Positions 1-64,000 of a stretch of 64,000 bases of DNA are shown here, piece after piece. The translations under genes were made by a program, and so were the position numbers. Location: sequence record ON529850.1. The stretch is one strand, 5' to 3'. Numbering within the stretch: the first letter of the stretch is position 1; the number at the start of each line of letters is the position of its first letter. Under the pieces are notes generated by a model. The model was not told the origin of the DNA and did not search any database. It was given only the letters and a program-made list of their open reading frames with translations.

Positions 1-35
1 CGCTTGCAGCGCCGCATCTATCTGAAGGATCACGA

Positions 36-1133
36 ATGACCGCCAACCCTGATGTCATGGTCTTCATCGGCCGATTCCAGCCGGTCCATAACGGGCATCT
101 GGACGTCATCGGCCAGGCGCTGGAGAAGGCGCAGCGTCTGATCATCCTGGTCGGCTCCGCCAACCTGGCGCGCGACACCCGCAACCCCTTCACCTATGAA
201 GAGCGCGCGGCGCTGATCCGGTCCGCCATCGTGGAGAAGTTCGGCGAGGACGCCCTGCTGCGCGTCGTCGTCAATGCGGTCCCCGACAGCCCCTATGACC
301 TTCAGGAATGGATCGAAACGGTCCAGATGGCGGTCAAGATGAACACCTCTCCGTTCGTGCGTCCTTCGATCGCCCTGACCGGACACGACCGAGATGAGAC
401 GTCCTTCTACCTGAAACTGTTCCCGCAGTGGCCCTACTTGGGCTGCGGCGACACCACCGGCATCAATGCGTCGCACCTGCGCGCAGACTTCTTCGGCGGC
501 GGAGTCCAGTTCTACAGCAACTACTGGCGCGATACGGGTCCGATCTGGCCGCAGGCGGCGCCCAAGGCGACGATCGACTTCCTGCACGCTTTCCGCGATC
601 GTCCGGAATACGCCCGCCTGCTCGCCGAGGCGAAGGCGGAAGCCGCCTACAAGAAGAAGTATGGGCCGGGACCGCATACGACTCTGGACGCGGTGGTGAT
701 CCAGTCCGGTCACGTCCTGGTCGGTCGTCGCAAGGGCGAATATGGACAGGGCATGCTGGCTCTGCCAGGCGGCTTCCTGGAAGTCGAGCGCGGCGAAACC
801 CTGCTCGACGGCGCCGTGCGGGAGTGTTTCGAAGAAACCCGGCTGTATGACCACTTCGGCCCGGACAATCTGATCACCGACGAACGTCGGCGCATGCTGC
901 ACACCCATCTGCGTGGGCGTGACGTGTTCGGCGATCCCAACCGGTCGCGGCGCGGGCGCATCATCACCCACGCCCACCTCTTCAAGCTGCCCGACGACTA
1001 TAGCCTGCCGAACGTCGCCGAGTGGGACGATCTGGGGGACGTGCACTGGATGCCGATCTCCGACGTCCGCGCCGACGAATTCTTCGAGGACCATGCCTTC
1101 ATCATCGAGAAGATGATTCGGCAGTTCCTGTAA
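36..1133 (+). CDS. nadM: Bifunctional NMN adenylyltransferase / Nudix (ADP-ribose pyrophosphatase)
   Basis: N-terminal GRFQPVHNGH (HxGH) cytidylyltransferase motif; C-terminal Nudix box GETLLDGAVRECFEET; adjacent to NAMPT. Confidence 0.92.
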   Translation: MTANPDVMVFIGRFQPVHNGHLDVIGQALEKAQRLIILVGSANLARDTRNPFTYEERAALIRSAIVEKFGEDALLRVVVNAVPDSPYDLQEWIETVQMAVKMNTSPFVRPSIALTGHDRDETSFYLKLFPQWPYLGCGDTTGINASHLRADFFGGGVQFYSNYWRDTGPIWPQAAPKATIDFLHAFRDRPEYARLLAEAKAEAAYKKKYGPGPHTTLDAVVIQSGHVLVGRRKGEYGQGMLALPGGFLEVERGETLLDGAVRECFEETRLYDHFGPDNLITDERRRMLHTHLRGRDVFGDPNRSRRGRIITHAHLFKLPDDYSLPNVAEWDDLGDVHWMPISDVRADEFFEDHAFIIEKMIRQFL

Positions 1134-1165
1134 TCACGCAACAACTTCCTACGGGGGATACCTTC

Positions 1166-2596
1166 ATGACCATGCCGCACGACACCGACAACCTGCCGAA
1201 CTACCTGGCGCCGTTGCCCTACAACCTGATCGCCGACACCGACAGCTACAAGCTGGGCCACTGGCGTCTGTATCGGAAGGGCACGACCACCGTTTACAGC
1301 TATATCGAGAGCCGGGGCGGCCGCTACGGCGAGGTGATGTTCGCCGGCCTCCAGCAGCTGCTCTATGAAAAGCTGGGCCAGCCGATCACCCGCGAACAGG
1401 TCGAGGAAATGGCGGCGTTCGTGCCGGCCCACGGCCTGCCCTTCAACCGTGAAGGTTGGGAGATCATCCTGAACGAATACGGCGGTCGCCTGCCGCTGCT
1501 GATCAAGTCGGTCCCCGAGGGCCTGGTGGTCCCGACCAAGAACGCCCTGTTCTCGATCGAGAACCTGGACCCGCGTCTGCCGTGGCTGACCTCCTACCTG
1601 GAGACGATGATCCTGCGCGACCTGTGGACGGCCTGCACGATCGCGACGCGCATCTTCTTCATGACGCGTCGCATCAACACCCACTGGGGACAGTTCTCGG
1701 ACAATCCGATGAGCCCGTTCGCCCTGCTCGACTTCTCGTCGCGCGGCACCATGGGCTATGACCACTCCGAAATCGGCGGCATCGCCTATCTGTTCCACTT
1801 CATGGGCTCGGACAACGTCCCGGCGGTCCGTGCCGCCAACTACTACTATTTCGACAACATGAGCGGCTATTCCGTCATGGCGGGCGAGCATTCGATCTCC
1901 TGCTCCTTCGGCCGCGACAACGACGACGACTACATCCGCAACTCGCTGGAAGTGGTCGACCCCAAGACGCCCCTGTCGCTGGTCGGCGATTCCTGGGACA
2001 TCTTCAAGTTCGCGCAGAAGGTCGTCACCAACCACAAGGAGCTGATCATCAACAAGGAGATCAGCTTCGTCACCCGCCCGGATTCCGGCGACATTCCGAC
2101 GGTGCTGCCGCCGGTGTTCCAGACCCTGGCGGCGGGCTTCGGCACCGACCGTAACGCCAAGGGCAGGGACGTCATCCGCTACGGCGCCAAGGTGCTGCAA
2201 GGCGACGGGATGAACGAAGACACCCACATGCAGCCGTTCGAGCTGGCGGACGCGCTCGGCATCGCCCCGGACAGCGTGATCACCGCCGCCGGCGGTGGTC
2301 TGATGACGGCGGACCTGGATCGCGACGTCAATAAGTGGGCGATGAAGGCGTCCGAGATGATCATCGACGGCGAACGCGTCGACATCTACAAGGACCCGAT
2401 CACCGATCCGGGCAAGAAGTCCAAGCGTGGTCGCTTCGGCCTCGTCCGCGATGAGAACGGCGCGTTCCAGACGATCAACCGCGTCAATGACGCCGAAGAC
2501 CGCGCCGATCTGATCGAAGCGCGCTTCTACAAAGGCGACGTGATCAACGCTTCCACCCTGGCCCAGGTGCGCGAACGCGTCGCGGCCCAACTGTAA
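1166..2596 (+). CDS. nadV: Nicotinamide phosphoribosyltransferase (NAMPT)
   Basis: DTDSYKLGHW, LLDFSSRG, LVGDSWD, RPDSGD, KDPITDPGKKSKRG motifs typical of NAMPT; ATG 1166 chosen after GGGGGA RBS. Confidence 0.93.
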   Translation: MTMPHDTDNLPNYLAPLPYNLIADTDSYKLGHWRLYRKGTTTVYSYIESRGGRYGEVMFAGLQQLLYEKLGQPITREQVEEMAAFVPAHGLPFNREGWEIILNEYGGRLPLLIKSVPEGLVVPTKNALFSIENLDPRLPWLTSYLETMILRDLWTACTIATRIFFMTRRINTHWGQFSDNPMSPFALLDFSSRGTMGYDHSEIGGIAYLFHFMGSDNVPAVRAANYYYFDNMSGYSVMAGEHSISCSFGRDNDDDYIRNSLEVVDPKTPLSLVGDSWDIFKFAQKVVTNHKELIINKEISFVTRPDSGDIPTVLPPVFQTLAAGFGTDRNAKGRDVIRYGAKVLQGDGMNEDTHMQPFELADALGIAPDSVITAAGGGLMTADLDRDVNKWAMKASEMIIDGERVDIYKDPITDPGKKSKRGRFGLVRDENGAFQTINRVNDAEDRADLIEARFYKGDVINASTLAQVRERVAAQL

Positions 2597-2606
2597 GAGA
2601 CCCACC

Positions 2607-2972
2607 GTGAATCAAATGACCCTCGAAGGCTCGGCCTCCACTCACCAAACCCCTCTGGCGCCCAACCGCGCCGTCTGGGTGGTGGACGCCGATGCCGGCA
2701 CCGCCATCGCCGAGTTGCTCGGCGGTCAGGCGGTGATCACGCGCCGCGAGAAAGACCAGACCCTGCGCTGCGTCTTCACTCTGCCGGTTGCGCTGGGCGG
2801 CCTGGAGCAATCCTTCCCCCTGTCGGACTGCGCCAGCGTCTTCCTGGCGCAGATGCGCGCCGAGACGCTGATCCGCGAGACCATGAACAAGACCCATCCG
2901 TCCTTGTATGTGGAACTCGCCAAGGCGGAGATCGAGAAGGCGGCGGCCGAAGCCGGCCCTGATCCTTTCTAA
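2607..2972 (+). CDS. Hypothetical protein
   Basis: ORF in tightly packed co-oriented run with phage-like codon usage. Confidence 0.65.
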   Translation: MNQMTLEGSASTHQTPLAPNRAVWVVDADAGTAIAELLGGQAVITRREKDQTLRCVFTLPVALGGLEQSFPLSDCASVFLAQMRAETLIRETMNKTHPSLYVELAKAEIEKAAAEAGPDPF

Positions 2973-3015
2973 CACTGCGGGCGGCTTCGGCCGCCCGTTT
3001 TCTACGGGGGCTTCA

Positions 3016-3345
3016 ATGCGCCATCTTTTGTTGATCCTGGGCCTGGGCGCCCTGGCGTTGTCGGGATGCCGGGACGCTTCTTCCCCGGCGGAACGTCGTG
3101 CGGCGGCTGAAGCCCGAGCGGCCCGAGACCACGCCAATGAGCGGAGGGCGGAGCAGCACGAAGCGGCTCGCACCTACTACGCGACGATGCAGCTGGTTCG
3201 GGTCTGCTCTGGCGGCGCTTCGACCTCCTTTGTCCACCAGGGGCGCGATGGGCGCCTGTGGCTGTCGCCCTACATGGACCCTGGAACCGACCCGCGCTAC
3301 TACCACGCTGTCGCTCCGGCGATCCGCATCAGCGAGGTCTGCTGA
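3016..3345 (+). CDS. Putative lipoprotein
   Basis: Signal peptide MRHLLLILGLGALALSGC with lipobox LSGC. Confidence 0.65.
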   Translation: MRHLLLILGLGALALSGCRDASSPAERRAAAEARAARDHANERRAEQHEAARTYYATMQLVRVCSGGASTSFVHQGRDGRLWLSPYMDPGTDPRYYHAVAPAIRISEVC

Positions 3346-3656
3346 TGGCCCTGCCCGGCACCCCTGAAGAGCGCCTCGCTCGCGCCAGGCTGCTCGATTA
3401 CATGGTCGACGACAGTCTCGACGGCTATCCGATCGACCACAACATGCGCTTCCAGGCCCAGGTGTTCAGCCTCGATTACGGCTGGGTCAACATCTGGAGC
3501 CTCAGCGGTGAATTCCGCTCCGACGACGCGTCGAAGTTGATCCCGATCTGCGAGGAATTCGTCAAAGAGCGCCAGATGCGTGCGCGGATCGTCGAACTCG
3601 TCCCCACCATTCATCAGACCTTTGAGGTCCGGGAGCCCGCGCATGCGCAAGTTTGA
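3345..3656 (+). CDS. Hypothetical protein
   Basis: TGATG overlap with upstream gene. Confidence 0.6.
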   Translation: MALPGTPEERLARARLLDYMVDDSLDGYPIDHNMRFQAQVFSLDYGWVNIWSLSGEFRSDDASKLIPICEEFVKERQMRARIVELVPTIHQTFEVREPAHAQV

Positions 3657-3948
3657 AGCCAGGGTCAACGCCGAGTTTGAGATCGAGATCGATCCGACCA
3701 AGATCACGCCCGAAGTGCTGGAATCCTTTTCCAGCCTGATCACCAGCGTGGGCAGCCTGGAAGAGTTGGCGGAATACCTCGCCGACACCTATGCACGGGG
3801 CGTCTACACCAACGGTTCTTTCATTGAAGGGCTGGGCGACGCCAAGGCGATGGGTATCCGTTTCATCGGCACCAACGGCGCCGGAGATTTCGGTCTGAAC
3901 CGGGTCTGGGTCGAAGTCGATGACGTCACGCCGGCGGAGGCCGTCTGA
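3643..3948 (+). CDS. Hypothetical protein
   Basis: Overlapping packed ORF preceded by GGGAG RBS. Confidence 0.6.
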   Translation: MRKFEARVNAEFEIEIDPTKITPEVLESFSSLITSVGSLEELAEYLADTYARGVYTNGSFIEGLGDAKAMGIRFIGTNGAGDFGLNRVWVEVDDVTPAEAV

Positions 3949-4457
3949 TGGGTTGGGCCAACTGCGGTGAAGATTCCAAGGGCCGTTCGATCGGATACGC
4001 CCATGCGGCGAAGTGCGATCATGAAGGCTGCAAGGCGGCTATTGATCGCGGGCTGAGTTACGCCTGCGGCGGCATGCACGGCGAAGGCGAGACCTGCGAA
4101 GGCTACTTCTGCGGCGCGCACATGACGACCCGCCACCTGCCGGGTGAAGGGCATTGGGCTCATGTCTGCATGGCGTGCGCCGCCCAGCTGGACGAAGCCG
4201 AATCGCGCGACTACGCGGAAGCTCTGATTGAGGCAGCCCGCACCTTGCTGGCGATCGAGCTGGACGAACCCGCCGCCGCCCAGGGCTTGCTGGAAAAGGC
4301 GCTCTACGCCATCTACGAGGTGAAGCGGACCTGGGGCGAGACCGACACCATGCCGATCGATTCGCGGTTCATGCTCGACAGCGAGCTGGCCCGCGCCGAG
4401 AGCACCCAGATGTTCATCGCGGAAATGCAGGCGAAGCGTGACGCTCCGGTGGACTGA
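3948..4457 (+). CDS. Hypothetical protein with Cys/His-rich putative Zn-binding N-terminus
   Basis: CDHEGC...CGGMH...CEGYFCGAH...CMAC; TGATG coupling. Confidence 0.6.
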   Translation: MGWANCGEDSKGRSIGYAHAAKCDHEGCKAAIDRGLSYACGGMHGEGETCEGYFCGAHMTTRHLPGEGHWAHVCMACAAQLDEAESRDYAEALIEAARTLLAIELDEPAAAQGLLEKALYAIYEVKRTWGETDTMPIDSRFMLDSELARAESTQMFIAEMQAKRDAPVD

Positions 4458-4701
4458 TTCGGTCGCCGACCGCGCCTTGTCGGACCAGAGGATCGAATCG
4501 GCGCCCGCCGAGGTGCGGGCGCTTTTCCACGAGTTCCAGGAAAACTGGGTTTATGACGCCTTGTCGATGGCGGGGATCAACGGACCGCCCGAGGACTACA
4601 CCCCCGAGCAGATCGCCGAGGGTGTCGAGATCGCCCGAAAGCTGTTGGAGACGCAGCGCCGGCGGGACCAGGAGGCGCTTCTCGCTTCTTTCAAGCGTTG
4701 A
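4438..4701 (+). CDS. Hypothetical protein
   Basis: Packed ORF. Confidence 0.55.
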   Translation: MTLRWTDSVADRALSDQRIESAPAEVRALFHEFQENWVYDALSMAGINGPPEDYTPEQIAEGVEIARKLLETQRRRDQEALLASFKR

Positions 4702-4735
4702 CAGTCAGGATTCCTGAAGGTAGGTGTCAGACATC

Positions 4736-5260
4736 ATGGAAACCCTCCACACCGACGCCATCCTTTCGGGCGAAACGCCGCCCCTCTACCGCTACTGGCT
4801 GGAACGATGCTGGGACGACCAACAGCCAGTCATGGTCTGGGTGATGCTAAATCCTTCGACGGCCGACCATACGCTGAACGACCCCACCATCTTGGCCTGC
4901 ATGGATTTCGCCCGACGTAACGGTTGCGGGTCGATCGTGGTGGTCAACCTCTATGCCTTCCGTTCATCCCATCCTAAGGTGATGAAGGCGGCTGAAAATC
5001 CCATCGGTCAGCTGAACTACGACTATCTGCGCCGCGCGATGCAGCTGGTCCGCGATCGGCCGGGATCGCTGGCGATCTGCGGCTGGGGGCGCGGCGACTT
5101 CAACTACATGGCTCTGGGCCTGCGCCGACACGCTCAGGAGGTCGGCGTTCCGCTGCACTGTTTCGGCGTCACGAAGGACGGGCATCCGAAGCACCCGCTG
5201 GCGCGAGGGCTGCATCGCATCCCGCGCGATACGGCGCCGATCGCCTATGAGGTGGTGTGA
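4736..5260 (+). CDS. DUF1643 domain protein
   Basis: YRYWLERCW, WVMLNPSTAD, VVNLYAFRS, GHPKHPL motifs. Confidence 0.85.
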   Translation: METLHTDAILSGETPPLYRYWLERCWDDQQPVMVWVMLNPSTADHTLNDPTILACMDFARRNGCGSIVVVNLYAFRSSHPKVMKAAENPIGQLNYDYLRRAMQLVRDRPGSLAICGWGRGDFNYMALGLRRHAQEVGVPLHCFGVTKDGHPKHPLARGLHRIPRDTAPIAYEVV

Positions 5261-5772
5261 TGGTTAGCGCTCTGATCCGGAGTTACGACGACTACATGAC
5301 CCAGCCGTGGGCGGACACACCGAGCGCTCGGCGGCATGAGCAGGAAGCGAACGACATGCTTCACGCCCTGGAGGCCGCGCTCACTGAGACTTCCTCTCGG
5401 AGCCTGATGCCGATCGGAACCACGCTGGACTACTGGGGCGATTGGGATCGGTTGGCTAACACCTATCCGAAAGATTTCCTTGAATCCTGGGTTTGGGGTC
5501 CCTTGGGAGAATTTGTAGGAATCCCGAGAACGCCCGACGTTAATCGCGAAGTTCAGGAATTCCAAAGACACTTCGATCGAGATCGCCGCTTCAAATCGGG
5601 TGGATTCCACAAAGGTCCGTTTCCGCTGAGCAATGGTATGCAAGCGCAAATCAACGATCGCGGTTATTTTGATCACAAATCCACCATACTACTGAGTTTC
5701 AAGGATTATTATTCCTTGGACCGTCATCTGATTAGGTTCGCTCAACTTGCGGGGATAGACCATGGCCGCTGA
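5257..5772 (+). CDS. Hypothetical protein
   Basis: Packed ORF; 3' half visibly more AT-rich. Confidence 0.55.
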   Translation: MMVSALIRSYDDYMTQPWADTPSARRHEQEANDMLHALEAALTETSSRSLMPIGTTLDYWGDWDRLANTYPKDFLESWVWGPLGEFVGIPRTPDVNREVQEFQRHFDRDRRFKSGGFHKGPFPLSNGMQAQINDRGYFDHKSTILLSFKDYYSLDRHLIRFAQLAGIDHGR

Positions 5773-6262
5773 ACTTCATTTGACGATCAATCCGGTGAGC
5801 ATGGGCTTGCTGCGGATCGCGGCGGATCAGGTCGCTTTGGAGCGGTGGGCCGGCGCCCTGGCCTCGGGCGCCTACAAGCTCGGCAACGACACCCTGCGCA
5901 CCGGGGATGACGTCTTTGACGCCTTCGGCGTCCTGGCGGACCTTCATCACGCCGAATGGGTTTGGGATGAGTTCGAAGACGCCTGGACGTTGGATGGTGA
6001 CGCCTACATCCCGCGCGTGGATAGCGTGCGTCGCTGGTTGGGCGTGTCGCGCTCGGTCCTAGATTCTCGGGTGGACGCATTCATTCGCCGCGTACAGGCG
6101 GTGTCCCTCGCCGATGGCGGCAAGAGCCTCTCTGGCCTGCTGCCGCAGATGTTGGAAAAGGAATCCCTCTTCACCGAAATGGATCGGATGCTTCAGCGTC
6201 ATCGTCGGGAAGAACCGCGATACCTTCGCGTCGACAGCTCGAAGTCGAGGTGGCTGGTGTGA
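5762..6262 (+). CDS. Hypothetical protein
   Basis: Packed ORF. Confidence 0.6.
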   Translation: MAAELHLTINPVSMGLLRIAADQVALERWAGALASGAYKLGNDTLRTGDDVFDAFGVLADLHHAEWVWDEFEDAWTLDGDAYIPRVDSVRRWLGVSRSVLDSRVDAFIRRVQAVSLADGGKSLSGLLPQMLEKESLFTEMDRMLQRHRREEPRYLRVDSSKSRWLV

Positions 6263-6669
6263 CCGCCAACATCATAGTGTGCGGTGGTCGGGTGGGTCGC
6301 AACCTGACGCGCAATCGGGTCTGGGCGGTTCTGGACCATTTGCGACCCAACTGGCCGGAATCGTTTCGCATCGTTCAGGGGGCGGCGGATTTCACGGATC
6401 GATGGGCCGGAGGCTGGGCGGTGTCACGCCGCGTCCCGATGCAACCGGTGCCGATCGACGCCGTGTTTGACGGCGAACTTGGCGACGCCCCGTTCAATCG
6501 TAATCAACGAATGGCGGACCATTTCCCGCCCTACGCCTGCGTCGGGTTCCCCGGCGGCGGCGGCACCCTCCACATGATGAAAATCTGCCACGAACTCGGC
6601 TGTCCCGTCGCCGATGTCGAACTGGAGCATGACGGGACGTTCAAGGTTCACTGGTGGCCTCAAAAATGA
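6250..6669 (+). CDS. DUF2493 / YspA-like SLOG-family protein
   Basis: IIVCGGR...VQGAA..D..A..WA...NRNQRM...FPGGGGT..M pattern. Confidence 0.75.
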   Translation: MAGVTANIIVCGGRVGRNLTRNRVWAVLDHLRPNWPESFRIVQGAADFTDRWAGGWAVSRRVPMQPVPIDAVFDGELGDAPFNRNQRMADHFPPYACVGFPGGGGTLHMMKICHELGCPVADVELEHDGTFKVHWWPQK

Positions 6670-7949
6670 CCGCAATGGAAAACGAAGACATCGTCTGGCT
6701 GGATACGGCGCAAGGCCCGTCCCTGGTCATGACCAACGACGGCGCGGTGTGGCGTTATCGCACGCTCTACAAGATCGATGCGCTCGGCAAGGTGCGCGCC
6801 TGGTTCATGGAACGCCAGGATGAAAAGCATCGCGTGGTCGCCGGCCACGACGGGGGTTCCCTGGTCGAGAACGGCTGGACGGTTTGCCGTTCGAAGGGCA
6901 AGGGCAAGGCGCAGACGACGCCGACCCAGCAATGCCTGAAGGAGATCGAGGCCCTCTACAAGAAGGCGCTCGATCGCGACTATTACGAAACGCCGGAAGA
7001 GGCCGCCGGCCCGCAGCGCAACTATTTGCCGATGCTGGCGGAGAAGTGGGACGACACCACCTGGGAGAAATGGCTGGCGCGGGTGGCGAAGGCCGGCGTC
7101 ATCCCGCCCGAAGGTCAGACAGGAGCCTACTTCCAGCCCAAGCTGGATGGATACTGCTGCATAAGTCGGGACGCGACGTTGCAGTCTCGTGAGGGCTTGC
7201 CGATCCTGACGGCGGATCACATCGTCCGGGCCTTGCAACCTTTCTATGACATGTTCCCTGGCCGCCCGCTCCATGGTGAGCTCTATAATCACGATCTGCG
7301 CGACGAATTCGAAGAGCTGAACTCCCTGTTGAAAAAGCAGAAGGGGATCACGGACGAACATCGCGCCGAGGTCGAAGCGAAGGTCCAGTATCACCTCTAC
7401 GACTATCCCGGCGCCGGTGAACACCTGCCGTTCGGCGAGCGTTACGCTGCTCTGGAGCGCGATCTGCGGCTGGCCGGCGTGGACCTGTCGACGGGCGTCA
7501 TCCAGATCGTCGTCACCACGCCTGTGCGCGATGAAGCCCATCTGCTGGAGCTGACCGACCAGGCGATCGACGATGAATACGAGGGTGGCATCGGGCGCCT
7601 GGACCTGCCCTACGAGAAGGCGAAGCGTTCCTGGGGCGTCATCAAGATCAAGTTCTTCGACGACGACGAATTCGACTTCATCCGCGCTGAATCGGGTGTA
7701 GGCAACTACGCCGGTTACGCCAAGCGTGCGATCTGCTGGCTTCCGGGCGCCGATCGTTCCATGGGTGAGACGAAACACAACACCTTCGAATCCGGTATTC
7801 GCGGCAAGCGGAATCAGAAACTGCGCGACCGGTTGGAAGAGCCGCCCGGCGTCGTCACGGTCCGATATTTCGGCTACACCAAGGGCGGCAAGGGCAAACC
7901 GCGCTTCGGGGTGGTGACCAAGTGGCACGGCGAAGCGAGGGTGCTGTGA
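6666..7949 (+). CDS. lig: ATP-dependent DNA ligase
   Basis: PMLAEK, adenylation motif QPKLDG, LHGELY, YDY, YEGGI, IKIKFF, PRFG. Confidence 0.9.
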   Translation: MTAMENEDIVWLDTAQGPSLVMTNDGAVWRYRTLYKIDALGKVRAWFMERQDEKHRVVAGHDGGSLVENGWTVCRSKGKGKAQTTPTQQCLKEIEALYKKALDRDYYETPEEAAGPQRNYLPMLAEKWDDTTWEKWLARVAKAGVIPPEGQTGAYFQPKLDGYCCISRDATLQSREGLPILTADHIVRALQPFYDMFPGRPLHGELYNHDLRDEFEELNSLLKKQKGITDEHRAEVEAKVQYHLYDYPGAGEHLPFGERYAALERDLRLAGVDLSTGVIQIVVTTPVRDEAHLLELTDQAIDDEYEGGIGRLDLPYEKAKRSWGVIKIKFFDDDEFDFIRAESGVGNYAGYAKRAICWLPGADRSMGETKHNTFESGIRGKRNQKLRDRLEEPPGVVTVRYFGYTKGGKGKPRFGVVTKWHGEARVL

Positions 7950-8215
7950 TGGACCCGTTTTCGAAAACGCTCGCGATCGGCTTCGCCGTCCTGGCGGTGA
8001 TCGGCTTCGTCGCCTTCCTCATCCATGAAAGCCTGCGGGTGGTGAAGGCGATTCGGGCGGGGCAGTTCTTGGATTTTGTCCGGCAAGTGTTGACAAACGC
8101 GCGAAGCGAAGCGATAGCCTGGGTCTTCATCCTGGTGATTCTCTTCATCCTCTTCTGCGGCGTCTATGCGGTCGGATTCCTGGCCGAAACCATCGTTGCC
8201 GCGCTCGGTTTCTAA
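7949..8215 (+). CDS. Small membrane protein (two hydrophobic helices)
   Basis: Two long hydrophobic stretches; TGATG coupling. Confidence 0.6.
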   Translation: MDPFSKTLAIGFAVLAVIGFVAFLIHESLRVVKAIRAGQFLDFVRQVLTNARSEAIAWVFILVILFILFCGVYAVGFLAETIVAALGF

Positions 8216-8228
8216 ACGAAAGGCTTCT

Positions 8229-8705
8229 ATGTCTCTTCTCCAATCCCTGAAAGACCTGGCGATGGACCACCGCAAGGCGGCCGCAAAGGGCGAAGGCGGG
8301 GAACACGCCGCCTTCCTGATCATGCTGGTCTCGGACGTCAATGCCCTGGCGAAGGTGCAGCAGCGTGAGCCGACAGACGCCGACGCCGAGAAGGTGCTGC
8401 GTCTGTCGCTGTCCAGCCTGTCGAAATCGATCGACGGCGATGCGGCGCGCGACGTCAAACCGCTGCCGGCCGACGAACCCTTCACGCAGAACCTGGTCGC
8501 CCAGCGCGGCGTGATCGAAGGCCTGCTGCCGGCCAAACTGACGATGGACGAACACCGCATGGCGGTGCGTGACGCCGCCCAGGCCAAGGAGCTGGAAATC
8601 GCTCCGGGGTCGATCGGCCCGATCATGAAGGCGCTGAAGGCGGAGTTCGGCGAACGTGTCGACGGTGCGATCGTCAAGACTCTCCTGGCGACCGGCGACT
8701 GCTGA
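8229..8705 (+). CDS. yqeY: GatB/YqeY domain protein
   Basis: Helical YqeY pattern: ...TDADAEKVL...IEGLLPAKLT...IGPIMKALKAEFGERVDG. Confidence 0.8.
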   Translation: MSLLQSLKDLAMDHRKAAAKGEGGEHAAFLIMLVSDVNALAKVQQREPTDADAEKVLRLSLSSLSKSIDGDAARDVKPLPADEPFTQNLVAQRGVIEGLLPAKLTMDEHRMAVRDAAQAKELEIAPGSIGPIMKALKAEFGERVDGAIVKTLLATGDC

Positions 8706-8720
8706 ACACGCTGCGTCCCT

Positions 8721-8762
8721 AAAAGAAAAGCCCCGCCGGTGTTCCGGCGGGGCTTTTTGTTT
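8721..8762. terminator. Bidirectional intrinsic terminator
   Basis: AAAAGCCCCGCCGG-TGTT-CCGGCGGGGCTTTT between convergent genes. Confidence 0.9.
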
Positions 8763-9245
8763 TCAGAGCCTGGAGTGAAGGTGATCCAGGGCGTCGTAGA
8801 GGTCGGTGTGCAGGGGAACGCCGATCCGGTCACACATGACCTCGACATTACCTCGGCGCCAGAACTGCGGCGCGCAGCTGACCACCACCTGCTCGGGCCG
8901 CGTCGCCAGCATCCAATAGAGTTCACCCAGGGTGATGGGGCTCTTGGAATCCCCTTCGAAATGGATGAAGACCAGGTCCGACGCCTGGATCATGTCCATT
9001 TCCCAGTTGACCTGCTCGCGGAACTCCATGTTGTCCAGTCGCTGCTCCCACGACGAATCCCAATCCGGCCGACGCGGGTTGTAGATCACGCTGGCGGCGC
9101 CCTCCAGAGACCGCCGGGCGATCGCCTGCCAATCCTGTGAAAGCCCCATGTCGATGGTGCCGGCCAGGAAGATGGAGGGGCGCCGATCGTCTTCCGGACG
9201 CTCCACCCGCTTTGGCGGCGTGACGTGCAGGGTCTTTCTTCGCAT
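8763..9245 (-). CDS. Nucleoside 2-deoxyribosyltransferase-like protein
   Basis: IFLAGTID...DWQ...YNPRRPDWD...QVNWE...SPITLGELY. Confidence 0.8.
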   Translation of the reverse strand: MRRKTLHVTPPKRVERPEDDRRPSIFLAGTIDMGLSQDWQAIARRSLEGAASVIYNPRRPDWDSSWEQRLDNMEFREQVNWEMDMIQASDLVFIHFEGDSKSPITLGELYWMLATRPEQVVVSCAPQFWRRGNVEVMCDRIGVPLHTDLYDALDHLHSRL

Positions 9246-9252
9246 ATTGGGC

Positions 9253-9669
9253 TCAGGCCTTTTGTTGTTGCAGATCGTCGCAGACGGTCAGGATGGTGCG
9301 GATGGCGTCTTGGGTCTCGTCCGATTCGGCGTTCGGCATGCCCTCCATTTCCAGGAGCGTCGCCAGTTCCGCGATCCGATCCAGAAGGATTTCGCGCATT
9401 TGCCTGGCGACCAGGGGCGTCAATCCCCGAGACTTGTTCAGATACCGCGTCACCTGAGACTTGGAACAGAGGAGAAGTTTGGCGATGTCCGCCTGCCAAT
9501 GCGTCCCGTTCAGCGCCTCTCCGATCGTGCGGAAATCTTCCGGCGTCAGAATTGCCGGCGCGGCGGGAACGGCAACTTCCGTAGAACGGCTATCGCTCTC
9601 TGCTCGCGCAGGCCCTCGGACGATGTTGGCGGGGGCAGCCTTGGCCCTGGCGGCGGCGGTCTTCGCCAT
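9253..9669 (-). CDS. Hypothetical protein with probable HTH
   Basis: WQADIAKLLLCSKSQVTRYL resembles an HTH. Confidence 0.6.
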   Translation of the reverse strand: MAKTAAARAKAAPANIVRGPARAESDSRSTEVAVPAAPAILTPEDFRTIGEALNGTHWQADIAKLLLCSKSQVTRYLNKSRGLTPLVARQMREILLDRIAELATLLEMEGMPNAESDETQDAIRTILTVCDDLQQQKA

Positions 9670-9688
9670 GTCATTGGACTTTCACTGA

Positions 9689-10279
9689 TTAGAGGAGCTG
9701 GGCGTGTTCAAACACGGATCGGGGTTCGTCCTGGGCGCGATTCTTCCAGGCGGCGCGCGTCCGGCCGACCTGAACAAAGGACCCGTCACCCAGGACTTCA
9801 GCCAGGGCGAGGATTTCGACGCCTTCGTGCGTCGGGTAGTAGTGCATGCGAATCGCGCGAAAGCCAACGTGCTGCTGCACCGACCGAACCGCGCGCGAAC
9901 GCACCAGAGCGCGCATGGCGGACGTCACGGAGGATGCGGCGGTCGGGCCGACGTTCTCTTCCATCCAGGCACGCATTTCCGCCTGGGTGACGCCAGGATC
10001 AGTTTCACCGGCGATTCGCTTGGCGCTCCACAACTGCCACAGGCCCTTGAAGAATACCGCGTGCGGCAGATACAGGCGCGCGGCGGGTCGGCCGACCTTG
10101 CGCAGGATCACGAAGTCCGTGCGGTGCGCCGTGCCCGCTTCGCTCATCGCCTTCATACGCCCGCCCGCCGGCTTGGCGGCGATCTCTTGAGGCGTTTTCG
10201 GCGTCGTGACGCGGCGGCTGGGGCGATCCTTGACGATCGCCGAAGCGCCGTCTTCATCGGTCAGGAACGGGTCTACCAT
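9689..10279 (-). CDS. Hypothetical protein (possible winged-helix DNA-binding)
   Basis: ORF with RBS; GVTQAEMR...SVTSAMRALVR...YYPTHEG pattern. Confidence 0.6.
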   Translation of the reverse strand: MVDPFLTDEDGASAIVKDRPSRRVTTPKTPQEIAAKPAGGRMKAMSEAGTAHRTDFVILRKVGRPAARLYLPHAVFFKGLWQLWSAKRIAGETDPGVTQAEMRAWMEENVGPTAASSVTSAMRALVRSRAVRSVQQHVGFRAIRMHYYPTHEGVEILALAEVLGDGSFVQVGRTRAAWKNRAQDEPRSVFEHAQLL

Positions 10280-10299
10280 AATTTATCCAGTGTGCGCCG

Positions 10300-10385
10300 G
10301 GCACCCTAGTCGGGGGTGTTTCGTGTGTCAACGATCGAAGTCTGATGACACACATTGACGGCTTTTATGGTATGCCATAGTCCAG
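10300..10385. promoter_or_regulatory. Divergent sigma70-like promoters
   Basis: TTGACA on minus (10326-10331) and TTGACG on plus (10355-10360) with weak -10 elements. Confidence 0.4.
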
Positions 10386-10420
10386 CTTGGCTCGCAACAA
10401 ACCAGAGGACACCCTGACAT

Positions 10421-10597
10421 ATGATTGATTGGGATACGCTGCTGAACGGCGCCCCCGAAACCGAGGCGGAAACCCCGCGCCTTCAGCCCGGTAAAACCCT
10501 TGAGGCCCAATATGGTTCCTTGATCAAGGCCGGCCTGGTGCGGATCGTGCGCAAGAAGGGTCGACCGCCCAAGGTGATCTTCCTCACCCCCAAATGA
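10421..10597 (+). CDS. Small 58-aa protein with AT-hook-like KKGRPPK motif (below the ORF-track cutoff)
   Basis: AGAGGA RBS, ATG 10421, TGA 10595-10597, followed by a terminator hairpin. Confidence 0.65.
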   Translation: MIDWDTLLNGAPETEAETPRLQPGKTLEAQYGSLIKAGLVRIVRKKGRPPKVIFLTPK

Positions 10598-10630
10598 AAA
10601 AGTCCCCCGGAGCATGCTCCGGGGGACCTC
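10598..10630. terminator. Intrinsic terminator hairpin
   Basis: GTCCCCCGGAGCATGCTCCGGGGGAC inverted repeat with A-tract. Confidence 0.75.
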
Positions 10631-10674
10631 CATCCAAGCGTCCCATCCGCCTGGATTGTCCACGAACGACCCAA

Positions 10675-13600
10675 TCAGGCAGCGTCTTGGGTCGGCTCCG
10701 TGTGTTCGTCGTGCCGCGACAGGTTGTAGACCGGGTCGCCTTCGGCGTCCGAGCCCGAGCGGATCACATACTGGATGTTGTTGAACACGAAGACGCGGCC
10801 ATTCAGGGCATGCAGCTTCTTGGGGAAGCGCTGCTTCTTCTGGTCGTCGTTGTTGCCTTCGATGATGTCCATCTCCATCGCCATGGCGTGCTCGAACAGC
10901 TTCGAGGGCGAGACCTTCTCGAAGGTGAACTTGCGCAGCCATTCACGGACGAACGCCTTGTTGGCGGATTCTTCCATGTCAGCGGCGGCCGGGGGACGGT
11001 TGTTCAGGAACCCTTCAACGCCTGCGCACATCAGCACGCCGCCGACCTTGCGCGACCAGTCCTCGAACGAGGCCCGACGGCGATCCTCGAACATCGGCAT
11101 GCCCGAATCGATCCAATACTGAATCAGGGTCAGGATGTGGCCGATGATGATGGCGCGGTTGTCGGTCACGAACCCGGCGAAGTTGTCGTGCTTGAACTTG
11201 CGTTTCTGGATGTCCGGCGTCAGGGCGTTCAGACGCACCCAGCAGATGCGCCGTTCCATTTCGGAACGGACGTGCGGGTTGTTGCCGGTGGCGACCCAGT
11301 TGAACAGGTTCGGCCGGCTGACGTTGCGCGACACCCCCAACATGCGCCCGCCGATCTCCTGGGCGGTGATCGACTGGAGCAAGGAGCGGTTGTTGAAATC
11401 GACGACGTCGTCGAAGAACAGGTGCGAACGGGTTTCGATGATCGCCGCCAGCAGCGCCTTCTGCATCTCTTCCTCGTTCTGCGTGTAGCGCATCGGCGCG
11501 CTCTCGGCGCCGTCGAAGATCAGCATCGGCAGCTTGCCCAGCAGGGTGCCGCCGGTCCCCGGCGTCGGCTTGGCGACGAAGAAGACCGGGGTGCAGCCGT
11601 TGATCATGCGCCGCATGAAGGGCGTGATGATCATGGCGAGACAGTTGGCCTCGCTGGGCGCCCGGCTTTCGACGTCGTTCAGGTCGTAGTCGAGGAAGGG
11701 GAAGTCGACCAGGACTTCGTTGCGCAGGAAGTTGATGGCGTCTTCCACGTCCTGGGCGTTCGGCTGCACAGGGACATCGACGCTGAACTTGGTGTTCGCC
11801 ATCAGCAGGTTGAGCTCCGGCTTGTAACCCGGCGTCACCACCAGCGATCCATCGGCGGTGAACAGCGGCGTATAGATGATCTCCGGCGACTGGGGCAGTT
11901 CGGTGTAGGCCTGCTCCAGCACGTATTTCGACACCGCTTCGGGCACCGGATCACGCGTGCCGTCGCCTTGATCGGTTCGGCGCATGAAGGTCATGCGGCG
12001 GTTCAGCTCCGCCCACAGCCCGTCCTTGTCCAGGGTGTCGAAGGAGATTCGACCGGCCTGGTTGCGGGTCAGCCGCACCAGCTGGTCCTGCACGCAGCTG
12101 AACACCGGTTCCTGATCCCGCTCATTGGTCTTGAGCAGGGTCTTGAAGCAGGCGTCGAACGCTTCGTCGAAGTTGAAGTCGTTCTCATAGGCGAACACGA
12201 AGCGACCCTTGGGGTCCTTGATGTCCGCCTTGATGTTGCTCTCCTTGGTCATCTCACGCTGCTCAAGCTTGAGCATCTTCTTCAGATTCGGCTCGGTGAC
12301 GCCGAGCTTCTTCTTCAGTTTGGCGTGGATCAGGGTGGCGGCGCGGGGGTTCAGATTGGCGTTGATGACCGCGCGCATCGCCTCAGTGACCTGGGCGTCG
12401 CTGGAGGTTTCTTCCAGGGCGTCGACCAGGCGCTCATAGTCCGCGCGGGCGTCTTCTTCCTGGATGATCTTGGCCGCTTCGGGCGACGCCGGTTCGGCGC
12501 CCTCTTCCAGCAGGGCGTTATAAGCCTCATCGTTGATCAGCTCTTCATCGAACCAGCCGTCCTCGATCATCTTGCCGAGGAAGTCCAGGTTGGTGCGTTC
12601 CGCACACGAATCGTGCTGGCACTTCAGGGTGAAGATGTCGCTGGGTCCGTCACCGGCGTTGACCGCGAAGCATGCACGATCTTCCGGATCGCCCGCATTG
12701 GAGTGTTCGTCATCGAACGGGCATTCGATGTCGATCTTGTTCGCTCCGTTGGTGCGGATGCGGTCCTCGGCGTGGTCGCGAATCAGATCGACGATCTGGA
12801 AACCGCCCGCGCATTTGATCGACCACTTGCCCAGCTTGCGGCCCTTCTCGGTCGTCGATTTGGACTTGGTCTTCGCCTTGTCCTCGCCTTCCGAGACGTC
12901 GTTCAGCAGTTGGGCTTCGTAGGAGCCGGGGTCAAGGGCCTCGCCCTCTCCATTCAGCTCCAGATCGCGCCAGTTCAGCAGAGGCCCGCCGACGAAGCTC
13001 GTATCGAACGGCAGTCCGGCAGGGTGACGGGGGAAATAGAACAGGCGCGACGGGTCGACCGCCGATTTATCCATCACCAGGCCCAGCGAACGCGCCAAGG
13101 CGCGGCAGAGGTCGCCCCACTTGCGCATGCCTTCTTCGTGCGTCCGCGCATCAAAGGCCGGCGCAAAGGGCTCCGCCAGCGGCAGAACGATGCGGTGCTT
13201 GGGGAAGGGGTCGTGGCTGAAGAAGGCCATCAGGCCTTCGGGCAGCTGCTCATCGCCGATGTATTCGACCGACGCGATCAGGGCTTCGTCCCAGTGTTCC
13301 TCTTCACGCAGGAAGCGCGCCAGGTCTTCCGGATCGGAGACGTCCGCGTTGTTCTTGTCCGCCCATTTGACCAGGCGGTTCTTGGGGAATCGGCTCTTGG
13401 TCTTGCCGTTGCTGTGCGTGGTGTAGCGCACCGCCAGGCAGCCCAGCTCCTTCAGCGCCGCGTCGATCACCGCGCCGGTCACGCCGACGTCGATGTCCAG
13501 GCCAATACCGTAGCACTTCGACACGGCGGTCTTCTTACGCTGATCACCCAGGATTTCGGCCAGGACGAAGGCGAAACCGTCCTTGTGCGGGCTGACGTGG

Positions 13601-14283
13601 TGTTCGCTGAGCAATCCCAGGAAGTTGGCGACCGACATGGTCTTGGGCGCCCACTTCTTGGAATCCACCCCGGCGCCGATGGAGATCACCATCTCCTGGG
13701 CGTAGGCGGGGTCTTCCAGGTCAAGCGGCGTGAGCAGGCGCGCGTCCTTGATCTGTCCGTAGTCTTCGGATTCCCACGGCGCGGCGGCGTCGGCAGTGAC
13801 CGGCTGAACCGCTTCCGGCAGCTCCGCCGGCGCATAGAGTTCGTCGATCTCCTGGACGGTGGTGAAGACGTCAGGGTCGCAGTGCAGCATGTCCCAGCCG
13901 TTGGCGCCCGGCGTCGGGATGGGATCGTTCAGATCGACGCCCATGTCCGCCGCCAGCGCGTCCAGATTCTCGCTGTGTGCGGCCGGTTCTTGCAGGGCGT
14001 AGACCAGAATCATCGTCCCATCCTTGAACAGGACGGCGGTCGGCTTCAGGCGTTCGTCTTGCCACTGGTCCTCGACCGCATTATCCATGACGGTGTAGAG
14101 GAAGGGGGCCTCGCCGCTCTGCGTGAGCGGGGCCAGATAGATCGGTTCTTCAGCGGCGTCTTCGACCGCTCGGGAAAGGTCTTCAGGCCCATCCAGATCA
14201 ACGGTTCTGTCACCGTAAACAAGGCGAATAGGGTCTTGGGAGCCGGCGAACAGGGCCGACAGGAAATCGTTCAGGGCTGCCAT
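10675..14283 (-). CDS. Large multidomain primase/helicase-like replication protein
   Basis: Primase-like central region (RYTTHS, RIVLPL, D..RLFYFP), Zn finger CPFDDEH...CQHDSC, C-terminal P-loop-like PGTGGT and Walker B LFFDDV; ATG 14283. Confidence 0.7.
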   Translation of the reverse strand: MAALNDFLSALFAGSQDPIRLVYGDRTVDLDGPEDLSRAVEDAAEEPIYLAPLTQSGEAPFLYTVMDNAVEDQWQDERLKPTAVLFKDGTMILVYALQEPAAHSENLDALAADMGVDLNDPIPTPGANGWDMLHCDPDVFTTVQEIDELYAPAELPEAVQPVTADAAAPWESEDYGQIKDARLLTPLDLEDPAYAQEMVISIGAGVDSKKWAPKTMSVANFLGLLSEHHVSPHKDGFAFVLAEILGDQRKKTAVSKCYGIGLDIDVGVTGAVIDAALKELGCLAVRYTTHSNGKTKSRFPKNRLVKWADKNNADVSDPEDLARFLREEEHWDEALIASVEYIGDEQLPEGLMAFFSHDPFPKHRIVLPLAEPFAPAFDARTHEEGMRKWGDLCRALARSLGLVMDKSAVDPSRLFYFPRHPAGLPFDTSFVGGPLLNWRDLELNGEGEALDPGSYEAQLLNDVSEGEDKAKTKSKSTTEKGRKLGKWSIKCAGGFQIVDLIRDHAEDRIRTNGANKIDIECPFDDEHSNAGDPEDRACFAVNAGDGPSDIFTLKCQHDSCAERTNLDFLGKMIEDGWFDEELINDEAYNALLEEGAEPASPEAAKIIQEEDARADYERLVDALEETSSDAQVTEAMRAVINANLNPRAATLIHAKLKKKLGVTEPNLKKMLKLEQREMTKESNIKADIKDPKGRFVFAYENDFNFDEAFDACFKTLLKTNERDQEPVFSCVQDQLVRLTRNQAGRISFDTLDKDGLWAELNRRMTFMRRTDQGDGTRDPVPEAVSKYVLEQAYTELPQSPEIIYTPLFTADGSLVVTPGYKPELNLLMANTKFSVDVPVQPNAQDVEDAINFLRNEVLVDFPFLDYDLNDVESRAPSEANCLAMIITPFMRRMINGCTPVFFVAKPTPGTGGTLLGKLPMLIFDGAESAPMRYTQNEEEMQKALLAAIIETRSHLFFDDVVDFNNRSLLQSITAQEIGGRMLGVSRNVSRPNLFNWVATGNNPHVRSEMERRICWVRLNALTPDIQKRKFKHDNFAGFVTDNRAIIIGHILTLIQYWIDSGMPMFEDRRRASFEDWSRKVGGVLMCAGVEGFLNNRPPAAADMEESANKAFVREWLRKFTFEKVSPSKLFEHAMAMEMDIIEGNNDDQKKQRFPKKLHALNGRVFVFNNIQYVIRSGSDAEGDPVYNLSRHDEHTEPTQDAA

Positions 14284-14392
14284 ACACGGATCGGGGTAAA
14301 GGGGACGAACAAGGGTGGGGCCTCGTGTGTGAGGCCGCACCCTCGTCCATATTCATCCCTTTGTCAAGTTTTCCAACGGTGTATGTCGGGAT

Positions 14393-15073
14393 TTACGCCC
14401 AGGCTTCGACCAGGCTCCGCTGCGCCTTGCTCGGCTCGATATAGGCGGCGGTGGTTTCCAGGCTCTTGTGCCCGGCCATCATCTGCACGTCACGCAAGGA
14501 ACAGCCGTGATTGTTGGCGACCTGGGCGCGCGAAGTGATGAAGGTGCGGCGCCCGCTGTGCGAGGTCGCGCCGTTCATCCCTGCCGTGGCGTAGAGGCGG
14601 CGGAAGAACTGCACCACCGCATTGGCCGAGACCGAACCTTCGACGAAGTTCTTGTCGACCGTGCGAATGACCTGATCGGTGTCGGCCGATTGCAGGACTT
14701 CGCCGGATTCCGACTTGACCGGCACGGTGCGGCGCTGGTTGTTATGCAGGGCGTAGAAGACGTATTCGGCTTCGGGGCGCGCACGGCGCAGACGGCGCAG
14801 CAGCTTGACGGTTTCACCGTCCAGCGGAACGACCCGTTCCACCGCGCGCTTGCCGACGTCACTGGTGATGTGGACTTCGCCGCGCACGGCTCCCGTGGCG
14901 TCCAGGATGTTGTTGGCCCAGCGCAGTCCGGCGATTTCCTTTGCGCGCAGACCGGCGTAGAAGGACAGACGCAGCGCCACCTCATCACGCAGGGCGTGTT
15001 CGGTGCGACGCACGACGTCAACGACCTTCTTGTATTGGGCCGGGGTCAGAGTTTTTGCGCGTTTGACAGCCAT
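14393..15073 (-). CDS. Tyrosine recombinase (catalytic domain only, XerC-like)
   Basis: GLRAKEI (R), HSGRRTF (HxxR), GHKSLETTAAY (H, Y). Confidence 0.9.
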   Translation of the reverse strand: MAVKRAKTLTPAQYKKVVDVVRRTEHALRDEVALRLSFYAGLRAKEIAGLRWANNILDATGAVRGEVHITSDVGKRAVERVVPLDGETVKLLRRLRRARPEAEYVFYALHNNQRRTVPVKSESGEVLQSADTDQVIRTVDKNFVEGSVSANAVVQFFRRLYATAGMNGATSHSGRRTFITSRAQVANNHGCSLRDVQMMAGHKSLETTAAYIEPSKAQRSLVEAWA

Positions 15074-15150
15074 TGGTGTCCTCCATGTCTAATCGTCATG
15101 GAGTCACATAAAGCGGTTTTAGGTGACTGTCAACACTCTCGCGCCAAAAC

Positions 15151-15537
15151 TCACCCGGTGTAGACGACGCCTTCTCCAGGCCCGTCGATCGTCACGGTCG
15201 CGGCCGCTTCCACGCCGGTTACCCCATCACGGAATTTCCGACGATGTTCCGCCTTGGCGCTTTTCAGCGCGCGCGGCAGTTTGGCGAGCGCCTCGCCCGA
15301 GAAGGTCTTGTCGAAATGGGCGGTGAAGTGGGCGATGGCGGCGTCCAGCCGCATGTCCGTCTTCACCTGGAAGATCGGCACGTCTTCATGGACGAACTGG
15401 GTCCATTTGATCCGGCGTTGGCCCTGGATGTCATAGCCCGGCCGGATGACATGGAACATCTCGCCGCCCATGATGAAGCCGCCGACCTTATGGGCCTTGA
15501 TGGCCCCGTCGTAAAGCGGGATGGTCTTGGCGCTCAT
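15151..15537 (-). CDS. Hypothetical protein
   Basis: ORF overlapping the upstream stop (ATGA). Confidence 0.6.
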   Translation of the reverse strand: MSAKTIPLYDGAIKAHKVGGFIMGGEMFHVIRPGYDIQGQRRIKWTQFVHEDVPIFQVKTDMRLDAAIAHFTAHFDKTFSGEALAKLPRALKSAKAEHRRKFRDGVTGVEAAATVTIDGPGEGVVYTG

Positions 15538-15980
15538 TGCAGGGTCCGCGAATCCGCCACCACCGTGCCGTTCTCCCGCAGGTGCAGTTTTCGATGGAAG
15601 GCCTGCGCCCAGTGCTCCGCCTCGGCGTGTTGACGCCAGGCGTCGCCTTGCAGCAAGGCCGGCTCCTCGCGGAACAGGCTGACGAAGAAACGTCGGCGCA
15701 GCTCGCACAGATAGAGGCCTGCATAGAGCTTGGAAGCGTCGTCGCTGACCATCCAGTCCTCGACCGTGAAGGGCATGTCCAGGTGAATCAGCTCCGGATC
15801 AAGGCCCAGGGCGACGCCGATGAAACGCACCTTGCCGGCGTTGCTGATCCCGGTCGTGAAGGCTTCGTCGGCGTTTTCATCCTGGATCAGCTTGGCGTGG
15901 AGATCGCCATAGCGATGGGCGAAACTGAGCGGCATGGTGGGGCCTTGCGGTTTCGTTTTTCGCGGTTCAGACACAGTCAC
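15534..15980 (-). CDS. Hypothetical protein
   Basis: ORF with GAGGT RBS. Confidence 0.6.
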   Translation of the reverse strand: MTVSEPRKTKPQGPTMPLSFAHRYGDLHAKLIQDENADEAFTTGISNAGKVRFIGVALGLDPELIHLDMPFTVEDWMVSDDASKLYAGLYLCELRRRFFVSLFREEPALLQGDAWRQHAEAEHWAQAFHRKLHLRENGTVVADSRTLQ

Positions 15981-16170
15981 CTCAAATCAGTCAGAAGCCT
16001 GCGACGCAACGCGGCTTCTTTCCAGCAAGTGTGGCGGCGGACGTCGGATACGTCAAGAAATCCGTTGGTGAATGTGGCGATGGCTGACGTTCACCGTTGA
16101 CAGACCGACGCCAGAAAGCGTATCGCTGGCGCCTACTGACACCTGTTCGCCTTAAATCCCGGAGTAGGCC

Positions 16171-18321
16171 TTGCTCTTCCCCAATTCGACCGCGCAGCTT
16201 ATCGCCGACGGCGTTCTCGAAGTTCATCGGTCCTCGACCAAGACGTCCCGCAAGACCCTGCGGATGCAGATCGACGAAATCTACTCCAACAAAATCGAAT
16301 CGATCGTGCGTGAAATCACGGCGAATGCGTTCGATTCCCATCTGCGCGCAAAACAGCTCTCCCGCGCCTTCTTCGTGCATGCGCCGACGGCGACCCGTCC
16401 GGAGTTCTACGTGCGCGATTACGGCGTCGGCATGACCCACCAGGTCATGACCCAGGGATATATCGTCATCGGCCACTCCGATAAGGATCAGTCGAACGAT
16501 GAGGTGGGGATGTGGGGCCTGGGGTCCAAGGTGCCGTTCGCCTACAGCGACCACTATACCATCGCCTGTTATGATGGCGAGCGCGTGCGCCATTACGGCT
16601 ATGCGATTGCCGAAGACGGCGTGCCCGACCTGATGCTGATGAGCGACGAACCCTGCGACGAGCCGGCGGGAGTGCGAATCGGTCTGGCGGTCGAGGCCAA
16701 GGATTTCGAAGCCTTCGCCAAGGCGGTGCGCCGCATTCACATGGCGCACAAGGGCGGTTTCGAGACCAATGTGAAGGACCTGAACGGCGGTAAGGCGATC
16801 TTCAACGGTGCGGACTGGACGGCCTATTCCGACCTGGGCGACATGATGTCGGGGTGGCAGACGCCGCGTATTTTCGCGCGCCAAGGTTGCGTCCTCTACC
16901 CGGTCCACCACGACAAGATCACCTCGCTGTCGACCTCGTCCCGTGAACATCGATTCATTCTGGATTGCCCCATCGGGTCGATCCGCATGACGCCGTCGCG
17001 TGAAGCGATCCAATATGACGACGCGGTGGTGAGCTACCTCAACGACCGGCTTCAGCGCGTGCATGACGAAACGGCGGACGCCGTGTGGGCGAAGATCAAG
17101 GACATCCCCACGGCGCCGGCCTTCTTCACCGCCTTGGCGTCCATCAAGCCGGATTACGTGAAGCGGTCCTACGAACATCCCGCCAGCGGCCTGACCAGCG
17201 CGTCTCTGACGGTCGACGGGCACCAGTCCATCATGGATGTGACCTACAGCCCGAACTCCGATCAGTGGACGTTCAAGCACCACACCACGAAGGCGTTGGC
17301 GCAGTTCAGCAAGGCGCAAGTGATCCTGCTCAACGACATCAATCCCCTGCTCGACCCCTCGCGGAACGAGAACACGCAAGGGGACGACGGAAGCTGGATG
17401 ACGCGCAGCGAAGATCGGCGTCTTGCCCGTTTCCTGCGCGCCTACCTGACCCGTGAGGTCAAGGAAGAACGGGTGACGTCCATGTTCACCGGTGAAAAGC
17501 CCTTCATCGTCCTGCTGAACATGGCCTATACGCCGGAACAGCAGAAAGCCATTTTCGGCGACGCCCTGGTCTCGGCGGTGACGTTCGACGACTTGCGCGA
17601 GGCCCTGCCCAAGCGTGCCCTGCCGCCGCAAACGTCAAGTCTTCCGCCGATCAAGGGTCTGGCGTTGGCTAAGGCGGCGGGGGAACAACGTCCCGTCTTC
17701 ACGTTGGAGCCGGTGCAGCCTGGGCAAGCCTGGATCAAGGGCGAAGTCTATCGCCACCACGCCAGCGCGCTTTTCAAGGTCGCTCGGTCGTTCGACATCA
17801 CCCACCTCTACATTGTCGGTGGCGACGAGGTCGAACAGAAGATGACCGAACATGGCGTGCCGCCTCTGGCGGATGCTGTGCATGACTTCTTCGCCAAACA
17901 GGGATTGACGATCGGAGATTGGCACGGCTTGCGCAATATGTCGCACTCGCTGAAATCCTATCGCACCTGGCTGCGCGAGGCCGATAAGGCGGCGCCGGCG
18001 GCGGTGAAGTCCCTGATGAAGCGTGAAGGGCTGGTGAGCGACGTCACCGGCGGCCTGATGCGTTCCTTGCACTTCGAACTGCCGGACATGACGCCGGAAC
18101 AGGAAAAGGCGACCAATGCGCTTCTGGGCGTGTCGAAGACGTCTTCCGAAGACCTGCGCCTGGCGGAAGCCGCCTGGATCAAGGCAACGCAGGACTACTA
18201 TCACCCAAGCGGCGCCTTCCTGAAAGCGCTTCAGGCCGGGCATGGCAAGGAGCAGCACGCCGCTACCTTGTCCTTGCTGGGCACCTTGCAATCCAAACTC
18301 CCCTTCGACGTCAAGTTCTGA
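16171..18321 (+). CDS. rIIA: rIIA-like protein (GHKL/HATPase N-terminus)
   Basis: IVREITANAFDSH, VRDYGVGM, GMWGLGSKVPFAYS; GGAGTAGG RBS; followed by rIIB. Confidence 0.88.
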   Translation: MLFPNSTAQLIADGVLEVHRSSTKTSRKTLRMQIDEIYSNKIESIVREITANAFDSHLRAKQLSRAFFVHAPTATRPEFYVRDYGVGMTHQVMTQGYIVIGHSDKDQSNDEVGMWGLGSKVPFAYSDHYTIACYDGERVRHYGYAIAEDGVPDLMLMSDEPCDEPAGVRIGLAVEAKDFEAFAKAVRRIHMAHKGGFETNVKDLNGGKAIFNGADWTAYSDLGDMMSGWQTPRIFARQGCVLYPVHHDKITSLSTSSREHRFILDCPIGSIRMTPSREAIQYDDAVVSYLNDRLQRVHDETADAVWAKIKDIPTAPAFFTALASIKPDYVKRSYEHPASGLTSASLTVDGHQSIMDVTYSPNSDQWTFKHHTTKALAQFSKAQVILLNDINPLLDPSRNENTQGDDGSWMTRSEDRRLARFLRAYLTREVKEERVTSMFTGEKPFIVLLNMAYTPEQQKAIFGDALVSAVTFDDLREALPKRALPPQTSSLPPIKGLALAKAAGEQRPVFTLEPVQPGQAWIKGEVYRHHASALFKVARSFDITHLYIVGGDEVEQKMTEHGVPPLADAVHDFFAKQGLTIGDWHGLRNMSHSLKSYRTWLREADKAAPAAVKSLMKREGLVSDVTGGLMRSLHFELPDMTPEQEKATNALLGVSKTSSEDLRLAEAAWIKATQDYYHPSGAFLKALQAGHGKEQHAATLSLLGTLQSKLPFDVKF

Positions 18322-18328
18322 GATCGAC

Positions 18329-19864
18329 ATGACCCAACCTCCCTCGAAACTTCGCCTGGCGTCGATGATCAGCGCCGACCGCGTCAGCATCCTGCTGAAC
18401 GGCCAATGGCGAGGCTTCCACCGCCATTCTCAACAGGGCGCCGCCCTGGCTGAACTGCTGCGTCAAGACCCCCAGCCGATCGACCAGATCGCGCAGCTGG
18501 CGGACGTCATCACCTGGGTCGCCAAGCAGTCCAACGGCCGGGTCACGGTCGATGAACAGGATCGCCTGTATCTGGACAAGAAGCCGATCGACTATGGTCT
18601 GTCGGGCCGCGTGGCGCTGCTGATCGAACAGGGCATGTCGTTCAACGCCCTGGCGCGGTTCATCGAAAACGTGGCGGAAAATCCGGACAAGTCCGTCGCC
18701 GAAGACCTTTACCGCTTCCTCGAAAAGGGCTCGATGCCGATTGATGAGGATGGCTATTTCTTCGTCTTCAAGAAGGTCGATGAAGGCTACCGTTCCTACG
18801 CCAGCGGCGTGGAGCAGGTGCGCGTGACCTTGGCGAACGGCGAAGTGGTCGTGGAGAAGGGGCGCATCCTCTATCCGGTCGGCGGCGTGGTCGAGATGAA
18901 CCGCGAGGACTGCGATCCCAACCGGCAACAAACCTGCTCGCGTGGACTGCACGGCTGTTCACCGAAATACCTGAACTTCTGGTATCGCCAGTCGGGTCGG
19001 GTCCTGGTCGGCCGCGTCAACCCCGCTCACGTCACCTCCATTCCGGCAGATCACGACGATCAGAAGCTGCGCTGCTGCCGGATGGAGGTCCTGGCGGAGA
19101 TCGACGAGGCGGAAGCCGCCGCCCACTTCCCGACCGCCGTCGAAGCGCGCTACGCCCCGACCTACCCGTCCTGGAACCTGTCGGACGCCGGGCGCCTGGC
19201 AGGCGGTCCGCCACTGGATGAGATGGGCCGCAAGATGGGATGGCTCAATCTCGCGGACGCCGACGCGGCGCCGAACATGGTCTGGGCCGCCCTGGAGCCG
19301 GAAGCGGCTCAAGGTGGTGAAGGTCATTTCGAAAAGGTCGACGGCCCGCTGGTCTTCGTGAAGATGGCGGACGAAGAAGAAGACGAGACGCCGTTTGATC
19401 CGCGCCGGTGCGGCTACGACGAAGGGTTCACCTTCGGCCGCCAGGACAAGGCGAACGGCTATGATGCGGACTCGACGATCCTGAAGGAACCGGGCAACCT
19501 GACGGCGGACCAGCTCCTGGCCTACCGCGACGGCTACAGCGAAGGCTATGTGCGCGGCTATGGCGAACCCGCCGATGAAACCCTGGCGGACGGGGACGGC
19601 GAAGGGCGCTGGACCCTGGCGCGCGCCATCCAGGAAGGGCGCGAAAACGGCGAGGCGGAAGGCATCAGCGACCATTCCTCGGGGATTTACTACAACGACC
19701 CCTGGGATCGCGCCGATGCACGTTCCAACCTGCACGACTGGTTGGCGGATTTCACCGGTTCGGCCGCTACGGCGAACGATCACGCGTTCGCTTCGGCCTA
19801 TGACCGCGCCTACCGGACGACTTATCACACGACCTGGCATGCGCAGGAAGACGGCGCCGCCTGA
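18329..19864 (+). CDS. rIIB: rIIB-like protein with acidic C-terminal extension
   Basis: LYRFLEKGSMPIDEDGYFFVFKKV, CDPNRQQTCSRGLH, HVTSIP. Confidence 0.88.
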   Translation: MTQPPSKLRLASMISADRVSILLNGQWRGFHRHSQQGAALAELLRQDPQPIDQIAQLADVITWVAKQSNGRVTVDEQDRLYLDKKPIDYGLSGRVALLIEQGMSFNALARFIENVAENPDKSVAEDLYRFLEKGSMPIDEDGYFFVFKKVDEGYRSYASGVEQVRVTLANGEVVVEKGRILYPVGGVVEMNREDCDPNRQQTCSRGLHGCSPKYLNFWYRQSGRVLVGRVNPAHVTSIPADHDDQKLRCCRMEVLAEIDEAEAAAHFPTAVEARYAPTYPSWNLSDAGRLAGGPPLDEMGRKMGWLNLADADAAPNMVWAALEPEAAQGGEGHFEKVDGPLVFVKMADEEEDETPFDPRRCGYDEGFTFGRQDKANGYDADSTILKEPGNLTADQLLAYRDGYSEGYVRGYGEPADETLADGDGEGRWTLARAIQEGRENGEAEGISDHSSGIYYNDPWDRADARSNLHDWLADFTGSAATANDHAFASAYDRAYRTTYHTTWHAQEDGAA

Positions 19865-20283
19865 TGCCTGTCCTGTTTCAGACGATCATCAAGAGGACGG
19901 ACCTGGTTCGCAATCGCGACGTCCTCTACGTCTTCGGCGACAACGTGCAGAGACGCGGATTCGGGGGCCAGGCGCGAGAGATGCGCCGAGAACCCAATGC
20001 GGTCGGCATCGTCACCAAGCTGACGCCCGAGCTCTATTTCGGCAACACCCCTGAAGAGGTGGTGGCGCAGAACCGGATGATCGACGAAGACATGAAACCC
20101 CTGTTCGCCAAGGTGAAGGCGGGCGGGGTGGTGGTCTGGCCGGCGGACGGCGTCGGCACCGGACTGGCGCAGCTGTCCGTCCGGGCGCCGCGCACGTTCG
20201 ACTATCTCTCTCACAAGCTGGCGGCGCTTTTGAAGGCCGCCGACCTCTTCAATCAGGAGACGCCCGATGGCGCAGGTCACTGA
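19864..20283 (+). CDS. Conserved phage protein (YVFGDN...GGQA family)
   Basis: LYVFGDNVQRRGFGGQAREMR...GVGTGLAQL. Confidence 0.65.
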   Translation: MPVLFQTIIKRTDLVRNRDVLYVFGDNVQRRGFGGQAREMRREPNAVGIVTKLTPELYFGNTPEEVVAQNRMIDEDMKPLFAKVKAGGVVVWPADGVGTGLAQLSVRAPRTFDYLSHKLAALLKAADLFNQETPDGAGH

Positions 20284-20566
20284 AGAACAAAAGGCGCATT
20301 ACGCGCGCAGCGTCACCCGTGCGAAAGCGCTCCTGCGCCGTGGGGATAAGGTGCGGCTTACGATCTGTGGTGGTGGTCAGGCGACCTACGTCTTCGCGGA
20401 CTGGGACGGTGAATGGATGGTCTCCAAGTCGGGGGTGAACGAGCTGCATCCCTATAACGTGGTCCGACTGAACGGCAAGCCGCTCAGCTTCCGCGATGAA
20501 AACCATCGTGTCGTTTCGACCCTGATCCAGGAACGCAAGGCGGAGGCGACGCATGTCGAGGCCTGA
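20267..20566 (+). CDS. Hypothetical protein
   Basis: Packed ORF with GGAG RBS. Confidence 0.6.
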   Translation: MAQVTEEQKAHYARSVTRAKALLRRGDKVRLTICGGGQATYVFADWDGEWMVSKSGVNELHPYNVVRLNGKPLSFRDENHRVVSTLIQERKAEATHVEA

Positions 20567-20795
20567 GCCGGAAGAAAACCCGTTCGAAGCGATCGCCGCC
20601 GCCATCGCCTTCTCGCCGCACGACTGGTCGCAGCATCACCGTCTGGCGTGGATTTACGGCATCGTTCATGGCTGGGAAGGCGAAGCCCTGGACGAAATGC
20701 GGAAGGATCACGGATGGGATGCCGCCACCGTCGCCCGGCTGCAACGCCTGCATGCCCGCTATCGTGAACAGTGCCGCAAAAGGCCTTACGAATGA
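20553..20795 (+). CDS. Hypothetical protein
   Basis: Packed ORF with GGAGG RBS. Confidence 0.6.
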   Translation: MSRPEPEENPFEAIAAAIAFSPHDWSQHHRLAWIYGIVHGWEGEALDEMRKDHGWDAATVARLQRLHARYREQCRKRPYE

Positions 20796-21280
20796 CCGTC
20801 ACCACCTACACCTTTCGCGCCTACAAGGGCTCGGCGACCTATACCTGCACCTGCCGTGAATGCGGCAAGGTCGTGAAGCGCACCGTCAGCACGGAGATGA
20901 CCGTCAATCCGTTCAACAAGAACGAGGACGGCACGGTGCGCACGCCGGCCGAAGTGCAGCATCGGGCCTATGCCGAGGCGAAGGAACAGGCGCAGAAGCT
21001 GGAAGGGAGCGACACCACCTGCCGTGAGTGCGTCGAGACTCCGCGCCGGGAGCTGTTGCTGGCGATGGCGGCGGAACCGGATCGGGTCTTCCCGAAACCG
21101 GAGAAATACTGGAATTCGCCGATGCACTTCCTGGCGGACCGCAAGCAGGTCAGCGAGGTCCATGAGCGCTGCGAATGTCAGTCCGATTGCTGCTCTGGAT
21201 GGAAGAAGAGCCCCGGCTTCCGAATCACCAAGGCGGGCTTGGAGCGCGCCGCTAAATTCAAGACGAAGGTCGCGGCGTGA
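20792..21280 (+). CDS. Hypothetical protein with CxxC motifs
   Basis: CRECG, CRECV, CECQSDCC; ATGA coupling. Confidence 0.6.
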   Translation: MTVTTYTFRAYKGSATYTCTCRECGKVVKRTVSTEMTVNPFNKNEDGTVRTPAEVQHRAYAEAKEQAQKLEGSDTTCRECVETPRRELLLAMAAEPDRVFPKPEKYWNSPMHFLADRKQVSEVHERCECQSDCCSGWKKSPGFRITKAGLERAAKFKTKVAA

Positions 21281-21621
21281 ACCACCTGATTTATGCCCTG
21301 ACGGCGCCGGCGGACAAAGTGGTGTTCAATCGGATCAGTTCGGCCCGGTCCAACTTCTTGGCGTGGTGCGATAAACTGCGCGAGAAGAAGATCGATGTAG
21401 AGCATGCAGTCGCGAACTTCCACCAGCTCCAGGAGACCGAATCGTTCCTGAAGCGCGCCGAGGCGATCGAAAAGAACACAAAGGGAGTCGTGTCCGTCGA
21501 TAAATACCTCTACGGGCAAATCCGCCGTGAGCGCATCTATTTCCGCGTCCTGCTGCTGGACCTACTGAACCAAGAAGACGCCTGGCTGGCGTCGGAAGAC
21601 GCTAAGAGAAAACCCCGATGA
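21277..21621 (+). CDS. Hypothetical protein
   Basis: GTGA coupling with upstream gene. Confidence 0.55.
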   Translation: MNHLIYALTAPADKVVFNRISSARSNFLAWCDKLREKKIDVEHAVANFHQLQETESFLKRAEAIEKNTKGVVSVDKYLYGQIRRERIYFRVLLLDLLNQEDAWLASEDAKRKPR

Positions 21622-22010
21622 CCGATACCCCTGAGCGCGACCCCGATCCGCTGCGCCTCTACTGCATCATGTCGATGGAGGCGGTGAAGAAGATGAACGG
21701 CTCGCGCGGCAAGCTGGGCACCCAGGCGGGTCACGCCTATCTGCACGCCTACTGGAACGCCGCCATAGACTTCCCGGAAGAGGCTGCCGCCTATTACGAC
21801 AGTCCGGCCGCCTACAAGATCACGCTTCGCGTCGAGACCGACGAAGAGCTGTTGGCGATCTACGCTGCTCACGAAGACGTCTGCGGCCGCACCAAGGTCG
21901 AGGACGCCGGCTACACCGTCTTTGACGGCAAGACGCTCACCTGCATCGGCCTGGGGCCGATCCGTCGATCCCAGCTGCGCGGCGGCGCCGGCGAACTGAA
22001 AGGTCTCTGA
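21618..22010 (+). CDS. pth2: Peptidyl-tRNA hydrolase, Pth2 family
   Basis: GKLGTQAGHA, KITLRV, VEDAGYT, TCIGLGP. Confidence 0.85.
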   Translation: MTDTPERDPDPLRLYCIMSMEAVKKMNGSRGKLGTQAGHAYLHAYWNAAIDFPEEAAAYYDSPAAYKITLRVETDEELLAIYAAHEDVCGRTKVEDAGYTVFDGKTLTCIGLGPIRRSQLRGGAGELKGL

Positions 22011-22012
22011 TC

Positions 22013-22870
22013 ATGTCGTTCATCGCCCCCACCCTTCCGCTCGACGTTTACGGCGAGGCCAACATCCGCCTGGGCAAGATCGAGGCGGAGGAAAACGTCA
22101 CCATCCTGTTCGCCGTCGAATCCGGTTCGCGCGCCTGGGGCTTCCCGTCGCCGGACAGCGACAACGACGTGCGCTTCTTCTACGTGCGGCCGTTGAGCCA
22201 TTACCTGGGCCTGGACGCACCGCGCGACGTGATCGAGCGCCCGATCGAAGAGCCCTGGGACCTGAACGGATGGGACCTGGGCAAGGCTCTGCGTCTGTTG
22301 GTCAAGGGCAACGCCACCGCTATGGAATGGCTGTCGAGCCCGCTCATCTACCGCGAACACGGACCGTTCCCGGCTCGACTGCGTGACCTGATCAAACGTC
22401 ACGCCTCGGCCGAATCCAGCGCGCGCCACTATTACGGCCTGGCGCAGCAATGCTACATGGGCGAGATCGCCAATCGCCCCACGGCGGCGGAGAACGCCAG
22501 CAATCGCGAACTGGGGGTGATCGTCAAGGGGCTGACCTCGGTCAACCTGAAGAAGTATCTCTACGCCGTGCGCGCCGCCATGTCGATCGCCTGGATCGCG
22601 CGTTACAAGGAGGTGCCGCCGATGACCATGCCGGCGTTGATGAGCCATGCCGTGGCTCCCGAGGATGTGGCGGCGGAGATCACCACCCTGCTGCGGCGCA
22701 AATCCACCATGGGCGAGTTCGGGAACGGCGACCGAATCGCGGTTCTGGACGACTTTATCGAGGCGCAGCTCGCCTGGGTGAAGGCGCAAGGTTTCGATCG
22801 CCTGCCGGTCAACGAGGCGCTGAAGGCGGAAGCCAATCAGATGCTGCTCGACGCCCTGGGGATCGGCTGA
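22013..22870 (+). CDS. Pol-beta-superfamily nucleotidyltransferase (YcgL/RlaP-like)
   Basis: ESGSRAWGFPSPDSDNDVRF, WDLGKALRL, GNATAMEWLSSP, KKYLY. Confidence 0.85.
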   Translation: MSFIAPTLPLDVYGEANIRLGKIEAEENVTILFAVESGSRAWGFPSPDSDNDVRFFYVRPLSHYLGLDAPRDVIERPIEEPWDLNGWDLGKALRLLVKGNATAMEWLSSPLIYREHGPFPARLRDLIKRHASAESSARHYYGLAQQCYMGEIANRPTAAENASNRELGVIVKGLTSVNLKKYLYAVRAAMSIAWIARYKEVPPMTMPALMSHAVAPEDVAAEITTLLRRKSTMGEFGNGDRIAVLDDFIEAQLAWVKAQGFDRLPVNEALKAEANQMLLDALGIG

Positions 22871-23082
22871 TGGCTACGCTGCGCCTAAGGGTGATGCGCG
22901 TGGTCTCCAACGGCTACCTTATCGAACGCCACCGATGGTTCGGTTGGGAAGCCGTGGCGGCCCGAGACACCGAACAGGGCGCACGACAGTTCGCCGATGG
23001 GGTCATGAAGGAATGGCGGGCGATACAAAAGCTGAAACGACTACCTTCCACCCGTATCCACGAATTGGCGGCAGGAGGGTAA
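22870..23082 (+). CDS. Hypothetical protein
   Basis: TGATG coupling. Confidence 0.5.
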   Translation: MATLRLRVMRVVSNGYLIERHRWFGWEAVAARDTEQGARQFADGVMKEWRAIQKLKRLPSTRIHELAAGG

Positions 23083-23086
23083 TCCC

Positions 23087-23338
23087 ATGAACACCCAATC
23101 GATCCATATCCTGGCGTTGCTGGTTCTGCTGCCGGGCGCCATCGCCTCCGCCGCCTGGTTTGTCCTGGCGTGTCGGTTTCGCGGCGGGTTCGGCGTGACC
23201 TGGAGGAGCATGGCCTTGTCCGGGGCCGCCTTCGTCTGTCTGACGTCGGCACTCGTCTATGTCCTCTATCATCCGAACGCTCTTCCGGAGCTGTTGGGCC
23301 ACATCGTCCTGCCGCCCAATCCCTTCCAGGTGTCCTGA
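23087..23338 (+). CDS. Small membrane protein
   Basis: GGAGG RBS; two hydrophobic segments. Confidence 0.6.
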   Translation: MNTQSIHILALLVLLPGAIASAAWFVLACRFRGGFGVTWRSMALSGAAFVCLTSALVYVLYHPNALPELLGHIVLPPNPFQVS

Positions 23339-23689
23339 ATGACTATCGAGATCATCAAGGCTTTCGCGGCCTACTCCACGACCGACGAATACGGTCGCCT
23401 CGGCGGCGTGCACGGCTTCTATAAATCCGACGCGGCCGCGCGCGTTGCGGCAAAAGGAATCGGGTGGTGGGGCGGCGAGGGGCGCGTCATTCCTCACACC
23501 CTCATCGTGGCCGGCGGGCGCTGCTACCCGATCGCCACAGGGCATGAGGACGGTTTCGACGCGGGTCTTCTCGACAAGAACATGGTCGAAGAGGCTCAAA
23601 AAACCAGGGCGGGGGCCTGGCAGAAAATCCAGGAAACGCTGACGCCGGACGAGATCAAGGAACTCGGCTTGAAGGAGCCTAAGCAATGA
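23339..23689 (+). CDS. Hypothetical protein
   Basis: Packed ORF. Confidence 0.6.
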   Translation: MTIEIIKAFAAYSTTDEYGRLGGVHGFYKSDAAARVAAKGIGWWGGEGRVIPHTLIVAGGRCYPIATGHEDGFDAGLLDKNMVEEAQKTRAGAWQKIQETLTPDEIKELGLKEPKQ

Positions 23690-24051
23690 CCAAACCTCTG
23701 CTGCTGATCGTCGAGGAAACCGTTCAACGCGTCTATGAGCTGGACGGGGAAAATCCGCATCATGCCGCGCTGGTTCAACGGGTGATCAATGCGCCGCTGG
23801 AGCGGGAGCGTCTGCCCTACGAGCCCAAGCCGAAGCTCCCTCCTCGGCTGGGAAAGCGCGCGACGAAGGGGAATCCGGCGCCCGTGATCGGCGCCCCTAA
23901 CGCCAAGGGCGCATTCGAGGCGATCGATCCGGTGGAGGCGCACGCGGTGAACTCCATGATGACCCTGCTGCATCTCGATGAGGGCGGCAAACCCTTCTAC
24001 CAGTTCAAGGTCAAACGCACGACCGTGGAGCGCGGACCGGTCAAATCGTGA
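23686..24051 (+). CDS. Hypothetical protein
   Basis: AAGGAG RBS, ATGA coupling. Confidence 0.6.
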   Translation: MTKPLLLIVEETVQRVYELDGENPHHAALVQRVINAPLERERLPYEPKPKLPPRLGKRATKGNPAPVIGAPNAKGAFEAIDPVEAHAVNSMMTLLHLDEGGKPFYQFKVKRTTVERGPVKS

Positions 24052-24296
24052 CGCCGTTTCCCTACGGCGTCGAAGGGCTGACGGCTGGTCAGCGTGGGCT
24101 CCTGGTTCACATTGATCAGCCGTGGCTGAAGGAAACGGTTAAGCGCGCCCTGGCCCAGGCAGAGGCGGAGTTCGCCGGCATGGCGCGACCGCAACATTCC
24201 ACTACCCCCTATCACACGCAGTGGTCGTCTTTGCGTCACGACCTGCGCATCCTCCAGGAGACCATGACTTGGCTCGAAACCCTTCCGACACGCTGA
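24048..24296 (+). CDS. Hypothetical protein
   Basis: GTGA coupling. Confidence 0.55.
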   Translation: MTPFPYGVEGLTAGQRGLLVHIDQPWLKETVKRALAQAEAEFAGMARPQHSTTPYHTQWSSLRHDLRILQETMTWLETLPTR

Positions 24297-24583
24297 TGAC
24301 GGTGGTCGGCATTCCGAACGCCGCCTACGAATCGACTCTCGTGATACGAACCCAAGGGGCGCATTACGCCCAGGCGGTGCAGCATCTGCTTGACGAAACT
24401 GCGTTCGACTTGATGGATGACCTAGACGATGACGAGGCGAACGATCCCCAGGCGCAGGCTGAGGTTGAACGGGACGCCTTCCATCGCGCCTGCGACCACT
24501 ACAAGACGATCTCGGTTTACGCTGGACATCCGCCGGCCGGCAGCGACGACGTGTCGAAGCTGGTGAAGATTCACGAGGAGTGA
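24296..24583 (+). CDS. Hypothetical acidic protein
   Basis: TGATG coupling. Confidence 0.55.
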   Translation: MTVVGIPNAAYESTLVIRTQGAHYAQAVQHLLDETAFDLMDDLDDDEANDPQAQAEVERDAFHRACDHYKTISVYAGHPPAGSDDVSKLVKIHEE

Positions 24584-24587
24584 AGCC

Positions 24588-24788
24588 ATGACTTTTGCGA
24601 CGCGCCGCATCGTCAGAGACCCTAAAGGCTTCGTGATTGAACGTCGGTCGTGGTTGTGGCCGTTCTGGACCCGCCGCAAGTCCGAGGTGAGCTACGGCAA
24701 CGAGGCGGCGGCACGATGCGTCGTCGACGCTGAACTCGCGGTCGATGCCTACATCCGACGCGATCCCTTGGAGGTCTGGCGTGGGTGA
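24588..24788 (+). CDS. Hypothetical protein
   Basis: GAGGAG RBS. Confidence 0.55.
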   Translation: MTFATRRIVRDPKGFVIERRSWLWPFWTRRKSEVSYGNEAAARCVVDAELAVDAYIRRDPLEVWRG

Positions 24789-24996
24789 ACCGCTGACGCC
24801 GGCCGAAATCGAAGAAGGCTGGATCGCGGAATCTTGCGGCTGCGCCTACCATCCTGGGTCCAATGTCGAGCGCTATATCGGCGACGGCGTGACCGTCGTC
24901 AGCGAGGGCTTCCGCAAGCGTCATTGTCAAGCGCACCTTGATGAGATCATGATGGATCGTGCGGCGCTGCGTGAACGCCTGTTCGGCGCCGACTGA
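24781..24996 (+). CDS. Hypothetical protein
   Basis: GGAGG RBS before GTG 24781. Confidence 0.5.
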   Translation: MGEPLTPAEIEEGWIAESCGCAYHPGSNVERYIGDGVTVVSEGFRKRHCQAHLDEIMMDRAALRERLFGAD

Positions 24997-25466
24997 TGGC
25001 GACCTATGACATCGGCTCCTGGAAGCCCTATCCCTCCTGCGTTTTGTCCAACTTCGCCGCGAATGCGTTCGAGTTCGATGGGATCGCGTGTCGGTCGATG
25101 GAGGGCTTGGTCCAGGCGTTCAAGTTCGATGAATCCTACAAGCAGGTCCAGGCCTGCGCCCTGATCGGGGAGGATGCGAAGAACTTCGGACGTCGGAGGA
25201 ATTTGCACTGGCAGCGCGGACAGACCTTGTGGTGGAAAGGGCAGACCTATGATCGCCATGGCCCGGAATACCAGAAGCTCCTGGATCGCGCCTTCGATGC
25301 CCTGGCGACCAATGCGAACTTCCGCCGGGCGCTGATCGACACGGGCGACGACATGCTGACCCACTCGATCGGATCGCGTGATCCCTATGAAACCGTCTTG
25401 ACCGAAGCGGAATTCTGCTTGCGGCTGATGAACCTCCGCGCGCGAATCCGTCAGGGGCTTATTTGA
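24996..25466 (+). CDS. NADAR-family ADP-ribosylglycohydrolase (T4 gp30.3-like)
   Basis: LSNF...FEFDG..RSMEGLVQAFKF...LWWKG...FRRALIDTGD. Confidence 0.75.
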   Translation: MATYDIGSWKPYPSCVLSNFAANAFEFDGIACRSMEGLVQAFKFDESYKQVQACALIGEDAKNFGRRRNLHWQRGQTLWWKGQTYDRHGPEYQKLLDRAFDALATNANFRRALIDTGDDMLTHSIGSRDPYETVLTEAEFCLRLMNLRARIRQGLI

Positions 25467-25541
25467 CGGGAAATCTGGCAAATCAGGTTGACTTTTCTGA
25501 CACGACGCGCTTAAAAGGGCCTCCGCATTTAAGGGCGCCCC

Positions 25542-25799
25542 ATGACTGACGAAGCCTGTATCTACCTGACGGCGCCCGAAGAGCACCTGGAACGATCCTC
25601 TCTGACCGGTCAATGGCGTCCCGTTGTGAAGCCGGAGCGGTTTCTCTGCGCCTGGGCCACCTTCCATCCGGATTCCATCGCTGCCTTGCAGAATGCCCCG
25701 CCCTGGCTGGTGACGAACGCCCTGGCGGGACACCTTGTCCGCCGCGAGAAGGACTGCCCCCGGTGCCCCTTCTACAAGGCCGGAGACCCGGTGGAATGA
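25542..25799 (+). CDS. Hypothetical protein
   Basis: ORF downstream of TTGACT promoter-like sequence. Confidence 0.55.
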   Translation: MTDEACIYLTAPEEHLERSSLTGQWRPVVKPERFLCAWATFHPDSIAALQNAPPWLVTNALAGHLVRREKDCPRCPFYKAGDPVE

Positions 25800-26104
25800 C
25801 GCAGCCCATTGACCTTGGCGACCTGCTCGACGCCTACGCCATCACGGGGCGGGGGTTCATCGTGGCGGTCTCCACGCCGCAGGACCCGCCTCCGGCCTGG
25901 CCCGGTCTCAGAATCGCCGTCAACACCCGATCCGGCCGCCGAACGGCGACCGTCCTGGGTGAGGAGCGCATCCATTCCTGCCTGACGCCGCGCGCGCAGA
26001 ACGACATCCTCTATCTCTTCGTCACGTTTGACGGGATCGACGCCAAGGATGTGGTTCGGGATATGGTTGTCCATAAGCCTGACACTACCGGTCATTTTTC
26101 TTGA
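25796..26104 (+). CDS. Hypothetical protein
   Basis: ATGA coupling. Confidence 0.55.
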   Translation: MTQPIDLGDLLDAYAITGRGFIVAVSTPQDPPPAWPGLRIAVNTRSGRRTATVLGEERIHSCLTPRAQNDILYLFVTFDGIDAKDVVRDMVVHKPDTTGHFS

Positions 26105-26158
26105 CTTTTTGACCTGTTAACCCTATTCCTTGAGGAATTATTTCCTCAGGATTACGCC

Positions 26159-26695
26159 ATGCACCTGGTCACGTCGCCCGTCATTGACGGCGCGCTCCAG
26201 AGCGCCATTTCACGCGCGCCCTCTCCCTACACCTCTGACGACATCGTCACCGTGACCGACCGGCCCGAAGGCGCCTATGTCCGCCTGGTTTACCGCAACG
26301 GTTCCGTCACCACCCACGCCGATGAGAGCGCCGCGCCTCTGTCGCTGAACCAGGACCATCGACTCCTGCGGGCGACGGAGTCCATTTGGGAGCGCTTTGC
26401 CGACGCCTGCGAGACGGACGCGCCGGGCCAGAACGTGCATCTGATCGGCGTCGTCGACCGCGCCGGAGCCTTCTACGCTGAAGACGTCTACATCGGTGGG
26501 TTCCTGGACGAACGGGAGAAGGACATCGCCTGCATCGCCTTCGGCGTTGAGCGGGTCGAGGTGCTGTTCGAGGGATTCTGGGACGACGATCTGATGGCGC
26601 ACTTCGCCGGCGGGCGGACCGCGATCGCCTACCTGACCGAGGCGGACGACCATCGTCCCCGCGCCGTCTATCTGAGCGCGGAGGCCGCCGGCTAA
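26159..26695 (+). CDS. Hypothetical protein resembling a degenerate Rnl2-type RNA ligase adenylation domain
   Basis: TDRPEGAYVRL aligns by eye to ligase motif I (TEKxDG.NxR) but lacks the Lys; FYAEDV and VEVLFEG echo later motifs. Confidence 0.45.
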   Translation: MHLVTSPVIDGALQSAISRAPSPYTSDDIVTVTDRPEGAYVRLVYRNGSVTTHADESAAPLSLNQDHRLLRATESIWERFADACETDAPGQNVHLIGVVDRAGAFYAEDVYIGGFLDEREKDIACIAFGVERVEVLFEGFWDDDLMAHFAGGRTAIAYLTEADDHRPRAVYLSAEAAG

Positions 26696-26699
26696 AGCC

Positions 26700-28634
26700 G
26701 TGGCCCACATCGACTTCAAGAACAACCTCTTCCTGGGGCGCGGCACCTGGGAAGAGCGTGAGATTTTCCGAGACGTCTTCGGCAAGAATTCCGGCTTTAC
26801 CTGGTCGCGGGAACTGCGCTGCTGGGTGACGGGCGATGTCAAGACCGCTCAGGCGGTCCAGGGCGTGGTGTGGACCACCCGCGCACAGGAACACCTGGAG
26901 CGCCTGCTCGAAGTCGCCCAGATCAGCCAGGAAATGTCCTGGAAGGCGGACACCGACTATGTCCCGCCTTCCCCGCCGGGTCTGACCTACCTGCCTTACC
27001 AGCGCGCCGGCATCGAATACGCCTTGATGCGTAAGGACACCCTGATCGCGGATCAGCCGGGACTGGGCAAGACGATCCAGGCGATCGGCGTCCTGAATGC
27101 GGACGAAACGATCAACAGCGCCATCTTCATCGTCCCCGCCTCGCTGAAGGTCAACTGGTATCGCGAGATCGACAAATGGATGCTGCCCAACCTGTCGTTC
27201 GGGATCGCGGAAGCCAAACGCATCGACAAGGTCCCCGACGGGTTCACCAAGGCGTATGAATACGTCGAAGACGGCGTCTACAAGTCAGGACAAAAAGCCG
27301 GTCAGCCCAAGTTCAAGAAGGTCGAGGTCCAGGGCAAGCCCAAGTTCCGCAATGTCGAAACGCCGGACTATTGGCCGAACACGGATGTCGTCATCATCAA
27401 CTACGACATCCTGGATCGCTTCACGCACCTGATCAAGGAGCGGTCCTGGGACCTGGTGGTCTGCGACGAGTGCCACGCGCTGAAGACGCCGGATAGCGGC
27501 CGCACCCTGTTCATCCTCGGCGGCAAGAAGACGTTCAACCGCGAGCAGCGAGAGAAGCGCAAGGCGGCCGGCGAATCGACGGCGCCGATCTTCTTCCGCG
27601 CGATCGAAGCCAACCGCCGCGTCTTCCTGTCGGGAACGCCGCTGATGTCGCGGCCGGTGGAGCTGTGGCCGATCGCCAAGGCGTTCAATCCGTCCGGCCT
27701 GGGCCGAGACTGGGACGCCTACACCACCCGCTATTGCGACGCCCATTATACGGGCCACGGTCTGGATACGTCGGGTGCCTCCAACCTGGAAGAGCTCGGG
27801 ATCAAGGCCCGCGAAGCCTTCATGGTGCGGCGCCTGAAACGTGAAGTCTTGCCCGAGCTGCCGCCGAAGCGGCGGTCGGTGGTGACGATGGACAGCCCTG
27901 AAATCCGCGAACTCGTCGCCCGTGAGGACGAACTGGCCCAGGCGCTGCGCCTCTATGAAGTGATGGCCCAAGGCAAGGCGTCGACGCTGGAGGAAGCCGC
28001 CCAGGGCGCCGCCATCGTGCAGCAGATGGCGGCCTATGGCGTCACCGATGAGCTGGACCCGGACAAACCGAACTGGCGGTCGCTCAACCTGGACTACGCC
28101 GCCTCGGTCGCCGGGCTGGAACCGCCGGCTGTCGCCATCCTGTTCGAGGAAATGGCGCGGGTGCGACGTGAGCTAGGTCTGGCGAAACTGTCGTGCATCA
28201 CGCCCTGGGTCAACGATTTCCTGATCGGCGGTGAAAAGCTGCTGCTGTTCGCCTACCACTCGGACGTGGTCAAGGCGTTGGCGGAATCTCTCGCCAAATG
28301 GGAGCCCGCCGTGATCTGGGGCGGCACGCCGATGCACCGCCGCCAGCTGGAAGTCGACCGCCTGCAAGAGGATGAGAACTGCCGCATCTTCATCGGCAAC
28401 ATCGCCGCCGCCGGCGTCGGATTCACCATGACCCGCGCCCATGACGTCGCTTTCGCTGAGGGCGATTGGGTGCCGTCGATGATCGAGCAATGCGAGGACC
28501 GTGCCTGCCGAATCGGGCAGACGGCCGAGAAGATCAACAGCTATTTCCTGGTCGCGAACGGGTCTTTGGATTCGCGAATCGCACAGGCGGCCCAGGTGAA
28601 GGAAGAAAACATCCAGCGCGCTCTGGGCGCGTGA
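26700..28634 (+). CDS. SNF2-family (SMARCAL1/HARP-like) helicase
   Basis: LIADQPGLGKT, VCDECH, LSGTPLMSRP, EGDWVPSMIEQCEDRACRIGQ. Confidence 0.9.
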   Translation: MAHIDFKNNLFLGRGTWEEREIFRDVFGKNSGFTWSRELRCWVTGDVKTAQAVQGVVWTTRAQEHLERLLEVAQISQEMSWKADTDYVPPSPPGLTYLPYQRAGIEYALMRKDTLIADQPGLGKTIQAIGVLNADETINSAIFIVPASLKVNWYREIDKWMLPNLSFGIAEAKRIDKVPDGFTKAYEYVEDGVYKSGQKAGQPKFKKVEVQGKPKFRNVETPDYWPNTDVVIINYDILDRFTHLIKERSWDLVVCDECHALKTPDSGRTLFILGGKKTFNREQREKRKAAGESTAPIFFRAIEANRRVFLSGTPLMSRPVELWPIAKAFNPSGLGRDWDAYTTRYCDAHYTGHGLDTSGASNLEELGIKAREAFMVRRLKREVLPELPPKRRSVVTMDSPEIRELVAREDELAQALRLYEVMAQGKASTLEEAAQGAAIVQQMAAYGVTDELDPDKPNWRSLNLDYAASVAGLEPPAVAILFEEMARVRRELGLAKLSCITPWVNDFLIGGEKLLLFAYHSDVVKALAESLAKWEPAVIWGGTPMHRRQLEVDRLQEDENCRIFIGNIAAAGVGFTMTRAHDVAFAEGDWVPSMIEQCEDRACRIGQTAEKINSYFLVANGSLDSRIAQAAQVKEENIQRALGA

Positions 28635-28707
28635 TGAAAATTGCAACTGGGAAATGGAAACTTTTTCGTGATCCGACGTTTGGCCGAAAGAGCTTCGAGT
28701 TTCCGCC

Positions 28708-29031
28708 ATGCACAACCACCAACCTGAAGAGTTCGCCCGCGTCCTGGACGCCGCCGCCGACTACATCGCCGCCCAACCGCTTCATCCTGGGCAGACCATG
28801 CCGGGCATATGGGAGCTGGATGAAGGCGACAAGGAGCCGGCGCGCCTGATCGGGGTGATCGTCACCCTGGCGATCGCCCAGGTTTGCCAACACCTGGAGT
28901 GCGAGCTCCAGAGCGCCATGGAAAGCTACGCCGAGGTGGCGCGCAATGTCCGACTGAAGCCCTTGGGCGCCCCCGACCTGATGGCGGCACAGCACTTACG
29001 AGACGCGGCCGCCGAACTGCGTGCGAAATAG
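28708..29031 (+). CDS. Hypothetical protein
   Basis: ORF ending at a terminator. Confidence 0.55.
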   Translation: MHNHQPEEFARVLDAAADYIAAQPLHPGQTMPGIWELDEGDKEPARLIGVIVTLAIAQVCQHLECELQSAMESYAEVARNVRLKPLGAPDLMAAQHLRDAAAELRAK

Positions 29032-29032
29032 A

Positions 29033-29063
29033 TAAAGGCCGGCGAAGAGATTCGCCGGCCTTT
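29033..29063. terminator. Bidirectional terminator
   Basis: AAAGGCCGGCGAA-GAGA-TTCGCCGGCCTTT. Confidence 0.85.
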
Positions 29064-29068
29064 CAACA

Positions 29069-29157
29069 TGGGGGTACGACCTGGATTCGAACCAGGATAA
29101 AGGCTTTCGCCTTACGGGTTATGAGCCCGCTGCCTATTCCAACCGAGCCACCGTACC
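29069..29157 (-). tRNA. tRNA with CAU anticodon (Met or Ile2) and a long variable arm
   Basis: GGTACGG/TCGTACC acceptor stem, GCGGG-CT-CAT-AA-CCCGT anticodon arm, AAGGC-GAAA-GCCTT variable arm, CCTGG-TTCGAAT-CCAGG T arm, encoded CCA. Confidence 0.9.
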
Positions 29158-29268
29158 GTGACGTGATGCCGGACGTGCTGCCGTTACACTAAATCGACCG
29201 ATGCGCGCGCACATCTTCACGTCGACTGCGGAGTTGAACCGCTCTATCCGTTTATCCAGCGCCGCCAC
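29158..29268 (-). ncRNA. Circularly permuted tRNA-like RNA (YrlA-like architecture)
   Basis: Order T arm (GCGG-TTCAACT-CCGC), AGTCGAC, loop, GTCGATT, D arm (TA-GTGT-AACGGC-AGCAC); closed by GCTGGA/TCCGGC and GTGGCG/CGTCAC. Confidence 0.6.
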
Positions 29269-29325
29269 CAAGACAGTCCCGGCCGCTAAACCGGAACCTG
29301 AGGAGTTGAACCTCTGCACTGAAGT

Positions 29326-29402
29326 TGGGAGCGGGGGAAGGATTCGCACCTCCGACCTTCGGATTATGAGTCCGACGCGCTACTTGACTGCGCTACCCCG
29401 CG
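29326..29402 (-). tRNA. tRNA-Met(CAU), initiator-like (C1 mismatch)
   Basis: CGCGGGG/CCCCGCT acceptor with C1:U72 mismatch, TCGGA-CT-CAT-AA-TCCGA, encoded CCA. Confidence 0.88.
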
Positions 29403-29780
29403 TTAATCGTGAAACCCGCACCCTGGTCGCCGGCGAATGCTAACCGCCACGATGGTCCAGAATGACGGGGCCAGGCTCCACAGGCATACCCCGCATTTCC
29501 GAACGGCTTCCGGGGTAGCAACCCTTCCACCGCCCAGCTGATCTTCGACCGGAGGGAGTGGGACAAGTTATCCCGTCTCCGGCCCGGTGAACTACTCAGC
29601 CTGCCCTTGACCTGGGCTTCCCCAGATCGCCGGCACGACTTTTCGCCAACCAAACTCTATTCACGGAGGCGGACGAAGCACCCGGCGTGGATCGGAGCTG
29701 GGAGGCCCCTTTCCTGGACGGGCCGCCGTGCTCAGGTCGGTTTACCGTCGTCATCGCCGCCGGCGTCCGCCTGCGTGAAG
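29403..29780 (-). ncRNA. Unassigned structured RNA region
   Basis: Long-range helices TCACG-GAGGCGGACG/CGTCCGCCT-GCGTGA (29661-29778) and GCCGGCGA/TCGCCGGC (about 29427-29636); no credible ORF. Confidence 0.4.
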
Positions 29781-30210
29781 AGAGTGGGGAACTTTCTGTT
29801 CCAAGGCCCGGCAAGCCGGGGTTCCCCATACCCGTGGGCGCCCTTAGGCGGCCAGGAGGACTCGTTCGCCAGCGGCGAAGTTGTCGTTGGAAGCTTCGAC
29901 AGTTGTCAAAGTTGGATCGTGAGCGGCCGAAGCCGCCATGCAGACCCTAGCACCCGTCATTCAATCCCGTCACCAACGTCAATCGATACTATTCGGCCCC
30001 CTAACAGGATGTCCACCCTGGCTTTCGGCGCACACAGGAAACCTGCATGCTTCGCCGGGAACTAGCCTCATCCCCTGACGCCGGTATGGAATAGGCCATG
30101 CCTGACGCGCCGGATGGGCACCCTGTTGGTGGAGCCGACGGGATTCGCACCCGTGTCTTGTCCGTCTGTTTCGTTCTCTCTGCTTTGGACCGGAGTCCGC
30201 TGCGCGACGA
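29780..30210 (-). ncRNA. ssrA: Two-piece (circularly permuted) tmRNA
   Basis: Acceptor piece ends ACGGG-TGCGAAT-CCCGT-CGGCTCC-ACCA (30127); coding piece starts GGGGCCG (30000) giving G3-U70; tag ORF 29844-29900 VEASNDNFAAGERVLLAA*; 3' end of coding piece approximate. Confidence 0.9.
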
Positions 30211-30216
30211 AATGCC

Positions 30217-30245
30217 TGTATAGCGAGGCCGCTCGGACGAGTCAA
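30217..30245 (-). promoter_or_regulatory. sigma70-like promoter for the tmRNA/tRNA unit
   Basis: TTGACT-17-TATACA preceded by GC. Confidence 0.7.
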
Positions 30246-30299
30246 GGATTACGTCAAATATTTTTCGAAGAGCCAGGATTTTCTACGACGAAGTGTAGA

Positions 30300-30386
30300 T
30301 GGAGGGGACAGTCGGGATCGAACCGACGATACGCTTTCGCGAGCCGGGGTTGCAATCCGGCGCCTTACCACTCGGTCCATGTCCCC
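30300..30386 (-). tRNA. tRNA-Cys(GCA) with extended variable arm
   Basis: GGGGACA/TGTCCCC acceptor, U73, GCA anticodon, CGC-GAAA-GCG variable hairpin, encoded CCA. Confidence 0.88.
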
Positions 30387-30525
30387 CCGAGCGCGACGCT
30401 CGTCCTTGCTCCTGACGGTCCCGTGGGTCGGTCCCAACAGCAGCAGGGTTGCACGGCCCCATGCCGCTCCGCTCCCGTGCTAGAGGCGCGATACGATGAG
30501 GACGAGACGTCGCCAGTCGGGGTCT
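30387..30525 (-). ncRNA. Structured leader or small RNA upstream of tRNA-Cys
   Basis: GCGACG-TCTCGTCCT / AGGACGAG-CGTCGC closing helix; upstream TTGACA at 30569-30574. Confidence 0.35.
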
Positions 30526-30685
30526 TGAGTCCCAACCGAACCGATATTCTGCCCAATGACGGCCTTCCTGTCAACGATTGTCGAGGGGGGCAAGTTTAAC
30601 GGGGCTCAAACCCTGATAAAATAAGGGTTTGACAGGCTTGTTAAGGGTTGATATACGTAGGTCGTTGAAACGGAGACACCTGAAA

Positions 30686-31390
30686 ATGCTGCAACCTGTT
30701 CACGGTTACATCCCCGATCGCACCCGCTGGTGTGGACCCACCGCCCTGGCGGCGATTACCGGCCTACCCTACGCCGACTGCTTGGAGAGATTTCGACAGC
30801 TCCGGAGGAACCGAGGGCGCCGGGCGGTCGTCAAGGGTGTGGCGCAGAAAGACATGCGCGCCGTCTTGATCGGCCTGGGATACCGAATACAGGACGTCAC
30901 GCCTGCGGCGGGTCCCTCCCTGGCGCGATGGCTGGACAACCGAGCGGGCGCCGACGCCTTGTCGACCTTCCTGATCGTCGCCGGCAACCACTATATCACG
31001 GTGCGCGGCGATGAAGGTCTCTGCTCCTTGACCCACGGAAAACCCGTCCCCCTGGCGCAGCTGAAGAAGCGCCGCGCCGCCGTGACCGACGCCTGGCGGA
31101 TCGTGAAGCCGGCCCAGCTCACCCTCACTCCACTGCCTAAGCCCAAGCCCTGTCCGATCAAGCGGATGGACCAGCAGCACTATCAGGCGTTCCGCGCCTT
31201 CGCCCGCGCCCAGGGGTTCACCTACCGTCGCTACGATGAGGCCGGCCTGCCCTATGTCCAGACCTCGCCCTTCGGCCCCTTCCCGAAAGGGATCGACACC
31301 ATGCACCATGGCTGGGACGAGACCCTGGAGCGGCTTCGCACCTGCGTCGCCCATCCGGACGAAGTTCACAACGGCTACTACTCCGAATGA
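30686..31390 (+). CDS. Hypothetical protein with C39-like cysteine peptidase motifs
   Basis: WCGPTALA (Cys) and GNHYITV (His); own TTGACA promoter (30629) and terminator. Confidence 0.55.
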   Translation: MLQPVHGYIPDRTRWCGPTALAAITGLPYADCLERFRQLRRNRGRRAVVKGVAQKDMRAVLIGLGYRIQDVTPAAGPSLARWLDNRAGADALSTFLIVAGNHYITVRGDEGLCSLTHGKPVPLAQLKKRRAAVTDAWRIVKPAQLTLTPLPKPKPCPIKRMDQQHYQAFRAFARAQGFTYRRYDEAGLPYVQTSPFGPFPKGIDTMHHGWDETLERLRTCVAHPDEVHNGYYSE

Positions 31391-31391
31391 C

Positions 31392-31425
31392 AAAACCCCC
31401 GGCGGTTGATCCGCCGGGGGTTTTT
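31392..31425. terminator. Bidirectional terminator
   Basis: AAAACCCCCGGCGG-TTGAT-CCGCCGGGGGTTTTT. Confidence 0.9.
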
Positions 31426-31612
31426 ACGTCGAATTCCGTCTTGGCCGACGTCGCCTCAAGCGCTCCCTTCTGGGGACCCGCGCCATGGTTTGTCCGAGGG
31501 GCTAGGTGCTCGATCCTCCCCGGCTCACGATCGTTAACCCCGGCAGAACAGGGTAGACAAGCACGAACGCGATGAAATCGCCCCGATCGACAAGAGACTT
31601 GCTGACCAGATC
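31426..31612 (-). ncRNA. Candidate ncRNA of about 190 nt
   Basis: Between TTGACA (31641-31646) and the 31392 terminator; no ORF; CCCGATC/GATCGGG and other hairpins. Confidence 0.4.
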
Positions 31613-31647
31613 GGGATCATATTGACGGGATTCGTGTCGGTGTCAAG

Positions 31648-32113
31648 TGGGACCTCTGGTCCCCGTCACGCCTGGTGCTGATTTCTCGGCCGGCGTTCGC
31701 CTCAGATGAATCGGCCTGTCACTTCACCGCGAAGTTCCGTGTCATCATCACGGTGCTCAGCCGACCTGCCCCATGTGTGAGGCCGAGCATTTTCCAGACA
31801 GGACCCTTTCCGGGCCACGGGGGCAGTGAAACCAAATCCGCGCCGCCTCTGGCGACCGTCAAGCCTGCTTTGCGATCTCGGGGGGCTTTCCCCTCACCAT
31901 CCGACCAGCCGAGCGGATGTGCCCGTCAGACTTGGAGTGGGAAGTCCCCAAGGCTGAAATGCGTTGCCGGCGCTTGTCGCACTCCGACCTTCCAGACGCT
32001 CACCGACCCGACTTCGTCGCCTCGAAGCTGAGGGGCCGTACTTACTCCCGACGACCTGCTTCAACGGCGCGACACGCATCCCGCAGGTTTCGACGATCTT
32101 CGCCGTTCTGTAA
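31648..32113 (-). ncRNA. Candidate large structured ncRNA of about 460 nt
   Basis: TTGACA(32143-32148)-17-GTAAAT promoter; no credible ORF; many hairpins with GAAA-type loops. Confidence 0.5.
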
Positions 32114-32151
32114 GTCGCCATTTACGTCGGTATTTGTCAGCCTGTCAAACA

Positions 32152-32186
32152 AAAAAGCCCCGCGCCATAGGGGCGCGGGGCTCTTT
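32152..32186 (-). terminator. Terminator of the Y RNA-rsr operon
   Basis: GCCCCGCGCC-ATAGG-GGCGCGGGGC with A6 (U-tract on minus). Confidence 0.85.
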
Positions 32187-32204
32187 CGCTCGGGGAAACG
32201 TACG

Positions 32205-33575
32205 TCAGTCGGCGGTGACGCCGTCCAGCTGGATCGCCTCGCTTTCGGCGATGTAGCGCAACACGTTCTCGGAGAACCCGTCGATGTGGGTCCAGCCGTT
32301 GCCGTAGCCGACGCCGTTCTTGGCCGAGGCGACGTTGATCATGTAGGCGCGCGACGCCTTGGGCGCCGGCATGCCGCGATTTTCCGCCTGCGCCTGTTCG
32401 TCGGTGATGACGATCAGGCGATCCGCCTGGACGTTCTCGTTGATCGCCCGGATCGCCGAAGCCAGGGCCGTGCCACGCCACGGCTGCGACTTGCGGATCG
32501 CATCCACTCCCGCCATGCCCTTGCGGGCCGGCGTCTCGACCAGGGCGTTGGAGAAGGTGAAGACGCGCACGTCCTCGCCCGGCACGATCGACGCCAGGGT
32601 GGCACCGGCGTCCATCCGGGTCAGATCGGATTTGGCGGACAGACGGGCGTCCATCGAACCCGAGACGTCCACCAGCACCACGGTCGACCCCTTCAACGGC
32701 TGCGCCGCCTTGATCGATTCCACCAGGGCTTGATCCAGCGCCGGCTCGAAGGACGGCGCATAGCGAGCCGCCGCCGTGAAGCGGAACGGCAGCACGCGGT
32801 CGGCGCCCTTGCGCGCCCGGATCGCGGCGTTGACCAAGGCGCGGTCGACGCCCGCCTGCTCCATGTTGCGCAGGTTGCGCAGCAGGGCCAGGTATCCGAG
32901 CTTATTCTCACGCAGGAGCCGCTCGAAGGTTTCCTTCTTGTCGGCGCCGCCCGACAGGGCGACTTCCCAGGTGTCCGGCGCTTCCAGAGCGTTATCGACC
33001 AGGCGGCCGAGCAGCTCGCCCTGTTCCGCCGACTTCGGCTTGACGTGGGCCAGGAAGAGCACGTCACGCAGACGCACGTCCTTGGCGCGATCGTACTTGG
33101 CGATCTGATAGGGATCGAACTTCACGAAGGCGGCGGCCAGGCCCTTCTTGACCTGCGCCGACAGAGGCGCCTTGCGACGCGCATCGCGCGGCGGATTCAT
33201 CGCCCAGTAGAGCGCCAGGAACTCCGACAGTTCATCCGCACGCTGGATGACGCGCTCGATGGTGCTCGACACCAGGGCCGAGCCCGAGCCGCGCTTCGCC
33301 AGAACGACCAGCAGCAGCAGCGGCGCATGGCGGAGCTTGGCGACTTCACGCGCTTCGATCGCCAGGGCCGCCAGCGAATCCACGGGCACTTCCTGGGCCA
33401 GGGTCTGGATACGGTCGGCGATGGTGACGCCGTCTTCGTAGAATTCGCCCTCCCAGAGCATGCAGGAAAGCACCGACCGGCGCAGCGCCTGGATCGGCGT
33501 CATGCGCGCCGCGACGGCGCCCTCATGGGTGCGTTCGTTGAACGTCTTGCGGGTATTGGCGTTGATCGCGCCCAT
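32205..33575 (-). CDS. rsr: Ro60/TROVE-domain RNA-binding protein with C-terminal vWA
   Basis: THEGA, WEGEFYEDG, QRADEL.E, KFDPYQIAKY, PDTWEVALS, LGYLALLRNLRN, VLPFRF, VDVSGSM (MIDAS), ITDEQ; AAGGAGG RBS. Confidence 0.95.
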   Translation of the reverse strand: MGAINANTRKTFNERTHEGAVAARMTPIQALRRSVLSCMLWEGEFYEDGVTIADRIQTLAQEVPVDSLAALAIEAREVAKLRHAPLLLLVVLAKRGSGSALVSSTIERVIQRADELSEFLALYWAMNPPRDARRKAPLSAQVKKGLAAAFVKFDPYQIAKYDRAKDVRLRDVLFLAHVKPKSAEQGELLGRLVDNALEAPDTWEVALSGGADKKETFERLLRENKLGYLALLRNLRNMEQAGVDRALVNAAIRARKGADRVLPFRFTAAARYAPSFEPALDQALVESIKAAQPLKGSTVVLVDVSGSMDARLSAKSDLTRMDAGATLASIVPGEDVRVFTFSNALVETPARKGMAGVDAIRKSQPWRGTALASAIRAINENVQADRLIVITDEQAQAENRGMPAPKASRAYMINVASAKNGVGYGNGWTHIDGFSENVLRYIAESEAIQLDGVTAD

Positions 33576-33626
33576 GGGTGCCTCCTTCAGGACTGGTCAA
33601 ATAGGGCGCGCCGGACCAGTCGAGGC

Positions 33627-33768
33627 GGGGTTGGGGAGGATCAATCGGCGACGCCTCATGGCGCTCTATCCAACTGAGCTACCGCCGGAAAACCGGCGAG
33701 CGGAACTCGAATCCGCGACCTCCCGATTAGCAGTCGAAGAATGCGTCTCCTGCGCCATCCCCAACCCC
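33627..33768 (-). ncRNA. Y RNA-like element Y1 (YrlA-type, permuted tRNA module)
   Basis: GGGGTTGGGGA/TCCCCAACCCC stem; T arm GCGGA-TTCGAGT-TCCGC, acceptor closed by TTTT, D arm TAGCTCAGTTGGATAGAGC; shared TGGCG-AG motif. Confidence 0.85.
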
Positions 33769-33778
33769 CTCGGTCTGA

Positions 33779-33915
33779 TCCGGCGCGCTGGTAGGCGGGC
33801 GGGGGATTAAGCGAAGACGGGGCGGGTTCGAACCGCAGGACCGGCACCAAGAGCCGGGCTTCAACCAAGAAGTATCCGTCGTCTACGCCACCCGCCCGCC
33901 AACCAGCGCGCCGGA
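33779..33915 (-). ncRNA. Y RNA-like element Y2 (T arm only)
   Basis: Long terminal stem TCCGGCGCGCTGGT/ACCAGCGCGCCGGA; TGGCGTAG-N8-TACTTC; T arm GCGG-TTCGAAC-CCGC; no D arm. Confidence 0.75.
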
Positions 33916-33919
33916 GACC

Positions 33920-34069
33920 AACAGGGCGACGGGGGATCAATCGACCCCACCGACGTTTGACCGTGCTACCCCTACACTAAAAGCGCGCAGTGCGCTTCCC
34001 AGGAGTTGAACCTGGCCTTGCCGCTCCCATAGCGATGAAAGTGACGTCTACGCCACCCGTCGCCCTGTT
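33920..34069 (-). ncRNA. Y RNA-like element Y3 (YrlA-type)
   Basis: AACAGGGCGACGGG/CCCGTCGCCCTGTT stem; TGGCGTAG; T arm CCAGG-TTCAACT-CCTGG; closed acceptor; D arm TAGTGTAGGGGTAGCAC. Confidence 0.85.
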
Positions 34070-34077
34070 GTTCAACC

Positions 34078-34249
34078 GAAAGACGTAAGGTAGGCCGTCA
34101 GGGGTTTGAGCGACAAGGCATTGCGTTGTCTAATGCTCTACCAGCTGAGCTACCGCCGGCCGAAGCCAACGAGCGGGAGTTGAACCCGCGACCACCAGAT
34201 GAGAAGTAGTCCTTGCCTACGCCACCTGACGGCCTGCCTTACGTCTTTC
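34078..34249 (-). ncRNA. Y RNA-like element Y4 (YrlA-type)
   Basis: 25-bp terminal stem GAAAGACGTAAGG...; TGGCGTAG-N8-TACTTC; T arm GCGGG-TTCAACT-CCCGC; acceptor capped by UUCG; D arm TAGCTCAGCTGGTAGAGC. Confidence 0.88.
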
Positions 34250-34370
34250 CGTCGATCCCTGGCGGGATCATCCCGAAGTCCTATATGCCGCCGAGGTTCA
34301 GATGATTCCGGTGTTGAGTGCCCAAGAGGTGGACATTTTACCGAAGTAGCCGAAACCTACGCCATCGACG
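34250..34370 (-). ncRNA. Y RNA-like element Y5 (no tRNA module)
   Basis: CGTCGAT/ATCGACG stem; TGGCGTAG-N8-TACTTC. Confidence 0.7.
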
Positions 34371-34381
34371 ACGAATAGGGC

Positions 34382-34465
34382 GTCCGGGATTAGGCGGAAC
34401 CGAGAGCGGGGGCTAGGCCCCCAGACGTACCAAAAACGAAGAACTCGGTCCCTGTCGCCACGGAC
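34382..34465 (-). ncRNA. Y RNA-like element Y6 (short, no tRNA module)
   Basis: GTCCG/CGGAC stem; TGGCGACAG-N8-TTCTTC; begins at the predicted TSS. Confidence 0.6.
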
Positions 34466-34471
34466 AATGCG

Positions 34472-34500
34472 CTTATGCCCGAGGCGGACTCTGCTGTCAA
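34472..34500 (-). promoter_or_regulatory. Promoter of the Y RNA array-rsr operon
   Basis: TTGACA(34500-34495)-17-CATAAG. Confidence 0.65.
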
Positions 34501-34534
34501 CACGGCTGACGGAAAAAGTTGCGATTTACGGCAA

Positions 34535-34564
34535 GAAAAAAGCCCCCGGCGAACCGGGGGCTTT
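34535..34564 (-). terminator. Terminator downstream of the repressor-like gene
   Basis: AAAAAAGCCCCCGG-CGAA-CCGGGGGCTTT (UUCG loop on minus). Confidence 0.85.
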
Positions 34565-34587
34565 GAACGTCAGTAAATCAAAGGGAT

Positions 34588-35403
34588 TTAGAGCGCCCCC
34601 ATGGCGCCGACCACGCGGCCGAGGATTTTGATCGACGTCGGATCGACCTCCTCGTAGTGGCGCAGGTCGGCGTCGTAGATGCGGATCATCTTGGAGCGCG
34701 GCGGCGTGGTCAACTGCGCCACCACCAGGGCGCCGTCGCGGGCGAAGGCGAACGCCGCCGCCGAAGCCGTCGGCATCTGATCCTTGGCGACGAAGACCAT
34801 ATCGCCGGGCTTGGCCCGATCGCTGAAGTCGTCGACCATGATCAGCACCATGTCCGAACCCGGAACGGCGAAGCGATCTTCCATCCAGGCTTCGTCCAGC
34901 GACCAGGTGCCGACCGTTTGGAACGAGACGCCGCGCGCGGCCTTCTTGAGGGCGACTTCTTCGATCGTGCCGCGCGAGCCGATGCCGAAGGTCAGCCATT
35001 CGGGCGTGCATTTCAGCGCGGTCGCCAGGCTCTTGATCTTCTCCAGATCAGGCACGACGTCGCCGGTCTCATACATGCAGTAGCCGGAGCGGGACAGCGT
35101 CTTCCAGGTGCCGCCGTTCTTGTTGTAGAAGGTGACCTGGGACGACACGTCATCCTGAGACAGGTTCAGCTCCAGCCGGCGGGCCACCAGGCGATCGCCC
35201 AAGGTGGTGGGGTTGTCGACGGTCACGGTGGTCGAGCCCTTGCGGTGCATCGGCGAGCGGGTCTTGACGTCTTGAACTTCCGGGACGGGGTCCGGCTTGA
35301 CGCGGGTCTTGGCGGCGGGCGCCGCAGCCTTGCGGGCCTGAGTCTTGGCGACCGCCGGTTTGGCGGCCTTGGTCGAGCGTTCCTTAACGAGGGCTTGCCC
35401 CAT
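34588..35403 (-). CDS. CI-like XRE-family HTH regulator with S24-like C-terminal domain
   Basis: LGDRLVARRLELNLSQDDVS...YETGDVVPDLEKIKSLATALKCTPEWLTFG; C-terminal KPGDMVFV beta-domain. Confidence 0.8.
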   Translation of the reverse strand: MGQALVKERSTKAAKPAVAKTQARKAAAPAAKTRVKPDPVPEVQDVKTRSPMHRKGSTTVTVDNPTTLGDRLVARRLELNLSQDDVSSQVTFYNKNGGTWKTLSRSGYCMYETGDVVPDLEKIKSLATALKCTPEWLTFGIGSRGTIEEVALKKAARGVSFQTVGTWSLDEAWMEDRFAVPGSDMVLIMVDDFSDRAKPGDMVFVAKDQMPTASAAAFAFARDGALVVAQLTTPPRSKMIRIYDADLRHYEEVDPTSIKILGRVVGAMGAL

Positions 35404-35593
35404 GGTGTTACTCCTCTCTTTCTGTGACCGGCCTCCCGGTCAGCGGCGCCATGTCGTCACGGATAACCGTGAATGACAGGATTGGTTGCAAGGGATGTAG
35501 AGTTTTCCGCGAACCCTTGCAACCTGAAAATTGGAAAACGTCCCATTTCGCAAGGGTTTGAAGGGGTTGTGAAGTTTACACATGCGTAAAGAA

Positions 35594-35629
35594 AATCCCG
35601 TCAGAAACTGCTAAGTCTCTGACGGGATT
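35594..35629 (-). terminator. Terminator after dut
   Basis: AATCCCGTCAGA...TCTGACGGGATT inverted repeat with A-tract. Confidence 0.7.
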
Positions 35630-35710
35630 GGTATTTCAGGTTCGGTTCTCAGCGAGTGACAGAACTTCTGGCGCCCACATTCAAATCGAAAAATTCTTGA
35701 CTCGGTCGAA

Positions 35711-36346
35711 TCATCCGACGCCGGTGGAGCCGAATCCGCCGGCCCCGCGCTGGGTGGCGCTCAGCGTCTTAACGGACACCCAGCGCCCCTGAACCACAGG
35801 CGAAACGACCGCCTGGGCGATGCGATCGCCCCGCTCGACCAGGAAAGGCCCGGCGCCGGCATTGTGCAAGATCACCTTGATCTCGCCGCGATAATCCGCG
35901 TCGATCGTCCCAGGGGCGTTCATCACGAAGACGCTCCGCTTCGCCGCCAGACCCGAACGCGAGCGCACTTGAAGTTCGTAGCCCGCAGGGACAGCGACGT
36001 TGAACCCGGTCGGCACCAGAGCGGCGCGCCCCGGTTCGATCAGGATCGACGTATCGAGCGCCGCCCGCAGGTCCATGCCGGCGGCCTGCTCGGACTCGTA
36101 GGCCGGCATGGGCAGGCCTTCGCCGTGCGGCAAGGTGACGTATTCGATCGGCACGGCGTTCTCGATGCCGTGGAGAAACTGACGGGCTTCCGAAAACGAC
36201 AGCCTGACGCCGGACGGCATGTCCACGCCTTCGAAGGTATTGAAGGCGACCTGGACGTTCTCGAAACCGGCCGCCGAGAACAGCCGACGCAATGCGTCGG
36301 CCGCCTCATGCTGGGTGGCGCGGGAGTAGTGGATGAGGACCGACAT
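35711..36346 (-). CDS. dut: dUTPase (trimeric) with N-terminal extension
   Basis: AAGMDLRA, RSRSGLA, GTIDADYRGEI, RIAQAV, RGAGGFGSTG. Confidence 0.95.
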   Translation of the reverse strand: MSVLIHYSRATQHEAADALRRLFSAAGFENVQVAFNTFEGVDMPSGVRLSFSEARQFLHGIENAVPIEYVTLPHGEGLPMPAYESEQAAGMDLRAALDTSILIEPGRAALVPTGFNVAVPAGYELQVRSRSGLAAKRSVFVMNAPGTIDADYRGEIKVILHNAGAGPFLVERGDRIAQAVVSPVVQGRWVSVKTLSATQRGAGGFGSTGVG

Positions 36347-37674
36347 CAGGCCTTTTCCTGCTCCAGGACATCGCGCAGATCACTGGCGCCGCCGATGAAG
36401 GTCGCCTCACGGAAGAACGAGTCTTCACCGGGATAGACGTCGTCGGAGACGTCCGAGTCCTCGAACACCAGGGGGAAGGTGCGCCAGCCCGGCTTGGCGG
36501 CTTCCTTCAGGCGCTTACGCTCCTCAGCGTCTTCGACCAGGAGGAACTCCACCTTGTGGTCGGAGCCCAGCAACATCGCCTTGGCCTCTTCGCAGTAGGG
36601 GCAGTTCGGCATGGTGAAGACGACGAACGACTTGACCGGCTTCACCAGCTCCTTGACGATCTTGCCGGCGCCGCCCTCGACCAGGAGAGGGCCGCGCTTC
36701 AGGAAGGCGAAGGCGTTGTCCCAACCCTGGGTCTCGCCCTTGCCGTAGTCGGTCGAACGCTGCTCGAAGAAGTTGGTGTGGGTCGGCGCGTTCATGATCC
36801 AGTCGAGCCAGTCGAACGGATTGTCCCGCACGCCGTAGTTCGGCTTCAGGCCCAGCTGAAGCAGACGGCGGTCGGCGATGTAGCGGATGTATTGTTTGGC
36901 CGATTCCGGCGTCACGCCTTCGACCGGACCAAGGGAGAAGGCCTGGTCGATGAAGGCGTCTTCCAGGTCCACCATCGAGCGGCAGGCGTCGTAGATGCGG
37001 CGCTTGGTCTCGTCGTTCCAGATGCGCGGATGCTCCTTGATCAGCTCATGGAACAGCTTGATCATGGATTCGACGTGGTGCGACTCGTCACGGATCGACC
37101 ATTCGATGATGGTGGTCATGCCCTTCATCAGGCGCCGGCGCTGGAAGCTCATCAGCAGGGCGAAAGACGAAAACAGCTGCATGCCTTCGCCGAAAGCCGA
37201 GAAGACCGCGATGTCGACCGCCAGATCAGCGATGCCCTTGCCGCTCTCGCGCTCGAACATGTATTCGTGCTTTTCGCGCATGGCGGCGTAGGACTGGAAC
37301 GCCTTGAACTCGATCTCGGGCAGGCCCAGGGTGTCGATCAAGGTGGCGTAGGCGTCGATATGGTTGGCCTCGGCCGCGATGAAGCTGCCGATCATCATCC
37401 GCAGCTCAGGATGCTGGAACCGCAGCGCGTATTTCTCGAAGTAACCGCGAGCCACGTCGACGTCAGCTTGAGTAAAGAATCTGAAGAGCTGAGTAAGCAG
37501 AGACTTCTCATTCTCCGTCAACTTAGTCTTCCAGTCCTTGATGTCTTCAGCCATCGGCGCTTCGTGCGGAAGCCAATGCAGGGATTGCATGACCTTATAG
37601 GCCTGATAGGCCCACGGATACACGAACGGCTTGTAGTAATCGCGAGGTTCGAGCAGGGAAGGGGTGGCGGACAT
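36346..37674 (-). CDS. nrdB: Class Ia ribonucleotide reductase beta subunit fused to C-terminal glutaredoxin
   Basis: FFTQADVDV, EANH, EGMQLFSSF, RDESHH; C-terminal CPYC...RTFPLVF...FIGG. Confidence 0.93.
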   Translation of the reverse strand: MSATPSLLEPRDYYKPFVYPWAYQAYKVMQSLHWLPHEAPMAEDIKDWKTKLTENEKSLLTQLFRFFTQADVDVARGYFEKYALRFQHPELRMMIGSFIAAEANHIDAYATLIDTLGLPEIEFKAFQSYAAMREKHEYMFERESGKGIADLAVDIAVFSAFGEGMQLFSSFALLMSFQRRRLMKGMTTIIEWSIRDESHHVESMIKLFHELIKEHPRIWNDETKRRIYDACRSMVDLEDAFIDQAFSLGPVEGVTPESAKQYIRYIADRRLLQLGLKPNYGVRDNPFDWLDWIMNAPTHTNFFEQRSTDYGKGETQGWDNAFAFLKRGPLLVEGGAGKIVKELVKPVKSFVVFTMPNCPYCEEAKAMLLGSDHKVEFLLVEDAEERKRLKEAAKPGWRTFPLVFEDSDVSDDVYPGEDSFFREATFIGGASDLRDVLEQEKA

Positions 37675-37686
37675 TCTTACAGCGTC

Positions 37687-38271
37687 TCAGTATTCATAGG
37701 ATTCAGGGGGAAGAGGTTCAGGGGCTTGGTTGCCCCACAGCGCCCAGCCAGGACGGGCGCGCCTCGCGAACAGTTCGATCTTGCTCGCCTCGGGGTAGAG
37801 GTCTTCGATGCGTGCATGGATGTCGTCGGGCTTACGGGAGTGCTCGGCGCGCGGCGCAAAGACGGTCTGAACCACCTTTTCGCTCGCCAGCTTCATCGGC
37901 CGCCCCTTGGCGACCGGACTGGCGACCAGCACCAGTTCGGTCAGGGGCTTGATGATGGACGGGCGAACCCCCTGGGCGCCGATCGGGCTGCCGTCGGTGC
38001 GGGTCTTGACCCAGACGAAGGCGATGCCGCGATAGTGGAGGCCCCAGGCGCGCAGGCAGTCGATGGCGAAATCCATACGGGGCGAAGTGACCCACACGAA
38101 CAACACGCCCCGATCGGTGAGCAGCTGGCGCATGGGAAACGCCAGCAACTCCTCGTCGGTCATGGTCGGGTAGTGATTCGCCGCCGCGCCCATCTTGTCC
38201 TGTTGCCCGTAATAGGCCCACGGCGGGTCGGCGAGGACCACGTCGTAGGCCTGTTCCGGCAGGGGGATCAT
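37687..38271 (-). CDS. MT-A70-family adenine DNA methyltransferase
   Basis: YDVVLADPPW, LFVWVT, FVWVK, EHSRKP, KIELFAR. Confidence 0.9.
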   Translation of the reverse strand: MIPLPEQAYDVVLADPPWAYYGQQDKMGAAANHYPTMTDEELLAFPMRQLLTDRGVLFVWVTSPRMDFAIDCLRAWGLHYRGIAFVWVKTRTDGSPIGAQGVRPSIIKPLTELVLVASPVAKGRPMKLASEKVVQTVFAPRAEHSRKPDDIHARIEDLYPEASKIELFARRARPGWALWGNQAPEPLPPESYEY

Positions 38272-38275
38272 CCGA

Positions 38276-41107
38276 TCAGCCCTCGCAGGCGACGCAGGTG
38301 CTGTCGTCCATCGGGTTGGCGCTCAGCCCGTTCGACGGCAGAACCGGCTTCTCCTCCACCGTGCGACGCTCCACCTTATCGTTGGTGTTTTCAGCGCGGC
38401 GCGGGGTAGTGGAGCGGAAGTAGTAGAGGCTCTTGAGCGGTTGCCCTTCGCCTTCCGGGTCCCAGGCCAGATAGTGGACTTCCGACATGTAGCCGGCGTC
38501 GGCGTCATGCGGGAAGGCCAGGTTGATCGACTGGGCTTGATCGATTTCGACCTGGCGGTCGCGGGCGTGCTGCACCACCCAACGCATGTCCAGTTCCGTG
38601 AAGGTCTTGAACACGCGGCACAGGTGTTCCCAGTCATCCGCGTCCACTTCGACGTCGCCGATGACATAGACCGGCGCCTTGCCGGCGATCTCCACCCTCA
38701 TGCCCAGATTCTGAACCGAGCCTTCGTCGGCGACGATGGCCTTCCACACCTCGGAGGTGTCCAGGTTCCGCTTCGCCAGCTCACGCACCAGATAGGGGTT
38801 CTTGACCGGGAAGGAGCCCGACAAGGTCTTCTGGAGGTAGGCGTTGGCGCGCCACGGCTCGACCGACGGCGAGGTGTTGCCGCACAGGATCGACGAAGAG
38901 GCGTTCGGGGCGATCGCCAGCTTGTGAGCGAACCGTTCCCCGGTCCCCGCCATGTCGGGGGCTTCGCCCCGTTCGGCGCCCAACGCCAAGGAGGCGGCGT
39001 CGGCATCGGCGCGGATGTGGCGGAAGATCATCTTGTTGATCTCGCGCGCCTCATTCGATTCAAAGGCGACCATCTGCTTTTGCAGCAGGGCGTGGAAGCC
39101 CAGCAGGCCCAGACCGATCGAGCGTTCCTGGGTCGCGGAGTAAACGGCATAGGCCAGCTCCGCCGGAGCGTTTTCGATGAAGGTCGTCAGGCAGTTGTCC
39201 AGCATGCGCATCAGGTCCGGAATGAACTCCGGCACTTCGCACCATTCCGGGAACTTCTCGCCGTTGACCGACGACAAGCAGCACACGGCGGTGCGTTTCT
39301 TGTTCTGATCGTCACGCCCCGTCGCCAGGGTGATCTCGGTGCAGTTCCCCGTCAGGACGCCGTTGAACACGCCGCGATGACGCTTGTTCTCGGTGAAGCA
39401 GTAGGTGTCGCTCTTGCGCGGCAGGGGATGGACATCAGCGACCTGCATCAGAGGGGTGAAGTGCCCGACGCCCTCAATGTCGCTGAGGCGCGCCTTATGG
39501 CGCAGCAGGTATCCCCGGTCCGCCAGCTTCTTGACGTCATAGACATTCAGCATGAATCCGCAGCCGGTGTCGGTGATGCGGATGCGCGGATTGAGGCCTG
39601 CTTCCAGAGCCGCCAGCCGCATCTCGCGCACCAGGCTCGGGTCTTGCGAGGCGATCGACAGATAGCCGTGCTTGTCGAAGAAGCCGGCTCCTTCCACCTC
39701 GACCCACTCCGCCGCTGCATCCAGGGCGCCGGCGAACCAGGCCAAGCGGGCATGCTGACGCCAACGCAGCGGCGGGCGTCCCGTCGGCACGCTGAGCGGC
39801 TCGTAACGGATGTAGACGCCTTCGGCCACGGTGTCGTAGCTCGGGTCCACCGAATGGCGCATCAGGCGACGCACCAGATCAGGATCGCCTTCATTGACGA
39901 AGACCGTCAGGCGGTTGGCGTCTTCGAACCCGGCGAAGGTCGCAAAGCCGGCGGTGTAGGCCAGGTCATCATCGTACTCAGCGTCGTCCTTCAGTTCGAC
40001 GACCGGATGGGACGCCGGCTCCAGACGCACGCCCGCCGTCAAGGCCCCCGCACGATGCTCCGCACCGTCGGCGTCGTAGAACTTGTGATAGGCCGTGCAG
40101 TCCAGATAGGAGCCGTCTTCGAACCAGACGCGCACCAACTCTTGGTCCACGCCGGTCTTCTCGATCGTGACCTGACTCCACTCCTGGCCGTTCCACACCT
40201 CGACCTGACGCCCTTCCAGAGCGCCGATCGGCATATAGCCGTTGCGCGTCAGCACTTCCGTTTCGGGAGCCACGCACAGGTTCGATTGGCGCACCTTCAG
40301 GCCCTTGGCCTTCTGGGCCTCGGGCAGGCGACGGTTGGCCTCGTCGACGAAGAAGAAATAAGGCTCGCCAGTCTGCTTGCGCGTCTCCAGCGCCAGGCGC
40401 CACAGTTCACGCGCGTTCAGCGTCTCCGTGACCGCCTTGGTCTTCGGATCGATCAGGTCGAACGACGTATCGTCGCGCACCGCCTGCATGAACTTGTCGG
40501 TGATGCACAGGGCGTTGTGCAGGTTGGTGAACTTGCGGTTCTCGTCGCCGCCGGTCGGTTTGCGGCCGGTGATGAACTCCACCACTTCAGGGTGATCGAC
40601 GTCGAGATAGGCGGCGTAGGAGCCGCGACGGGTTCCGCCCTGGCTGACCGACAGAATCAGGCGGTCCACGGTCGCGATGAACGGGACGACGCCGGTCGAA
40701 GCCGAACCGCGACTGGTCTTGGCGCCGTTCGAGCGCAGATCGCCCCAATAGCCGCCCACGCCGCCGCCGACCGACGACAGCCAGCCAGTTTCGGCCCAGT
40801 GATCGAAGATGCCTTCACGGCTGTCTTCGGCGGTGGTCAGGAAGCAGGAGATCGGCAGGCCGCGATCCGTGCCGCCATTCGACAGCAGGGGCGTGGCGAA
40901 CATGAACCAACCCTTCGAGACATAGTCGTAGAGGCGCTGGGCGTGCTCGGCGTCGTCGGCGAAAGCCGCCGAGGCGCGGGCGAAGGCGTGCTGGGGCGAG
41001 GTTTCGCCCGGAACCAGGTAGCGATCGCGGAAAGTCTGGAGGGTGAACTCATCGAAAACCTCGTCCCGAGTGAGATTGAGACGAATGGATGAGGCATCGA
41101 CGCGCAT
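38276..41107 (-). CDS. nrdA: Class Ia ribonucleotide reductase alpha subunit (no ATP cone) containing an intein
   Basis: FATPLLSNGG, PISCFL, QGGTRRGS, SNL|C.EI, LAIAPNASSS, LKSLYY, C-terminal CVACEG. Confidence 0.93.
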   Translation of the reverse strand: MRVDASSIRLNLTRDEVFDEFTLQTFRDRYLVPGETSPQHAFARASAAFADDAEHAQRLYDYVSKGWFMFATPLLSNGGTDRGLPISCFLTTAEDSREGIFDHWAETGWLSSVGGGVGGYWGDLRSNGAKTSRGSASTGVVPFIATVDRLILSVSQGGTRRGSYAAYLDVDHPEVVEFITGRKPTGGDENRKFTNLHNALCITDKFMQAVRDDTSFDLIDPKTKAVTETLNARELWRLALETRKQTGEPYFFFVDEANRRLPEAQKAKGLKVRQSNLCVAPETEVLTRNGYMPIGALEGRQVEVWNGQEWSQVTIEKTGVDQELVRVWFEDGSYLDCTAYHKFYDADGAEHRAGALTAGVRLEPASHPVVELKDDAEYDDDLAYTAGFATFAGFEDANRLTVFVNEGDPDLVRRLMRHSVDPSYDTVAEGVYIRYEPLSVPTGRPPLRWRQHARLAWFAGALDAAAEWVEVEGAGFFDKHGYLSIASQDPSLVREMRLAALEAGLNPRIRITDTGCGFMLNVYDVKKLADRGYLLRHKARLSDIEGVGHFTPLMQVADVHPLPRKSDTYCFTENKRHRGVFNGVLTGNCTEITLATGRDDQNKKRTAVCCLSSVNGEKFPEWCEVPEFIPDLMRMLDNCLTTFIENAPAELAYAVYSATQERSIGLGLLGFHALLQKQMVAFESNEAREINKMIFRHIRADADAASLALGAERGEAPDMAGTGERFAHKLAIAPNASSSILCGNTSPSVEPWRANAYLQKTLSGSFPVKNPYLVRELAKRNLDTSEVWKAIVADEGSVQNLGMRVEIAGKAPVYVIGDVEVDADDWEHLCRVFKTFTELDMRWVVQHARDRQVEIDQAQSINLAFPHDADAGYMSEVHYLAWDPEGEGQPLKSLYYFRSTTPRRAENTNDKVERRTVEEKPVLPSNGLSANPMDDSTCVACEG
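39344..40276 (-). mobile_element. Intein (311 aa) with degenerate LAGLIDADG-like domain
   Basis: Starts CVAPETEVLT after QSNL and ends GVFNGVLTGN before C-T-E; internal FAGALDAAAE block. Confidence 0.9.
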
Positions 41108-41215
41108 AGTCAAACGGTGTCCGTGAAAAAGGCTCTGCCCAGCAAAAACCGCTGTCAAAACAGAGCCTTAGAGGTATTGAGAAAGGGTTGTCACTGTAAC
41201 CAAATCAGGCGCGAA

Positions 41216-41232
41216 CGTCAAGAATTACAACA
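41216..41232 (-). promoter_or_regulatory. Conserved 17-bp promoter box (TGTTGTAATTC-TTGACG) upstream of nrdA
   Basis: Identical copy at 63136-63152; includes the -35 hexamer; -10 TACAGT at 17 bp. Confidence 0.6.
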
Positions 41233-41282
41233 GTCAATGTTGAAGATTGATTCCTTGACATCCGCCCTGAAAATTATGTGAC

Positions 41283-41528
41283 TCAACGCTCGTCGGGGAA
41301 CTTCAGGTTGGCGGCCTTCAGGATGTCTCTGACATTGCAGAGCTTTCCATCCAGGGTGAACCCCAGCTTGGTCTCCTTCATGCGCGGTCCGAGAATGGCC
41401 TGAGCCTGCTCCATCAGCGGCGGCGGATCGTCGAAGGGGACGACCGGGTGGTTGTCTTCGCGGGGGAGACGAAACTTGAGGTTCGGATTTTTACCGTCGG
41501 CGTCCGCCGCTTGGGGTTTACGGGCCAC
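41283..41528 (-). CDS. Hypothetical protein
   Basis: Packed ORF. Confidence 0.55.
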   Translation of the reverse strand: MARKPQAADADGKNPNLKFRLPREDNHPVVPFDDPPPLMEQAQAILGPRMKETKLGFTLDGKLCNVRDILKAANLKFPDER

Positions 41529-41663
41529 TCAGAAGGCCTCCAGATAGGCAGGAGCTGTGACAGGCGCGCCGCCGCCGCACTGCATCAGCAGCAGGCCGGC
41601 GCCCATGAGGATCGCCAGAAGCGCCAGGCGCCGGCGAGGAGGGGTCGAATAGGTCGAAACCAT
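41529..41663 (-). CDS. Small 44-aa membrane/lipoprotein-like peptide
   Basis: RRR-hydrophobic-LLMQCG signal-like; GAGGGG RBS; fills the gap exactly. Confidence 0.5.
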   Translation of the reverse strand: MVSTYSTPPRRRLALLAILMGAGLLLMQCGGGAPVTAPAYLEAF

Positions 41664-41664
41664 T

Positions 41665-42045
41665 TCAGGCACCCCTCACACGGTCGGGATAGCCGGTCGT
41701 CTGGCCCGACGCGCACACCTTGAGGATGCGATGCGGCGGATAGTGCGTGAGCACGCCGTCGCGCACCGAACGATAACCGGTCGCAACGATCGCCGAGACG
41801 TGCTCGCGCACCTTCTCGCCAGCCACGACATCGTATTCAAAAACGACGCCGTTATCGAGGTAGACGGAAATCACGACGGTCGTAGCCGCCGGCTGGGCGA
41901 CAGCCGACGTATCTTTGCGGGTCTGCGGCGGCTGAACCCAGGGGGCTCCCCCGCCGCCGATATACGGGTGTCCCCCGCCGGTCAGATAGGGCGGCCAACC
42001 GTGCCAGAGCGCACCCGTCGTTTCATAACGACAGTGGCTCATCAT
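41665..42045 (-). CDS. Hypothetical protein
   Basis: Packed ORF; C-terminal VISVYLDNGVVFEY...YPPHRILKV domain. Confidence 0.55.
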   Translation of the reverse strand: MMSHCRYETTGALWHGWPPYLTGGGHPYIGGGGAPWVQPPQTRKDTSAVAQPAATTVVISVYLDNGVVFEYDVVAGEKVREHVSAIVATGYRSVRDGVLTHYPPHRILKVCASGQTTGYPDRVRGA

Positions 42046-42437
42046 TCGGCGGCCTTTTCTTCGGCGATGTCGGTGAAGGCGCCGGCGAGCGCTTCGTTTC
42101 CGGCCGCCACAGCGGCGTCGACATCTTCACCGGCGTCGATCTGGGCGTTGACGTTCCGCAGGGTCTCGCTGACCAGGCTCATGGCTTCGATCAGGGCCGG
42201 ATGTTCGCCGCGCACCAGGGTGTTCAGCGCCAGGGCGACGACGTCGACGATGGACAGAGGATGCGACTTTCCCGGATCGAGCGCTTCCATGCGGGCGCCG
42301 TGCAGGCCCATGTTGACGGTGAAGCCGCCGTTCTCGCCTTCGGTAAAGGAGATGATAGACGTGGGGCGGTCAGGCAGGGTCACGGCGCTGCGGGCGGCCT
42401 TACGTCGTTCGATGCGCGATTTGGATGCGGTGGTCAT
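42042..42437 (-). CDS. Hypothetical protein
   Basis: ATG 42437 chosen. Confidence 0.55.
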   Translation of the reverse strand: MTTASKSRIERRKAARSAVTLPDRPTSIISFTEGENGGFTVNMGLHGARMEALDPGKSHPLSIVDVVALALNTLVRGEHPALIEAMSLVSETLRNVNAQIDAGEDVDAAVAAGNEALAGAFTDIAEEKAAE

Positions 42438-42462
42438 GGGTGGTTTACTCGTGATGCGCCGG

Positions 42463-42759
42463 TCAGCTCTGAGTCTGATCCAGCAAGGTGGTGATGCGAT
42501 TGCAGGCGTCGATTTCGGAGATCGGCCCCGTCTTGAGCAGCTCATCCATCCGGCGGCTGATGGTGCCGTCTTCATCCAGCGTCATGACCGCCAGGATAAA
42601 GAGTCCCGCCAGAGAAACGGTCTTACGGATTTCCGGTTTTTGCGGCAGATCGACGATCAACTCGACGTCTTCAGCGCCGTCAGCGCCGATGTCGTAGGCC
42701 TGCAAGGCGAACCGACGAAGCAGCTCAGGATCAAACGTCAGTTCGGTCGGGGTAGGCAT
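42463..42759 (-). CDS. Hypothetical protein
   Basis: GGAG RBS before ATG 42759. Confidence 0.55.
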   Translation of the reverse strand: MPTPTELTFDPELLRRFALQAYDIGADGAEDVELIVDLPQKPEIRKTVSLAGLFILAVMTLDEDGTISRRMDELLKTGPISEIDACNRITTLLDQTQS

Positions 42760-42872
42760 AATGCGGCTCCGAAGGGATTGCCGTGAACTTTGACAATCAG
42801 TGTCATGGAAACTGTTAGAGGTCAACCGATAAATCGAAAAAAGTCCAACAGTTTCCGTAACATAACCTGAGG

Positions 42873-43163
42873 TTACGAATACCGCTCGGCGCGGCTCTGG
42901 AGTTCCGGATCGCGTGGCGACTGGGTCTCGAAAACAAAGGGCGGCGTCGGAATCGGCGTCCACCACTCATGGTATCCAGGCCAGCCGCCCAGATTGATGA
43001 CCTGTTCGAATTCGCCGATCGACAGGACATAGCCTCGGCCCATATCGAGAGGCGTCCCCACATAGGGCGCCTCCGTCACCGGACAGGTCCACCACAGGAC
43101 GTCGCCCATGTCCTCATGCCATTCACTGATGTGACGCGCCGTCCCTGCGGCGGGGCTCTCCAT
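42873..43163 (-). CDS. Hypothetical protein
   Basis: TGATG coupling to thyX. Confidence 0.55.
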   Translation of the reverse strand: MESPAAGTARHISEWHEDMGDVLWWTCPVTEAPYVGTPLDMGRGYVLSIGEFEQVINLGGWPGYHEWWTPIPTPPFVFETQSPRDPELQSRAERYS

Positions 43164-44098
43164 CACAGACACTCGTTCGGGACGAATTTGCGGAACTGAG
43201 CGAAACCCTGGAAGTTGCCCTGGACCCAGTCCGGCTCATCCATCATGGCGATGCGCGCCTGGTGCTCCAACGGTGAGGCGTGCAGCGGCTCCGCGCCGGC
43301 CAGGCGCAGGTAGAGCTCCAGATCGGTGTCGATCTCGGGACGCTTGCCGTCATGCTTGGAGTAACTGACACGGCAGCAGCGCGCCGTCGAGATCGCCAGC
43401 AGCAGCGCCGTTTCCGGCGTCACGCGCTCGAACAGACCGTTCATGTTGTCGACCGAGCACAGCGTGTCGATGATGGTGACCGCGAAGTCGCTGAAGCGAC
43501 GGCGATTGACCAGATCGGCGACATCGGCGCGGTCCTGTTCCGTCACATAGGGCAGGTGCCATTCGCCCTCGCCCAGCACCTTCGGCTGCGCTTCGGCGCG
43601 GGCCTGCTTGATCGCCTGGGCCAGGTGCATGATTTCGTCCTGGGCGTCGGTGTGATCGCGCAGGGCGTCGAAGTTCGACCAGTTGGTGGCGGTGACCACC
43701 ACCTCGATATAGCCGAACCATTCCAGAGGGCGATTGACCCATTGTTTGTGGATGTTCAGCCCGTCCTTGGCGGCGAGAAGGCGCGTCTTCTCCAAAATGA
43801 AGTCGGCCATTTCGCGCCAGATCAGCTCCGCCTCGGCCTGCTTTTCCGCCGTCAGGAAACCGCCCGGCTGCATGCCCGGCTGATTGACGCGGAACTTCGG
43901 CACATAGATGTCGGCGTCGCGCACCGTCAAGGAGGTGTGCGGGATGGCGCGGCTGGAAGAAGCGTTGCGAGAGAAGACCCGGTGGGTCATGAAGTCGGCA
44001 TGCACCATACGCGGGTAGCGCAGCTGCAAGGTGTCGATGCGTTCGCCGTCCTCGGTCATGGAGGAAGCGATGGATTTGGCGGTGATTTGCGGGATCAT
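43163..44098 (-). CDS. thyX: Flavin-dependent thymidylate synthase
   Basis: FMTHRVFSRNASSSRAIP, NRPLEWF, HASPLEH. Confidence 0.88.
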   Translation of the reverse strand: MIPQITAKSIASSMTEDGERIDTLQLRYPRMVHADFMTHRVFSRNASSSRAIPHTSLTVRDADIYVPKFRVNQPGMQPGGFLTAEKQAEAELIWREMADFILEKTRLLAAKDGLNIHKQWVNRPLEWFGYIEVVVTATNWSNFDALRDHTDAQDEIMHLAQAIKQARAEAQPKVLGEGEWHLPYVTEQDRADVADLVNRRRFSDFAVTIIDTLCSVDNMNGLFERVTPETALLLAISTARCCRVSYSKHDGKRPEIDTDLELYLRLAGAEPLHASPLEHQARIAMMDEPDWVQGNFQGFAQFRKFVPNECL

Positions 44099-44106
44099 GT
44101 CCTGCC

Positions 44107-44667
44107 TCAGTAAGAAATGGCGTCGAGCAGGAGCGCCTCGCCGGCCTGGTGGAGGTCCGCGACGGTGCGCTCGTTGTAGATGGTCCAGTCCGCTTCGACT
44201 TGATCGATCTCGATCTCGGACTGGTGTTGCGAGTAGAGGTCGTTGCGCGTGCGTCGCGGATCGACCACCTTGATGATCCGGCCGCCCATGGCGCGGATCA
44301 TCGACGCCTCATTGACGAACCGGCAATCCGAGCACACCACGCCCGGCGCCCCGGCCTGGATCGCCGCATCGGCCGAACGCCGGAAGGCCTCGACCCAGGT
44401 GTCGTCCAGGTAGGCTCGGAACATCTCGGTGCCGATGCGTTGCATCAGCTCTCGCGGCGACTTGTAGGGATAACGCTGAAGCGGCGTTTCCTTCAGGACC
44501 GGGTCCAGCATCTCCTTCATCGACACGCCGTAGACGGTGGTGCACGCCTCCCGCAGCGGATCAGCGAAGTTGACATGGGCGTAGCCGCGCCGCGTCAGAA
44601 CTTCAGCCAGGGTGGATTTGCCGTGGCCGCGTTTGCCGGTGATCGCCACGAGGGGGTAGGGACGCAT
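44107..44667 (-). CDS. Deoxynucleoside monophosphate kinase
   Basis: ITGKRGHGKST, FADPLRE, PRELMQRIGTE, SDCRFVNE, H.SE. Confidence 0.9.
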   Translation of the reverse strand: MRPYPLVAITGKRGHGKSTLAEVLTRRGYAHVNFADPLREACTTVYGVSMKEMLDPVLKETPLQRYPYKSPRELMQRIGTEMFRAYLDDTWVEAFRRSADAAIQAGAPGVVCSDCRFVNEASMIRAMGGRIIKVVDPRRTRNDLYSQHQSEIEIDQVEADWTIYNERTVADLHQAGEALLLDAISY

Positions 44668-44682
44668 GTGATCGCACTCGCA

Positions 44683-46029
44683 CTAGATGAGGATTTTGAT
44701 GGTTTCGGCCGCGCGGGTGATGCCGGTGTAGAGGTGCTTGTCCGCGTCCTCGCGGAAGCTGCTCGACTCGTCGATCAGGACGATATGGTCCGACTGCGAC
44801 CCCTGATAGTTATGCACCGTCAAGGCGGCGGCGAAGTCCAGCTGGATCAGACGCTGCTTAGCCTTGTAGGCGCTGCGGCTGTCGGTGGTGAAACTGTTCT
44901 TCTTGGTCGTGTAGTGCTCTTCGAACAGGCCCTGGAACACGGCCTTGTCCTGATAGGTGGCGCCGTCTTCATCCGTGAAGGACATCCGACAGGCGGTCTG
45001 TCCGGGACGAAGCGTGACTTCTTCGGTCAGGCACGTCACCAGGGCGCCGTTCACCAGGGCCGGGTGTTCCTTGGAGTTCTTGCGCACAATCAGAGGCTCG
45101 CCGCCGATCGGTCCGACCGGCAGGCCTTCACGCACCATGCGCGTCACCTTCCAGCGCGTCTTGTTGGTGCCGCACAGCACCTGAGGCGCCTCGGCTTCGG
45201 GGTCTCTCAGGCGACCGTGGTAGGAATCGACCACCCAGTCGACGTCATAGTCGGAGCGATACGCCACCTCGGCGCGGAGCACGCCCGCCGGATCGCGGTA
45301 TTCGCCGCGCGGCAGGTCCTTGCCCTGGCGCGCCAGGGTGGCGAGATGAATGATCGGGTTGTCGGCCGCCTGACGATGGATTTCCGTCAGGAAGAAGTCC
45401 GGGTCGCCCGCCGTCAGGCCAGGCTTGTCGCCGACCGGCGGCAGCTGCCCAGGGTCGCCCATGGCGATGACCGGCACGCCGAACGACAACAGGTCTTGCG
45501 CCATCTGCCAGCCGACCATGGACGATTCATCGACCACGATGACTTCAGCCAAGGCGATGGGGCTGTCGACGTTCAGCTGGAAGTTGATCTTGTCTTCGAT
45601 GTAGACGTTCTCAAGGTCCGCTTCCAGGCGCTGGATCGCGCGCATGATTCGCTCCAGGGCCGCCGCGTCGCCGCCCTGTTTGATCAGCTTGTCGCGGTCC
45701 ACCTGGTGGGCGTAGAGCTCGCTTTCCAGCTGCGCGACCGGGGCAGGTTTTGCGCGATAGATGGCCGAGTGGATCGTGGTCGCGATCGAATTCGGATAGT
45801 GCTGCGCCCGCAGCTTGTTGCGCATGATCTTGGCCGCCTTGCCGGTCGGCGCGCAGAAGGCGACCTTGTGGGGATCAAACCCCAGGTCTTCCAGAATGAA
45901 CGGAAGAATGGTCGACTTACCCGTCCCGGCGTAACCGCCGATATAGGTCAATTTCTCAGGGTATGCGCCGCGCAGTCGCGACACCACGGTGCGCACCGCA
46001 TCGCCCTGGTGTTCGGAAAGTGTGGTCAT
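44683..46029 (-). CDS. RecD/Dda-like SF1B DNA helicase
   Basis: GGYAGTGKST, APTGKAA, VDESSM, GDPGQLPPV, EIHRQ, TVHNYQGSQ, YTGITRA. Confidence 0.9.
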   Translation of the reverse strand: MTTLSEHQGDAVRTVVSRLRGAYPEKLTYIGGYAGTGKSTILPFILEDLGFDPHKVAFCAPTGKAAKIMRNKLRAQHYPNSIATTIHSAIYRAKPAPVAQLESELYAHQVDRDKLIKQGGDAAALERIMRAIQRLEADLENVYIEDKINFQLNVDSPIALAEVIVVDESSMVGWQMAQDLLSFGVPVIAMGDPGQLPPVGDKPGLTAGDPDFFLTEIHRQAADNPIIHLATLARQGKDLPRGEYRDPAGVLRAEVAYRSDYDVDWVVDSYHGRLRDPEAEAPQVLCGTNKTRWKVTRMVREGLPVGPIGGEPLIVRKNSKEHPALVNGALVTCLTEEVTLRPGQTACRMSFTDEDGATYQDKAVFQGLFEEHYTTKKNSFTTDSRSAYKAKQRLIQLDFAAALTVHNYQGSQSDHIVLIDESSSFREDADKHLYTGITRAAETIKILI

Positions 46030-46100
46030 ATCCGGGCGTGTTCATCTTAACACCCGACGCCCGTCGATCTTGACGATCGGTTCCGTCAGGATTGGAGTCG

Positions 46101-46135
46101 AAAAGAAAGCCCCGCCGCCGAAGCGGCGGGGCGTT
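46101..46135 (-). terminator. Terminator after the SSB-like gene
   Basis: GCCCCGCCGC-UUCG-GCGGCGGGGC plus U-tract on minus. Confidence 0.88.
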
Positions 46136-46148
46136 CACTCAAGGTCGC

Positions 46149-47003
46149 TTAGAAGCGGCGACCACGAGCCGGCGCAGCGGCGGGAGCCGCAGCCGCCGGG
46201 GCGGGCTTGGGCTCTTCAGCCGGGGCGGCGTTCGCCGCACGGCCGGCGCCGGTCGACAGCGGCGCTTCACGGCGACCGCCACGACGGGCCGGTTCAGCCG
46301 GCACTTCTTCGACGACGGCTTCTTCGATTTCCGGAGCCGGCAGAGCCGCACGCTCTTCGACGGCGCCGCCGCCCATGGCGTCTTCATAGTCGTCCGGAGC
46401 GCCTTCCTGATAGGAGAGGAACTCCTCGCGGGTGATCCAGCCGACGATGCGGAATTCCGGAGCGTGCTTGCGCAGCTTGCGGCCGCCTTCCTTCGGCGTG
46501 AACTCGAAGGTGGTCGAGCCCATCGACACGACCGGGACCATGCCGGGGTTCAGCTTGAACTGACGGCCGAAGTCCTTGATCACCGCTTCGAGCGCGCGGC
46601 TCTTGGACTTGTTGTTCGCCTGGAACAGCAGGGTCAGGGCTTCGCCCTCGATCGTGGTGAACTCGATCGTCTTCTGTTCCGACCAGCCGTCGTCCGGGCC
46701 ATAGGGGCCGTGATCGGGCAGGTGGCCTTCCACCGGCGGCTTGCCTTCGGCGATGCCCAGCATGATCTCTTCCTGGACCTTGCCGCCCTTCCAGCAAATC
46801 CAGCCGCGCTTGAAGCTGTCGAGGTCCATGGCGGCCTGGGTGCCCGCCTCGAACGGCGTGTCGTCGGCGCCGTAGACGTAGGTGCCGTCGTTGCCGCTGA
46901 ATTTCAGGAACAGCTTGTTGCTGCCGCCGCCGCTGTAGCTCTGGGCCTCAGCGGCCAGCGCGGCGTAGTAATCCTCGTGAGAGGTGATGAGAGCATTGCT
47001 CAT
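46149..47003 (-). CDS. Probable single-stranded DNA-binding protein
   Basis: LFLKF...G.Y..G, GWICW, GWSEQ, PEFRIVGW pattern of phage SSB-like proteins; acidic/Ala-rich tail; replication-module context. Confidence 0.6.
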   Translation of the reverse strand: MSNALITSHEDYYAALAAEAQSYSGGGSNKLFLKFSGNDGTYVYGADDTPFEAGTQAAMDLDSFKRGWICWKGGKVQEEIMLGIAEGKPPVEGHLPDHGPYGPDDGWSEQKTIEFTTIEGEALTLLFQANNKSKSRALEAVIKDFGRQFKLNPGMVPVVSMGSTTFEFTPKEGGRKLRKHAPEFRIVGWITREEFLSYQEGAPDDYEDAMGGGAVEERAALPAPEIEEAVVEEVPAEPARRGGRREAPLSTGAGRAANAAPAEEPKPAPAAAAPAAAPARGRRF

Positions 47004-47009
47004 ATGGGG

Positions 47010-47272
47010 TCTGACTCTAACTCTAAACCTAACTACTAGGTCTATTTCTAAGGGGTGCCCGGCCAGTAACCCGGCCGGGCATGCTAAGGCTTCGTCTATG
47101 CCTAACTGCTAGTCGCTGCTTCTTATTACTATCGGCTAACTGACTAAATCTAAACTACTACACTACTCGACACTTTTCAACTAACTTCTACACCTAACCA
47201 GAACTATTATTCTAACTCTAGGTTACTACTCTACTAACCGCTAACCACTAAATACTAACTGACTTCTAGGTT
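47010..47272 (-). repeat. Low-complexity CTA (UAG on transcript) repeat tract with one GC hairpin
   Basis: About 31 CTA triplets counted by hand in about 260 nt, mostly CTAAC/CTAC/CTAAA; hairpin TGCCCGGCC-AGTAACCC-GGCCGGGCA near 47056-47081. Confidence 0.9.
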
Positions 47273-47277
47273 ACGCT

Positions 47278-48372
47278 TTACTCTTCAGGGCCTTTTGGAC
47301 CGTTCTCCCGGAACGTGAGGCGATCGTGACCGTCCGACGTCTTGGTGAATTCCTCCACCGGAAGCCCAGCGACCCGCATAGCTTCGACATCGTAAGTCGT
47401 CCTGCCCTTGATCCAGGAGAGGGACACCTTGGCGAATCCCGGAACCTCCGCTCTTCGCACCCCTGTTTGCCGGAACCATTCCTTCAACCTTTCGGTCGCT
47501 TTCCTGTGTTCCGTCTCCGAGGCCTTGCGAGCGTCGGCGGCCGCACGTTCATCCCGCAGGATGGCCTCGAATTCTTCCATGATCGGCAGCGGCGTATTCT
47601 CGAAGTTGGCGTGACCGCTCGTCGGGGTCGCCGCCGCCGTGGCCTTGGCGCACGCGCTGGTGAAGGGGCAGTAGTCGCAACCACCCTCCACCTTACCTTC
47701 GGGAAAAATGTCGCTGGCGTTCTTTATAGTGTAGACGGATCGCGCTCTTTCCTTCGCGGCGTCGTAGGTCCTCTGATCGAACGGGACCACGAAGATTTCG
47801 ATGTCGTCAAAGAAAGAAGCGTCGATGTAAACGATCACAGCATAGGCGGGCTTATACTGCGTCGTTTCACGCGTAATACCCATCTGGATCATCACTTGCC
47901 CCCGGTGAATGCTTTTCTCTTCGCGGAGATTTACGCGGGGGTCGATGGATTTGATCTCGAAATTGAAGCACCCCGCACCGCCCAGGCTGGGAATGCCGTA
48001 GAGCGCGAGGGCGTCGTCGTCGGCGTCGATCACCAGTCCGTCCGGCGTGGCGGTCAGAGGGGCGTCCGGCGCCTTGAGCGTCTGCTGATTGTCGCCGCCC
48101 CAGATCAGGCGCGTGTCGTAGTAGTAGTTCTCCAGGAACCACTTCACGCCCGGCTCGGCGAAATACTGCTCAATCAGGTCGCCGCGTTGCAGGGCGCCCC
48201 AGCTGTCCTTGTAGTCCGAATTCTTCTCGCCGCCGTTCTTGGCGAACCAGGCCTTACGCAGACAACCGAACGCCTCGGAAGCCCCCATGGTCTTGGAGCG
48301 GTCGTGCGCCCAGACCTTCTGGTGACCCTTGACAAAGGTGTCGTAGGCTTCCTTGAAGTCGATAACGGCCAT
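47278..48372 (-). CDS. PD-(D/E)xK Cas4/RecB-like exonuclease
   Basis: ASEAFGCLRKAWF, TPDG, FEIKS, Q..IQM, CDYCPFTSAC. Confidence 0.82.
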   Translation of the reverse strand: MAVIDFKEAYDTFVKGHQKVWAHDRSKTMGASEAFGCLRKAWFAKNGGEKNSDYKDSWGALQRGDLIEQYFAEPGVKWFLENYYYDTRLIWGGDNQQTLKAPDAPLTATPDGLVIDADDDALALYGIPSLGGAGCFNFEIKSIDPRVNLREEKSIHRGQVMIQMGITRETTQYKPAYAVIVYIDASFFDDIEIFVVPFDQRTYDAAKERARSVYTIKNASDIFPEGKVEGGCDYCPFTSACAKATAAATPTSGHANFENTPLPIMEEFEAILRDERAAADARKASETEHRKATERLKEWFRQTGVRRAEVPGFAKVSLSWIKGRTTYDVEAMRVAGLPVEEFTKTSDGHDRLTFRENGPKGPEE

Positions 48373-48401
48373 AAAATTACGTGACTCAATACCCGTCGCG
48401 A

Positions 48402-48989
48402 TTAAGCCGCGCGGGCAAAATCCTGGAGGTAGTAGAAGAGATCGCGGCAATCCTTGACGTCGCCCACAGCGCGGTGAGCGGCCGTCGGCGCGCGATCCAG
48501 AAGATGCGGGATCGCCAATTCCAGCTTGGGCCAGGCATAGCCCTTCTTGCCGAACTTGGAGGGGAACTTGCAGACCGGAACCGCCGCCAGCATGGTGCAG
48601 AACGGCTTCTTGCCGGCGAACACGTCAATCTTGGGATTGCCCGAGATGAGCCGCGCCGCATTGTTGATCACGTTGACATCGAACTCGATATTGTGCGCCA
48701 CCATCAATTCGGCCGCCATGACCATGTCGCAGAACACGTCCAGCGCGGCGTTCTCGCCGACGCCGATCGCCTGAGACTTCTCCGTCGTGGTGCCGTGCAC
48801 CTTAGCGGAGGCGTCCGGGATCGGCTGATCCCGATACACGATCAAGTCGATGCGCATGACCTCTTCACGCGCCTCCAGGTCTTCCAGGATGGCGGCGATC
48901 TGAACGATGCGCGGTTGATCTTCATGACCGCACGGAAGATTCTTGTCCCACAGGCCGGTGGTCTCGGTGTCGAAGAACAGCCCCAACAT
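48402..48989 (-). CDS. DEDDh 3'-5' exonuclease (DnaQ-like)
   Basis: FFDTETTG, VAHNIEFD, FCTM, AHRAVGDV. Confidence 0.9.
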   Translation of the reverse strand: MLGLFFDTETTGLWDKNLPCGHEDQPRIVQIAAILEDLEAREEVMRIDLIVYRDQPIPDASAKVHGTTTEKSQAIGVGENAALDVFCDMVMAAELMVAHNIEFDVNVINNAARLISGNPKIDVFAGKKPFCTMLAAVPVCKFPSKFGKKGYAWPKLELAIPHLLDRAPTAAHRAVGDVKDCRDLFYYLQDFARAA

Positions 48990-49462
48990 CAGGCGTTGTC
49001 CTCTTCACTGCGCTTGCGGATCATATCGTGCAGGTAGGAGACGCTGGAGGCGATGTCGCTCTGAACCTTCGGGTCAGGCTTGTGCGCGTCTTCAGCCGCC
49101 TTGGCGGCGCCTTGCAGGGCCAGCTGCGCGTAGAGCGCCAGGAACTGGACCGCATCCATCAGACGCTGGGTCTTCAGCGCCGATCGCGCCGTCAGGTAGT
49201 CGAGCATCAGGGCGCGGATGCCCATGAACAGGAACCAATAGACGCCGAAACCGATGACGGCCCAGCGCAGACCTTCAGAGACCGACTTCACCCAACCGAA
49301 CCCGGCCAAAACCAGCCAGGCGGTGAAGATGAGGCCGCCGCCCACCATGATCAGGGAGATCGAGGCGCGGAACTGGTCGCTGATCGAACGAAAAGCCACG
49401 CCGAGGTGCACAGTGGGCTGCGCGTCTTCCGCCGGTTTTTCGGGAGTGGTGGTGTCAGTCAT
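48989..49462 (-). CDS. Membrane protein (two TM helices)
   Basis: Two hydrophobic segments; GAGAG RBS. Confidence 0.6.
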   Translation of the reverse strand: MTDTTTPEKPAEDAQPTVHLGVAFRSISDQFRASISLIMVGGGLIFTAWLVLAGFGWVKSVSEGLRWAVIGFGVYWFLFMGIRALMLDYLTARSALKTQRLMDAVQFLALYAQLALQGAAKAAEDAHKPDPKVQSDIASSVSYLHDMIRKRSEEDNA

Positions 49463-49522
49463 GTCGCTCTCAAAGGGGACGGTAGTTGTTAACCATTTCT
49501 GGCAGTGATTGTCAATATTTCC

Positions 49523-49549
49523 CACACTCGGGTAGTGGCACAGTTTGAA
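49523..49549 (+). repeat. Left TSD plus TIR
   Basis: CACACTCG|GGTAGTGGCACAGTTTGAA. Confidence 0.9.
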
Positions 49550-49807
49550 TTCAGGCCGCCCAGCCGACGCTCGCACCCCTAGCATGCGTCTTGATCAGTC
49601 TTCCTCGTTCGCGGCGATCCCCGCTGCGGTGAAGGAGGTCGGCATGAAAGCGATCAACGAAATCACGTTGCGGCGCGGCCCGCATGAATATCGGATTAGG
49701 CAATCCGAGCGGGTAGCCAACGACCGGTTCGAAGGGCTGATCGATGGTGTGGTCCTGATTGAAGCCGATTCCCCGGCGCGGGCGCTGGGCGCATTGATCG
49801 CCAGCCC

Positions 49808-50395
49808 TCAGCTTTCCCCGTCGGTAGCCTCGGCGGGCGCCGTAGGCGACTGAAGCCCCATGGAATGGGCCACCAACATGTTCGACACCTTCAGGGCCTC
49901 GGCGACATCTCGCATGGCCTTGAGGGAGTCGAGATAGAGGTTGTCGCGATCAATGAAGCCCTGGGAGATGTAGGCGTCCGTCAGGATTTCACTCTCGGAG
50001 GCCTTAAGCCCAACGGCCTTCATCATGCCGTGGATCATCGTCGCCTGCTTGGCGTTCATTCGCTGGTTGTGGTCCGGTCGGCGATCCTCTGAGACCTCTT
50101 GGCGGACCAGTTCCAGATATTCCCGTCGCGCCTGCATTACATCTGCGCAGTCGTTGAACTCGACCTCGATCAAGTTGACCGCCATCAGATAGGTCGGATC
50201 AGAGGGTAGCCGTCGCGTTGTCAGGATCATCCTTAATACCTGGGTCCGCGCATCGGAGCGCCGGCGGCGCCGATCGATCCACAAGGTAACCAGAACGGCC
50301 GACAAGGGACCAGCGAACACGCCGGCCAGCGTTAGGAGTTCGTAGGCCTTAAGGCCGAGGAAGATGGGGTCGGCAGCAGCAGCGGATGCGTTCAT
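49808..50395 (-). CDS. DUF6680-like protein (passenger)
   Basis: N-terminal TM helix; VLRMILTTRR...LMAVNLIEVEF pattern. Confidence 0.6.
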   Translation of the reverse strand: MNASAAAADPIFLGLKAYELLTLAGVFAGPLSAVLVTLWIDRRRRRSDARTQVLRMILTTRRLPSDPTYLMAVNLIEVEFNDCADVMQARREYLELVRQEVSEDRRPDHNQRMNAKQATMIHGMMKAVGLKASESEILTDAYISQGFIDRDNLYLDSLKAMRDVAEALKVSNMLVAHSMGLQSPTAPAEATDGES

Positions 50396-50439
50396 GAATC
50401 GACGATACCCGACTCACTGAGCAATCAACCACGGGAATA

Positions 50440-51669
50440 TCAACGCTTCGGCTTACTGCCACCTCGTCCACGCCCGCTCCCAAGGCAGTAGTAGTCGCCC
50501 AAGCAAATCCGGCACTCCGTCACTTCGTCCGGAACCAGATCGTAGGCGAGGTCGCGGGCCTTCTCGATGGTCTCGCACCTGAACTTCTGCGATCCGCCCT
50601 TCTTGCTCGCGCGGTCGGGCGCGTCTCTGAGGTGCTTGCAGGAAGAAGCGTGAATCTTCGCGTATCGATGCGTAAGGCTGCACATCACTACGAACGGCGC
50701 GTCGTCCGCCGGTGGAGCCGAAGGCGGGCACACGACCTCCTCGGCCTCTTCTTCCCCCAAGGACGCGCCCTTCGTAGCGGCCCTGTAGTCGTCCACGAGA
50801 TCAACGAAGTCGCGCCACGTCCATCCACTGTCATCGATCCCAGACGCCACGGCCGGCGTCGTCTTCAGCGTCATGTGGATGCGGATGAAGTTGTGGTAGA
50901 ACACATACAAAGCGACCGACCGCTTCAAATTCGTCAGCGACTTTGAAAACAGGGTCGTCTTCCTCGCGAGACGTCCCAGGTTCTGCCTGAACTTCTGGAA
51001 GAACGACTCGATGTGGTTCGTCGTGACCAGCGCCATGTCATGGGTGCCGCTCCTCACCTCAGGCGGGGATTTCTCTCGTCGTGCACGCCGCTTTTTCGGC
51101 TGCTGTCCCACCCCGAGGTATTCCTCGATCACTTCCTGCTGCTGATCGTCCTGCTTCTTCACAGTGGCGTAATCGATCTCGCCGCCCCAGGCGCTCTCGA
51201 TGGCGCCGAAGTAGGGGTGGTGAGAGTCCGTCGTCATCTGAAGTCGCCTCGGGCATCGGGCCTTGAGGTCGTTGATGAACGCCTTGGCGTCTTCGTGCCC
51301 TCGGCCACCGACATGCCAAGCCACCACCAGCTTATTGACGGCGTCGATGGCGATCCAAATCCAGAACACGCCCATGCCGGGCGGTGCGCGCATCTTTCTG
51401 GCCCAAAGGGTTCGCCCCCGAATCCCGACGTATGCGTGGAGTTCATCGGCCTCGATAAGGGTCGACGGTAAATCCCGCATCCGGTCGTCGAGGAATTCAA
51501 TGGCGGTGTCGCCGGCATCGGCCAGCAGCTTCTGGATCGTCGTGCGGCTCGGGTGGCCTGATTTTCCGGTATTGCCTTCCTTCGTTCGATGCAGGCCACG
51601 GATCGACATCCGCTCCATCATGTCCTGGAGCAGTGCGACCTGTTTCTCTGGGCTCAATCGGTTGACCAT
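50440..51669 (-). CDS. tnp: IS1-family-like DDE transposase with C-terminal Cys/His extension
   Basis: IEADELHAYV (D), WIWIAID..KLVVAWHVGGR, TTDS (D), NHIES (E), YHNFIRIH.TLKTTPA. Confidence 0.85.
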   Translation of the reverse strand: MVNRLSPEKQVALLQDMMERMSIRGLHRTKEGNTGKSGHPSRTTIQKLLADAGDTAIEFLDDRMRDLPSTLIEADELHAYVGIRGRTLWARKMRAPPGMGVFWIWIAIDAVNKLVVAWHVGGRGHEDAKAFINDLKARCPRRLQMTTDSHHPYFGAIESAWGGEIDYATVKKQDDQQQEVIEEYLGVGQQPKKRRARREKSPPEVRSGTHDMALVTTNHIESFFQKFRQNLGRLARKTTLFSKSLTNLKRSVALYVFYHNFIRIHMTLKTTPAVASGIDDSGWTWRDFVDLVDDYRAATKGASLGEEEAEEVVCPPSAPPADDAPFVVMCSLTHRYAKIHASSCKHLRDAPDRASKKGGSQKFRCETIEKARDLAYDLVPDEVTECRICLGDYYCLGSGRGRGGSKPKR

Positions 51670-52061
51670 CGATCAGCGTATGCGTCGGGATCGAAACAGA
51701 GGTCAACGCCTCTTATTTCCATAATTCTGGAATTCTCGAATTATGTGTTCTCTTGAGCACAGGCGGATAAGCGAGAAGTCAGCGGCAGTTCGGGGCGACA
51801 CTAAGGCTCTGTAACTAATTAGCTAATGCGGCACATTTCAGTAAGTGTGACATGATTTTCAGCAGTGATTGACAACATTTACGTCATTCGTTGCTTGAAA
51901 TCTATTCACTCAGATGGATGGGTGTGGCGGTATGTCGCAGACAATCCTTGTAAAACTCGGTGGGGTGAACTCCAAGCACCTCGGCTAGTTTCCCCAGAAC
52001 CGCCACGGTCGGATTTCCCTCGCCGCGCTCGATCCGCCCCAGATGCCACGCCGGCGCCATC

Positions 52062-52307
52062 GTGGCGGATCAAATCGTCATCCCAGACGGGAGCGTGCGC
52101 GGTTTGGTCGTGGAGGTCCGCTTCGACGGCTACCCGCACCGTTTCCGTCTCGATCTCGCGCCTTCGGGGACCTACGCTCCGACGCCGGTGGACATCCCGG
52201 CCGTGCCCGCTCAGGTCACCCAGAGCATGATGCGCACCGCAGAGACGTGGCATTGGACCGATGGTCCGCCGCCGACCACGTTCCAGGGAATGCCGATCAT
52301 CGATTGA
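52062..52307 (+). CDS. Hypothetical protein (passenger)
   Basis: GTG-start ORF upstream of arsR. Confidence 0.35.
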   Translation: MADQIVIPDGSVRGLVVEVRFDGYPHRFRLDLAPSGTYAPTPVDIPAVPAQVTQSMMRTAETWHWTDGPPPTTFQGMPIID

Positions 52308-52371
52308 AACGGCACAGACGGCCCGTCGCGAGCAGGCTTGCGAACTTCCTTAGTTCCACTATCTTGGAATC

Positions 52372-52707
52372 ATGGAAACCGAATCTGCAATTCTCGCCCT
52401 GGCCGCTCTGGCGCAGCCTACGCGCCTCGAGACTTTCCGCCTGTTGGTTCGTCACGAACCCGAGGGATTGCCTGCCGGCGAGATCGCGGACGGCTTGACG
52501 GTGCCGGCTAACACCATGTCGGCGCACCTGGGCGTTCTGTCCCGCGCTGGCCTGATCAGTTCCGAGCGGCGCAGTCGATCAATCATCTATCGCGCCGACC
52601 TGGACCGCCTTCAAGCGCTGGTTCTGTTCCTGCTCAAGGACTGCTGCCAGGGCCGCGTCGATCTGTGCGAGCCGCTGCTGGCTGAACTCGCGACCTGCCG
52701 CGCCTGA
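52372..52707 (+). CDS. arsR: ArsR-family repressor (C-terminal Cys type)
   Basis: LAALAQPTRL..FRLL, NTMSAHL..L.RAGLI, KDCCQG...LC. Confidence 0.95.
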   Translation: METESAILALAALAQPTRLETFRLLVRHEPEGLPAGEIADGLTVPANTMSAHLGVLSRAGLISSERRSRSIIYRADLDRLQALVLFLLKDCCQGRVDLCEPLLAELATCRA

Positions 52708-52714
52708 GGAAATC

Positions 52715-53137
52715 ATGGACGTCGTCATCTATCACAACCCCGCCTGCGGGACGTCTCGCAACGCCCTGGCCCTAATCCGCCATGTCGGGATCGAGCCGCA
52801 CGTCATCGAATATCTGAAGACGCCGCCGAGCCGCGCGATGATCGTGGGACTGGTCGAGCGCATGGGCGTCCCGCTGCGCAGCCTTCTTCGCGAGAAGGGC
52901 ACGCCTTTCGCTGAACTGGGTCTCGGCGATTCAGCCATGAGCGATGACCAGTTGCTCGACGCCATCGAGGCGTACCCTGTCCTGCTGAACCGTCCCATCG
53001 TCGTGTCCCCGCTGGGCGTGAAGCTGTGTCGGCCGTCCGAAGCGGTTCTCGAAATTCTGCCGCCTGAGGGCCTGAAGCCCTTCACCAAGGAGGACGGCGA
53101 AGTCGTCATCGACGCCGAGGGGCGGAGGGTCCGCTGA
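52715..53137 (+). CDS. arsC: Arsenate reductase (glutaredoxin-dependent)
   Basis: [26 protein letters not shown]. Confidence 0.95.
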
Positions 53138-54222
53138 TGGTCGACGCCGTGATTACTGACCAGCCGAAACGCCGCCTGTCCTTCCTCGACCGCTGGCTAA
53201 CGCTGTGGATTTTCGCCGCCATGGCGCTGGGTGTGCTGTTGGGCACGGTCGTGCCGGGGCTTCCCGCCTGGATCGACAGCCTGTCGGTCGGGACGACCAA
53301 CGTCCCGATCGCCATAGGCCTGATCCTGATGATGTATCCGCCGCTGGCGCGGGTGAAATACGAGGAACTGCCGCGCGTCTTCGCCGACAAGCGCGTGCTG
53401 CTGCTGTCCCTGTTCCAGAACTGGGTGCTGGGGCCGGTGCTGATGTTCGCCCTGGCGGTCATTTTCCTGCGCGACCAGCCAGAATACATGACCGGCGTCA
53501 TCTTGATCGGTCTGGCCCGCTGCATCGCCATGGTGCTGGTCTGGAACCAGTTGGCGCGTGGCGACAACCAGTATGTGGCGGGTCTGGTCGCCTTCAACTC
53601 GATCTTCCAGATCGCCTTCTTCAGCCTCTACGCCTGGCTGTTTCTGACCGTGCTGCCGCCCCTGTTCGGGCTGGAGAGCAGCGTGGTCGAAGTGAGCGTC
53701 TGGACCATCGCCGGCGCCGTCCTGGTCTATCTGGGCCTGCCCTTCCTTGGCGGTTTCCTGACCCGGCGCGCGCTGGTCGCGAGGAAGGGGAGCGACTGGT
53801 ATGAAACGCGCTTCTTGCCGCGCATCGCGCCGATCACCCTGATCGCCCTGCTGTTCACCATCGTCGCCATGTTCAGCCTGAAGGGCGGCGAAGTGGTCGC
53901 CCTTCCGCTGGACGCCCTGCGCATCGCCATCCCGCTGACGATCTACTTCTTTGTCATGTTCGTGGTCAGCTTCCTGATGGGACGCCTGATCGAGGCGGAC
54001 TATCCGCGCACCACGGCCCTGGCCTTCACCGCCGCCTCCAATAATTTCGAACTGGCGATCGCCGTCGCCATCGCGGCTTTCGGACTGGCCTCGCCCGTCG
54101 CTTTCGCGGCGGTCATCGGCCCGTTGGTCGAGGTGCCCGTGCTGATCCTGTTGGTCTCGGTCGCCCTGTGGCTGGGCCGCCGCTACTTCCCCGCGACCGC
54201 CCCGAAGAAGGGCGCCTGCTGA
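53137..54222 (+). CDS. acr3: Acr3 arsenite efflux transporter
   Basis: [48 protein letters not shown]. Confidence 0.95.
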
Positions 54223-54662
54223 TGGGCTTCAACGTCGTGGAGTTGCCCCAGCCCACCCCCGACCTGATCACCGCGCTGGAGGCCGCCGGCCTGCCGACGG
54301 ATGACCTCCATGAGCCCGGCCGTCGTTTCTTTCGTTTCAAGGACGATGCCGGACTGATCGGCTACGGCGGGCTGGAGCAGATCGGTCCTGATGCCCTGAT
54401 CCGCTCCATGGTCGTCGTCGATGACCGTCGCGGCGCCGGCTTGGGCGCGGCGCTCCTGTCCTGGCTGGAAACTGAGGCGGCCGATCGGAAAGCGTCCGCC
54501 CTCTACCTGCTCACGACCTCTGCCGCCGCCTTCTTCCAGCAGCACGGCTACGCCGCCCTGCCTCGTTCCGCCGCGCCGCCCGCCATCGCCGCTTCCAAGC
54601 AGTTCAGCGCCCTGTGCCCGGCTTCGGCGGCTTTCATGTTCAAGGAGTTGCGCCCCCAATGA
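54222..54662 (+). CDS. arsN2: GNAT N-acetyltransferase ArsN2
   Basis: [35 protein letters not shown]. Confidence 0.85.
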
Positions 54663-55411
54663 CCCGCCTTCGCGTCCTGCCCGATCCCGACCATATGCCC
54701 GCGCTCGACCCGGCCTACCTGTCCAGCCAACCAGCGCTCGGCCTCGGTCCGAACGACCATCCGCCCCGCATCCTGCTGCTCTACGGCTCGCTGCGGGATC
54801 GTTCCTTTTCCCGTCTGTGCGTCGAGGAGGCCGCGCGCCTTCTGCGCTTCATGGGTTGTGAGACCCGCATCTTCGATCCGTCCGATCTGCCTCTGACTGA
54901 TCAGGTCGACTACGACGACCATCCCGCCGTCCACGAACTGCGCGAACACGCCCTGTGGTCCGAGGGCATGGTCTGGAGCAGTCCCGAGCGCCACGGCCAG
55001 ATTTCCGGGATCATGAAACTTCAGATCGATCACCTGCCGCTCAACATGGGCGGCATGCGCCCGACCCAGGGCCGCACCCTGGCCGTCATGCAGGTCTCGG
55101 GCGGCTCGCAAAGCTTCAACGCCGTCAACACCCTGCGCCTGCTCGGCCGCTGGATGCGGATGATCACCATCCCCAACCAGTCCAGCGTGGCCAAGGCCTT
55201 CATGGAGTTCGACGAGAATGGCCGCATGAAGCCGTCCAGCTACTACGACCGCATCGTCGACGTGATGGAGGAACTGGTCCGCTTCACCATCCTGACGCGC
55301 GCCCATGCCGGCCAGTTGGTGGATCGCTATTCGGAACGGAAAGTAGCAGGCGTCCCGATCGATGCGGTCCGCGATCTTTCGGCTATCGCGATTGGGGCGG
55401 CGGCGGCCTAA
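54659..55411 (+). CDS. arsH: NADPH-dependent FMN reductase ArsH
   Basis: [39 protein letters not shown]. Confidence 0.95.
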
Positions 55412-55632
55412 CGGGCTTTCGGGGCGGCTGCAAGGCGAGCCGCCCGGCGCGCTGCCAAGCGTTCCGCGATCGCCCTGATTTTCTCCCGCGACGGGCGCGG
55501 CGCGCTGCGCCCCTCCAACTCCACGGGGTCGCAGACGGTTTCCGGATCGACATAGGGGGAGCCGTCCGGGTTCACGTTGCCCACCAGCTTTTCGAGTTCG
55601 TGGGCCAGCGCCTCGCGCTCATCCTTGTTCAT
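55408..55632 (-). CDS. Hypothetical protein (passenger)
   Basis: GGAGAAGG RBS; convergent with arsH. Confidence 0.45.
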
Positions 55633-56165
55633 CGAGCCTTCTCCGACGTCGCTTCACTATACCAAGGAGCCATCGCATCAGCAATTGCGCCTAATTTCAG
55701 TCGATCCGCGCAACCACACCTCTGCGTCAAGATCATATGGCGGATATACAGTCAGGCGACGATACAATTATGGTTAACGCCGAGTCCAGAGGAATTGTAG
55801 ACGCCCGTAACAATTAGCCAGCGCCAATATTCTTGGCAATTATGTAGTAGATTGCCTGACCTATAATTAGCCAAATTCCGATCTGGATAGTAATCGCTTC
55901 CTGAATAATTAAGCCGTCACCGGTTCCGGCTCGCACAAGCCCGCCGAAGGAGGGCGTGGACAGCGCCCTCGAACGTGGGCGAGCAAACGCATTCGCGTCC
56001 GTGCAGCGAGCCGACAAATTGATGGGTTCCGTTCAGCCAGCGGCGCCTGACGGCGAGCCCTGGAATGGCGGCGGAGATTTGATCGGTTCTGTATCGCATT
56101 GGGACAGCCCTTCGGTTCAAGTCCGAAGGTCGTGTCGCTGCACGGCACAGCGCTCAACGCCTCAT

Positions 56166-56192
56166 TTCAAACTGTGCCACTACCCACACTCG
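56166..56192 (-). repeat. Right TIR plus TSD
   Basis: TTCAAACTGTGCCACTACC|CACACTCG. Confidence 0.9.
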
Positions 56193-56194
56193 TA

Positions 56195-58666
56195 TTAGTG
56201 GGTCTCGGACCACCTACGACCGAACTTGACGTCGACGTCGACGGGGCAGCGGAAACCGAACTGCATCCCGGCGTCATAGGCCGCCGCTTCGATGTTGCGT
56301 TCGCAGATTTCCCGGATACGGGGATCGTCGCGGACCGCCACCTGAAGTTCGTCGTGAATCCAGGCGACGATCGCGAAATCGCCGTCCCAGCCGTGAGTGA
56401 GGCCGTCTTCCAGGCAGTATTCGTGGAAGTTCACACACCACTGCTTGGCGATGGTCGCCCCGGCGCCTTGCAACAGGGTGTTGAGCGCGGCGTGCTGGGC
56501 GCGCACGAACAACTTGCGCCCGTCCAGCGCATCCAACATGCCCGACCGGGACTGACGCTGGATGTTCTTGACCACCTGGCCCAGAGCGGGAATTCGCGTC
56601 ATGAGGCGGCGGCGCATTTCGGCGCCGACCGACTTGGCCTGGGTCGGCTTCAGCGCCAACGCCGGATCAATGACCGTGCCCAGCTTGAAGTCCTGGGCGC
56701 CGTAGATCAGGGCGTAGATGAAGGTCTTGGCGGTGTCGCGGTTGTTCAGCTCCAGAACCGAGGTGTGCAGGTCGTGCGGGTCGGCGTCGACCACCAGGCG
56801 GGCATAGACACCGTCATCGTACTCGGCCATGAAGTGACCGAGCGCGCGCAGTTCGATGCCCTTCTGGTCGGCGCCCATCAGCACCCACCCTTCCGGCACG
56901 ATGAAGAGATTCCGGCTGTTCCAGCCGTGGTCCCCGCAACGTCCCTTGAGCATCTGCTTCTTGGTCGCCACCTTGCCGTCTTCGATCTCGTAGACGCCTT
57001 CGCGGCCGTCCAGCTGGATGATCTGGCGGTAGACGCCCTTCTCGTCGGTATAGCCGTCGAGCAGCTGCCCATCCGCGTCGAAGAGCGGCTCATTGGTCCG
57101 CACCTTCTTGGGCGTCCCGGCGATCTGTTCGCCCGTCAGAGGATCGAGCAGCGGCGTGAGATCGGAGCGTTGATCGAAGAGACGAACGCCGTCCTCCTCG
57201 ACCCAATAGCCGTAGACGATCTTGCCCTGGACGAAATCGATCTCGACGCCGGGTTCGACCCACTGCTTCAGCTTCTTGAAGACGACGCGGGGGACCTGGG
57301 CGATGTTAGGGTTGGCGTGCGAGGCGCGATTGGTGACGGTCCCGCCGACGTTGAACGTGGCGTGAATCTTCCCGTCGCCGCGCTCCATCGCCTTGCCGAT
57401 CCAGCCGTTCTTGCCGTCGACAAGCTGGCCCAGGCGCTTCTTGTAATAGAAGAGCTCCGCCAGTTCGTCGCAGATCGGAATGGTCTGGGCGAGGTCGCGC
57501 AGGATTTCATCGTTAACCGCGATGCCGCCGGTCTCGGTCCGATCCCGATCGTCGTGGTCCCAGCCGTAGATTTTCTCCAGGCGGTCGATGATCTGGGGAC
57601 GCGACGAAGGGTTGAACTCCTTGAGCTCCACCGGGCAATAGGCGCACCCGGCCTCCTTGTCCGCCTTGCCCGATCCGGGCTTGAACTTCATCGACTTCTT
57701 GGGGACGGTGATCTCGCCCCAGTTGTGTCGCCCAGCGTCCTCGCCGTGCTCGCCGCGCGGTTCGAACTCCTTCTTGGTCTTGACGATCTTGCCGGCGTCA
57801 TCCAGCTGCGGCTTGCCCGTCTCAGGATCGATGACCTCGACGGTATAGGCCTTGCCGATCGTCTTCCATTTGGACGGCACCCACCAGCTGCCGAAGTGCG
57901 CGATCGCCTTGGCTTCCTTCTCCGCCACGACCGCACGCAGTTCCGCCTCCAGGGCGTAGGCCTGCTCCATGTCGAAGGGGAAGCCGTTGTTGGTGACCTC
58001 CTCCATCAGGGCGTGGATGCGGTGTTCCAACGTGATCGACTGATCCGAATGGCGGCGCGGGTTGGCCTCCATCAGGCGCCACAGCGCCTCGTTGACGTTC
58101 AAGTCCTGAACGCAGTAGTCCTCCATCTCCTGGTTCCATTCGGACCAGACGAGTCGGATGATTTCCTGCTTGTCGGCGTCGGGGTAGAGTTTCTTCAGCT
58201 CTTCGGCGCGGGTCTTGGAGTAGTCGCCCTTGTGATGGCCCAGGCGCTGACCCCAGGCCTCCAGGCCGTGACGGCCGATTTCCTTGCCTTCGATCTCCCC
58301 GCGTTGGAAGCGCCTAAAGTCACGCTCCTTTTCATCAGCGAAGAAAACTCGACTGAGGACGAGAGTATCGCGAACAAGAGCGTTGCACTGATACTCAGGG
58401 TAAAGAAGTTCAATCACCGGAATATCGAATCCGATGATGTTGTGCCCGACAAGAACGTCAGCTTCCGCCAACATCTTTACACCACGGGCGATCGAGTCTT
58501 GCCGCTTATTCTTGCGGAAGACATGCGTGACCCCCGTGTCGAGGTCGCGAATAGCCAGAATATGGATGCGGCTCAGGACATCGTTACCTTTGTGCTGCTT
58601 CAGGTAGGGCAGCAGTCCGGTGGTTTCGATGTCGAAGAGATACGTCTTGCCGGGGGGCAGCAGCAT
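56195..58666 (-). CDS. polA: Family A DNA polymerase (T7 gp5-like) with 3'-5' exonuclease
   Basis: FDIETTG, GHNIIGFD, YCVQD, GADQKGIELR, AKTFIYALIYG, LNTLLQG, WIHDE. Confidence 0.95.
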   Translation of the reverse strand: MLLPPGKTYLFDIETTGLLPYLKQHKGNDVLSRIHILAIRDLDTGVTHVFRKNKRQDSIARGVKMLAEADVLVGHNIIGFDIPVIELLYPEYQCNALVRDTLVLSRVFFADEKERDFRRFQRGEIEGKEIGRHGLEAWGQRLGHHKGDYSKTRAEELKKLYPDADKQEIIRLVWSEWNQEMEDYCVQDLNVNEALWRLMEANPRRHSDQSITLEHRIHALMEEVTNNGFPFDMEQAYALEAELRAVVAEKEAKAIAHFGSWWVPSKWKTIGKAYTVEVIDPETGKPQLDDAGKIVKTKKEFEPRGEHGEDAGRHNWGEITVPKKSMKFKPGSGKADKEAGCAYCPVELKEFNPSSRPQIIDRLEKIYGWDHDDRDRTETGGIAVNDEILRDLAQTIPICDELAELFYYKKRLGQLVDGKNGWIGKAMERGDGKIHATFNVGGTVTNRASHANPNIAQVPRVVFKKLKQWVEPGVEIDFVQGKIVYGYWVEEDGVRLFDQRSDLTPLLDPLTGEQIAGTPKKVRTNEPLFDADGQLLDGYTDEKGVYRQIIQLDGREGVYEIEDGKVATKKQMLKGRCGDHGWNSRNLFIVPEGWVLMGADQKGIELRALGHFMAEYDDGVYARLVVDADPHDLHTSVLELNNRDTAKTFIYALIYGAQDFKLGTVIDPALALKPTQAKSVGAEMRRRLMTRIPALGQVVKNIQRQSRSGMLDALDGRKLFVRAQHAALNTLLQGAGATIAKQWCVNFHEYCLEDGLTHGWDGDFAIVAWIHDELQVAVRDDPRIREICERNIEAAAYDAGMQFGFRCPVDVDVKFGRRWSETH

Positions 58667-58747
58667 GGGTCGTCAGCCGGATAGAAAGGAAGTCTTAGGC
58701 CGCAAGGCCAGGGCGCATGGAGGACGGGTTCGCCGTCCTCCGCTCAG

Positions 58748-59764
58748 TCACGTTCCCTCCGGTTTCATGACTTGCACGATACGCTCACCGATGAAGCGCA
58801 CGCAGGGAACCGCCAGGGAGTTGCCAATGGCGTGAAGCCGCTGGCTGACCGAGGCGCCGGGAATCAAGGACCAATCGTCCGGCATTCCCATCAGTCGTTC
58901 GCATTCGACCGGGGTCAGGGCGCGTACATCCCAGCGTCCCGTCTCGCGGGTCAGTACGAACGCCTTGTCCGATCCGCCCTGGGACGCGCGAAGGCAGTTG
59001 GAAATCTCGCCGCCCTGCTCGATCTGGGACAGGTTGACCGGACCGCCGCCGCGCAGCTTCCGCCCCCGAATCGCTACGGCGTAGGCAGGACCGTGAGGGC
59101 CTCGGTCATCTCCGGCGTCAAGGGCCGTTCCGCCCGACGGGCATTGAGCATCAGGGTCCTCTTGCGCGAGTCGCTCAAAGAGGATTTCGCGGGGGTCGGG
59201 TCCTGTTCGAGGACACGCGACAAGAAAGACCCGCCGGCGTTGTTGGGGGAGTCGGAAATGTTGAGCGTCAAGCACGCGCCAGGCGATGGCGCGCCGGGGA
59301 CCAAGCACATAACCTGCGTCCGTCCACCCAGACCCTGTCGGGAGCAGGGGTCCGAACTCGCCGCACAGGGCTCCGAGGAATTGTCCGAAGGCGTTTTTGG
59401 GGTCATTGAGTAGGCCGGTGACATTCTCGAAACAGAAGACTTTGGGGTCGATTTCATCCACCACGCGGATGCCCGCCAAGGTCAGGGAACCGCGCGCGCC
59501 ATCCACGCCGCGACCCTTGCCCGCTTCGGAGAAATCCTGACACGGGAAGGACGCCCACAGGACATCGACCTTGTGGGTGTATTGGGTCCCGTCGATCTTC
59601 AGGAGATCGCCGAGATTGGGGACATCGGGGAACCGATGCGCCAGGAAACGCGTGGGGAACGAGGCGTTGTCGGCGAAGAAAACCGGGCTCATGCCCAGTT
59701 CGTCCCACGCCAGAGACACCGCTTCGATACCACTGCACAGAGTGGCGTAGGACAGGGTGGTCAT
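58748..59764 (-). CDS. C5-cytosine DNA methyltransferase
   Basis: LCSGIEA, GDL, SFPCQDFS, FENV, QQRRRVF, RALTPVECERLMG, IGNS. Confidence 0.92.
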   Translation of the reverse strand: MTTLSYATLCSGIEAVSLAWDELGMSPVFFADNASFPTRFLAHRFPDVPNLGDLLKIDGTQYTHKVDVLWASFPCQDFSEAGKGRGVDGARGSLTLAGIRVVDEIDPKVFCFENVTGLLNDPKNAFGQFLGALCGEFGPLLPTGSGWTDAGYVLGPRRAIAWRVLDAQHFRLPQQRRRVFLVACPRTGPDPREILFERLAQEDPDAQCPSGGTALDAGDDRGPHGPAYAVAIRGRKLRGGGPVNLSQIEQGGEISNCLRASQGGSDKAFVLTRETGRWDVRALTPVECERLMGMPDDWSLIPGASVSQRLHAIGNSLAVPCVRFIGERIVQVMKPEGT

Positions 59765-59777
59765 GAGGGCGGTATGG

Positions 59778-60638
59778 TTAACGGTTGTTGTCGTTGGAGT
59801 CAAGATATGCCGGGATTTCCAACACATCTTCGGCGTCTTCGTCGAACTGTCGAACCGCCGCCTCCATCTGCCCCGGCCACACCTTGTCCGCCCAGCCATA
59901 CAGCGCGAGTGACGCCTTGCGGCAATCTTCACCGTGCAGGCCCTTCGGCAGGCCGGTGGGCCAGCGCGGCGGGAACGCCATGAAGGGAACGAAGGTCGGC
60001 TCGGGCTGCCCCAGGCGGGCGCCAAAGGCGATCGCCTCCAGCATGTTCACCGCATAGGACGGATCGCCGTATTGGCGCACGTTGGCGGCGTCGTAGAAGC
60101 CCATGCCGATCCGGATTTTCTCCAGGTCGGCGTCGTAGGACATCCAGACGAACCGTCCGTCGCCGAGTTCGACATAGTGCAGTTCCCAGTGCAGCGGATG
60201 GCTGAAAGCGTCAATGCGCGCGCGCGCCACCGCTTCGGCCATCTCCGTCACCGGTATGGCTTCGATCCCTTCCGCCAGCGGCAGGAACCGTCCCGCCGCC
60301 AGCACCAGTTCATCCTGGGTCGCCAGGAAATCCGCGTATTCTCCGGCCGTCTGTCCTTGACTGGACAGAGGATGACGCGGACTGTCCAGACGCTCCACGA
60401 ACCGCACCTGGGTCGGCTTCAACCGCTCCAGCCAACGCGTGAAGGCGTCCAGGTGCAGCTCGTGCACCTGGGGTCCGGTGATATGCGCCCTTTGGAGTTC
60501 GTTGTGCGTCTCCATGCCGGCGCCGACATGGAGGCTGTTACACTCGCCCATATGCAGGGCGAAAAAGAAGAACTGGGCGGCGGCGGTCCGTGACAGGGTC
60601 ACGCGTTCATAGACGTTGAGGTCACTCACAGCCGCCAC
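59778..60638 (-). CDS. Hypothetical protein
   Basis: Packed ORF in the replication operon. Confidence 0.6.
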   Translation of the reverse strand: MAAVSDLNVYERVTLSRTAAAQFFFFALHMGECNSLHVGAGMETHNELQRAHITGPQVHELHLDAFTRWLERLKPTQVRFVERLDSPRHPLSSQGQTAGEYADFLATQDELVLAAGRFLPLAEGIEAIPVTEMAEAVARARIDAFSHPLHWELHYVELGDGRFVWMSYDADLEKIRIGMGFYDAANVRQYGDPSYAVNMLEAIAFGARLGQPEPTFVPFMAFPPRWPTGLPKGLHGEDCRKASLALYGWADKVWPGQMEAAVRQFDEDAEDVLEIPAYLDSNDNNR

Positions 60639-62317
60639 TTATCCCCCTGCATGGTGATGATCTGCCGCTTGCCGTTGGCGAGCGTCACGACATGGCTGTG
60701 AGACCAGGACGACAGGCCCTTGTTGTAGCCCAGGTCCAGCTTGGAGGTGGTCCCCGCCACATAGGCCCCGTCAATGATCCGCGCCGAATGGGTGTGGCCG
60801 GTGGTCGACTTCGGCCCCATACGGGTAAACTGACGCGGATTCCCCCGCGCGCCGTTGGCGCCCAGATGCCCGTGCATGCCCTTTTCGATGTCCATCACCA
60901 TGAAGGATTCGTCTTCACGGAGGAACCGCACGCCGGCGCACTTCACATCGGGGAAATGCTCAGTCAGGACGTGCTCGAAGATGGAGAAGTCGTGATCCCG
61001 CTCCCGGATCGCCTGATAAGAGCGCCGCTGGCAGGCCAGGAAGAACTCGGCGTTGACAGGGTCGTGCCGGTAATCAGCCTCCTTCAACCAACGCCGAAGC
61101 GCCAGGTCATGGTTGGATTCCACCACCACAGTCTGACAGAAATCCCGCCGGGTCTTCTCAATGAAGACCCCGACCTCCTTCATCTCATCTTCCACCGTGT
61201 CTGCGCCCTGGCAGAACAGCTGGAACATGTGGTGGGGGTCGCGCAGGTTGTGGTGATTTCTTGCCTGGAAATCCGACACATCATGGAAGAACTGATACTT
61301 CGGCCGCAGCGTGTCCAGGATGGTGGGGCCATCCCACGACGACCAGGTCTTCTTGCCGTCACGTTCAACGGGGAACCAGCCAAAGCAGGCGCGCGACACG
61401 TCCGAATCAATCTGGGATGCGTGGAGGTCGCCCCAGTTCATCGCCACCACGCCCAGTCCGGTGGTGATTTTCGGCGTATTGCCGCGCGGAGAGTTGTCCT
61501 TGCAGGTCTTCACCAGGATGTCCAGGTCGATGAAGGAGCCATCGTCCTCCGCCTGGAGATGTCGAGCGAATTGACGCCCCTCCGAATCGATCTCGACCAG
61601 CACGGCGCCGATCGTATGGTGAACCGCCGCAGTGATGCCCGCCCGCTTCAGGACGTAGTTCGGCAACGTCACCGATCCCGTCGTCATCAGCATCTTGGCC
61701 GGCGAACCCTTCATCGTCGGGATCGAGTCCTGCTGCACCTTGGCGTGTGGGATCACACCCCAGCGATGCTTGGTATGGGTCTCAAACCCCGTCAGCGGCG
61801 TCTTGGCCGTCGGCAGAGTGTTCATCTCGCCGCAGAATTCCATCATCGCACCCAAGCGGACGCGCTTGTTCGTCAGGTAGGGCGTGATGCGGTAGTGCCA
61901 GGAAGGATCACGTTCGGCGCGGGCCGATTCATTGCGATCCTTCTCATGACCCCAATAGAGGCGCTTGTTGTAGACGTATCCCGAGACCATGATCTCGCAA
62001 GGCCCGTCCTTACGCAGATAGTCCCGATAGGCTTCCAAATTGGTCAGGAAGTCCTCATGGATCGCCGTTTCATCCTGGGCCGACGTCAGCAGAAAGCGAC
62101 GAATGCCCTGGTTGATCTCGATCACATGGGGTTCAGGCGGCGGGCGGAAGCTGTAGGGATCGCGGGTGACCTTGTTCAGCCGCAACTGCAAGGTCGAACG
62201 GGCGACGCCGTAAGCGCGGGAGAAGGCGCGCTGGCCGCCCATCTCGGTGACGATCCGGTCCAGCTCTTCCGGCGTGACCGAATCCAGATCAAAATGGCCT
62301 TTGGGCTCAACCGGCAT
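60626..62317 (-). CDS. Calcineurin-like metallophosphoesterase with N-terminal HTH
   Basis: WGDLH, FFHD, ESNHD, MHGH, GHTH; N-terminal QRAFSRAYGVARSTLQ. Confidence 0.75.
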   Translation of the reverse strand: MPVEPKGHFDLDSVTPEELDRIVTEMGGQRAFSRAYGVARSTLQLRLNKVTRDPYSFRPPPEPHVIEINQGIRRFLLTSAQDETAIHEDFLTNLEAYRDYLRKDGPCEIMVSGYVYNKRLYWGHEKDRNESARAERDPSWHYRITPYLTNKRVRLGAMMEFCGEMNTLPTAKTPLTGFETHTKHRWGVIPHAKVQQDSIPTMKGSPAKMLMTTGSVTLPNYVLKRAGITAAVHHTIGAVLVEIDSEGRQFARHLQAEDDGSFIDLDILVKTCKDNSPRGNTPKITTGLGVVAMNWGDLHASQIDSDVSRACFGWFPVERDGKKTWSSWDGPTILDTLRPKYQFFHDVSDFQARNHHNLRDPHHMFQLFCQGADTVEDEMKEVGVFIEKTRRDFCQTVVVESNHDLALRRWLKEADYRHDPVNAEFFLACQRRSYQAIRERDHDFSIFEHVLTEHFPDVKCAGVRFLREDESFMVMDIEKGMHGHLGANGARGNPRQFTRMGPKSTTGHTHSARIIDGAYVAGTTSKLDLGYNKGLSSWSHSHVVTLANGKRQIITMQGDKWRL

Positions 62318-63056
62318 AGTAGAGCTCCGCCTTGGCGTGAGGCGCCGTGATCGCCTTACGCCAGTCCCAGACATACCAGGCGTAGGAGAAGCGCGGGCTC
62401 TTGGACTCTTCGCCTTCCTTCTTCTCCACCCACACCGGACGGAAACGCAGGGTGATCTTGGCGATGAAGGCCGGATGGTCGATCAGATGGGCGCGGCCCT
62501 TGGCGGCGTCCCATTCATGGCGCATCAGCATGGCGACGTAGCCCTGCTCCGCCTCCATCAGTTCCAGGGCCTTTTCAACCGCCAGAACCGCTTCCTTGCC
62601 GTAAGGCGGGTTGGTGATGATGCAGTCCGGCCGGAACCCGAACGCCTCCTCGACATCCGACATGGAGATCGGACGTTCCGGGGCCGTTCCACCGGCTCCG
62701 TCGTCATAGACGCCCTCGGCGTTGGTCGCCTTGTCGATCGCCCGCTCCCAAGCGGCGACCGCAATTTCGTGACTATCCCCATCCGGGTAGATGTTGAAGA
62801 AGTCCAGCATCGCCGTCGGGTCGTGACCCTCGTAACGATGGATGTCGCTGGTCGCCGCCAGACGGCACAGAGGGCCGATCAGGTTGGCGATGGCGGCGTT
62901 GCCGGCGAAGGGCTCCCAAAACGCCATCTGCTCCAGGTCGTCTTCGACGACCGAGATATAGGCTTGGGTGGCGCGGGGAGGCGTGGGGTAGAAGTCCAGC
63001 GGATTGCGGGGGTAGTTCGTCCCGCCGAGCATGGCGGGGTCGCTTCGCGTGGTCAT
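62307..63056 (-). CDS. Putative N6-adenine DNA methyltransferase
   Basis: DFYPTPP, WEPFAG, IITNPPY. Confidence 0.78.
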   Translation of the reverse strand: MTTRSDPAMLGGTNYPRNPLDFYPTPPRATQAYISVVEDDLEQMAFWEPFAGNAAIANLIGPLCRLAATSDIHRYEGHDPTAMLDFFNIYPDGDSHEIAVAAWERAIDKATNAEGVYDDGAGGTAPERPISMSDVEEAFGFRPDCIITNPPYGKEAVLAVEKALELMEAEQGYVAMLMRHEWDAAKGRAHLIDHPAFIAKITLRFRPVWVEKKEGEESKSPRFSYAWYVWDWRKAITAPHAKAELYYAG

Positions 63057-63135
63057 GTGAAACCGGGGTAACGAGGAACAGGGCGACGCATCGGGCGCGT
63101 CGATCGACACCGTTCCTGTCACGAAATCCGAAGAC

Positions 63136-63152
63136 CGTCAAGAATTACAACA
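63136..63152 (-). promoter_or_regulatory. Second copy of the 17-bp promoter box
   Basis: Identical to 41216-41232. Confidence 0.6.
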
Positions 63153-63200
63153 TTCCTAGTCAGGTATGGCGGCATTCCCTATGTGCACAGCCATAAAGTT

Positions 63201-63235
63201 GAAAGGCCCCGATCTCGCGATCGGGGCCTTTTTCA
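63201..63235. terminator. Intrinsic terminator
   Basis: AAAGGCCCCGATC-TCGC-GATCGGGGCCTTTTT. Confidence 0.85.
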
Positions 63236-63782
63236 TCGTGGCGGGGGCCTCAGTTTTCATCGCGCCGCGAACGGTCACGATCCCGCATCTCTTCGCACCG
63301 GGCGGACCCGGACTACTTTACCGCCGGTCCCCATATGGCGAACCCCGGAGGCAGGGCCTCAAGCGCATCCTACCAGCGCCTCAGCGGTGTGTGAGGAAGG
63401 GCTTCTCACCTCACGATGAACAGTTCGGGCAGATCAGCGGTGCACCGCCGAACTGCCCTGGCAACGCCCGAAGACGCTGGGCGTGGGGAGAAGCGTCACG
63501 CCGGTCCCCGCGCCCCAGCATTACGCCGGCTTGTCAACGAAACGGCCGGTGGGGACTTGCCCGACCGGCCGCTCTTGATCAGGGGAGTGGCGTACCTGTC
63601 CCGATGATCGGTGTCGACGGCGCATGATCGAAGATCAGAGGAGCCGGTCGACTGCTAAACTAAACGCCCCGGCGTTCCAGCTGGGGCCTGCGTGTGGCCT
63701 TACGGTCCATACCGCCTTGGTCCGTTCCAGGAGCCATCCCGCATGTCGCGGTTGTCAGGGTAAAACGCACCTGACTGCGAAG
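63201..63782 (-). ncRNA. Candidate large structured ncRNA of about 580 nt
   Basis: TTGACA-16-TATAAT promoter and terminator bracket an ORF-free, hairpin-dense region. Confidence 0.55.
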
Positions 63783-63788
63783 GTGTGT

Positions 63789-63816
63789 ATTATAATGATA
63801 CAACGGTCGCTGTCAA
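63789..63816 (-). promoter_or_regulatory. Consensus sigma70 promoter
   Basis: TTGACA (63816-63811), 16-nt spacer, TATAAT (63794-63789). Confidence 0.85.
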
Positions 63817-63828
63817 GTTTTGAATCGT

Positions 63829-63999
63829 TCAATCCTCGACCGGGGCACAACGACGCCAGAGCCATGTCTTGACGCCGTCCTCGCTTTCGTAGAGGCCGTG
63901 CACCGGGCAATCCTGCCGAACGTAGTCCAGGACGGCGCCATCCGGCGCGTGCAGGGTGATCAAGAGGTGGTTTCCCGCCACCTGGCAATTACAGTCTTC
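63829..63999 (-). CDS. 3' end of a hypothetical protein (truncated by window edge)
   Basis: Open frame ...EDCNCQ...DCPVHG...APVED* ending at TGA 63829. Confidence 0.45.
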   Translation of the reverse strand, partial: EDCNCQVAGNHLLITLHAPDGAVLDYVRQDCPVHGLYESEDGVKTWLWRRCAPVED

Positions 64000-64000
64000 C

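Follow-up and report, generated by a model that had tools for sequence, protein, structure and literature searches.

A conserved RNA of tRNA-like modules between two tRNA(CAU) genes of the Brevundimonas jumbo phage Gurke

Between two CAU tRNA genes of Brevundimonas phage vB_BpoS-Gurke lies a spacer of 168 nt, and the locus raises the question of what kind of RNA it encodes. Gurke is a jumbo phage of the Dolichocephalovirinae (ON529850.1, 321.5 kb). The window, as the term is used here, is the 64-kb part of this record that was analyzed, and a window coordinate is the record coordinate minus 124000. The spacer region is without annotation in all nine of the phage records in GenBank. It had been predicted from the DNA to encode a circularly permuted tRNA-like RNA, either a seventh Y-like RNA belonging with the nearby Ro60 gene (rsr) or a permuted pre-tRNA. 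In YrlA RNAs, the tRNA-like domain consists of a T arm, an acceptor closed by a loop and a D arm, and the reason for such a domain in Y RNAs is an open question (Chen 2014, PMC4201824). The YrlA domain has been likened to a circularly permuted tRNA (Wang 2018, 10.1101/312249). The analysis described below indicates that the spacer RNA is probably a stemless, YrlA-type double tRNA mimic that is cut from a tRNA operon by processing enzymes, with Ro60 as a possible partner.

Genomic setting and modules of the spacer

The spacer is located about 2.9 kb downstream of rsr on the same strand, a distance within the published 4-kb criterion for YrlA, whereas the six Y-like elements that form the rsr array of Gurke are upstream of the gene. 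A plus-strand gene lies between the spacer and rsr, which belong to separate transcription units. Judged by its match to the consensus, the promoter-like site upstream of tRNA-Cys is the likely start of a non-coding RNA operon containing the spacer. One operon would then comprise tRNA-Cys, the two-piece tmRNA, both CAU tRNAs and the spacer, with its start at the promoter-like site near 30574 and its end at the 29034 terminator. Protein coding was not found in the spacer: the only overlapping open reading frames are antisense to the tRNAs, and spacer indels of 1 and 2 nt among the relatives would break any reading frame. The coordinates of all features are collected in Table 1.

The spacer consists of two modules. 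Module B is the element on which the original prediction had centered, and its circularly permuted tRNA-like organization was borne out. On the minus strand, the T arm and 3' acceptor strand precede the 5' acceptor strand and D arm, the acceptor is closed by a loop of the expected length without CCA, and the ends pair over 5 bp at the position of the anticodon stem. The element abuts the CAU tRNA as described, the first base of the tRNA being 29157. Precisely this arrangement has been published for the tRNA-like domain of YrlA (PMC4201824; 10.1101/312249), so that the structural idea behind the prediction is the known YrlA plan. The leader that follows the module B stem is 9-12 nt long across the phages and mostly U-rich.

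Two short patterns of module B are far more frequent in the window than expected. The D-arm pattern is present in two copies vs. 0.02 expected, the other copy being in Y element 4 of the rsr array. The T-loop 11-mer is present in four copies vs. 0.04 expected, located in both spacer modules and in Y elements 3 and 4. Elsewhere in the phage genome the 11-mer occurs twice more, in a real tRNA-Asp and in another unannotated intergenic region.

A second T-like hairpin, originally described as isolated, is present but does not stand alone: it is the T arm of module A. The two modules have a common order of closing helix, T arm, closed acceptor-like hairpin and D arm, the last being full in module B and reduced in module A. 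The model R1, which was built from module B, aligns module A over the same positions, although not significantly (9.2 bits, E 0.54). In the Marchewka group of phages the spacer has 66 additional nt upstream, with two further hairpins. A 12-mer in this extension, GGCTGGTCCGAA, is identical to the 5' end of human Y1. The likeness was dismissed as coincidence, since the 12-mer forms the 3' side of a hairpin that does not vary and that has no Rfam support.

Table 1. Features of the spacer and its surroundings in window coordinates
Feature	Position	Strand	Remarks
Y element 4 tRNA-like domain	33951-34019	minus	closest module B paralogue, outside the spacer RNA; R1 18.5 bits, E 0.005
rsr (Ro60)	32205-33575	minus	TROVE and vWA domains
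Promoter-like site TTGACA-17-CAGAAT	30546-30574	minus	upstream of tRNA-Cys; consensus match only
tRNA-Cys	30300-30386	minus	
Permuted two-piece tmRNA	29844-30189	minus	Rfam tmRNA_permuted 57.7 bits
Upstream tRNA(CAU)	29326-29402	minus	initiator-like, CCA encoded; ARAGORN; Rfam tRNA 59.8 bits, C1/U72 mismatch
Spacer between the two CAU tRNA genes	29158-29325	minus	168 nt
Module A	29255-29325	minus	reduced acceptor-closed tRNA mimic; minimum-energy fold is the consensus fold
Module A helix P1	29316-29323 with 29255-29262	minus	8-9 bp
Module A T-like hairpin	29300-29314	minus	GAGG-TTCAACT-CCTC
Module A closed acceptor-like hairpin	29275-29298	minus	10 bp
Module A mini D-like hairpin	29265-29273	minus	2-3 bp, UGG kept in loop
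GTGGCG	29263-29268	minus	overlaps module A mini D-like hairpin
Linker TAAA between modules A and B	29251-29254	minus	4 nt; alignment; same TAAA in CcrColossus and CcrPW
Module B	29158-29254	minus	full acceptor-closed tRNA mimic; compensatory changes in helices 7, 9 and 10
Module B P2, anticodon-type stem	29246-29250 with 29170-29174	minus	CGGAT/GTCCG, 5 bp
Module B T arm	29228-29242	minus	GCGG-TTCAACT-CCGC
Module B 3' acceptor strand	29221-29227	minus	AGTCGAC; pairs with 29192-29198, 7 bp
Module B acceptor-closing loop	29199-29220	minus	22 nt, no CCA, own hairpin
Module B 5' acceptor strand	29192-29198	minus	GTCGATT
Module B TA dinucleotide	29190-29191	minus	
Module B D arm	29175-29189	minus	GTGT-AACGGCA-GCAC; equivalents of A14, G18, G19 and A21
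Module B leader	29158-29169	minus	12 nt
Downstream tRNA(CAU)	29069-29157	minus	long variable arm; ARAGORN; Rfam tRNA 40.3 bits
Intrinsic terminator-like hairpin	29034-29063	minus	operon end; 13 pairs, then T-rich tail

Conservation of the fold in related phages

It is possible that a fold drawn from one sequence is fortuitous, and the covariation on which the prediction had been made to depend was therefore sought in relatives. It was present in the seven Brevundimonas phages and in the Caulobacter phages CcrColossus and CcrPW. The Brevundimonas set consisted of Gurke, Kikimora (97% identity) and Marchewka, Bambus, Domovoi, Papperlapapp and Kabachok (~75%). RNAalifold predicted 72 pairs from the seven spacers. 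In the alignment 98.7% of the cells were paired and 18 pairs were changed on both sides, a level reached by 0 of 500 column shuffles, although with only three deep Brevundimonas lineages this control is suggestive and is not a probability. When the partners were slid by 1-3 columns, the number of two-sided changes fell from 18 to 0-2. The changes fall in every variable helix. For module A in nine phages, 95.3% of the cells were paired and 13 of 25 pairs were changed on both sides (0 of 500 shuffles), the sampled lineages being few, namely three Brevundimonas groups and Colossusvirus.

Between Gurke and Kikimora all four stem differences keep their pairs, and the other three differences are in loops or the tail. 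In a wastewater contig that is ~95% identical to Gurke, an A-U pair of the module A T-like hairpin is replaced by G-C. Among sequencing runs, parts of the region are covered only by wastewater contigs labeled "RNA-Seq cDNA" (four runs); they are flagged as probably DNA and give no ends, strand or level.

The folding energy of the whole 168-nt spacer has a z of only -1.15. With the nearest-neighbor model the tRNA-like fold of module B has an energy of -26.7 kcal/mol, 3.4 kcal/mol worse than an alternative specific to Gurke. That alternative, which pairs GACGTGA with TCACGTC, was rejected; the substitutions in Kikimora break its pairing and are not compensated. Energy alone tells little here, and the reality of the fold was decided by the relatives. 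Taken as comparative evidence, the compensatory changes across the Brevundimonas and Colossusvirus jumbo phages establish the spacer as a conserved structured RNA.

The deeper relatives were examined in the Caulobacter phages CcrColossus, CcrPW, CcrRogue, Magneto, phiCbK and BL57. R2, a covariance model of module A, found a single significant site in CcrColossus (38.9 bits) and in CcrPW (32.1 bits), in each case between the same two tRNA(CAU) genes. Downstream of the site come the TAAA linker and a module B that has diverged, the end of which is separated from the long-arm tRNA by 9-10 nt. Module B covaries in these two phages: in the T stem a G-C pair is replaced by C-G, in the D stem U-A is replaced by A-U and U-G by G-C, and P2 changes as well. 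The acceptor hairpin of module B has no reliable alignment between the Brevundimonas and Colossusvirus phages. At the same position phiCbK has a single module with a classical YrlA D arm, which scores 29.7 bits with the Rfam YrlA model over model positions 23-85 only, the tRNA-like domain without the Ro60 stem. CcrRogue, Magneto and BL57 have kept both tRNAs; modules A and B are absent and the spacer has other content. A BLAST search with the spacer gave matches in the seven Brevundimonas phages only, and a helicase-anchored search of IMG/VR yielded one new contig (L172), which lacks modules A and B and the second tRNA(CAU). The R1 matches of 12.8-25 bits that were inspected in Caulobacter phages and elsewhere in Gurke were tandem-tRNA junctions or antisense tRNAs and were rejected as homologues, with the exception of the weak match beside module A in CcrColossus, which synteny shows to be real.

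The spacer could alternatively be a structured relic, left by a tandem pair of tRNA genes that have decayed, which guides RNase P and other nucleases and keeps the odd flanking tRNAs folding independently, with no function in trans. Consistent with such a role, the spacer is directly 5' of the long-arm tRNA(CAU) in every relative carrying modules A and B, with the short leader between, and the content of the spacer is highly variable among the Caulobacter phages. Moreover, R1 matches a tandem tRNA-Gln junction in CcrColossus, where the T arm and 3' acceptor belong to one tRNA and the 5' acceptor and D arm to its downstream neighbor. Such modules can thus come from adjacent tRNAs, which fits the proposal that YrlA domains derive from dimeric pre-tRNAs (Wang 2018, 10.1101/312249). 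However, the T and D loops, and not the helices alone, are strongly conserved and match a core in unrelated phages, and the closed acceptors are kept with compensatory changes. Furthermore, the relatives without modules A and B still have both tRNAs, indicating that processing is independent of the modules and that the element is dispensable for maturing the adjacent tRNA, perhaps in general. A mere relic is, on balance, quite improbable.

The possibility was also considered that module B is a circularly permuted pre-tRNA, the ends of which would be ligated and the acceptor loop opened to give a working tRNA. The 3' half does precede the 5' half, there are a 7-bp acceptor and a 5-bp anticodon-type stem, and in Mycobacterium smegmatis RNase P opens a YrlA with a 7-bp acceptor, both in vitro and in vivo, and CCA is added (PMC4201824). 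The permuted tRNA genes of Cyanidioschyzon merolae and some archaea share with the spacer the order of the halves, a closed acceptor in the precursor and ends that pair at the anticodon stem, but in their precursors the anticodon loop is complete and a processing motif is present, and the mature products are real tRNAs. The spacer has no anticodon loop. No split of the flanks, GGATAAA/GCATCAC in Gurke and GGAAACA/GACTTCT in Marchewka, gives a 7-nt loop with U33, and the 5' flank is made up of the linker and the 3' strand of the conserved helix P1. The discriminator is not followed by CCA, the loop that closes the acceptor forms a conserved hairpin of differing sequence in the two lineages, and neither ARAGORN nor the Rfam tRNA model (RF00005) had a match within 29158-29325. 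In addition, bacteria and phages have no known counterpart of the splicing endonuclease pathway (10.1101/312249). Given that there is no anticodon loop, this half of the original prediction is not supported, and a permuted pre-tRNA is very unlikely indeed.

Relation to YrlA and the rsr array

The double mimic was compared with YrlA and with the array elements. Like YrlA, it has a T arm, a loop-closed acceptor, UA and a D arm, with ends that pair at the position of the anticodon stem and an acceptor/T stack of 11 bp, and the Ro60 gene is on the same strand less than 4 kb away. The spacer RNA would also resemble Deinococcus Yrn2 in being co-transcribed with tRNAs. Unlike YrlA, the spacer lacks the long terminal stem and has no clear GNCGAA motif, the closing stem of module B stops at 5 bp, there are two modules in tandem, and the locus is inside a putative tRNA operon instead of upstream of rsr. 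The D arm is GUGU/GCAC in module B, whereas GCUC/GAGC is near-invariant in YrlA. The YrlA of M. smegmatis has the same loop-closed 7-bp acceptor helix; however, it keeps the Ro60-binding stem and immunoprecipitates with Rsr, and the T stem of module B is 4 bp.

The closest relative of module B in the window is Y element 4. R1 matched only module B itself (88.7 bits) and Y4 in the 64 kb, and the Y4 orthologue scored 33.3 bits in both Marchewka and Domovoi, indicating that module B and Y4 are paralogues. The order of the parts is permuted alike in the two, and their D arms and T loops are nearly the same. Y4 (about 33925-34060) additionally has a GC-rich outer stem with pairing ends, 5' TGGCG..AG and 3' ..GAUCC, none of which is present in module B. 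At the level of sequence, module B is a paralogue of the Y4 tRNA-like domain.

The array elements in general have a GC-rich outer stem in which a 5' TGGCG-YAG motif pairs with a 3' CGCY..AAUCC motif. This 3' motif is absent from the spacer, as is the long stem of 5' and 3' ends that contains the Ro60 site; module B has its 5-bp stem and then the unpaired leader. By alignment and motif comparison, neither the end stem for Ro60 binding nor the array's 3' motif is part of the element. The original prediction had noted a GTGGCG like that of the Y elements at the 5' end. The hexamer is present, but it belongs to the mini D arm of module A and its pairing with CGTCAC as an end stem is not conserved. 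That end stem was rejected as a candidate: it occurs in Gurke only, crosses P1, contains a C/C mismatch in Kikimora and lacks a partner in five phages. In the array of Gurke, the GNCGAAN0-1G motif that YrlA has near its 5' end takes the form TGGCG-YAG. In the spacer, TGGCG is present in seven of seven Brevundimonas phages and is followed by GCG, CAG or CGG; it falls within the module A mini D arm, and there is no 3' partner motif.

The search with the YrlA model that had been proposed as a check was negative, with no match to RF02553 (gathering threshold 69 bits) at E<=10 in 9 kb or in 186 nt. Even the array elements score no more than 38.8 and 31.4 bits with this model, which indicates that it is weak in this lineage. 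Rfam searches of the Gurke and Marchewka spacers gave no match to YrlA, Y_RNA, tRNA, skipping-rope or drum. The skipping-rope and other tLRNA mimics (RF02924 etc.), for which there was no Rfam match, differ in that their acceptor is open and joined to the T arm, whereas that of the spacer is closed by a loop.

These comparisons bear on whether the spacer encodes a true seventh (and eighth) Y RNA, in which Rsr would bind the conserved UGG..GCG by P1 and the RNA would tether or gate Ro60 and PNPase like the array elements. The tRNA-like domain, the strand and proximity of rsr and the paralogy with Y4 agree with this part of the prediction. Moreover, within the window the T-loop 11-mer is common only to Y3, Y4 and the spacer modules, TGGCG is found throughout the Brevundimonas set and reads GGCGCAG in Marchewka, as in array element 6, and Ro60 contacts mainly the 5' strand (Chen 2014, PMC4201824). 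Another phage contig pairs a permuted mimic in a tRNA cluster with a DUF2828 gene. However, the conserved stem of the 5' and 3' ends is missing and GTGGCG/CGTCAC would cross P1, the array 3' motif is absent, a GNCGAA motif is not evident, and there is no Rfam YrlA match. The fold supported by covariation places UGG in the loop of the mini D arm, and the transcription unit is distinct from that of rsr with a plus-strand gene between them. A true seventh Y RNA is accordingly unlikely.

Proposed processing and related elements in other phages

For the stemless double mimic, which is the reading preferred here, the following course can be proposed. The spacer RNA would receive its 3' end from RNase P, which would cut at 29157/29158, and its 5' end from 3' processing of the upstream tRNA(CAU). 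The released RNA would fold as two L-shaped bodies that have the elbow of a tRNA and its acceptor/T stack but neither an anticodon nor a free CCA end. It may be a stable tRNA mimic that acts in trans, its target being a protein that recognizes the upper half of tRNA. The leading candidate for the partner is the phage Ro60 with host PNPase, in which case the binding would be non-canonical. RNase P may additionally nick module B at 29198/29199, a possibility raised by the 7-bp acceptor that module B has in common with M. smegmatis YrlA.

Small structured RNAs are freed from a longer transcript by tRNA-processing enzymes in other systems, including RNAs of the mascRNA/MALAT1 type and species 1 and 2 of phage T4. 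The T4 species are stable non-tRNA RNAs inside a phage tRNA gene cluster, and they have no known function. The folds of the mascRNA-type and T4 RNAs are of normal order or unrelated, unlike that of the spacer RNA.

The permuted core was searched for in IMG/VR and JGI metagenomes as a T arm, GAGCGGTTC.A..CCGCA, followed by 12-42 nt and the D-arm pattern. It was found in at least 22 other viral and metagenome loci and in two contexts. In the first context, the core is beside an rsr/TROVE gene with few tRNAs (L141, L143, L144, L147 and L157), has Y-type flanks and has a closing stem of only 2-4 bp before a long end stem. In the second, it is inside large phage tRNA clusters and has a bare 5-6-bp stem like that of Gurke (L015, L145/L156 and L158); AT-rich phages in this context have a different conserved flank pair. 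Given the two contexts, Gurke holds both forms of one module. One AT-rich contig with a permuted mimic in its tRNA cluster encodes a DUF2828 protein; Gurke has none. Most contigs with mimics in tRNA clusters that were searched for TROVE and DUF2828 are fragments, 7-39% complete, so that absence of either gene from them is uninformative.

As a tentative extension, phages may widely possess a hitherto undescribed class of sRNA made up of stemless, acceptor-closed tRNA mimics, which would lie in tRNA operons, be released by tRNA-processing enzymes and act without the Ro60-binding stem. If so, the tRNA-like domain of Y RNAs would have a function of its own, for example as a ligand or decoy for an elbow-binding host factor, and the Gurke locus would show the stemless and the Ro60-stemmed forms of one module in one genome. 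Gurke offers a natural case of separation of function, in which the core with a Ro60-binding stem (Y4) can be set against the bare core (module B, with a reduced copy adjacent). The spacer locus also provides concrete material for the proposed origin of YrlA-type domains from dimeric tRNA precursors.

tRNA genes flanking the spacer

The spacer containing modules A and B, the reduced and the full acceptor-closed permuted tRNA mimics, lies between two tRNA(CAU) genes. The upstream gene, judged by its sequence, looks like an initiator tRNA, but its anticodon stem contains only two of the three G-C pairs that are characteristic of initiators. All three initiator-type pairs are found in the anticodon stem of the downstream gene. 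Long, class II-like variable arms are unusual for Met and Cys tRNAs. The long-arm tRNA(CAU) and tRNA-Cys(GCA) are conserved among Brevundimonas and Caulobacter jumbo phages.

Features in the spacer region, in relatives and in other phage clusters (window positions unless a record or locus is named)
Feature	Position	Strand	Description
tRNA(CAU), upstream	29326-29402	(-)	Initiator-like: 5' CGCGGGG start, C1/U72 mismatch, encoded CCA
tRNA(CAU), downstream	29069-29157	(-)	89 nt; long variable arm as in class II tRNAs
tRNA-Cys(GCA)	30300-30386	(-)	87 nt; long variable arm as in class II tRNAs
Extension 5' of module A, Marchewka group	L003:2217-2282	(-)	66 nt
Gurke intergenic region, outside the window	ON529850.1 25272-25660 (L175:272-662)	(-)	390 nt; unannotated
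5' part of Caulobacter-phage spacer	L163:1167-1480 (CcrColossus); L166-L169		
Permuted tRNA mimics, AT-rich phage tRNA clusters	L009:1423-1640; L021:11873-12090; L105:1481-1698		
Same, further loci	L111:4749-4966; L082:3651-3868; L099:4563-4780		
Tandem tRNA-like units	L140:6114-6308; also L148, L149, L150		
Junction of adjacent tRNA-Gln genes, CcrColossus	L132:1464-1617		25.3 bits with module B model

Additional hairpins and variants in related phages

In Marchewka, the extension 5' of module A forms two additional hairpins, and the same stretch occurs in Bambus, Domovoi, Papperlapapp and Kabachok. The sequence GGCTGGTCCGAA, which lies within the second hairpin plus the three bases after it, is unchanged in all five phages. 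Human Y1 RNA starts with the same 12 nt; the Rfam Y_RNA model gave no match on the Marchewka spacer that carries this sequence.

The T-loop 11-mer, common to both modules and to Y elements 3 and 4 of the rsr array, has a sixth genomic copy in the Gurke intergenic region. This copy is placed within a hairpin, and the region ends in a hairpin and T run that resemble a terminator. The region is a candidate for a further tRNA-mimic RNA.

A wastewater contig (run X1, contig 2) matches the long-arm tRNA(CAU) over its 5' portion (window 29113-29157) and continues into a differing module B variant with the D loop AATGGTA and the leader GTCTTTTG. Module B is thus present at the same junction in further unsampled relatives. 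The related contig IMGVR_UViG_3300037350_000058 carries the helicase, tRNA-Cys, two-piece tmRNA and initiator-like tRNA(CAU); the second tRNA(CAU) and modules A and B are all absent from the intervening ~1.1 kb.

Between the tRNA(CAU) genes of Caulobacter phages, the 5' portion of the spacer shows DNA-level conservation over four genera and contains a repeated GGCGTGACA..GGAGAGAACG motif. The CcrColossus annotation treats this portion as an opposite-strand CDS, gp163. This conserved part is probably another non-coding RNA.

tRNA mimics in other clusters and at tandem junctions

Permuted tRNA mimics also occur in AT-rich phage tRNA clusters, where a co-varying stem of 5-7 bp frames them, together with a conserved 5' (U/A)CAGCAA box and a 3' ..CCUGUU sequence. 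Some framed units in these clusters have no tRNA-like insert, and one unit weakly matched the Rfam model of Dictyostelium Class I RNA, at 28.8 bits. A DUF2828 protein is encoded on the contig of one mimic (L009). Furthermore, tandem tRNA-like units in normal order, with the same T and D arms, were found inside a 26-tRNA cluster. Their anticodon arm is replaced by about 15 unpaired nt, and they have a CCA-type end.

The module B model also has a match straddling the boundary between two neighbouring tRNA-Gln genes in CcrColossus, indicating that tandem tRNAs mimic the permuted module. This match calls for caution in model searches, and it offers a hint as to the origin of the permuted module.

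What the first reader, a model, noticed from the sequence alone, without database searches (positions are those of the whole stretch)
32152..34500. Ro60 (rsr) operon with six tandem, architecturally diverse Y-RNA-like elements, three of them permuted tRNA mimics
Seen: one promoter (TSS about 34465) leads into six self-contained stem-closed units (84-172 nt), then rsr and a terminator. All share a 5' motif UGGCG(U/C/A)(C)AG-N8-...UUC (33736, 33869, about 34036, 34203, 34343, 34438 on plus), and most share a 3' motif like GAUUGAUCC or GCUUAAUCC, next to unrelated terminal stems. Y1, Y3 and Y4 carry T arm, loop-closed acceptor and D arm with different D/T sequences; Y2 has only a T arm; Y5 and Y6 have none. 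Established: Ro60 binds a conserved Y RNA helix (bacterial motif about GNCGAAG), YrlA RNAs mimic tRNA, Ro60-Y RNA can tether PNPase, and bacterial loci such as Salmonella typically have about two Y RNAs. Inference: this is a modular cassette in which one Ro60 is loaded with interchangeable adaptors or decoys. The anticodon-less tRNA mimics could soak up or evade tRNA-targeting defences, or direct different effectors. This is the best candidate here for an undescribed system.
Basis: partly seen in the sequence, partly recalled or inferred. Interest (0 to 1): 0.9.

Follow-up and report, generated by a model that had tools for sequence, protein, structure and literature searches.

The report
Six-gene Y RNA array before phage rsr
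A jumbo Brevundimonas phage carries six small structured RNA genes in a row in front of its Ro60-like gene (rsr); this enlarges the known Ro60/Y RNA system, and arrays of 4-8 units are common in related phages and bacteria but are missed by Rfam's YrlA threshold in the 20 loci tested and appear in no paper I could search.

Summary
The window is Brevundimonas phage vB_BpoS-Gurke. On the minus strand, a conserved promoter at 34500-34472 leads into six stem-closed RNA units (34465-33613), then rsr (33575-32205, TROVE plus vWA) and a terminator.

All six units share one module, found nowhere else in the 64 kb. Its helices covary strongly across 136 relatives. Y1, Y3 and Y4 carry the T arm, loop-closed acceptor and D arm of known YrlA RNAs. 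Y2 has a T arm plus one hairpin. Y5 and Y6 are hairpins.

This is the described Rsr/Y RNA system: several Y RNAs made as one transcript, one of them tRNA-like, also reported in phages. The permuted tRNA mimic is the ordinary YrlA layout.

Arrays of this size are routine in this Rsr clade. CcrPW and CcrColossus have 8 units, Xanthomonas phage Sopo has 5, and 80 bacterial loci mostly have 4-6.

New points: the units score below Rfam's YrlA threshold, the shared module is well defined, and unit types keep their order between distant phages. The decoy idea has no support. Verdict: new variant of a known kind, moderate interest.

The parts
34539..34564 (-). Intrinsic terminator of the upstream HTH-regulator gene. 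It isolates the rsr operon from read-through.
   Evidence: An 11-bp stem followed by a T run.
34472..34500 (-). Sigma-70-type promoter. The -35 hexamer TTGACA lies at 34500-34495, then a 17-nt spacer, then the -10-like hexamer CATAAG at 34477-34472. The expected transcription start is about 34465.
   Evidence: The block TGTTGACA is invariant at the same distance from the first unit in Gurke, Kabachok, CcrPW and a metagenomic viral contig. The simple promoter scan did not report it, because the -10 hexamer lacks a final T.
34382..34465 (-). Unit Y6, hairpin type, 84 nt. The shared module encloses a GC hairpin with a 3-nt loop. It has no tRNA-like arm.
   Evidence: R1 scores it 67.7 bits, but it was a training member. 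Positional orthologues are CcrPW U1 and Kabachok K1. It is identical in Kikimora.
34287..34372 (-). Unit Y5, hairpin type, 86 nt, with an 8-bp terminal stem. The shared module encloses a 5-bp hairpin with a pyrimidine-rich 7-nt loop. One base of the module departs from the family norm in Gurke and is canonical in Kikimora.
   Evidence: R1 scores it 33.4 bits (E = 5e-8), and it was not in the training set. Five of the eight Gurke/Kikimora differences within units fall here.
34247..34286 (-). Spacer with a small 6-bp hairpin between Y5 and Y4.
   Evidence: Read from the sequence and from the minimum-free-energy fold. It has no model match.
34081..34246 (-). Unit Y4, tRNA-like, 166 nt (core 34229-34098). 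A long outer stem and the shared module enclose a T arm, an 8-bp loop-closed acceptor-like stem and a D arm.
   Evidence: R1 scores it 29.7 bits. Rfam YrlA scores it 31.4 bits, E = 4e-4. The RNAalifold consensus of 20 units supports the arms. Its best matches are Sopo S1 and Kabachok K2.
33919..34070 (-). Unit Y3, tRNA-like, 152 nt (core 34060-33929). The shared module encloses a small hairpin, a T arm, a 7-bp loop-closed acceptor-like stem and a D arm.
   Evidence: R1 scores it 29.3 bits. It is aligned with the tRNA-like units. In the orthologue Kabachok K3 the acceptor stem has a completely different sequence but still pairs.
33780..33914 (-). Unit Y2, T-arm-only type, 135 nt (core 33895-33799). 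A 23-bp outer stem and the shared module enclose a 5-bp hairpin followed by a T arm. It has no acceptor stem and no D arm.
   Evidence: R1 scores it 70.3 bits, but it was a training member. Orthologues are CcrPW U5, Kabachok K4 and Sopo S4.
33613..33781 (-). Unit Y1, tRNA-like, 169 nt (core 33762-33633). The shared module encloses a T arm, a 7-bp loop-closed acceptor-like stem and a D arm. GenBank (33691-33765) and ARAGORN call part of it tRNA-Ser; this is a mis-call.
   Evidence: Rfam YrlA scores it 38.8 bits (E = 2.7e-6), while Rfam tRNA gives only 20.8 bits against a threshold of 29. R1 scores it 33.6 bits. ARAGORN's call is and the GenBank annotation. Orthologues are CcrPW U6 and Sopo S5.
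33581..33587 (-). Shine-Dalgarno sequence of rsr (AAGGAGG).
   Evidence: Read directly from the sequence, 5 nt before the ATG at 33575.
32205..33575 (-). The rsr gene, a Ro60 (TROVE plus vWA) homologue of 456 aa with a DxSxS MIDAS motif.
   Evidence: Pfam TROVE E = 7.8e-13 and VWA_2 E = 2.7e-6. PHROG 850, 'RNA-binding protein', E = 2e-62. The PDB entries 9KOP/9L5Y (Thermus phage phiLo Ro60) match at E = 1e-20 over residues 13-396.
32147..32174 (-). Intrinsic terminator of the operon.
   Evidence: A GC stem at 32174-32157 followed by a T run.

Best explanation
The locus is a Y RNA array and rsr operon. One promoter drives a transcript of about 2.3 kb that holds six Y-RNA-like genes followed by the mRNA for an Ro60 homologue (Rsr).

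Each unit is closed by pairing of its own 5' and 3' ends. Next to that stem sits one conserved bulged-helix module, in this order:
- the terminal stem;
- a bulged U;
- two G:C pairs;
- two further pairs, with a 6-nt bulge on the 3' strand;
- a 2-4-nt bulge on the 5' strand, ending in AG in all six window units;
- a 7-bp helix;
- six nearly invariant unpaired bases.

The 5' strand of this module corresponds to the published Ro60-binding motif GNCGAAN0-1G. I infer that the units are cut out of the precursor and that each is bound and stabilised by Rsr through this module.

The distal parts differ between units: hairpins in Y6 and Y5, a T arm plus a hairpin in Y2, and YrlA-type tRNA mimics in Y4, Y3 and Y1. 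I infer that these act as alternative effector-binding modules. One Rsr ring could then be coupled to different partners, with PNPase and tRNA-recognising enzymes as the known precedents.

The cassette is a lineage-wide feature of one Rsr clade, found in Caulobacterales, Hyphomonadaceae, Micropepsaceae and Acidobacteriaceae and in their phages. The phage most likely acquired it from a bacterium related to its host.

In the jumbo phages the operon sits inside the nucleotide-metabolism cluster. A speculative role is to direct host PNPase to structured host RNA. PNPase releases nucleoside diphosphates, which are the substrates of the neighbouring class I ribonucleotide reductase.

Shown: the sequence features, the covariation, the distribution and the link with rsr. 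Inferred: processing, Rsr binding, effector recruitment and the role in infection.
For: Six units share one module that occurs nowhere else in the 64 kb.

On 132 distinct units the module's helices are 92.5% paired, against 64.5% in shuffles and 36-48% when partners are slid. There are 623 cells with changes on both sides against 208 in shuffles, and the covariation score is 0.79 against 0.25.

The two G:C pairs of the corrected register are 100% and 99.2% paired, with 9 and 14 double changes. RNAalifold predicted the same pairs on an independent MAFFT alignment.

The T arm, the 7-bp closed acceptor stem and the D arm are supported in 20 units: 29 of 31 predicted pairs show compensatory changes. 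Rfam YrlA hits Y1 and Y4.

The link with rsr is strong:
- All 127 viral hits are on the rsr strand, nearly all of them just upstream of rsr; every bacterial hit that was listed (the top 300 of 363) is on the rsr strand.
- A 5'-motif HMM gives 536 same-strand hits and 1 opposite-strand hit.
- Of 80 viral loci picked by motif alone, 42 have rsr adjacent on the same strand, 8 are cut off by the end of the locus, 27 have no module and are chance matches, and 3 have a module without rsr.

The promoter -35 element is invariant in four divergent loci. Terminators bracket the operon.

Unit types keep their order between Gurke, CcrPW, Kabachok and Sopo. Between Gurke and Kikimora the units differ at 1.0% of positions and rsr at 2.9%.

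The module is lost in Rsr relatives below about 40-45% identity, which suggests that the RNA and the protein co-evolve.

Precedents: polycistronic Y RNAs upstream of rsr, tRNA-like YrlA, and a YrlB with only a T arm (PMC4201824); the phage phiLo Ro60 binds two upstream Y-like RNAs and host PNPase (PMC12135203).
Against: There are no expression, processing or binding data for this phage or for any member of this clade.

No unit reaches Rfam's YrlA gathering score (best 38.8 bits against 69).

The Pfam TROVE match covers only 50 residues. NCBIfam has no hit. The D. radiodurans Rsr structure is not recovered by sequence search at E <= 0.01.

Which conserved bases contact Rsr is unknown. The nearly invariant six bases after the 7-bp helix have no known role.

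The link between PNPase products and the reductase rests only on gene neighbourhood in the jumbo phages. It is absent in Sopo and in the bacterial loci.

The covariation counts were made on an alignment fitted to the model.
Confidence: 0.75

Rival explanations
1. Anti-defence decoys. The tRNA-like units exist to soak up or divert host tRNA-targeting defence nucleases during infection, and Rsr serves only as a chaperone.
For: The locus is in a phage that also carries tRNAs, a tmRNA and a peptidyl-tRNA hydrolase. Three units mimic the tRNA elbow and acceptor stem.
Against: The same arrays, often larger, lie in bacterial chromosomes next to ordinary genes such as an aquaporin, a response regulator and transposases. 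The primary role therefore cannot be specific to phages. The mimics lack an anticodon arm, which anticodon nucleases recognise; only Y1-type units can form a weak hairpin there, and it has no covariation support. Half of the units are not tRNA-like at all. No defence or anti-defence gene is linked to the locus.
Confidence: 0.07
2. Cis-acting leader. The repeated modules are Rsr-binding sites in the 5' untranslated region. They let Rsr regulate its own translation or mRNA stability, and no stable trans-acting small RNAs are made.
For: All units lie in the rsr 5' leader. Y1 ends 37 nt before the start codon. An alternative 8-bp hairpin (33621-33614 with 33598-33591) competes with the outer stem of Y1 and ends 3 nt before the Shine-Dalgarno sequence.
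Against: In five viral loci the units lie downstream of rsr, as they do in Salmonella. Conserved, ordered and elaborate tRNA-like modules are not needed for autoregulation. In M. smegmatis and D. radiodurans, units of this kind are processed from a precursor into stable RNAs. Autoregulation could coexist with the main explanation.
Confidence: 0.1
3. Decayed or rearranged tRNA genes. The region is a degenerate tRNA cluster, with adjacent tRNA halves misread as permuted mimics, and has no functional link to Rsr.
For: ARAGORN and GenBank call a tRNA-Ser inside Y1. Rfam tRNA gives weak hits in some relatives. Chen et al. warn that dimeric tRNAs can mimic YrlA.
Against: Within each unit the T arm comes before the D arm, the acceptor stem is closed by a loop, and both lie inside a conserved non-tRNA module. 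Compensatory changes maintain these helices across more than 130 loci. The units are strictly co-oriented with rsr and adjacent to it. The tRNA score of Y1 is below threshold (20.8 against 29).
Confidence: 0.02

Closest known systems
YrlA/YrlB Y RNAs with Rsr in Salmonella Typhimurium and Mycobacterium smegmatis (Chen et al. 2013, 2014; Rfam RF02553)
   Same: The RNAs are encoded next to rsr on the same strand. In M. smegmatis they lie upstream and are processed from one precursor. The 5' and 3' ends pair, with a G-rich motif on the 5' strand (GNCGAAN0-1G). The tRNA-like domain has the order T arm, closed acceptor stem, D arm. A second RNA carries only a T arm or is a hairpin with a pyrimidine-rich loop.
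   Different: Here there are six units rather than two. The shared module has a defined 3' strand and six nearly invariant bases that are not part of the YrlA model. All units score below Rfam's gathering threshold. There is no rtcBA/RtcR context. The host genome is a jumbo phage.
Deinococcus radiodurans Yrn1/Yrn2 with Rsr and PNPase (the RYPER complex)
   Same: Several small RNAs are encoded upstream of rsr and made as one precursor. Both strands of the Ro-binding helix are recognisable. The Y RNA tethers Rsr to an exoribonuclease, which is the mechanistic model adopted here.
   Different: The arrangement of tRNA-like features differs. The D. radiodurans Rsr structure is not recovered by sequence search from the Gurke protein. 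PNPase involvement is untested here.
Thermus phage phiLo Ro60 with Yrl1 and Yrl2 (PMC12135203; PDB 9KOP, 9L5Y)
   Same: It is a phage-encoded Ro60 homologue with Y-like RNAs directly upstream of the gene. It is the closest solved structure to the Gurke protein (E = 1e-20). It binds its RNAs and host PNPase in vitro.
   Different: It has two hairpin-type RNAs with a CGAA motif and no tRNA-like module. It has no array of 5-8 units.
Vertebrate Y RNA families (up to four Y RNAs per species sharing one Ro60-binding bulged stem)
   Same: The logic is the same: one Ro60 ring and several paralogous RNAs with a common bulged-helix binding site and different distal loops that bind different proteins.
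   Different: They are separate polymerase III genes, not an operon with Ro60. They have no tRNA-like module.

Membership tests
Ro60/Rsr (TROVE) proteins | A TROVE (HEAT-repeat ring) domain followed by a vWA domain with a MIDAS motif | tested here: met
   Pfam TROVE scores 48.8 bits (cut-off 23) but covers only residues 197-246. VWA_2 scores 28.4 bits (cut-off 27). vWA_Ro60 scores 24.5 bits, below its cut-off of 27.7. A DxSxS motif is present in the translation. The solved phage Ro60 homologue 9KOP matches over residues 13-396 at E = 1e-20.
Ro60/Rsr (TROVE) proteins | Binds Y RNAs | not testable with these tools
   There are no binding data. The only support is co-occurrence of the RNA module with the gene.
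Bacterial Y RNAs (YrlA-like, Rfam RF02553) | Encoded within a few kb of rsr on the same strand | tested here: met
   All six units lie 38-890 nt upstream of rsr on the same strand. The same holds in about 130 related loci.
Bacterial Y RNAs (YrlA-like, Rfam RF02553) | A stem formed by the 5' and 3' ends that carries the GNCGAAN0-1G motif on the 5' strand | tested here: met
   All six units have a G-G-C-G run followed by one or two bases and then A-G at the matching place; this agrees with the published motif at 6 of 7 positions. Column shares in 136 units are G 93%, G 88%, C/U 64/36%, G 100%, one variable base, A 96%, G 94%. The published motif is quoted.
Bacterial Y RNAs (YrlA-like, Rfam RF02553) | A tRNA-like domain with a T arm, an acceptor-like stem and a D arm | tested here: met
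   Met for Y1, Y3 and Y4. Not met for Y2, which has a T arm only, or for Y5 and Y6. Those three resemble the published second class (YrlB, Yrn2).
Bacterial Y RNAs (YrlA-like, Rfam RF02553) | Reaches the Rfam gathering score of 69 bits | tested here: not met
   The best score in the window is 38.8 bits (Y1), and Y4 scores 31.4 bits. None of 20 related loci has a YrlA hit at the gathering threshold. By Rfam's criterion the units are not members of RF02553. I file them as a divergent relative.
Bacterial Y RNAs (YrlA-like, Rfam RF02553) | Accumulates as a discrete small RNA that depends on Rsr, and carries tRNA-type modifications | not testable with these tools
   No expression data were available.
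tRNA genes | A cloverleaf with the order acceptor, D arm, anticodon arm, T arm, scoring above the Rfam tRNA threshold | tested here: not met
   Y1 scores 20.8 bits against a threshold of 29. The arm order is permuted and the acceptor stem is closed by a loop. ARAGORN's tRNA-Ser call is a mis-call.

The most novel reading that the evidence does not exclude
The array is an ordered, conserved panel of adaptor RNAs: hairpin types first, then several distinct tRNA mimics. Each would couple the same Rsr ring to a different partner, giving a multi-adaptor RNA surveillance or degradation machine larger than any Ro60 system described. In jumbo phages it might feed host structured RNA through PNPase into the neighbouring ribonucleotide reductase pathway. 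The six nearly invariant bases shared by all unit types would be a common docking site that has not been recognised before.
Probability: 0.15. Interest if true: 0.8.

Novelty: new variant of a known kind. Interest (0 to 1): 0.5.

Why it matters
Ro60/Y RNA particles are known in only a handful of bacteria, each with about two Y RNAs, and the role of the tRNA-like domain is still unknown.

This work identifies a large clade that standard annotation misses. It comprises about 130 loci in Alphaproteobacteria, Acidobacteriaceae and their phages, including cultured phages and bacterial isolates. In this clade one rsr gene is preceded by 2-9 Y-RNA-like genes.

The units share a sharply defined module supported by covariation, and their types keep a conserved order. 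That gives many natural variants of the Rsr-binding site and of the tRNA mimic. It also offers tractable material for asking what the different modules bind.

It corrects the public annotation as well. In the Gurke record a 'tRNA-Ser' is really a Y RNA and rsr is listed as 'hypothetical protein'.

Tried and rejected
- Rfam at gathering threshold finds nothing in the array. Relaxed thresholds give YrlA for Y1 and Y4 only, plus a 19.9-bit tmRNA match across Y5/Y4. I attribute that match to the T arm and acceptor stem and reject it.
- My first pairing model for the module paired the four G-G-Y-G bases with the four bases next to the 7-bp helix. Its second pair is only 72% paired with no double changes. 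I replaced it with the register supported by covariation.
- An alternative, longer closure of Y5 (to about 34252) is rejected in favour of 34372-34287. The model, the minimum-free-energy fold and the Kikimora substitutions all fit the shorter unit.
- An anticodon-arm-like hairpin in Y1, which is the source of the tRNA-Ser call, has no covariation support. Its 5' strand is part of the invariant block. I leave it as a possibility.
- Of 30 viral loci that matched the 5' pattern but lacked rsr, 27 had no module. That is the number of chance matches expected for a 15-base pattern in a collection of this size.
- The 757-nt gap downstream of rsr is not unusually structured (z = -1.2).
- Model R1 finds nothing in Ralstonia phage RsoM2USA, Rhizobium phage RHph_TM39 or crAss001.
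- The supplementary tables of Chen et al. 2014 and two reviews (PMC10870794, PMC6542706) could not be read. I therefore could not check how many YrlA genes were already listed for CcrColossus.
- I did not predict the Rsr structure. The sequence match to a solved phage Ro60 was enough.


Full report
**Source and context.** The window is 100% identical to Brevundimonas phage vB_BpoS-Gurke (ON529850.1), a 321-kb jumbo phage of the subfamily Dolichocephalovirinae. Window coordinate plus 124000 gives the record coordinate. The finding lies on the minus strand, between an HTH-regulator gene (34588-35403) and a cluster of tRNAs and a tmRNA. It sits inside a block of nucleotide-metabolism genes: ribonucleotide reductase alpha and beta, dUTPase, thymidylate synthase and a dNMP kinase.

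**The gene.** ORF 32205-33575 (minus strand, 456 aa) is a Ro60/Rsr homologue.
- It matches Pfam TROVE (E = 7.8e-13, a partial match) and VWA_2, and falls just below threshold for vWA_Ro60.
- It matches PHROG 850, 'RNA-binding protein' (E = 2e-62).
- It has a DxSxS MIDAS motif.
- Its closest solved relative is the Ro60 homologue of Thermus phage phiLo (9KOP/9L5Y, E = 1e-20 over residues 13-396). That protein binds two Y-like RNAs encoded just upstream of its gene, and also host PNPase (PMC12135203).
- The protein is divergent. NCBIfam gives no hit, and the D. radiodurans Rsr structure is not recovered by sequence search at E <= 0.01.
- GenBank lists the gene as 'hypothetical protein'.

The whole window has 12 matches against 1.43 expected. 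I built covariance model R1 from eight short units of Gurke, Kabachok, CcrPW and Xanthomonas phage Sopo. With filters off it finds all six units and nothing else nearby. With default filters it finds nothing else in the 64 kb. The four units outside the training set score 29-34 bits (E = 5e-8 to 7e-7). Unit bounds, with core modules in brackets:

| Unit | Bounds | Core |
|---|---|---|
| Y6 | 34465-34382 | same |
| Y5 | 34372-34287 | 34369-34290 |
| Y4 | 34246-34081 | 34229-34098 |
| Y3 | 34070-33919 | 34060-33929 |
| Y2 | 33914-33780 | 33895-33799 |
| Y1 | 33781-33613 | 33762-33633 |

The 886-nt leader is far more stable than its shuffles (z = -9.5).

**Anatomy of the shared module.** I collected 136 units from the window, three cultured relatives and about 50 viral contigs. 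Column shares on the 5' strand are as follows:
- five variable stem bases;
- then U 96%, G 93%, G 88%, C 64% or U 36%, G 100%;
- one variable base, then A 96% and G 94%;
- seven variable paired bases and one variable base;
- then U 100%, A 92%, C 100%, U 94%, U 99%, C 99%.

On the 3' strand the seven partner bases are followed by C 93% and G 97%. Then comes a six-base stretch whose last two bases are U 91% and U 95%. Then come C 89% and C 93%, and finally the stem partner.

The helices covary. Cells are 92.5% paired, against 64.5% in shuffles and 36-48% with slid partners. There are 623 double-change cells against 208. The covariation score is 0.79 against 0.25 (this alignment was fitted to the model).

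My first register for the short middle helix was wrong. The two G after the bulged U pair with the two C before the 3' stem strand: 100% and 99.2% paired, with 9 and 14 double changes. RNAalifold predicted these pairs on its own on an unfitted MAFFT alignment. The module is therefore, in order:
- the terminal stem;
- a bulged U;
- two G:C pairs stacked on two further pairs, with a 6-nt bulge on the 3' strand;
- a 2-4-nt bulge on the 5' strand, ending in A-G in all six window units;
- a 7-bp helix;
- six nearly invariant unpaired bases.

All six window units fit this. Y5 departs at one base that is canonical in Kikimora. The 5' strand agrees at 6 of 7 positions with the motif GNCGAAN0-1G, which Chen et al. 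assign to the Rsr-binding site.

**Variable modules.**
- Y1, Y3 and Y4 contain a T arm, a 7-8-bp acceptor-like stem closed by a loop, and a D arm, in that order.
- RNAalifold on 20 such units from phages and bacteria recovers these three helices plus the shared module. Of 31 predicted pairs, 29 show compensatory changes.
- Rfam YrlA hits Y1 (38.8 bits) and Y4 (31.4 bits).
- This arm order is the ordinary YrlA layout, not a new permutation.
- Y2 has a 5-bp hairpin followed by a T arm only, like M. smegmatis YrlB.
- Y5 is a hairpin with a pyrimidine-rich 7-nt loop, and Y6 is a GC hairpin. [quoted passage not shown]
- ARAGORN and GenBank call a tRNA-Ser at 33691-33765. It lies inside Y1 and scores only 20.8 bits on Rfam tRNA against a threshold of 29. 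It is a mis-call.

**Operon structure.**
- The block TGTTGACA (34502-34495), which contains the -35 hexamer at 34500-34495, is invariant in Gurke, Kabachok, CcrPW and a viral contig, at a fixed distance from the first unit.
- With a 17-nt spacer and a -10-like hexamer at 34477-34472, the expected start is about 34465, the first base of Y6.
- Terminators lie at 34564-34539, ending the upstream gene, and at 32174-32157, after rsr.
- A Shine-Dalgarno sequence lies at 33587-33581.
- Between Gurke and Kikimora the units differ at 8 of 790 positions, five of them in Y5. The rsr gene differs at 40 of 1371 positions.

**Distribution, which decides the question of novelty.**
- The same motif occurs 8 times upstream of rsr in CcrPW and in CcrColossus, and 6 times in Kikimora.
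- Kabachok-type phages have 5 units. The 43-kb Xanthomonas phage Sopo also has 5.
- Unit types keep their order. Y6 matches CcrPW U1 and Kabachok K1. Y4 matches U3/U6, K2 and Sopo S1. Y3 matches K3. Y2 matches U5, K4 and S4. Y1 matches U6 and S5. The array is therefore old and diversified, not a recent duplication.
- In 53 further viral contigs that encode relatives of this Rsr, R1 finds 127 units. All are on the rsr strand and almost all lie just upstream.
- In 80 bacterial loci it finds 363 units. The hosts are Acidobacteriaceae such as Terracidiphilus and Occallatibacter, plus Caulobacterales, Hyphomonadaceae, Micropepsaceae and Enterovirga.
- A conservative 5'-motif HMM gave 1 opposite-strand hit against 536 same-strand hits. 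It misses Y6 and most Kabachok units, so its counts are lower bounds. It gives 2-3 units for most viral contigs (maximum 9) and 4-6 for most bacterial loci; 21 of 80 bacterial loci have 6 or 7.
- Arrays typically begin with one or two hairpin-type units followed by several units that carry a T arm (this is a rough classifier).
- Two bacterial loci I examined lie in ordinary chromosomal context with no conserved neighbouring gene.
- I also picked 80 viral loci by an exact 5' pattern alone. Of these, 42 have rsr adjacent on the same strand (37 with the units upstream, 5 downstream). Eight are cut off by the end of the locus. Twenty-seven have no module and are chance matches. Three have a module without an adjacent rsr.
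- The module is absent from more distant Rsr loci (Ralstonia RsoM2USA, Rhizobium RHph_TM39, crAss001). RHph_TM39 still has two or three YrlA-like hits upstream of its TROVE gene.
- None of 20 related loci tested has a YrlA hit at Rfam's gathering score, and a few of their units are called tRNA instead.

**What is already known.** Chen et al. 2014 (PMC4201824) reported 355 YrlA candidates in 254 bacteria and 22 phages. They found that all three species studied have at least two Y RNAs, processed from one precursor, one of them tRNA-like. [quoted passage not shown] CcrColossus is cited as a phage with Ro60 and Y RNA. The YrlA tRNA-like domain has been solved, and its partner is unknown. I found no paper that describes arrays of 5-9 units or this module. 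I could not read the 2014 supplementary tables or two reviews.

**Mechanism.** Shown: a conserved promoter, six co-oriented structured units with a common covarying module, an rsr gene and terminators; a tight link between the module and rsr; conservation of unit order. Inferred: the units are released from the precursor and each binds Rsr through the shared bulged helix, by analogy with known Y RNAs. The distal modules would recruit different partners. [quoted passage not shown] A speculative point follows from position. In the jumbo phages the operon lies beside the ribonucleotide reductase genes, and PNPase releases nucleoside diphosphates. An Rsr/Y RNA/PNPase particle could therefore feed host structured RNA into phage DNA synthesis. 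That neighbourhood is not shared by Sopo or by the bacterial loci.

**Rivals.** The decoy idea is weakened by the bacterial chromosomal distribution, by the missing anticodon arms and by the three units that are not tRNA-like. A purely cis-regulatory leader is possible but unlikely, given the loci with units downstream of rsr and the elaborate conserved modules; it could coexist with the main explanation. Decayed tRNA genes are excluded by the layout and the covariation.

**Verdict.** The interpretation as an rsr operon with Y-RNA-like units is right. The claims that the system is undescribed, that the array size is unusual and that the units act as anti-defence decoys are not supported. What the evidence adds is a divergent subfamily of Y RNAs with a sharply defined module. 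It is missed at Rfam's YrlA threshold in the 20 loci tested and forms ordered arrays of 2-9 units in about 130 loci. I rate it a new variant of a known kind, interest 0.5.

Noticed in passing
window 29844-30189 (-): A permuted (two-piece type) tmRNA, Rfam RF04321, 57.7 bits. It lies between tRNA-Cys and two tRNA-Met genes and is not annotated in the GenBank record.
   Followed up: partly
window 33691-33765 (-): The GenBank feature tRNA-Ser (GURKE_03100; the same call is present in Kikimora) is a mis-call inside Y RNA unit Y1. In CcrColossus a 'tRNA-Gln' is annotated inside the corresponding array.
   Followed up: yes
window 31623-31715 (within the unannotated gap 31391-32156 downstream of rsr): A segment of 60-90 nt is 76-92% identical to short segments in more than 20 Caulobacter and Brevundimonas phage genomes, sometimes at several places in one genome. 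Some of these are phiCbK-like phages that gave no match to the rsr region. It may be a shared promoter-like element. The gap as a whole is not unusually structured (z = -1.2).
   Followed up: partly
window 33591-33621 (-): The 3' strand of Y1's outer stem can instead form a perfect 8-bp hairpin with 33598-33591, which ends 3 nt before the rsr Shine-Dalgarno sequence. This could link processing or folding of Y1 to rsr translation (read).
   Followed up: no
window 36-2596 (+): Two adjacent genes are annotated as an NMN adenylyltransferase/Nudix hydrolase and a nicotinamide phosphoribosyltransferase. From my own knowledge, this NAD-salvage pair resembles phage NAD-reconstitution counter-defence pathways.
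   Followed up: no
window 29069-29157 and 30300-30386 (-): The tRNA-Met (89 nt) and the tRNA-Cys (87 nt) are unusually long for these tRNA types and have modest Rfam scores of 40-43 bits.
   Followed up: no
L160:6010-6123 (-) and L201:1601-1810 (-): These loci hold genuine Y-type modules (31-48 bits) with no Rsr homologue detectable in the fetched locus. In L160 the next genes downstream encode an unassigned 128-aa protein, a YqeY-like protein and then an RRM-domain protein.
   Followed up: partly
L041:3512-3714; also L150, L188, L191, L203, L220: In a few viral contigs the units lie just downstream of rsr instead of upstream, as in Salmonella.
   Followed up: partly
L265:1980-2514 (Rhizobium phage RHph_TM39): Two YrlA-like hits and one tRNA-model hit lie in the 1.2-kb gap upstream of the phage's TROVE gene, inside a tRNA cluster. 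My module model does not match them. Multi-unit arrays therefore also exist with a different Rsr-binding module.
   Followed up: partly
L266:4693-4836 (Bacteroides phage crAss001): A 144-nt match to the tRNA model (46.6 bits) lies in the unannotated 900-nt gap directly after the TROVE gene Gp96. It could be a tRNA-like partner RNA.
   Followed up: no

Follow-up and report, generated by a model that had tools for sequence, protein, structure and literature searches.

The operator of T4 gene 32 consists of a folded 5' element followed by more than 40 nt of less structured RNA, in which UUAAA/UAAA repeats and the ribosome-binding site are found (PMC535899). Arrays of short words are present in other leaders as well: the TRAP leader holds about 11 (G/U)AG triplets separated by spacers of 2-3 nt, and the HutP leader holds two sets of three UAGs with 4-nt spacers, together with a terminator. 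Both protein families are known from Bacillus-type organisms. At the level of DNA, DnaA-trios are contiguous triplets in a 3-nt phase that lie beside DnaA boxes and are read as single-stranded DNA by an oligomerising protein. On the protein side, phiC31 gp3 and TG1 gp25 are recombination directionality factors that are phage SSBs; the gp3-type protein of TG1 binds ssDNA, not dsDNA, in vitro, and its further structural hits are a BRCA2 OB domain and then gp32 (PMC11795197).

Here we describe a UAG-rich tract of 274 nt (positions 47004-47277) in the genome of Brevundimonas phage vB_BpoS-Gurke, a phiCbK-like phage with a genome of 321.5 kb (321,510 bp). Positions are those of a 64,000-nt stretch of record ON529850.1, referred to hereafter as the window. 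On the minus strand, an exonuclease gene is followed in the 5' to 3' direction by UAG array A, two hairpins, UAG array B, a gene for a 284-aa SSB-like protein and an intrinsic terminator (Table 1). The TAA stop codon of the exonuclease gene abuts the 5' edge of the tract, and the order of the exonuclease and SSB-like genes is kept in all relatives. The SSB-like gene has a Dda-like helicase gene as a neighbour and lies in a replication module with polymerase, helicase and exonuclease genes.

Table 1. Features of the UAG-rich leader and its flanking genes (positions in the window).
Feature	Position	Strand	Basis
GURKE_03260, upstream gene, Cas4/RecE-like recombination exonuclease	47278..48372	-	PHROG 434, E 1.3e-34; annotated CDS
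UAG array A, 171 nt, 21 UAG	47107..47277	-	Triplet count, spacing, folding
Hairpin 1, small, flanked by UAG	47083..47106	-	Folding and relatives
Hairpin 2, 11-bp GC-rich stem, 4-nt loop	47056..47081	-	Folding and relatives
UAG array B, 52 nt, 7 UAG, reaching the ATG	47004..47055	-	Triplet count
GURKE_03250, gene for 284-aa SSB-like protein	46149..47003	-	Predicted fold; PHROG 9528
Intrinsic terminator, 10 GC pairs and a tetraloop, then UUUCUUUU	46109..46132	-	Terminator scan

The minus (coding) strand of the tract contains 31 TAG triplets, compared to 6.2 ± 2.3 (maximum 15) in mononucleotide shuffles. This bears out an earlier note on this DNA, which had counted about 31 CTAs; the plus strand has 31. 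CTA, TAA and TGA occur only four, five and one times, respectively, on the minus strand. The base 5' of the TAG is T in 16 cases, G in 7, C in 4 and A in 4, and the GUUAG, GUAG and UUUAG contexts listed in the same note are a fair description of the array. The note had also called the tract AT-rich within a genome of different composition; its GC content is 0.43 while that of the genome is 0.63. Among all windows of the genome, the lowest in GC at 100 nt and the second-lowest at 250 nt fall in the tract. The densest 100-nt window of the genome, with 15 TAGs, is in the tract and the runner-up has 6. When the whole genome was searched on the minus strand with the pattern TTAG-N2-6-TAG-N2-6-TAG, 10 of the 11 matches fell inside the tract, and no other cluster of at least four closely spaced TAGs of this kind was found in the 64-kb window.

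The triplets are regularly spaced. Distances from TAG to TAG peak at 6-7 nt, with spacers mostly of 3-5 nt, and 20 of the 30 intervals in Gurke measure 5-8 nt, against about 30% expected for random placement at the same density by an unscripted hand estimate. The mode in the other phages is 6 nt. In array A, which is poor in C, the words are mostly (U/G)UAG placed 5-8 nt apart. Folding of this part of the RNA is predicted to be unusually weak: the first 182 nt of the tract gave a minimum free energy of -35.5 kcal/mol compared to -68.8 ± 9.1 kcal/mol for 200 random windows of the same strand, and none of the 200 folded as weakly as array A. The local pairings predicted within array A are not retained in the related phage L050. 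A clear Shine-Dalgarno sequence was not seen in array B, and the adjoining genes likewise lack a clear one. Hairpin 1, the 6-7 nt spacing, the terminator after the gene and the lowest-GC 100-nt window of the genome had not figured in the earlier note.

No plausible open reading frame was found inside or across the tract. Amber suppression or recoding was considered and rejected, as a CUA anticodon is absent from the 29 phage tRNAs and no reading frame crosses the tract. A search for sigma-70-type promoters found none in 46000-48600 and one weak site in 38000-57000; a match picked out by eye in array A (TTGAAA-17-TAGTTT, 8 of 12 positions) was set aside because its spacing differs in L050. An Rfam search with 46800-47500 at E values up to 10 returned noise (P15 at 15.7 bits, where the gathering score is 70). 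The terminator downstream of the SSB-like gene closes its transcription unit and is the strongest terminator-like site within 38000-57000. The gene order, with no terminator in between, suggests that the tract is co-transcribed with the SSB-like gene. Among sequencing runs searched with this stretch, no RNA run contained it and no run matched even half of its sequence words.

The hairpin that the note had placed about 55 nt before the ATG is real. The 3' end of hairpin 2 lies 52 nt upstream of the ATG at 47003. It does not have the makeup of an intrinsic terminator, being followed by ACCCCUUAGAAA without a U tract, and the terminator scan did not call it while calling the true terminator. A hairpin of 9-13 bp was found at this position in 14 of the 15 orthologous leaders that were folded, although the sequences are unrelated; the exception was Kikimora, in which the hairpin is visible in the alignment only. 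Between Gurke and L050, the stem shows a compensatory change from C-G to U-A.

Hairpin 1 has an AGGC/GCCT stem and the loop AUAGACGAA, and it can be extended by GUU.G/C.UAG pairs. The GACGAA of the loop is unchanged across nine aligned relatives. The arms of the stem vary yet pair (AGGC/GCCT, GGUC/GACC, GGAC/GUCC and AGACC/GGUCU); these were compared by hand because the MAFFT alignment puts the stem one base out of register from one lineage to another. Conservation of the AGACGAA loop suggests that hairpin 1 has a specific ligand. GACGAA occurs 386 times in the genome, as expected from Asp-Glu codons, and the hairpin-like matches elsewhere look like chance, so hairpin 1 was rejected as a dispersed genome element.

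The note had suggested checking relatives for conservation of triplet bias rather than of sequence, and this is what we observed. A UA(A)G array was present in all 13 of the close Dolichocephalovirinae-type orthologues checked (L022-L032, Bajun and CcrSC), with the adjacent GC hairpin in 12 of 13 (L028 was not folded). In each of the 13, UA(A)G density across the locus is at or near its maximum in the leader. The word itself differs by lineage, being UAG in Gurke, phiCbK and Colossus and UAAG in CcrSC, whose leader has no UAG and about 11 UAAGs but retains the hairpin and the AGACGAAGG motif. Stop codons in all frames, which the note had offered as a way to keep the tract free of ribosomes, do not explain why UAG is used almost exclusively or why the G of the CcrSC UAAG is conserved. 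From hairpin 2 to the start codon, most orthologues have one to five UAGs; array B is nearly identical among Gurke, Kikimora and L050. In these three phages the whole array is far longer than in the remaining relatives, and it is extreme in the Gurke lineage only. The leaders of phiCbK and Colossus rank among the most TAG-dense windows without coming first.

Comparison of Gurke with L050 and L051 showed how the array is maintained. The SSB-like proteins are 87% identical, the tracts 85% and the flanking genes 88%. The L050/L051 tract also contains 31 TAGs, of which 25 are shared with Gurke; six were lost and six gained. Random substitution of the tract yielded 20.7 ± 2.6 TAGs, with P = 0.0002 for 31 or more and P = 0.0016 for six or more gains. 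A constant count despite this turnover argues that the number of TAGs is under selection. Strand bias, stems that stay paired despite change, retention of the TAG count and the extension of the array up to the start codon together support function of the tract on a single strand.

The description of the downstream gene as SSB-like was supported by the predicted structure of its product. GURKE_03250 has a conserved N-terminal helix, an OB-type core (residues ~30-200), a disordered tail rich in Ala, Pro and Glu and a conserved C-terminal RGRRF. The model has pLDDT >90 across approximately residues 30-200, and the fold predicted for this core is like that of solved gp3/gp32-class SSBs. The best structural match was phiC31 gp3 (9teh_I, Z 9.4, rmsd 4.1, 151 residues aligned), followed by a BRCA2 OB domain (6.0), RB69 gp32 (4.3) and T4 gp32 (4.2), with Rim1 and many SSB/RPA OB domains also matching; the TG1 protein ranks its further hits in the same way (PMC11795197). 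By sequence, GURKE_03250 had no match in Pfam, including the Gp3-like family PF18897, or in the PDB, and an Atlas lead to PF18897 scored only 0.83. The protein has one Cys and therefore lacks the zinc site of gp32 and TG1. Its family is viral and large (2,958 clusters at 50% identity) and has no Pfam model. The N-terminal helix was predicted to dock on the core with an ipSAE of 0.72, compared to 0.10 for the best control; of 78 solved complexes 51 attain the docking mark, as do 2 of 108 mismatched pairs. Runs agreed in 86% or more of the contacts, with a partner pLDDT of 65 or higher. This docking could occur within one chain rather than between protomers. On the strength of the model, GURKE_03250 is likely a ssDNA-binding protein of the phage.

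The gene resembles those for phiC31 gp3 and TG1 gp25 in its product's best structural match and in its place in a replication module. It differs in lacking a sequence-level match in the PDB or Pfam and a zinc site, and in having a basic RGRRF end to the tail. Gurke is also a lytic phage, for which no use of a serine integrase is known. We know of no report of a UAG leader on a gp3-type gene. For the leader, the closer likeness is to the operators of T4 and RB69 gene 32: it belongs to a likely phage SSB gene, and weakly structured repeats of a short word, preceded by two conserved hairpins in the place of the folded T4 element, continue through the initiation region to the start codon. As with T4 gene 32, the product is an OB-fold, SSB-like protein by prediction and the gene lies beside a Dda-like helicase gene. 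The differences are also clear. The word is UAG (UAAG in CcrSC) and not UUAAA/UAAA, so the weak structure is shared and the repeat is not; two plain hairpins are predicted where T4 has a pseudoknot; the tract has 274 nt and 31 repeats, most of them 5' of the hairpins, compared to ~70 nt in T4; and any structural kinship of GURKE_03250 with gp32 is distant (Z ~4), without a zinc site. An operator of the T4 type needs the 52 nt of array B alone, and the 171 nt of array A are not explained by the T4 precedent.

Of the readings considered, the one we favour, tentatively, is that the tract is an RNA-level autogenous operator that is like that of T4 gene 32 but larger, built on a new motif and served by another family of SSB. 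The tract would then be the long 5' leader of the SSB gene, acting as single-stranded RNA: a weakly folding lattice of ~28 UAGs, one every 6-7 nt, interrupted by the two conserved hairpins and ending at the start codon. When free protein is in excess over the ssDNA at hand, the SSB-like product may bind this lattice cooperatively, with one protomer covering approximately one repeat and the hairpins serving to nucleate or bound the bound array. Bound protein would occlude the initiation region in array B, which has no Shine-Dalgarno sequence, and in a phage with 63% GC the tract would be the sole long stretch of RNA that resembles unstructured ssDNA. We infer both that the SSB-like protein binds the tract and that this binding represses translation. 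The site size of gp32-type SSBs is ~7 nt per monomer. SSBs are usually not sequence-specific, so a preference for UAG is put forward here as a hypothesis. A more specific form of the operator reading, which we regard as rather unlikely, is that the Dolichocephalovirinae SSB-like protein is a sequence-reading SSB whose protomers, joined in a cooperative filament, each read one UA(A)G per ~6-7 nt. The leader would then be a phased lattice and titrate free SSB with a very sharp threshold, and the word would co-evolve with the protein.

Several of the same observations could be accounted for by a module for RNA processing, stability and translation that has no dedicated repressor. Array A, weakly folded and A/U/G-rich, would let RNase E enter and cleave, releasing the SSB message from the operon transcript and leaving hairpins 1 and 2 as protective 5' stem-loops. 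Array B would be an unstructured landing pad for the ribosome or S1 on a gene that has no Shine-Dalgarno sequence and would need very high expression. Consistent with this, the SSB-like gene has hairpins on its 5' side and, on its 3' side, a terminator stronger than any other in 19 kb, no promoter was found in or just upstream of the tract, and array A folds unusually weakly. The neighbouring genes also lack a clear Shine-Dalgarno sequence, and open leaders would therefore matter in Gurke. The mRNA of T4 gene 32 is itself processed upstream and is very stable. However, openness and access for RNase E require richness in A and U alone and not a UAG or UAAG word held at a constant count, nor is a spacing of 6-7 nt needed. 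The conserved loop of hairpin 1 points to a specific ligand, and the motifs, judged by eye, appear to fit the published RN↓WUU preference of RNase E poorly. We consider this explanation unlikely.

The array might instead be bound by some other oligomeric RNA-binding protein, of the phage or the host, that takes one UA(A)G per subunit and controls read-through, stability or translation. The leader does resemble those of TRAP and HutP in being an mRNA leader with a strand-specific array of UAG-type triplets and short, non-conserved spacers. Periodic triplet arrays are a signature of ring-forming or oligomeric RNA binders, and the switch from UAG to UAAG between lineages fits a co-evolving reader. 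HutP sites, at UAG plus 4 nt, have a period of 7 (PMC2425495), near the 6-7 nt found here. Yet TRAP has 11 sites and HutP 6, far fewer than the 31 motifs here, the spacers are mostly longer than those of TRAP, and no alternation of terminator and antiterminator is visible because hairpin 2 has no U tail, unlike the terminator of the HutP leader. The phage genome has no homologue of TRAP (PF02081) or HutP (PF09021), and both the host and the phage lineage differ from those in which such leaders are described. The tract does not match a TRAP-regulated or a HutP-regulated leader as these are known, and the literal TRAP analogy drawn in the earlier note loses ground with the absence of the homologue from the phage. 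We hold binding by another protein of this kind to be distinctly unlikely.

The tract could also act as DNA, as an unwinding element or a zone of ssDNA initiation (an origin or a hot spot of lagging-strand priming) in which the 31 plus-strand CTAs are start sites for a primase or sites for a ssDNA initiator within the replication module. Some DnaG primases initiate at CTA, and origins can carry strand-specific trinucleotide arrays; TAG repeats are reportedly present in the Thermotoga DUE, and DnaA-trios are another such array. The tract shares with these one-strand TAG-type triplets and an AT-rich element. Its exceptionally low GC content, the polymerase, helicase, exonuclease and SSB genes around it and a turn of the local cumulative GC skew near 47 kb would all be in keeping with an origin, although the skew swings as widely throughout the genome. 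With a period of 6-7 nt and only three of the 30 intervals in 3-nt phase, the array is not a DnaA-trio; no DnaA box (up to one mismatch, 46001-48500) and no CtrA box (within ~1 kb) was found. The phage has no match to the DnaG zinc ribbon (PF01807), Toprim_4 (PF13662) or Prim-Pol (PF09250). With these homologues absent from the phage and no such boxes nearby, the primase or origin reading that the note had offered also becomes less likely. Furthermore, in every case the array stops at this gene's start codon and lies on its sense strand, and the most AT-rich regions of the phiCbK and Colossus genomes lie outside the leader. On balance, a DNA-level role seems improbable. That the tract is a functionless, degenerate microsatellite of 6-8 nt units, expanded by slippage in an AT-rich spacer of the Gurke lineage, is very improbable: TRF does find short period-7 and period-8 arrays in it and the arrays of Gurke, Kikimora and L050 are much longer than those of other relatives, but the TRF arrays cover only ~57 of 274 nt, the TAG count held through six losses and six gains (P = 0.0002), the tract diverges no faster than its flanks, and the feature recurs in 13 of 13 diverged orthologues amid unrelated sequence.

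In these much-used Caulobacter and Brevundimonas jumbo phages, an SSB could not be found, according to the phiCbK genome paper (PMC3556154). The GURKE_03250-type gene is the obvious candidate for the SSB of the phiCbK group. If autogenous control does act through its leader, the control logic of T4 gene 32 would have evolved independently a second time, here written in a simple, countable code (UA(A)G every 6-7 nt) that is easily mutated, and the leader would bear on the old question of how a 'non-specific' SSB picks its own mRNA. If the protein is in fact a sequence-reading SSB, the leader would define a new class of SSB operator and provide a recipe for finding the autoregulatory leaders of unannotated phage SSBs. 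Should the tract prove instead to be a DNA-level initiation zone, it would show where replication starts in these phages. A further use of the array might be as a compact, tunable part for translational control in high-GC alphaproteobacteria.

The window belongs to Brevundimonas phage vB_BpoS-Gurke (ON529850.1), a phiCbK-like jumbo siphophage of the Dolichocephalovirinae whose genome (321,510 bp) is described in PMC10070969; by blastn, 46149-48450 is 100% identical to that record. Between two minus-strand genes, at 47004-47277, its minus strand carries 31 TAG, 4 CTA, 5 TAA and a single TGA, where mononucleotide shuffles of the tract gave 6.2 ± 2.3 TAG and at most 15. The tract has a GC content of 0.43, compared to 0.63 for the genome, and includes the lowest-GC 100-nt window of the genome (GC 0.33). 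The earlier note had counted about 31 CTA triplets (UAG on the mRNA) in an AT-rich tract; this observation holds and is stronger than described there. Genome-wide, the densest 100-nt window, in the tract, contains 15 TAG and the next best contains 6. Ten of the 11 minus-strand matches to TTAG-N2-6-TAG-N2-6-TAG in the whole genome fall inside the tract, and no second cluster of this kind was found in the 64-kb window. No ORF of note crosses the tract, an Rfam search of it returned no match, and none of the 29 phage tRNAs reads UAG. Across the Gurke genome as a whole, the plus strand carries 2,113 TAG and the minus strand 912, a 2.3-fold difference. The asymmetry has the same direction in the related phage Papperlapapp, is reversed in phiCbK and Colossus, and probably reflects the dominant coding strand.

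Two hairpins divide the leader into array A, on the 5' side, and array B, which adjoins the start codon. Hairpin 2 is the GC hairpin that the earlier note had placed about 55 nt before the ATG. An intrinsic terminator stronger than any other in 19 kb lies downstream, and the SSB-like gene therefore closes a transcription unit within an otherwise co-oriented replication module. This terminator precedes the gene for a Dda-like helicase. No sigma-70-type promoter was found in the tract or just upstream, and we infer, as the simplest reading, that transcription enters the tract from upstream. The replication module also contains a 409-aa minus-strand ORF (50440-51669) with weak matches to IS1/DDE transposases.

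Features of the SSB-like gene and its leader (window position = ON529850.1 record position - 124,000)
Feature	Position	Strand	Details
Cas4/RecE-like exonuclease gene	ends 47278	minus	directly 5' of array A
Array A	47277-47107	minus	21 UAG
Hairpin 1	47106-47083	minus	stem AGGC/GCCT, loop AUAGACGAA
Hairpin 2	47081-47056	minus	11 bp, GUUA loop; then ACCCCUUAG, not a U tract
Array B	47055-47004	minus	7 UAG, up to the ATG at 47003
284-aa SSB-like gene	46149-47003	minus	end at 46149
Intrinsic terminator	46132-46109	minus	17 nt past the SSB-like gene; 10 GC pairs and UUUCUUUU

Successive TAG are most often 6-7 nt apart. Of the 30 distances in Gurke, 20 lie within 5-8 nt, compared to roughly 30% for random placement at the same density (a hand estimate, unscripted), and the mode is 6 in 11 other phages. 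Most UAG stand in the context (U/G)UAG(A/U). The first 182 nt of the leader fold with an MFE of -35.5 kcal/mol, while 200 random windows of the same strand gave -68.8 ± 9.1 kcal/mol and the weakest of them -39.3 kcal/mol. The local pairings that RNAfold draws within array A are lost in the nearest diverged relative, the metagenomic locus L050. Array A is therefore a weakly structured island in a strongly structured transcriptome.

In Kikimora, which is 98% identical over 46149-48450, the aligned leader region differs by three substitutions, and all of them spare the TAG. In the metagenomic loci L050/L051 (protein 87% identical) the tract is 85% identical, close to the 88% of the flanking genes, and has exactly 31 TAG: 25 in the same columns, six lost and six gained. 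Random substitution at the divergence of L050 would leave 20.7 ± 2.6 TAG in total (P = 0.0002 for at least 31; P = 0.009 for at least 25 shared; P = 0.0016 for at least six gained), evidence of selection on the number of TAG in the leader. Hairpin 2 shows a compensatory C-G to U-A change between Gurke and L050/L051.

In more distant phages the tract cannot be aligned, and the blastn match breaks into two pieces around it. The design is nevertheless kept in Papperlapapp, Colossus/CcrPW, phiCbK/Karma/Rogue/BL10, Bajun and six metagenomic viral contigs, with 5-14 TAG in the 110-200 nt before the orthologous ATG (locus background about 0.2-0.9 per 120 nt). Across 13 of 13 loci, the highest or nearly highest UA(A)G density of the locus falls in this leader; the earlier note had proposed checking whether triplet bias rather than sequence is conserved. 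A GC hairpin lies beside the array in all 12 loci folded of the 13 (all except L028), being 9-13 bp in each distant leader folded, with unrelated sequences. Hairpin 1 is common to nine leaders, with an invariant GACGAA in the loop and varying stems (AGGC/GCCT, GGUC/GACC, AGGUC/GGCCU, GGAC/GUCC, AGACC/GGUCU). The conserved loop and covarying arms point to a reader that recognizes a folded single strand, not duplex DNA. UAG is missing altogether from the 217-nt leader of CcrSC (protein about 40% identical), which has about 11 (C)UAAG and also contains CUAAGACGAAGG and the GC hairpin. Between lineages, then, the repeated word itself differs and the architecture is constant. Stop codons in all frames, suggested previously as a means of keeping the leader ribosome-free, would leave unexplained the near-absence of UGA, the usual stop codon in high-GC genomes, and the kept G of UAAG.

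The array is mostly absent from homologues below about 40% identity and is extreme only in the Gurke lineage; among TAG windows genome-wide the leader ranks top in Papperlapapp, tied second in phiCbK and outside the top five in Colossus. Papperlapapp (locus L002, 3883-3964, minus) has a duplicated GC hairpin with UAG in both loops (…GGCGCGUAGUCGGG…) and an A/C-rich spacer in place of the long upstream array. By this layout the upstream array is lineage-specific, and the hairpins and proximal array form the core.

A Pfam search of the 284-aa product returned no match, while PHROG 9528 ('nucleotidyltransferase') matched at 1e-82. Members of the family, for which Pfam has no model, are annotated 'nucleotidyltransferase' or 'polyribonucleotide nucleotidyltransferase'. 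Proteins of this large viral family, for which a profile search found 2,958 clusters at 50% identity, share an N-terminal helix (DYYAALAAEA), a core of about 170 residues and a C-terminal RGRRF, all three conserved, with a disordered tail, acidic and then Ala/Pro-rich, before the RGRRF. In the AlphaFold model pLDDT exceeds 90 over about residues 30-200. Its top match by Foldseek and an exhaustive aligner was phiC31 gp3 (9teh_I; E 5.6e-4, Z 9.4, rmsd 4.1, 151 aligned), followed by BRCA2 OB domains (6.0, 5.2), Rim1, RB69 gp32 (4.3) and T4 gp32 with Dda (4.2), and then by LEF-3, RPA and PRD1 P12. The TG1 homologue of gp3 gives the same ranking of fold matches and binds ssDNA, not dsDNA (PMC11795197). 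Neighboring genes encode a Dda-like helicase, a DnaQ-like exonuclease and a T7-like polymerase. SSB was undetectable in these phages according to the phiCbK genome paper (PMC3556154); judged by its modeled fold, the 284-aa product is probably the SSB missed there, and is the obvious candidate. Unlike gp32 and the TG1 protein it has one Cys, hence no zinc site, and its RGRRF tip is basic whereas those of E. coli SSB, T7 gp2.5 and gp32 are acidic. In docking, the N-terminal 30 residues were placed on core helix 132-148 with an ipSAE of 0.72 (best control 0.10), a level that 51 of 78 solved complexes attained, as did 2 of 108 mismatched pairs; contact agreement between runs was at least 86% and partner pLDDT at least 65. 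The predicted contact would fit a gp32-like N-terminal cooperativity contact, intra-chain and inter-protomer placement being indistinguishable.

AT-rich repeats also occur elsewhere in these genomes. The lowest-GC 250-nt stretch of Gurke, at record positions 321,164-321,400 (loci L020-L021, outside the window), holds two copies of an AT-rich unit of about 100 nt (…TTTACCCTACCCCTATCATGTGAAGTAAGTAAGTTTTATATGGTAG…) followed by another repeated unit, and may comprise strong promoters or a terminal or origin element. By far the AT-richest regions of phiCbK (NC_019405, 199,600-199,900; L063) and Colossus (NC_019406, 273,550-273,950; L078) have 26-31% GC per 100 nt and repeated units including CTAAAAGGTA…ATATTTAATACA and CCCTAACCTTACTAAAGCACTTCTCGACCATTAATTAACTA; in these two phages they are better candidates than the SSB leader for an origin or promoter cluster.

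The earlier note had offered an autogenous SSB operator, an array for a repeat-binding protein, or a priming or origin site; this interpretation is supported in part, in that the downstream gene product has an SSB-type fold. A module for processing, stability and translation that acts free of a repressor would account for the hairpins, the terminator and the open RNA, but we consider it unlikely, as a specific word at constant count and fixed period is left unaccounted for. It is improbable that a different oligomeric protein reads UAG; TRAP and HutP homologues were not found in the phage genome, though a new family or a host factor could fill that role. We give a similarly low probability to a DNA-level unwinding, priming or origin element. 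The tract does lie within the replication module and holds the most AT-rich 100 nt of the genome, but primase families were not detected in the phage, DnaA and CtrA boxes were not found nearby, the triplets are out of 3-nt phase, the array always adjoins the same start codon, and phiCbK and Colossus are AT-richest elsewhere. A neutral microsatellite is very improbable, given that TRF found no more than two short arrays, about 57 nt in all, and that the turnover statistics oppose drift.

Taken together, these features speak for a cis-acting element that is tied to the SSB-like gene and recognized in single-stranded form. The closest precedent worked out so far is the operator of T4 gene 32. Its 5' part is folded; the region after it, over 40 nt long and weakly structured, contains UUAAA/UAAA repeats as well as the ribosome-binding site and is coated cooperatively by gp32 once free protein accumulates (PMC535899). 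With two hairpins ahead of array B, the Gurke leader resembles this layout. The site size of gp32-type SSBs is roughly 7 nt, close to the UAG period of 6-7 nt. From this layout and period we propose, at somewhat less than an even chance and by analogy, autogenous translational control: the SSB-like protein would bind the leader cooperatively and so control translation of its own gene. The analysis establishes the anatomy of the leader, its uniqueness and conservation, selection on motif number, weak folding and the SSB-type fold of the product; we infer that the tract is transcribed, which protein binds it and in which direction the effect goes. UA(A)G would be the specificity word, one per protomer, and array A an extension that provides more binding sites and sharpens or buffers the response. 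We classify the tract as a putative operator in the leader of an SSB gene, similar in type to that of T4 gene 32 and made of a phased UA(A)G array.
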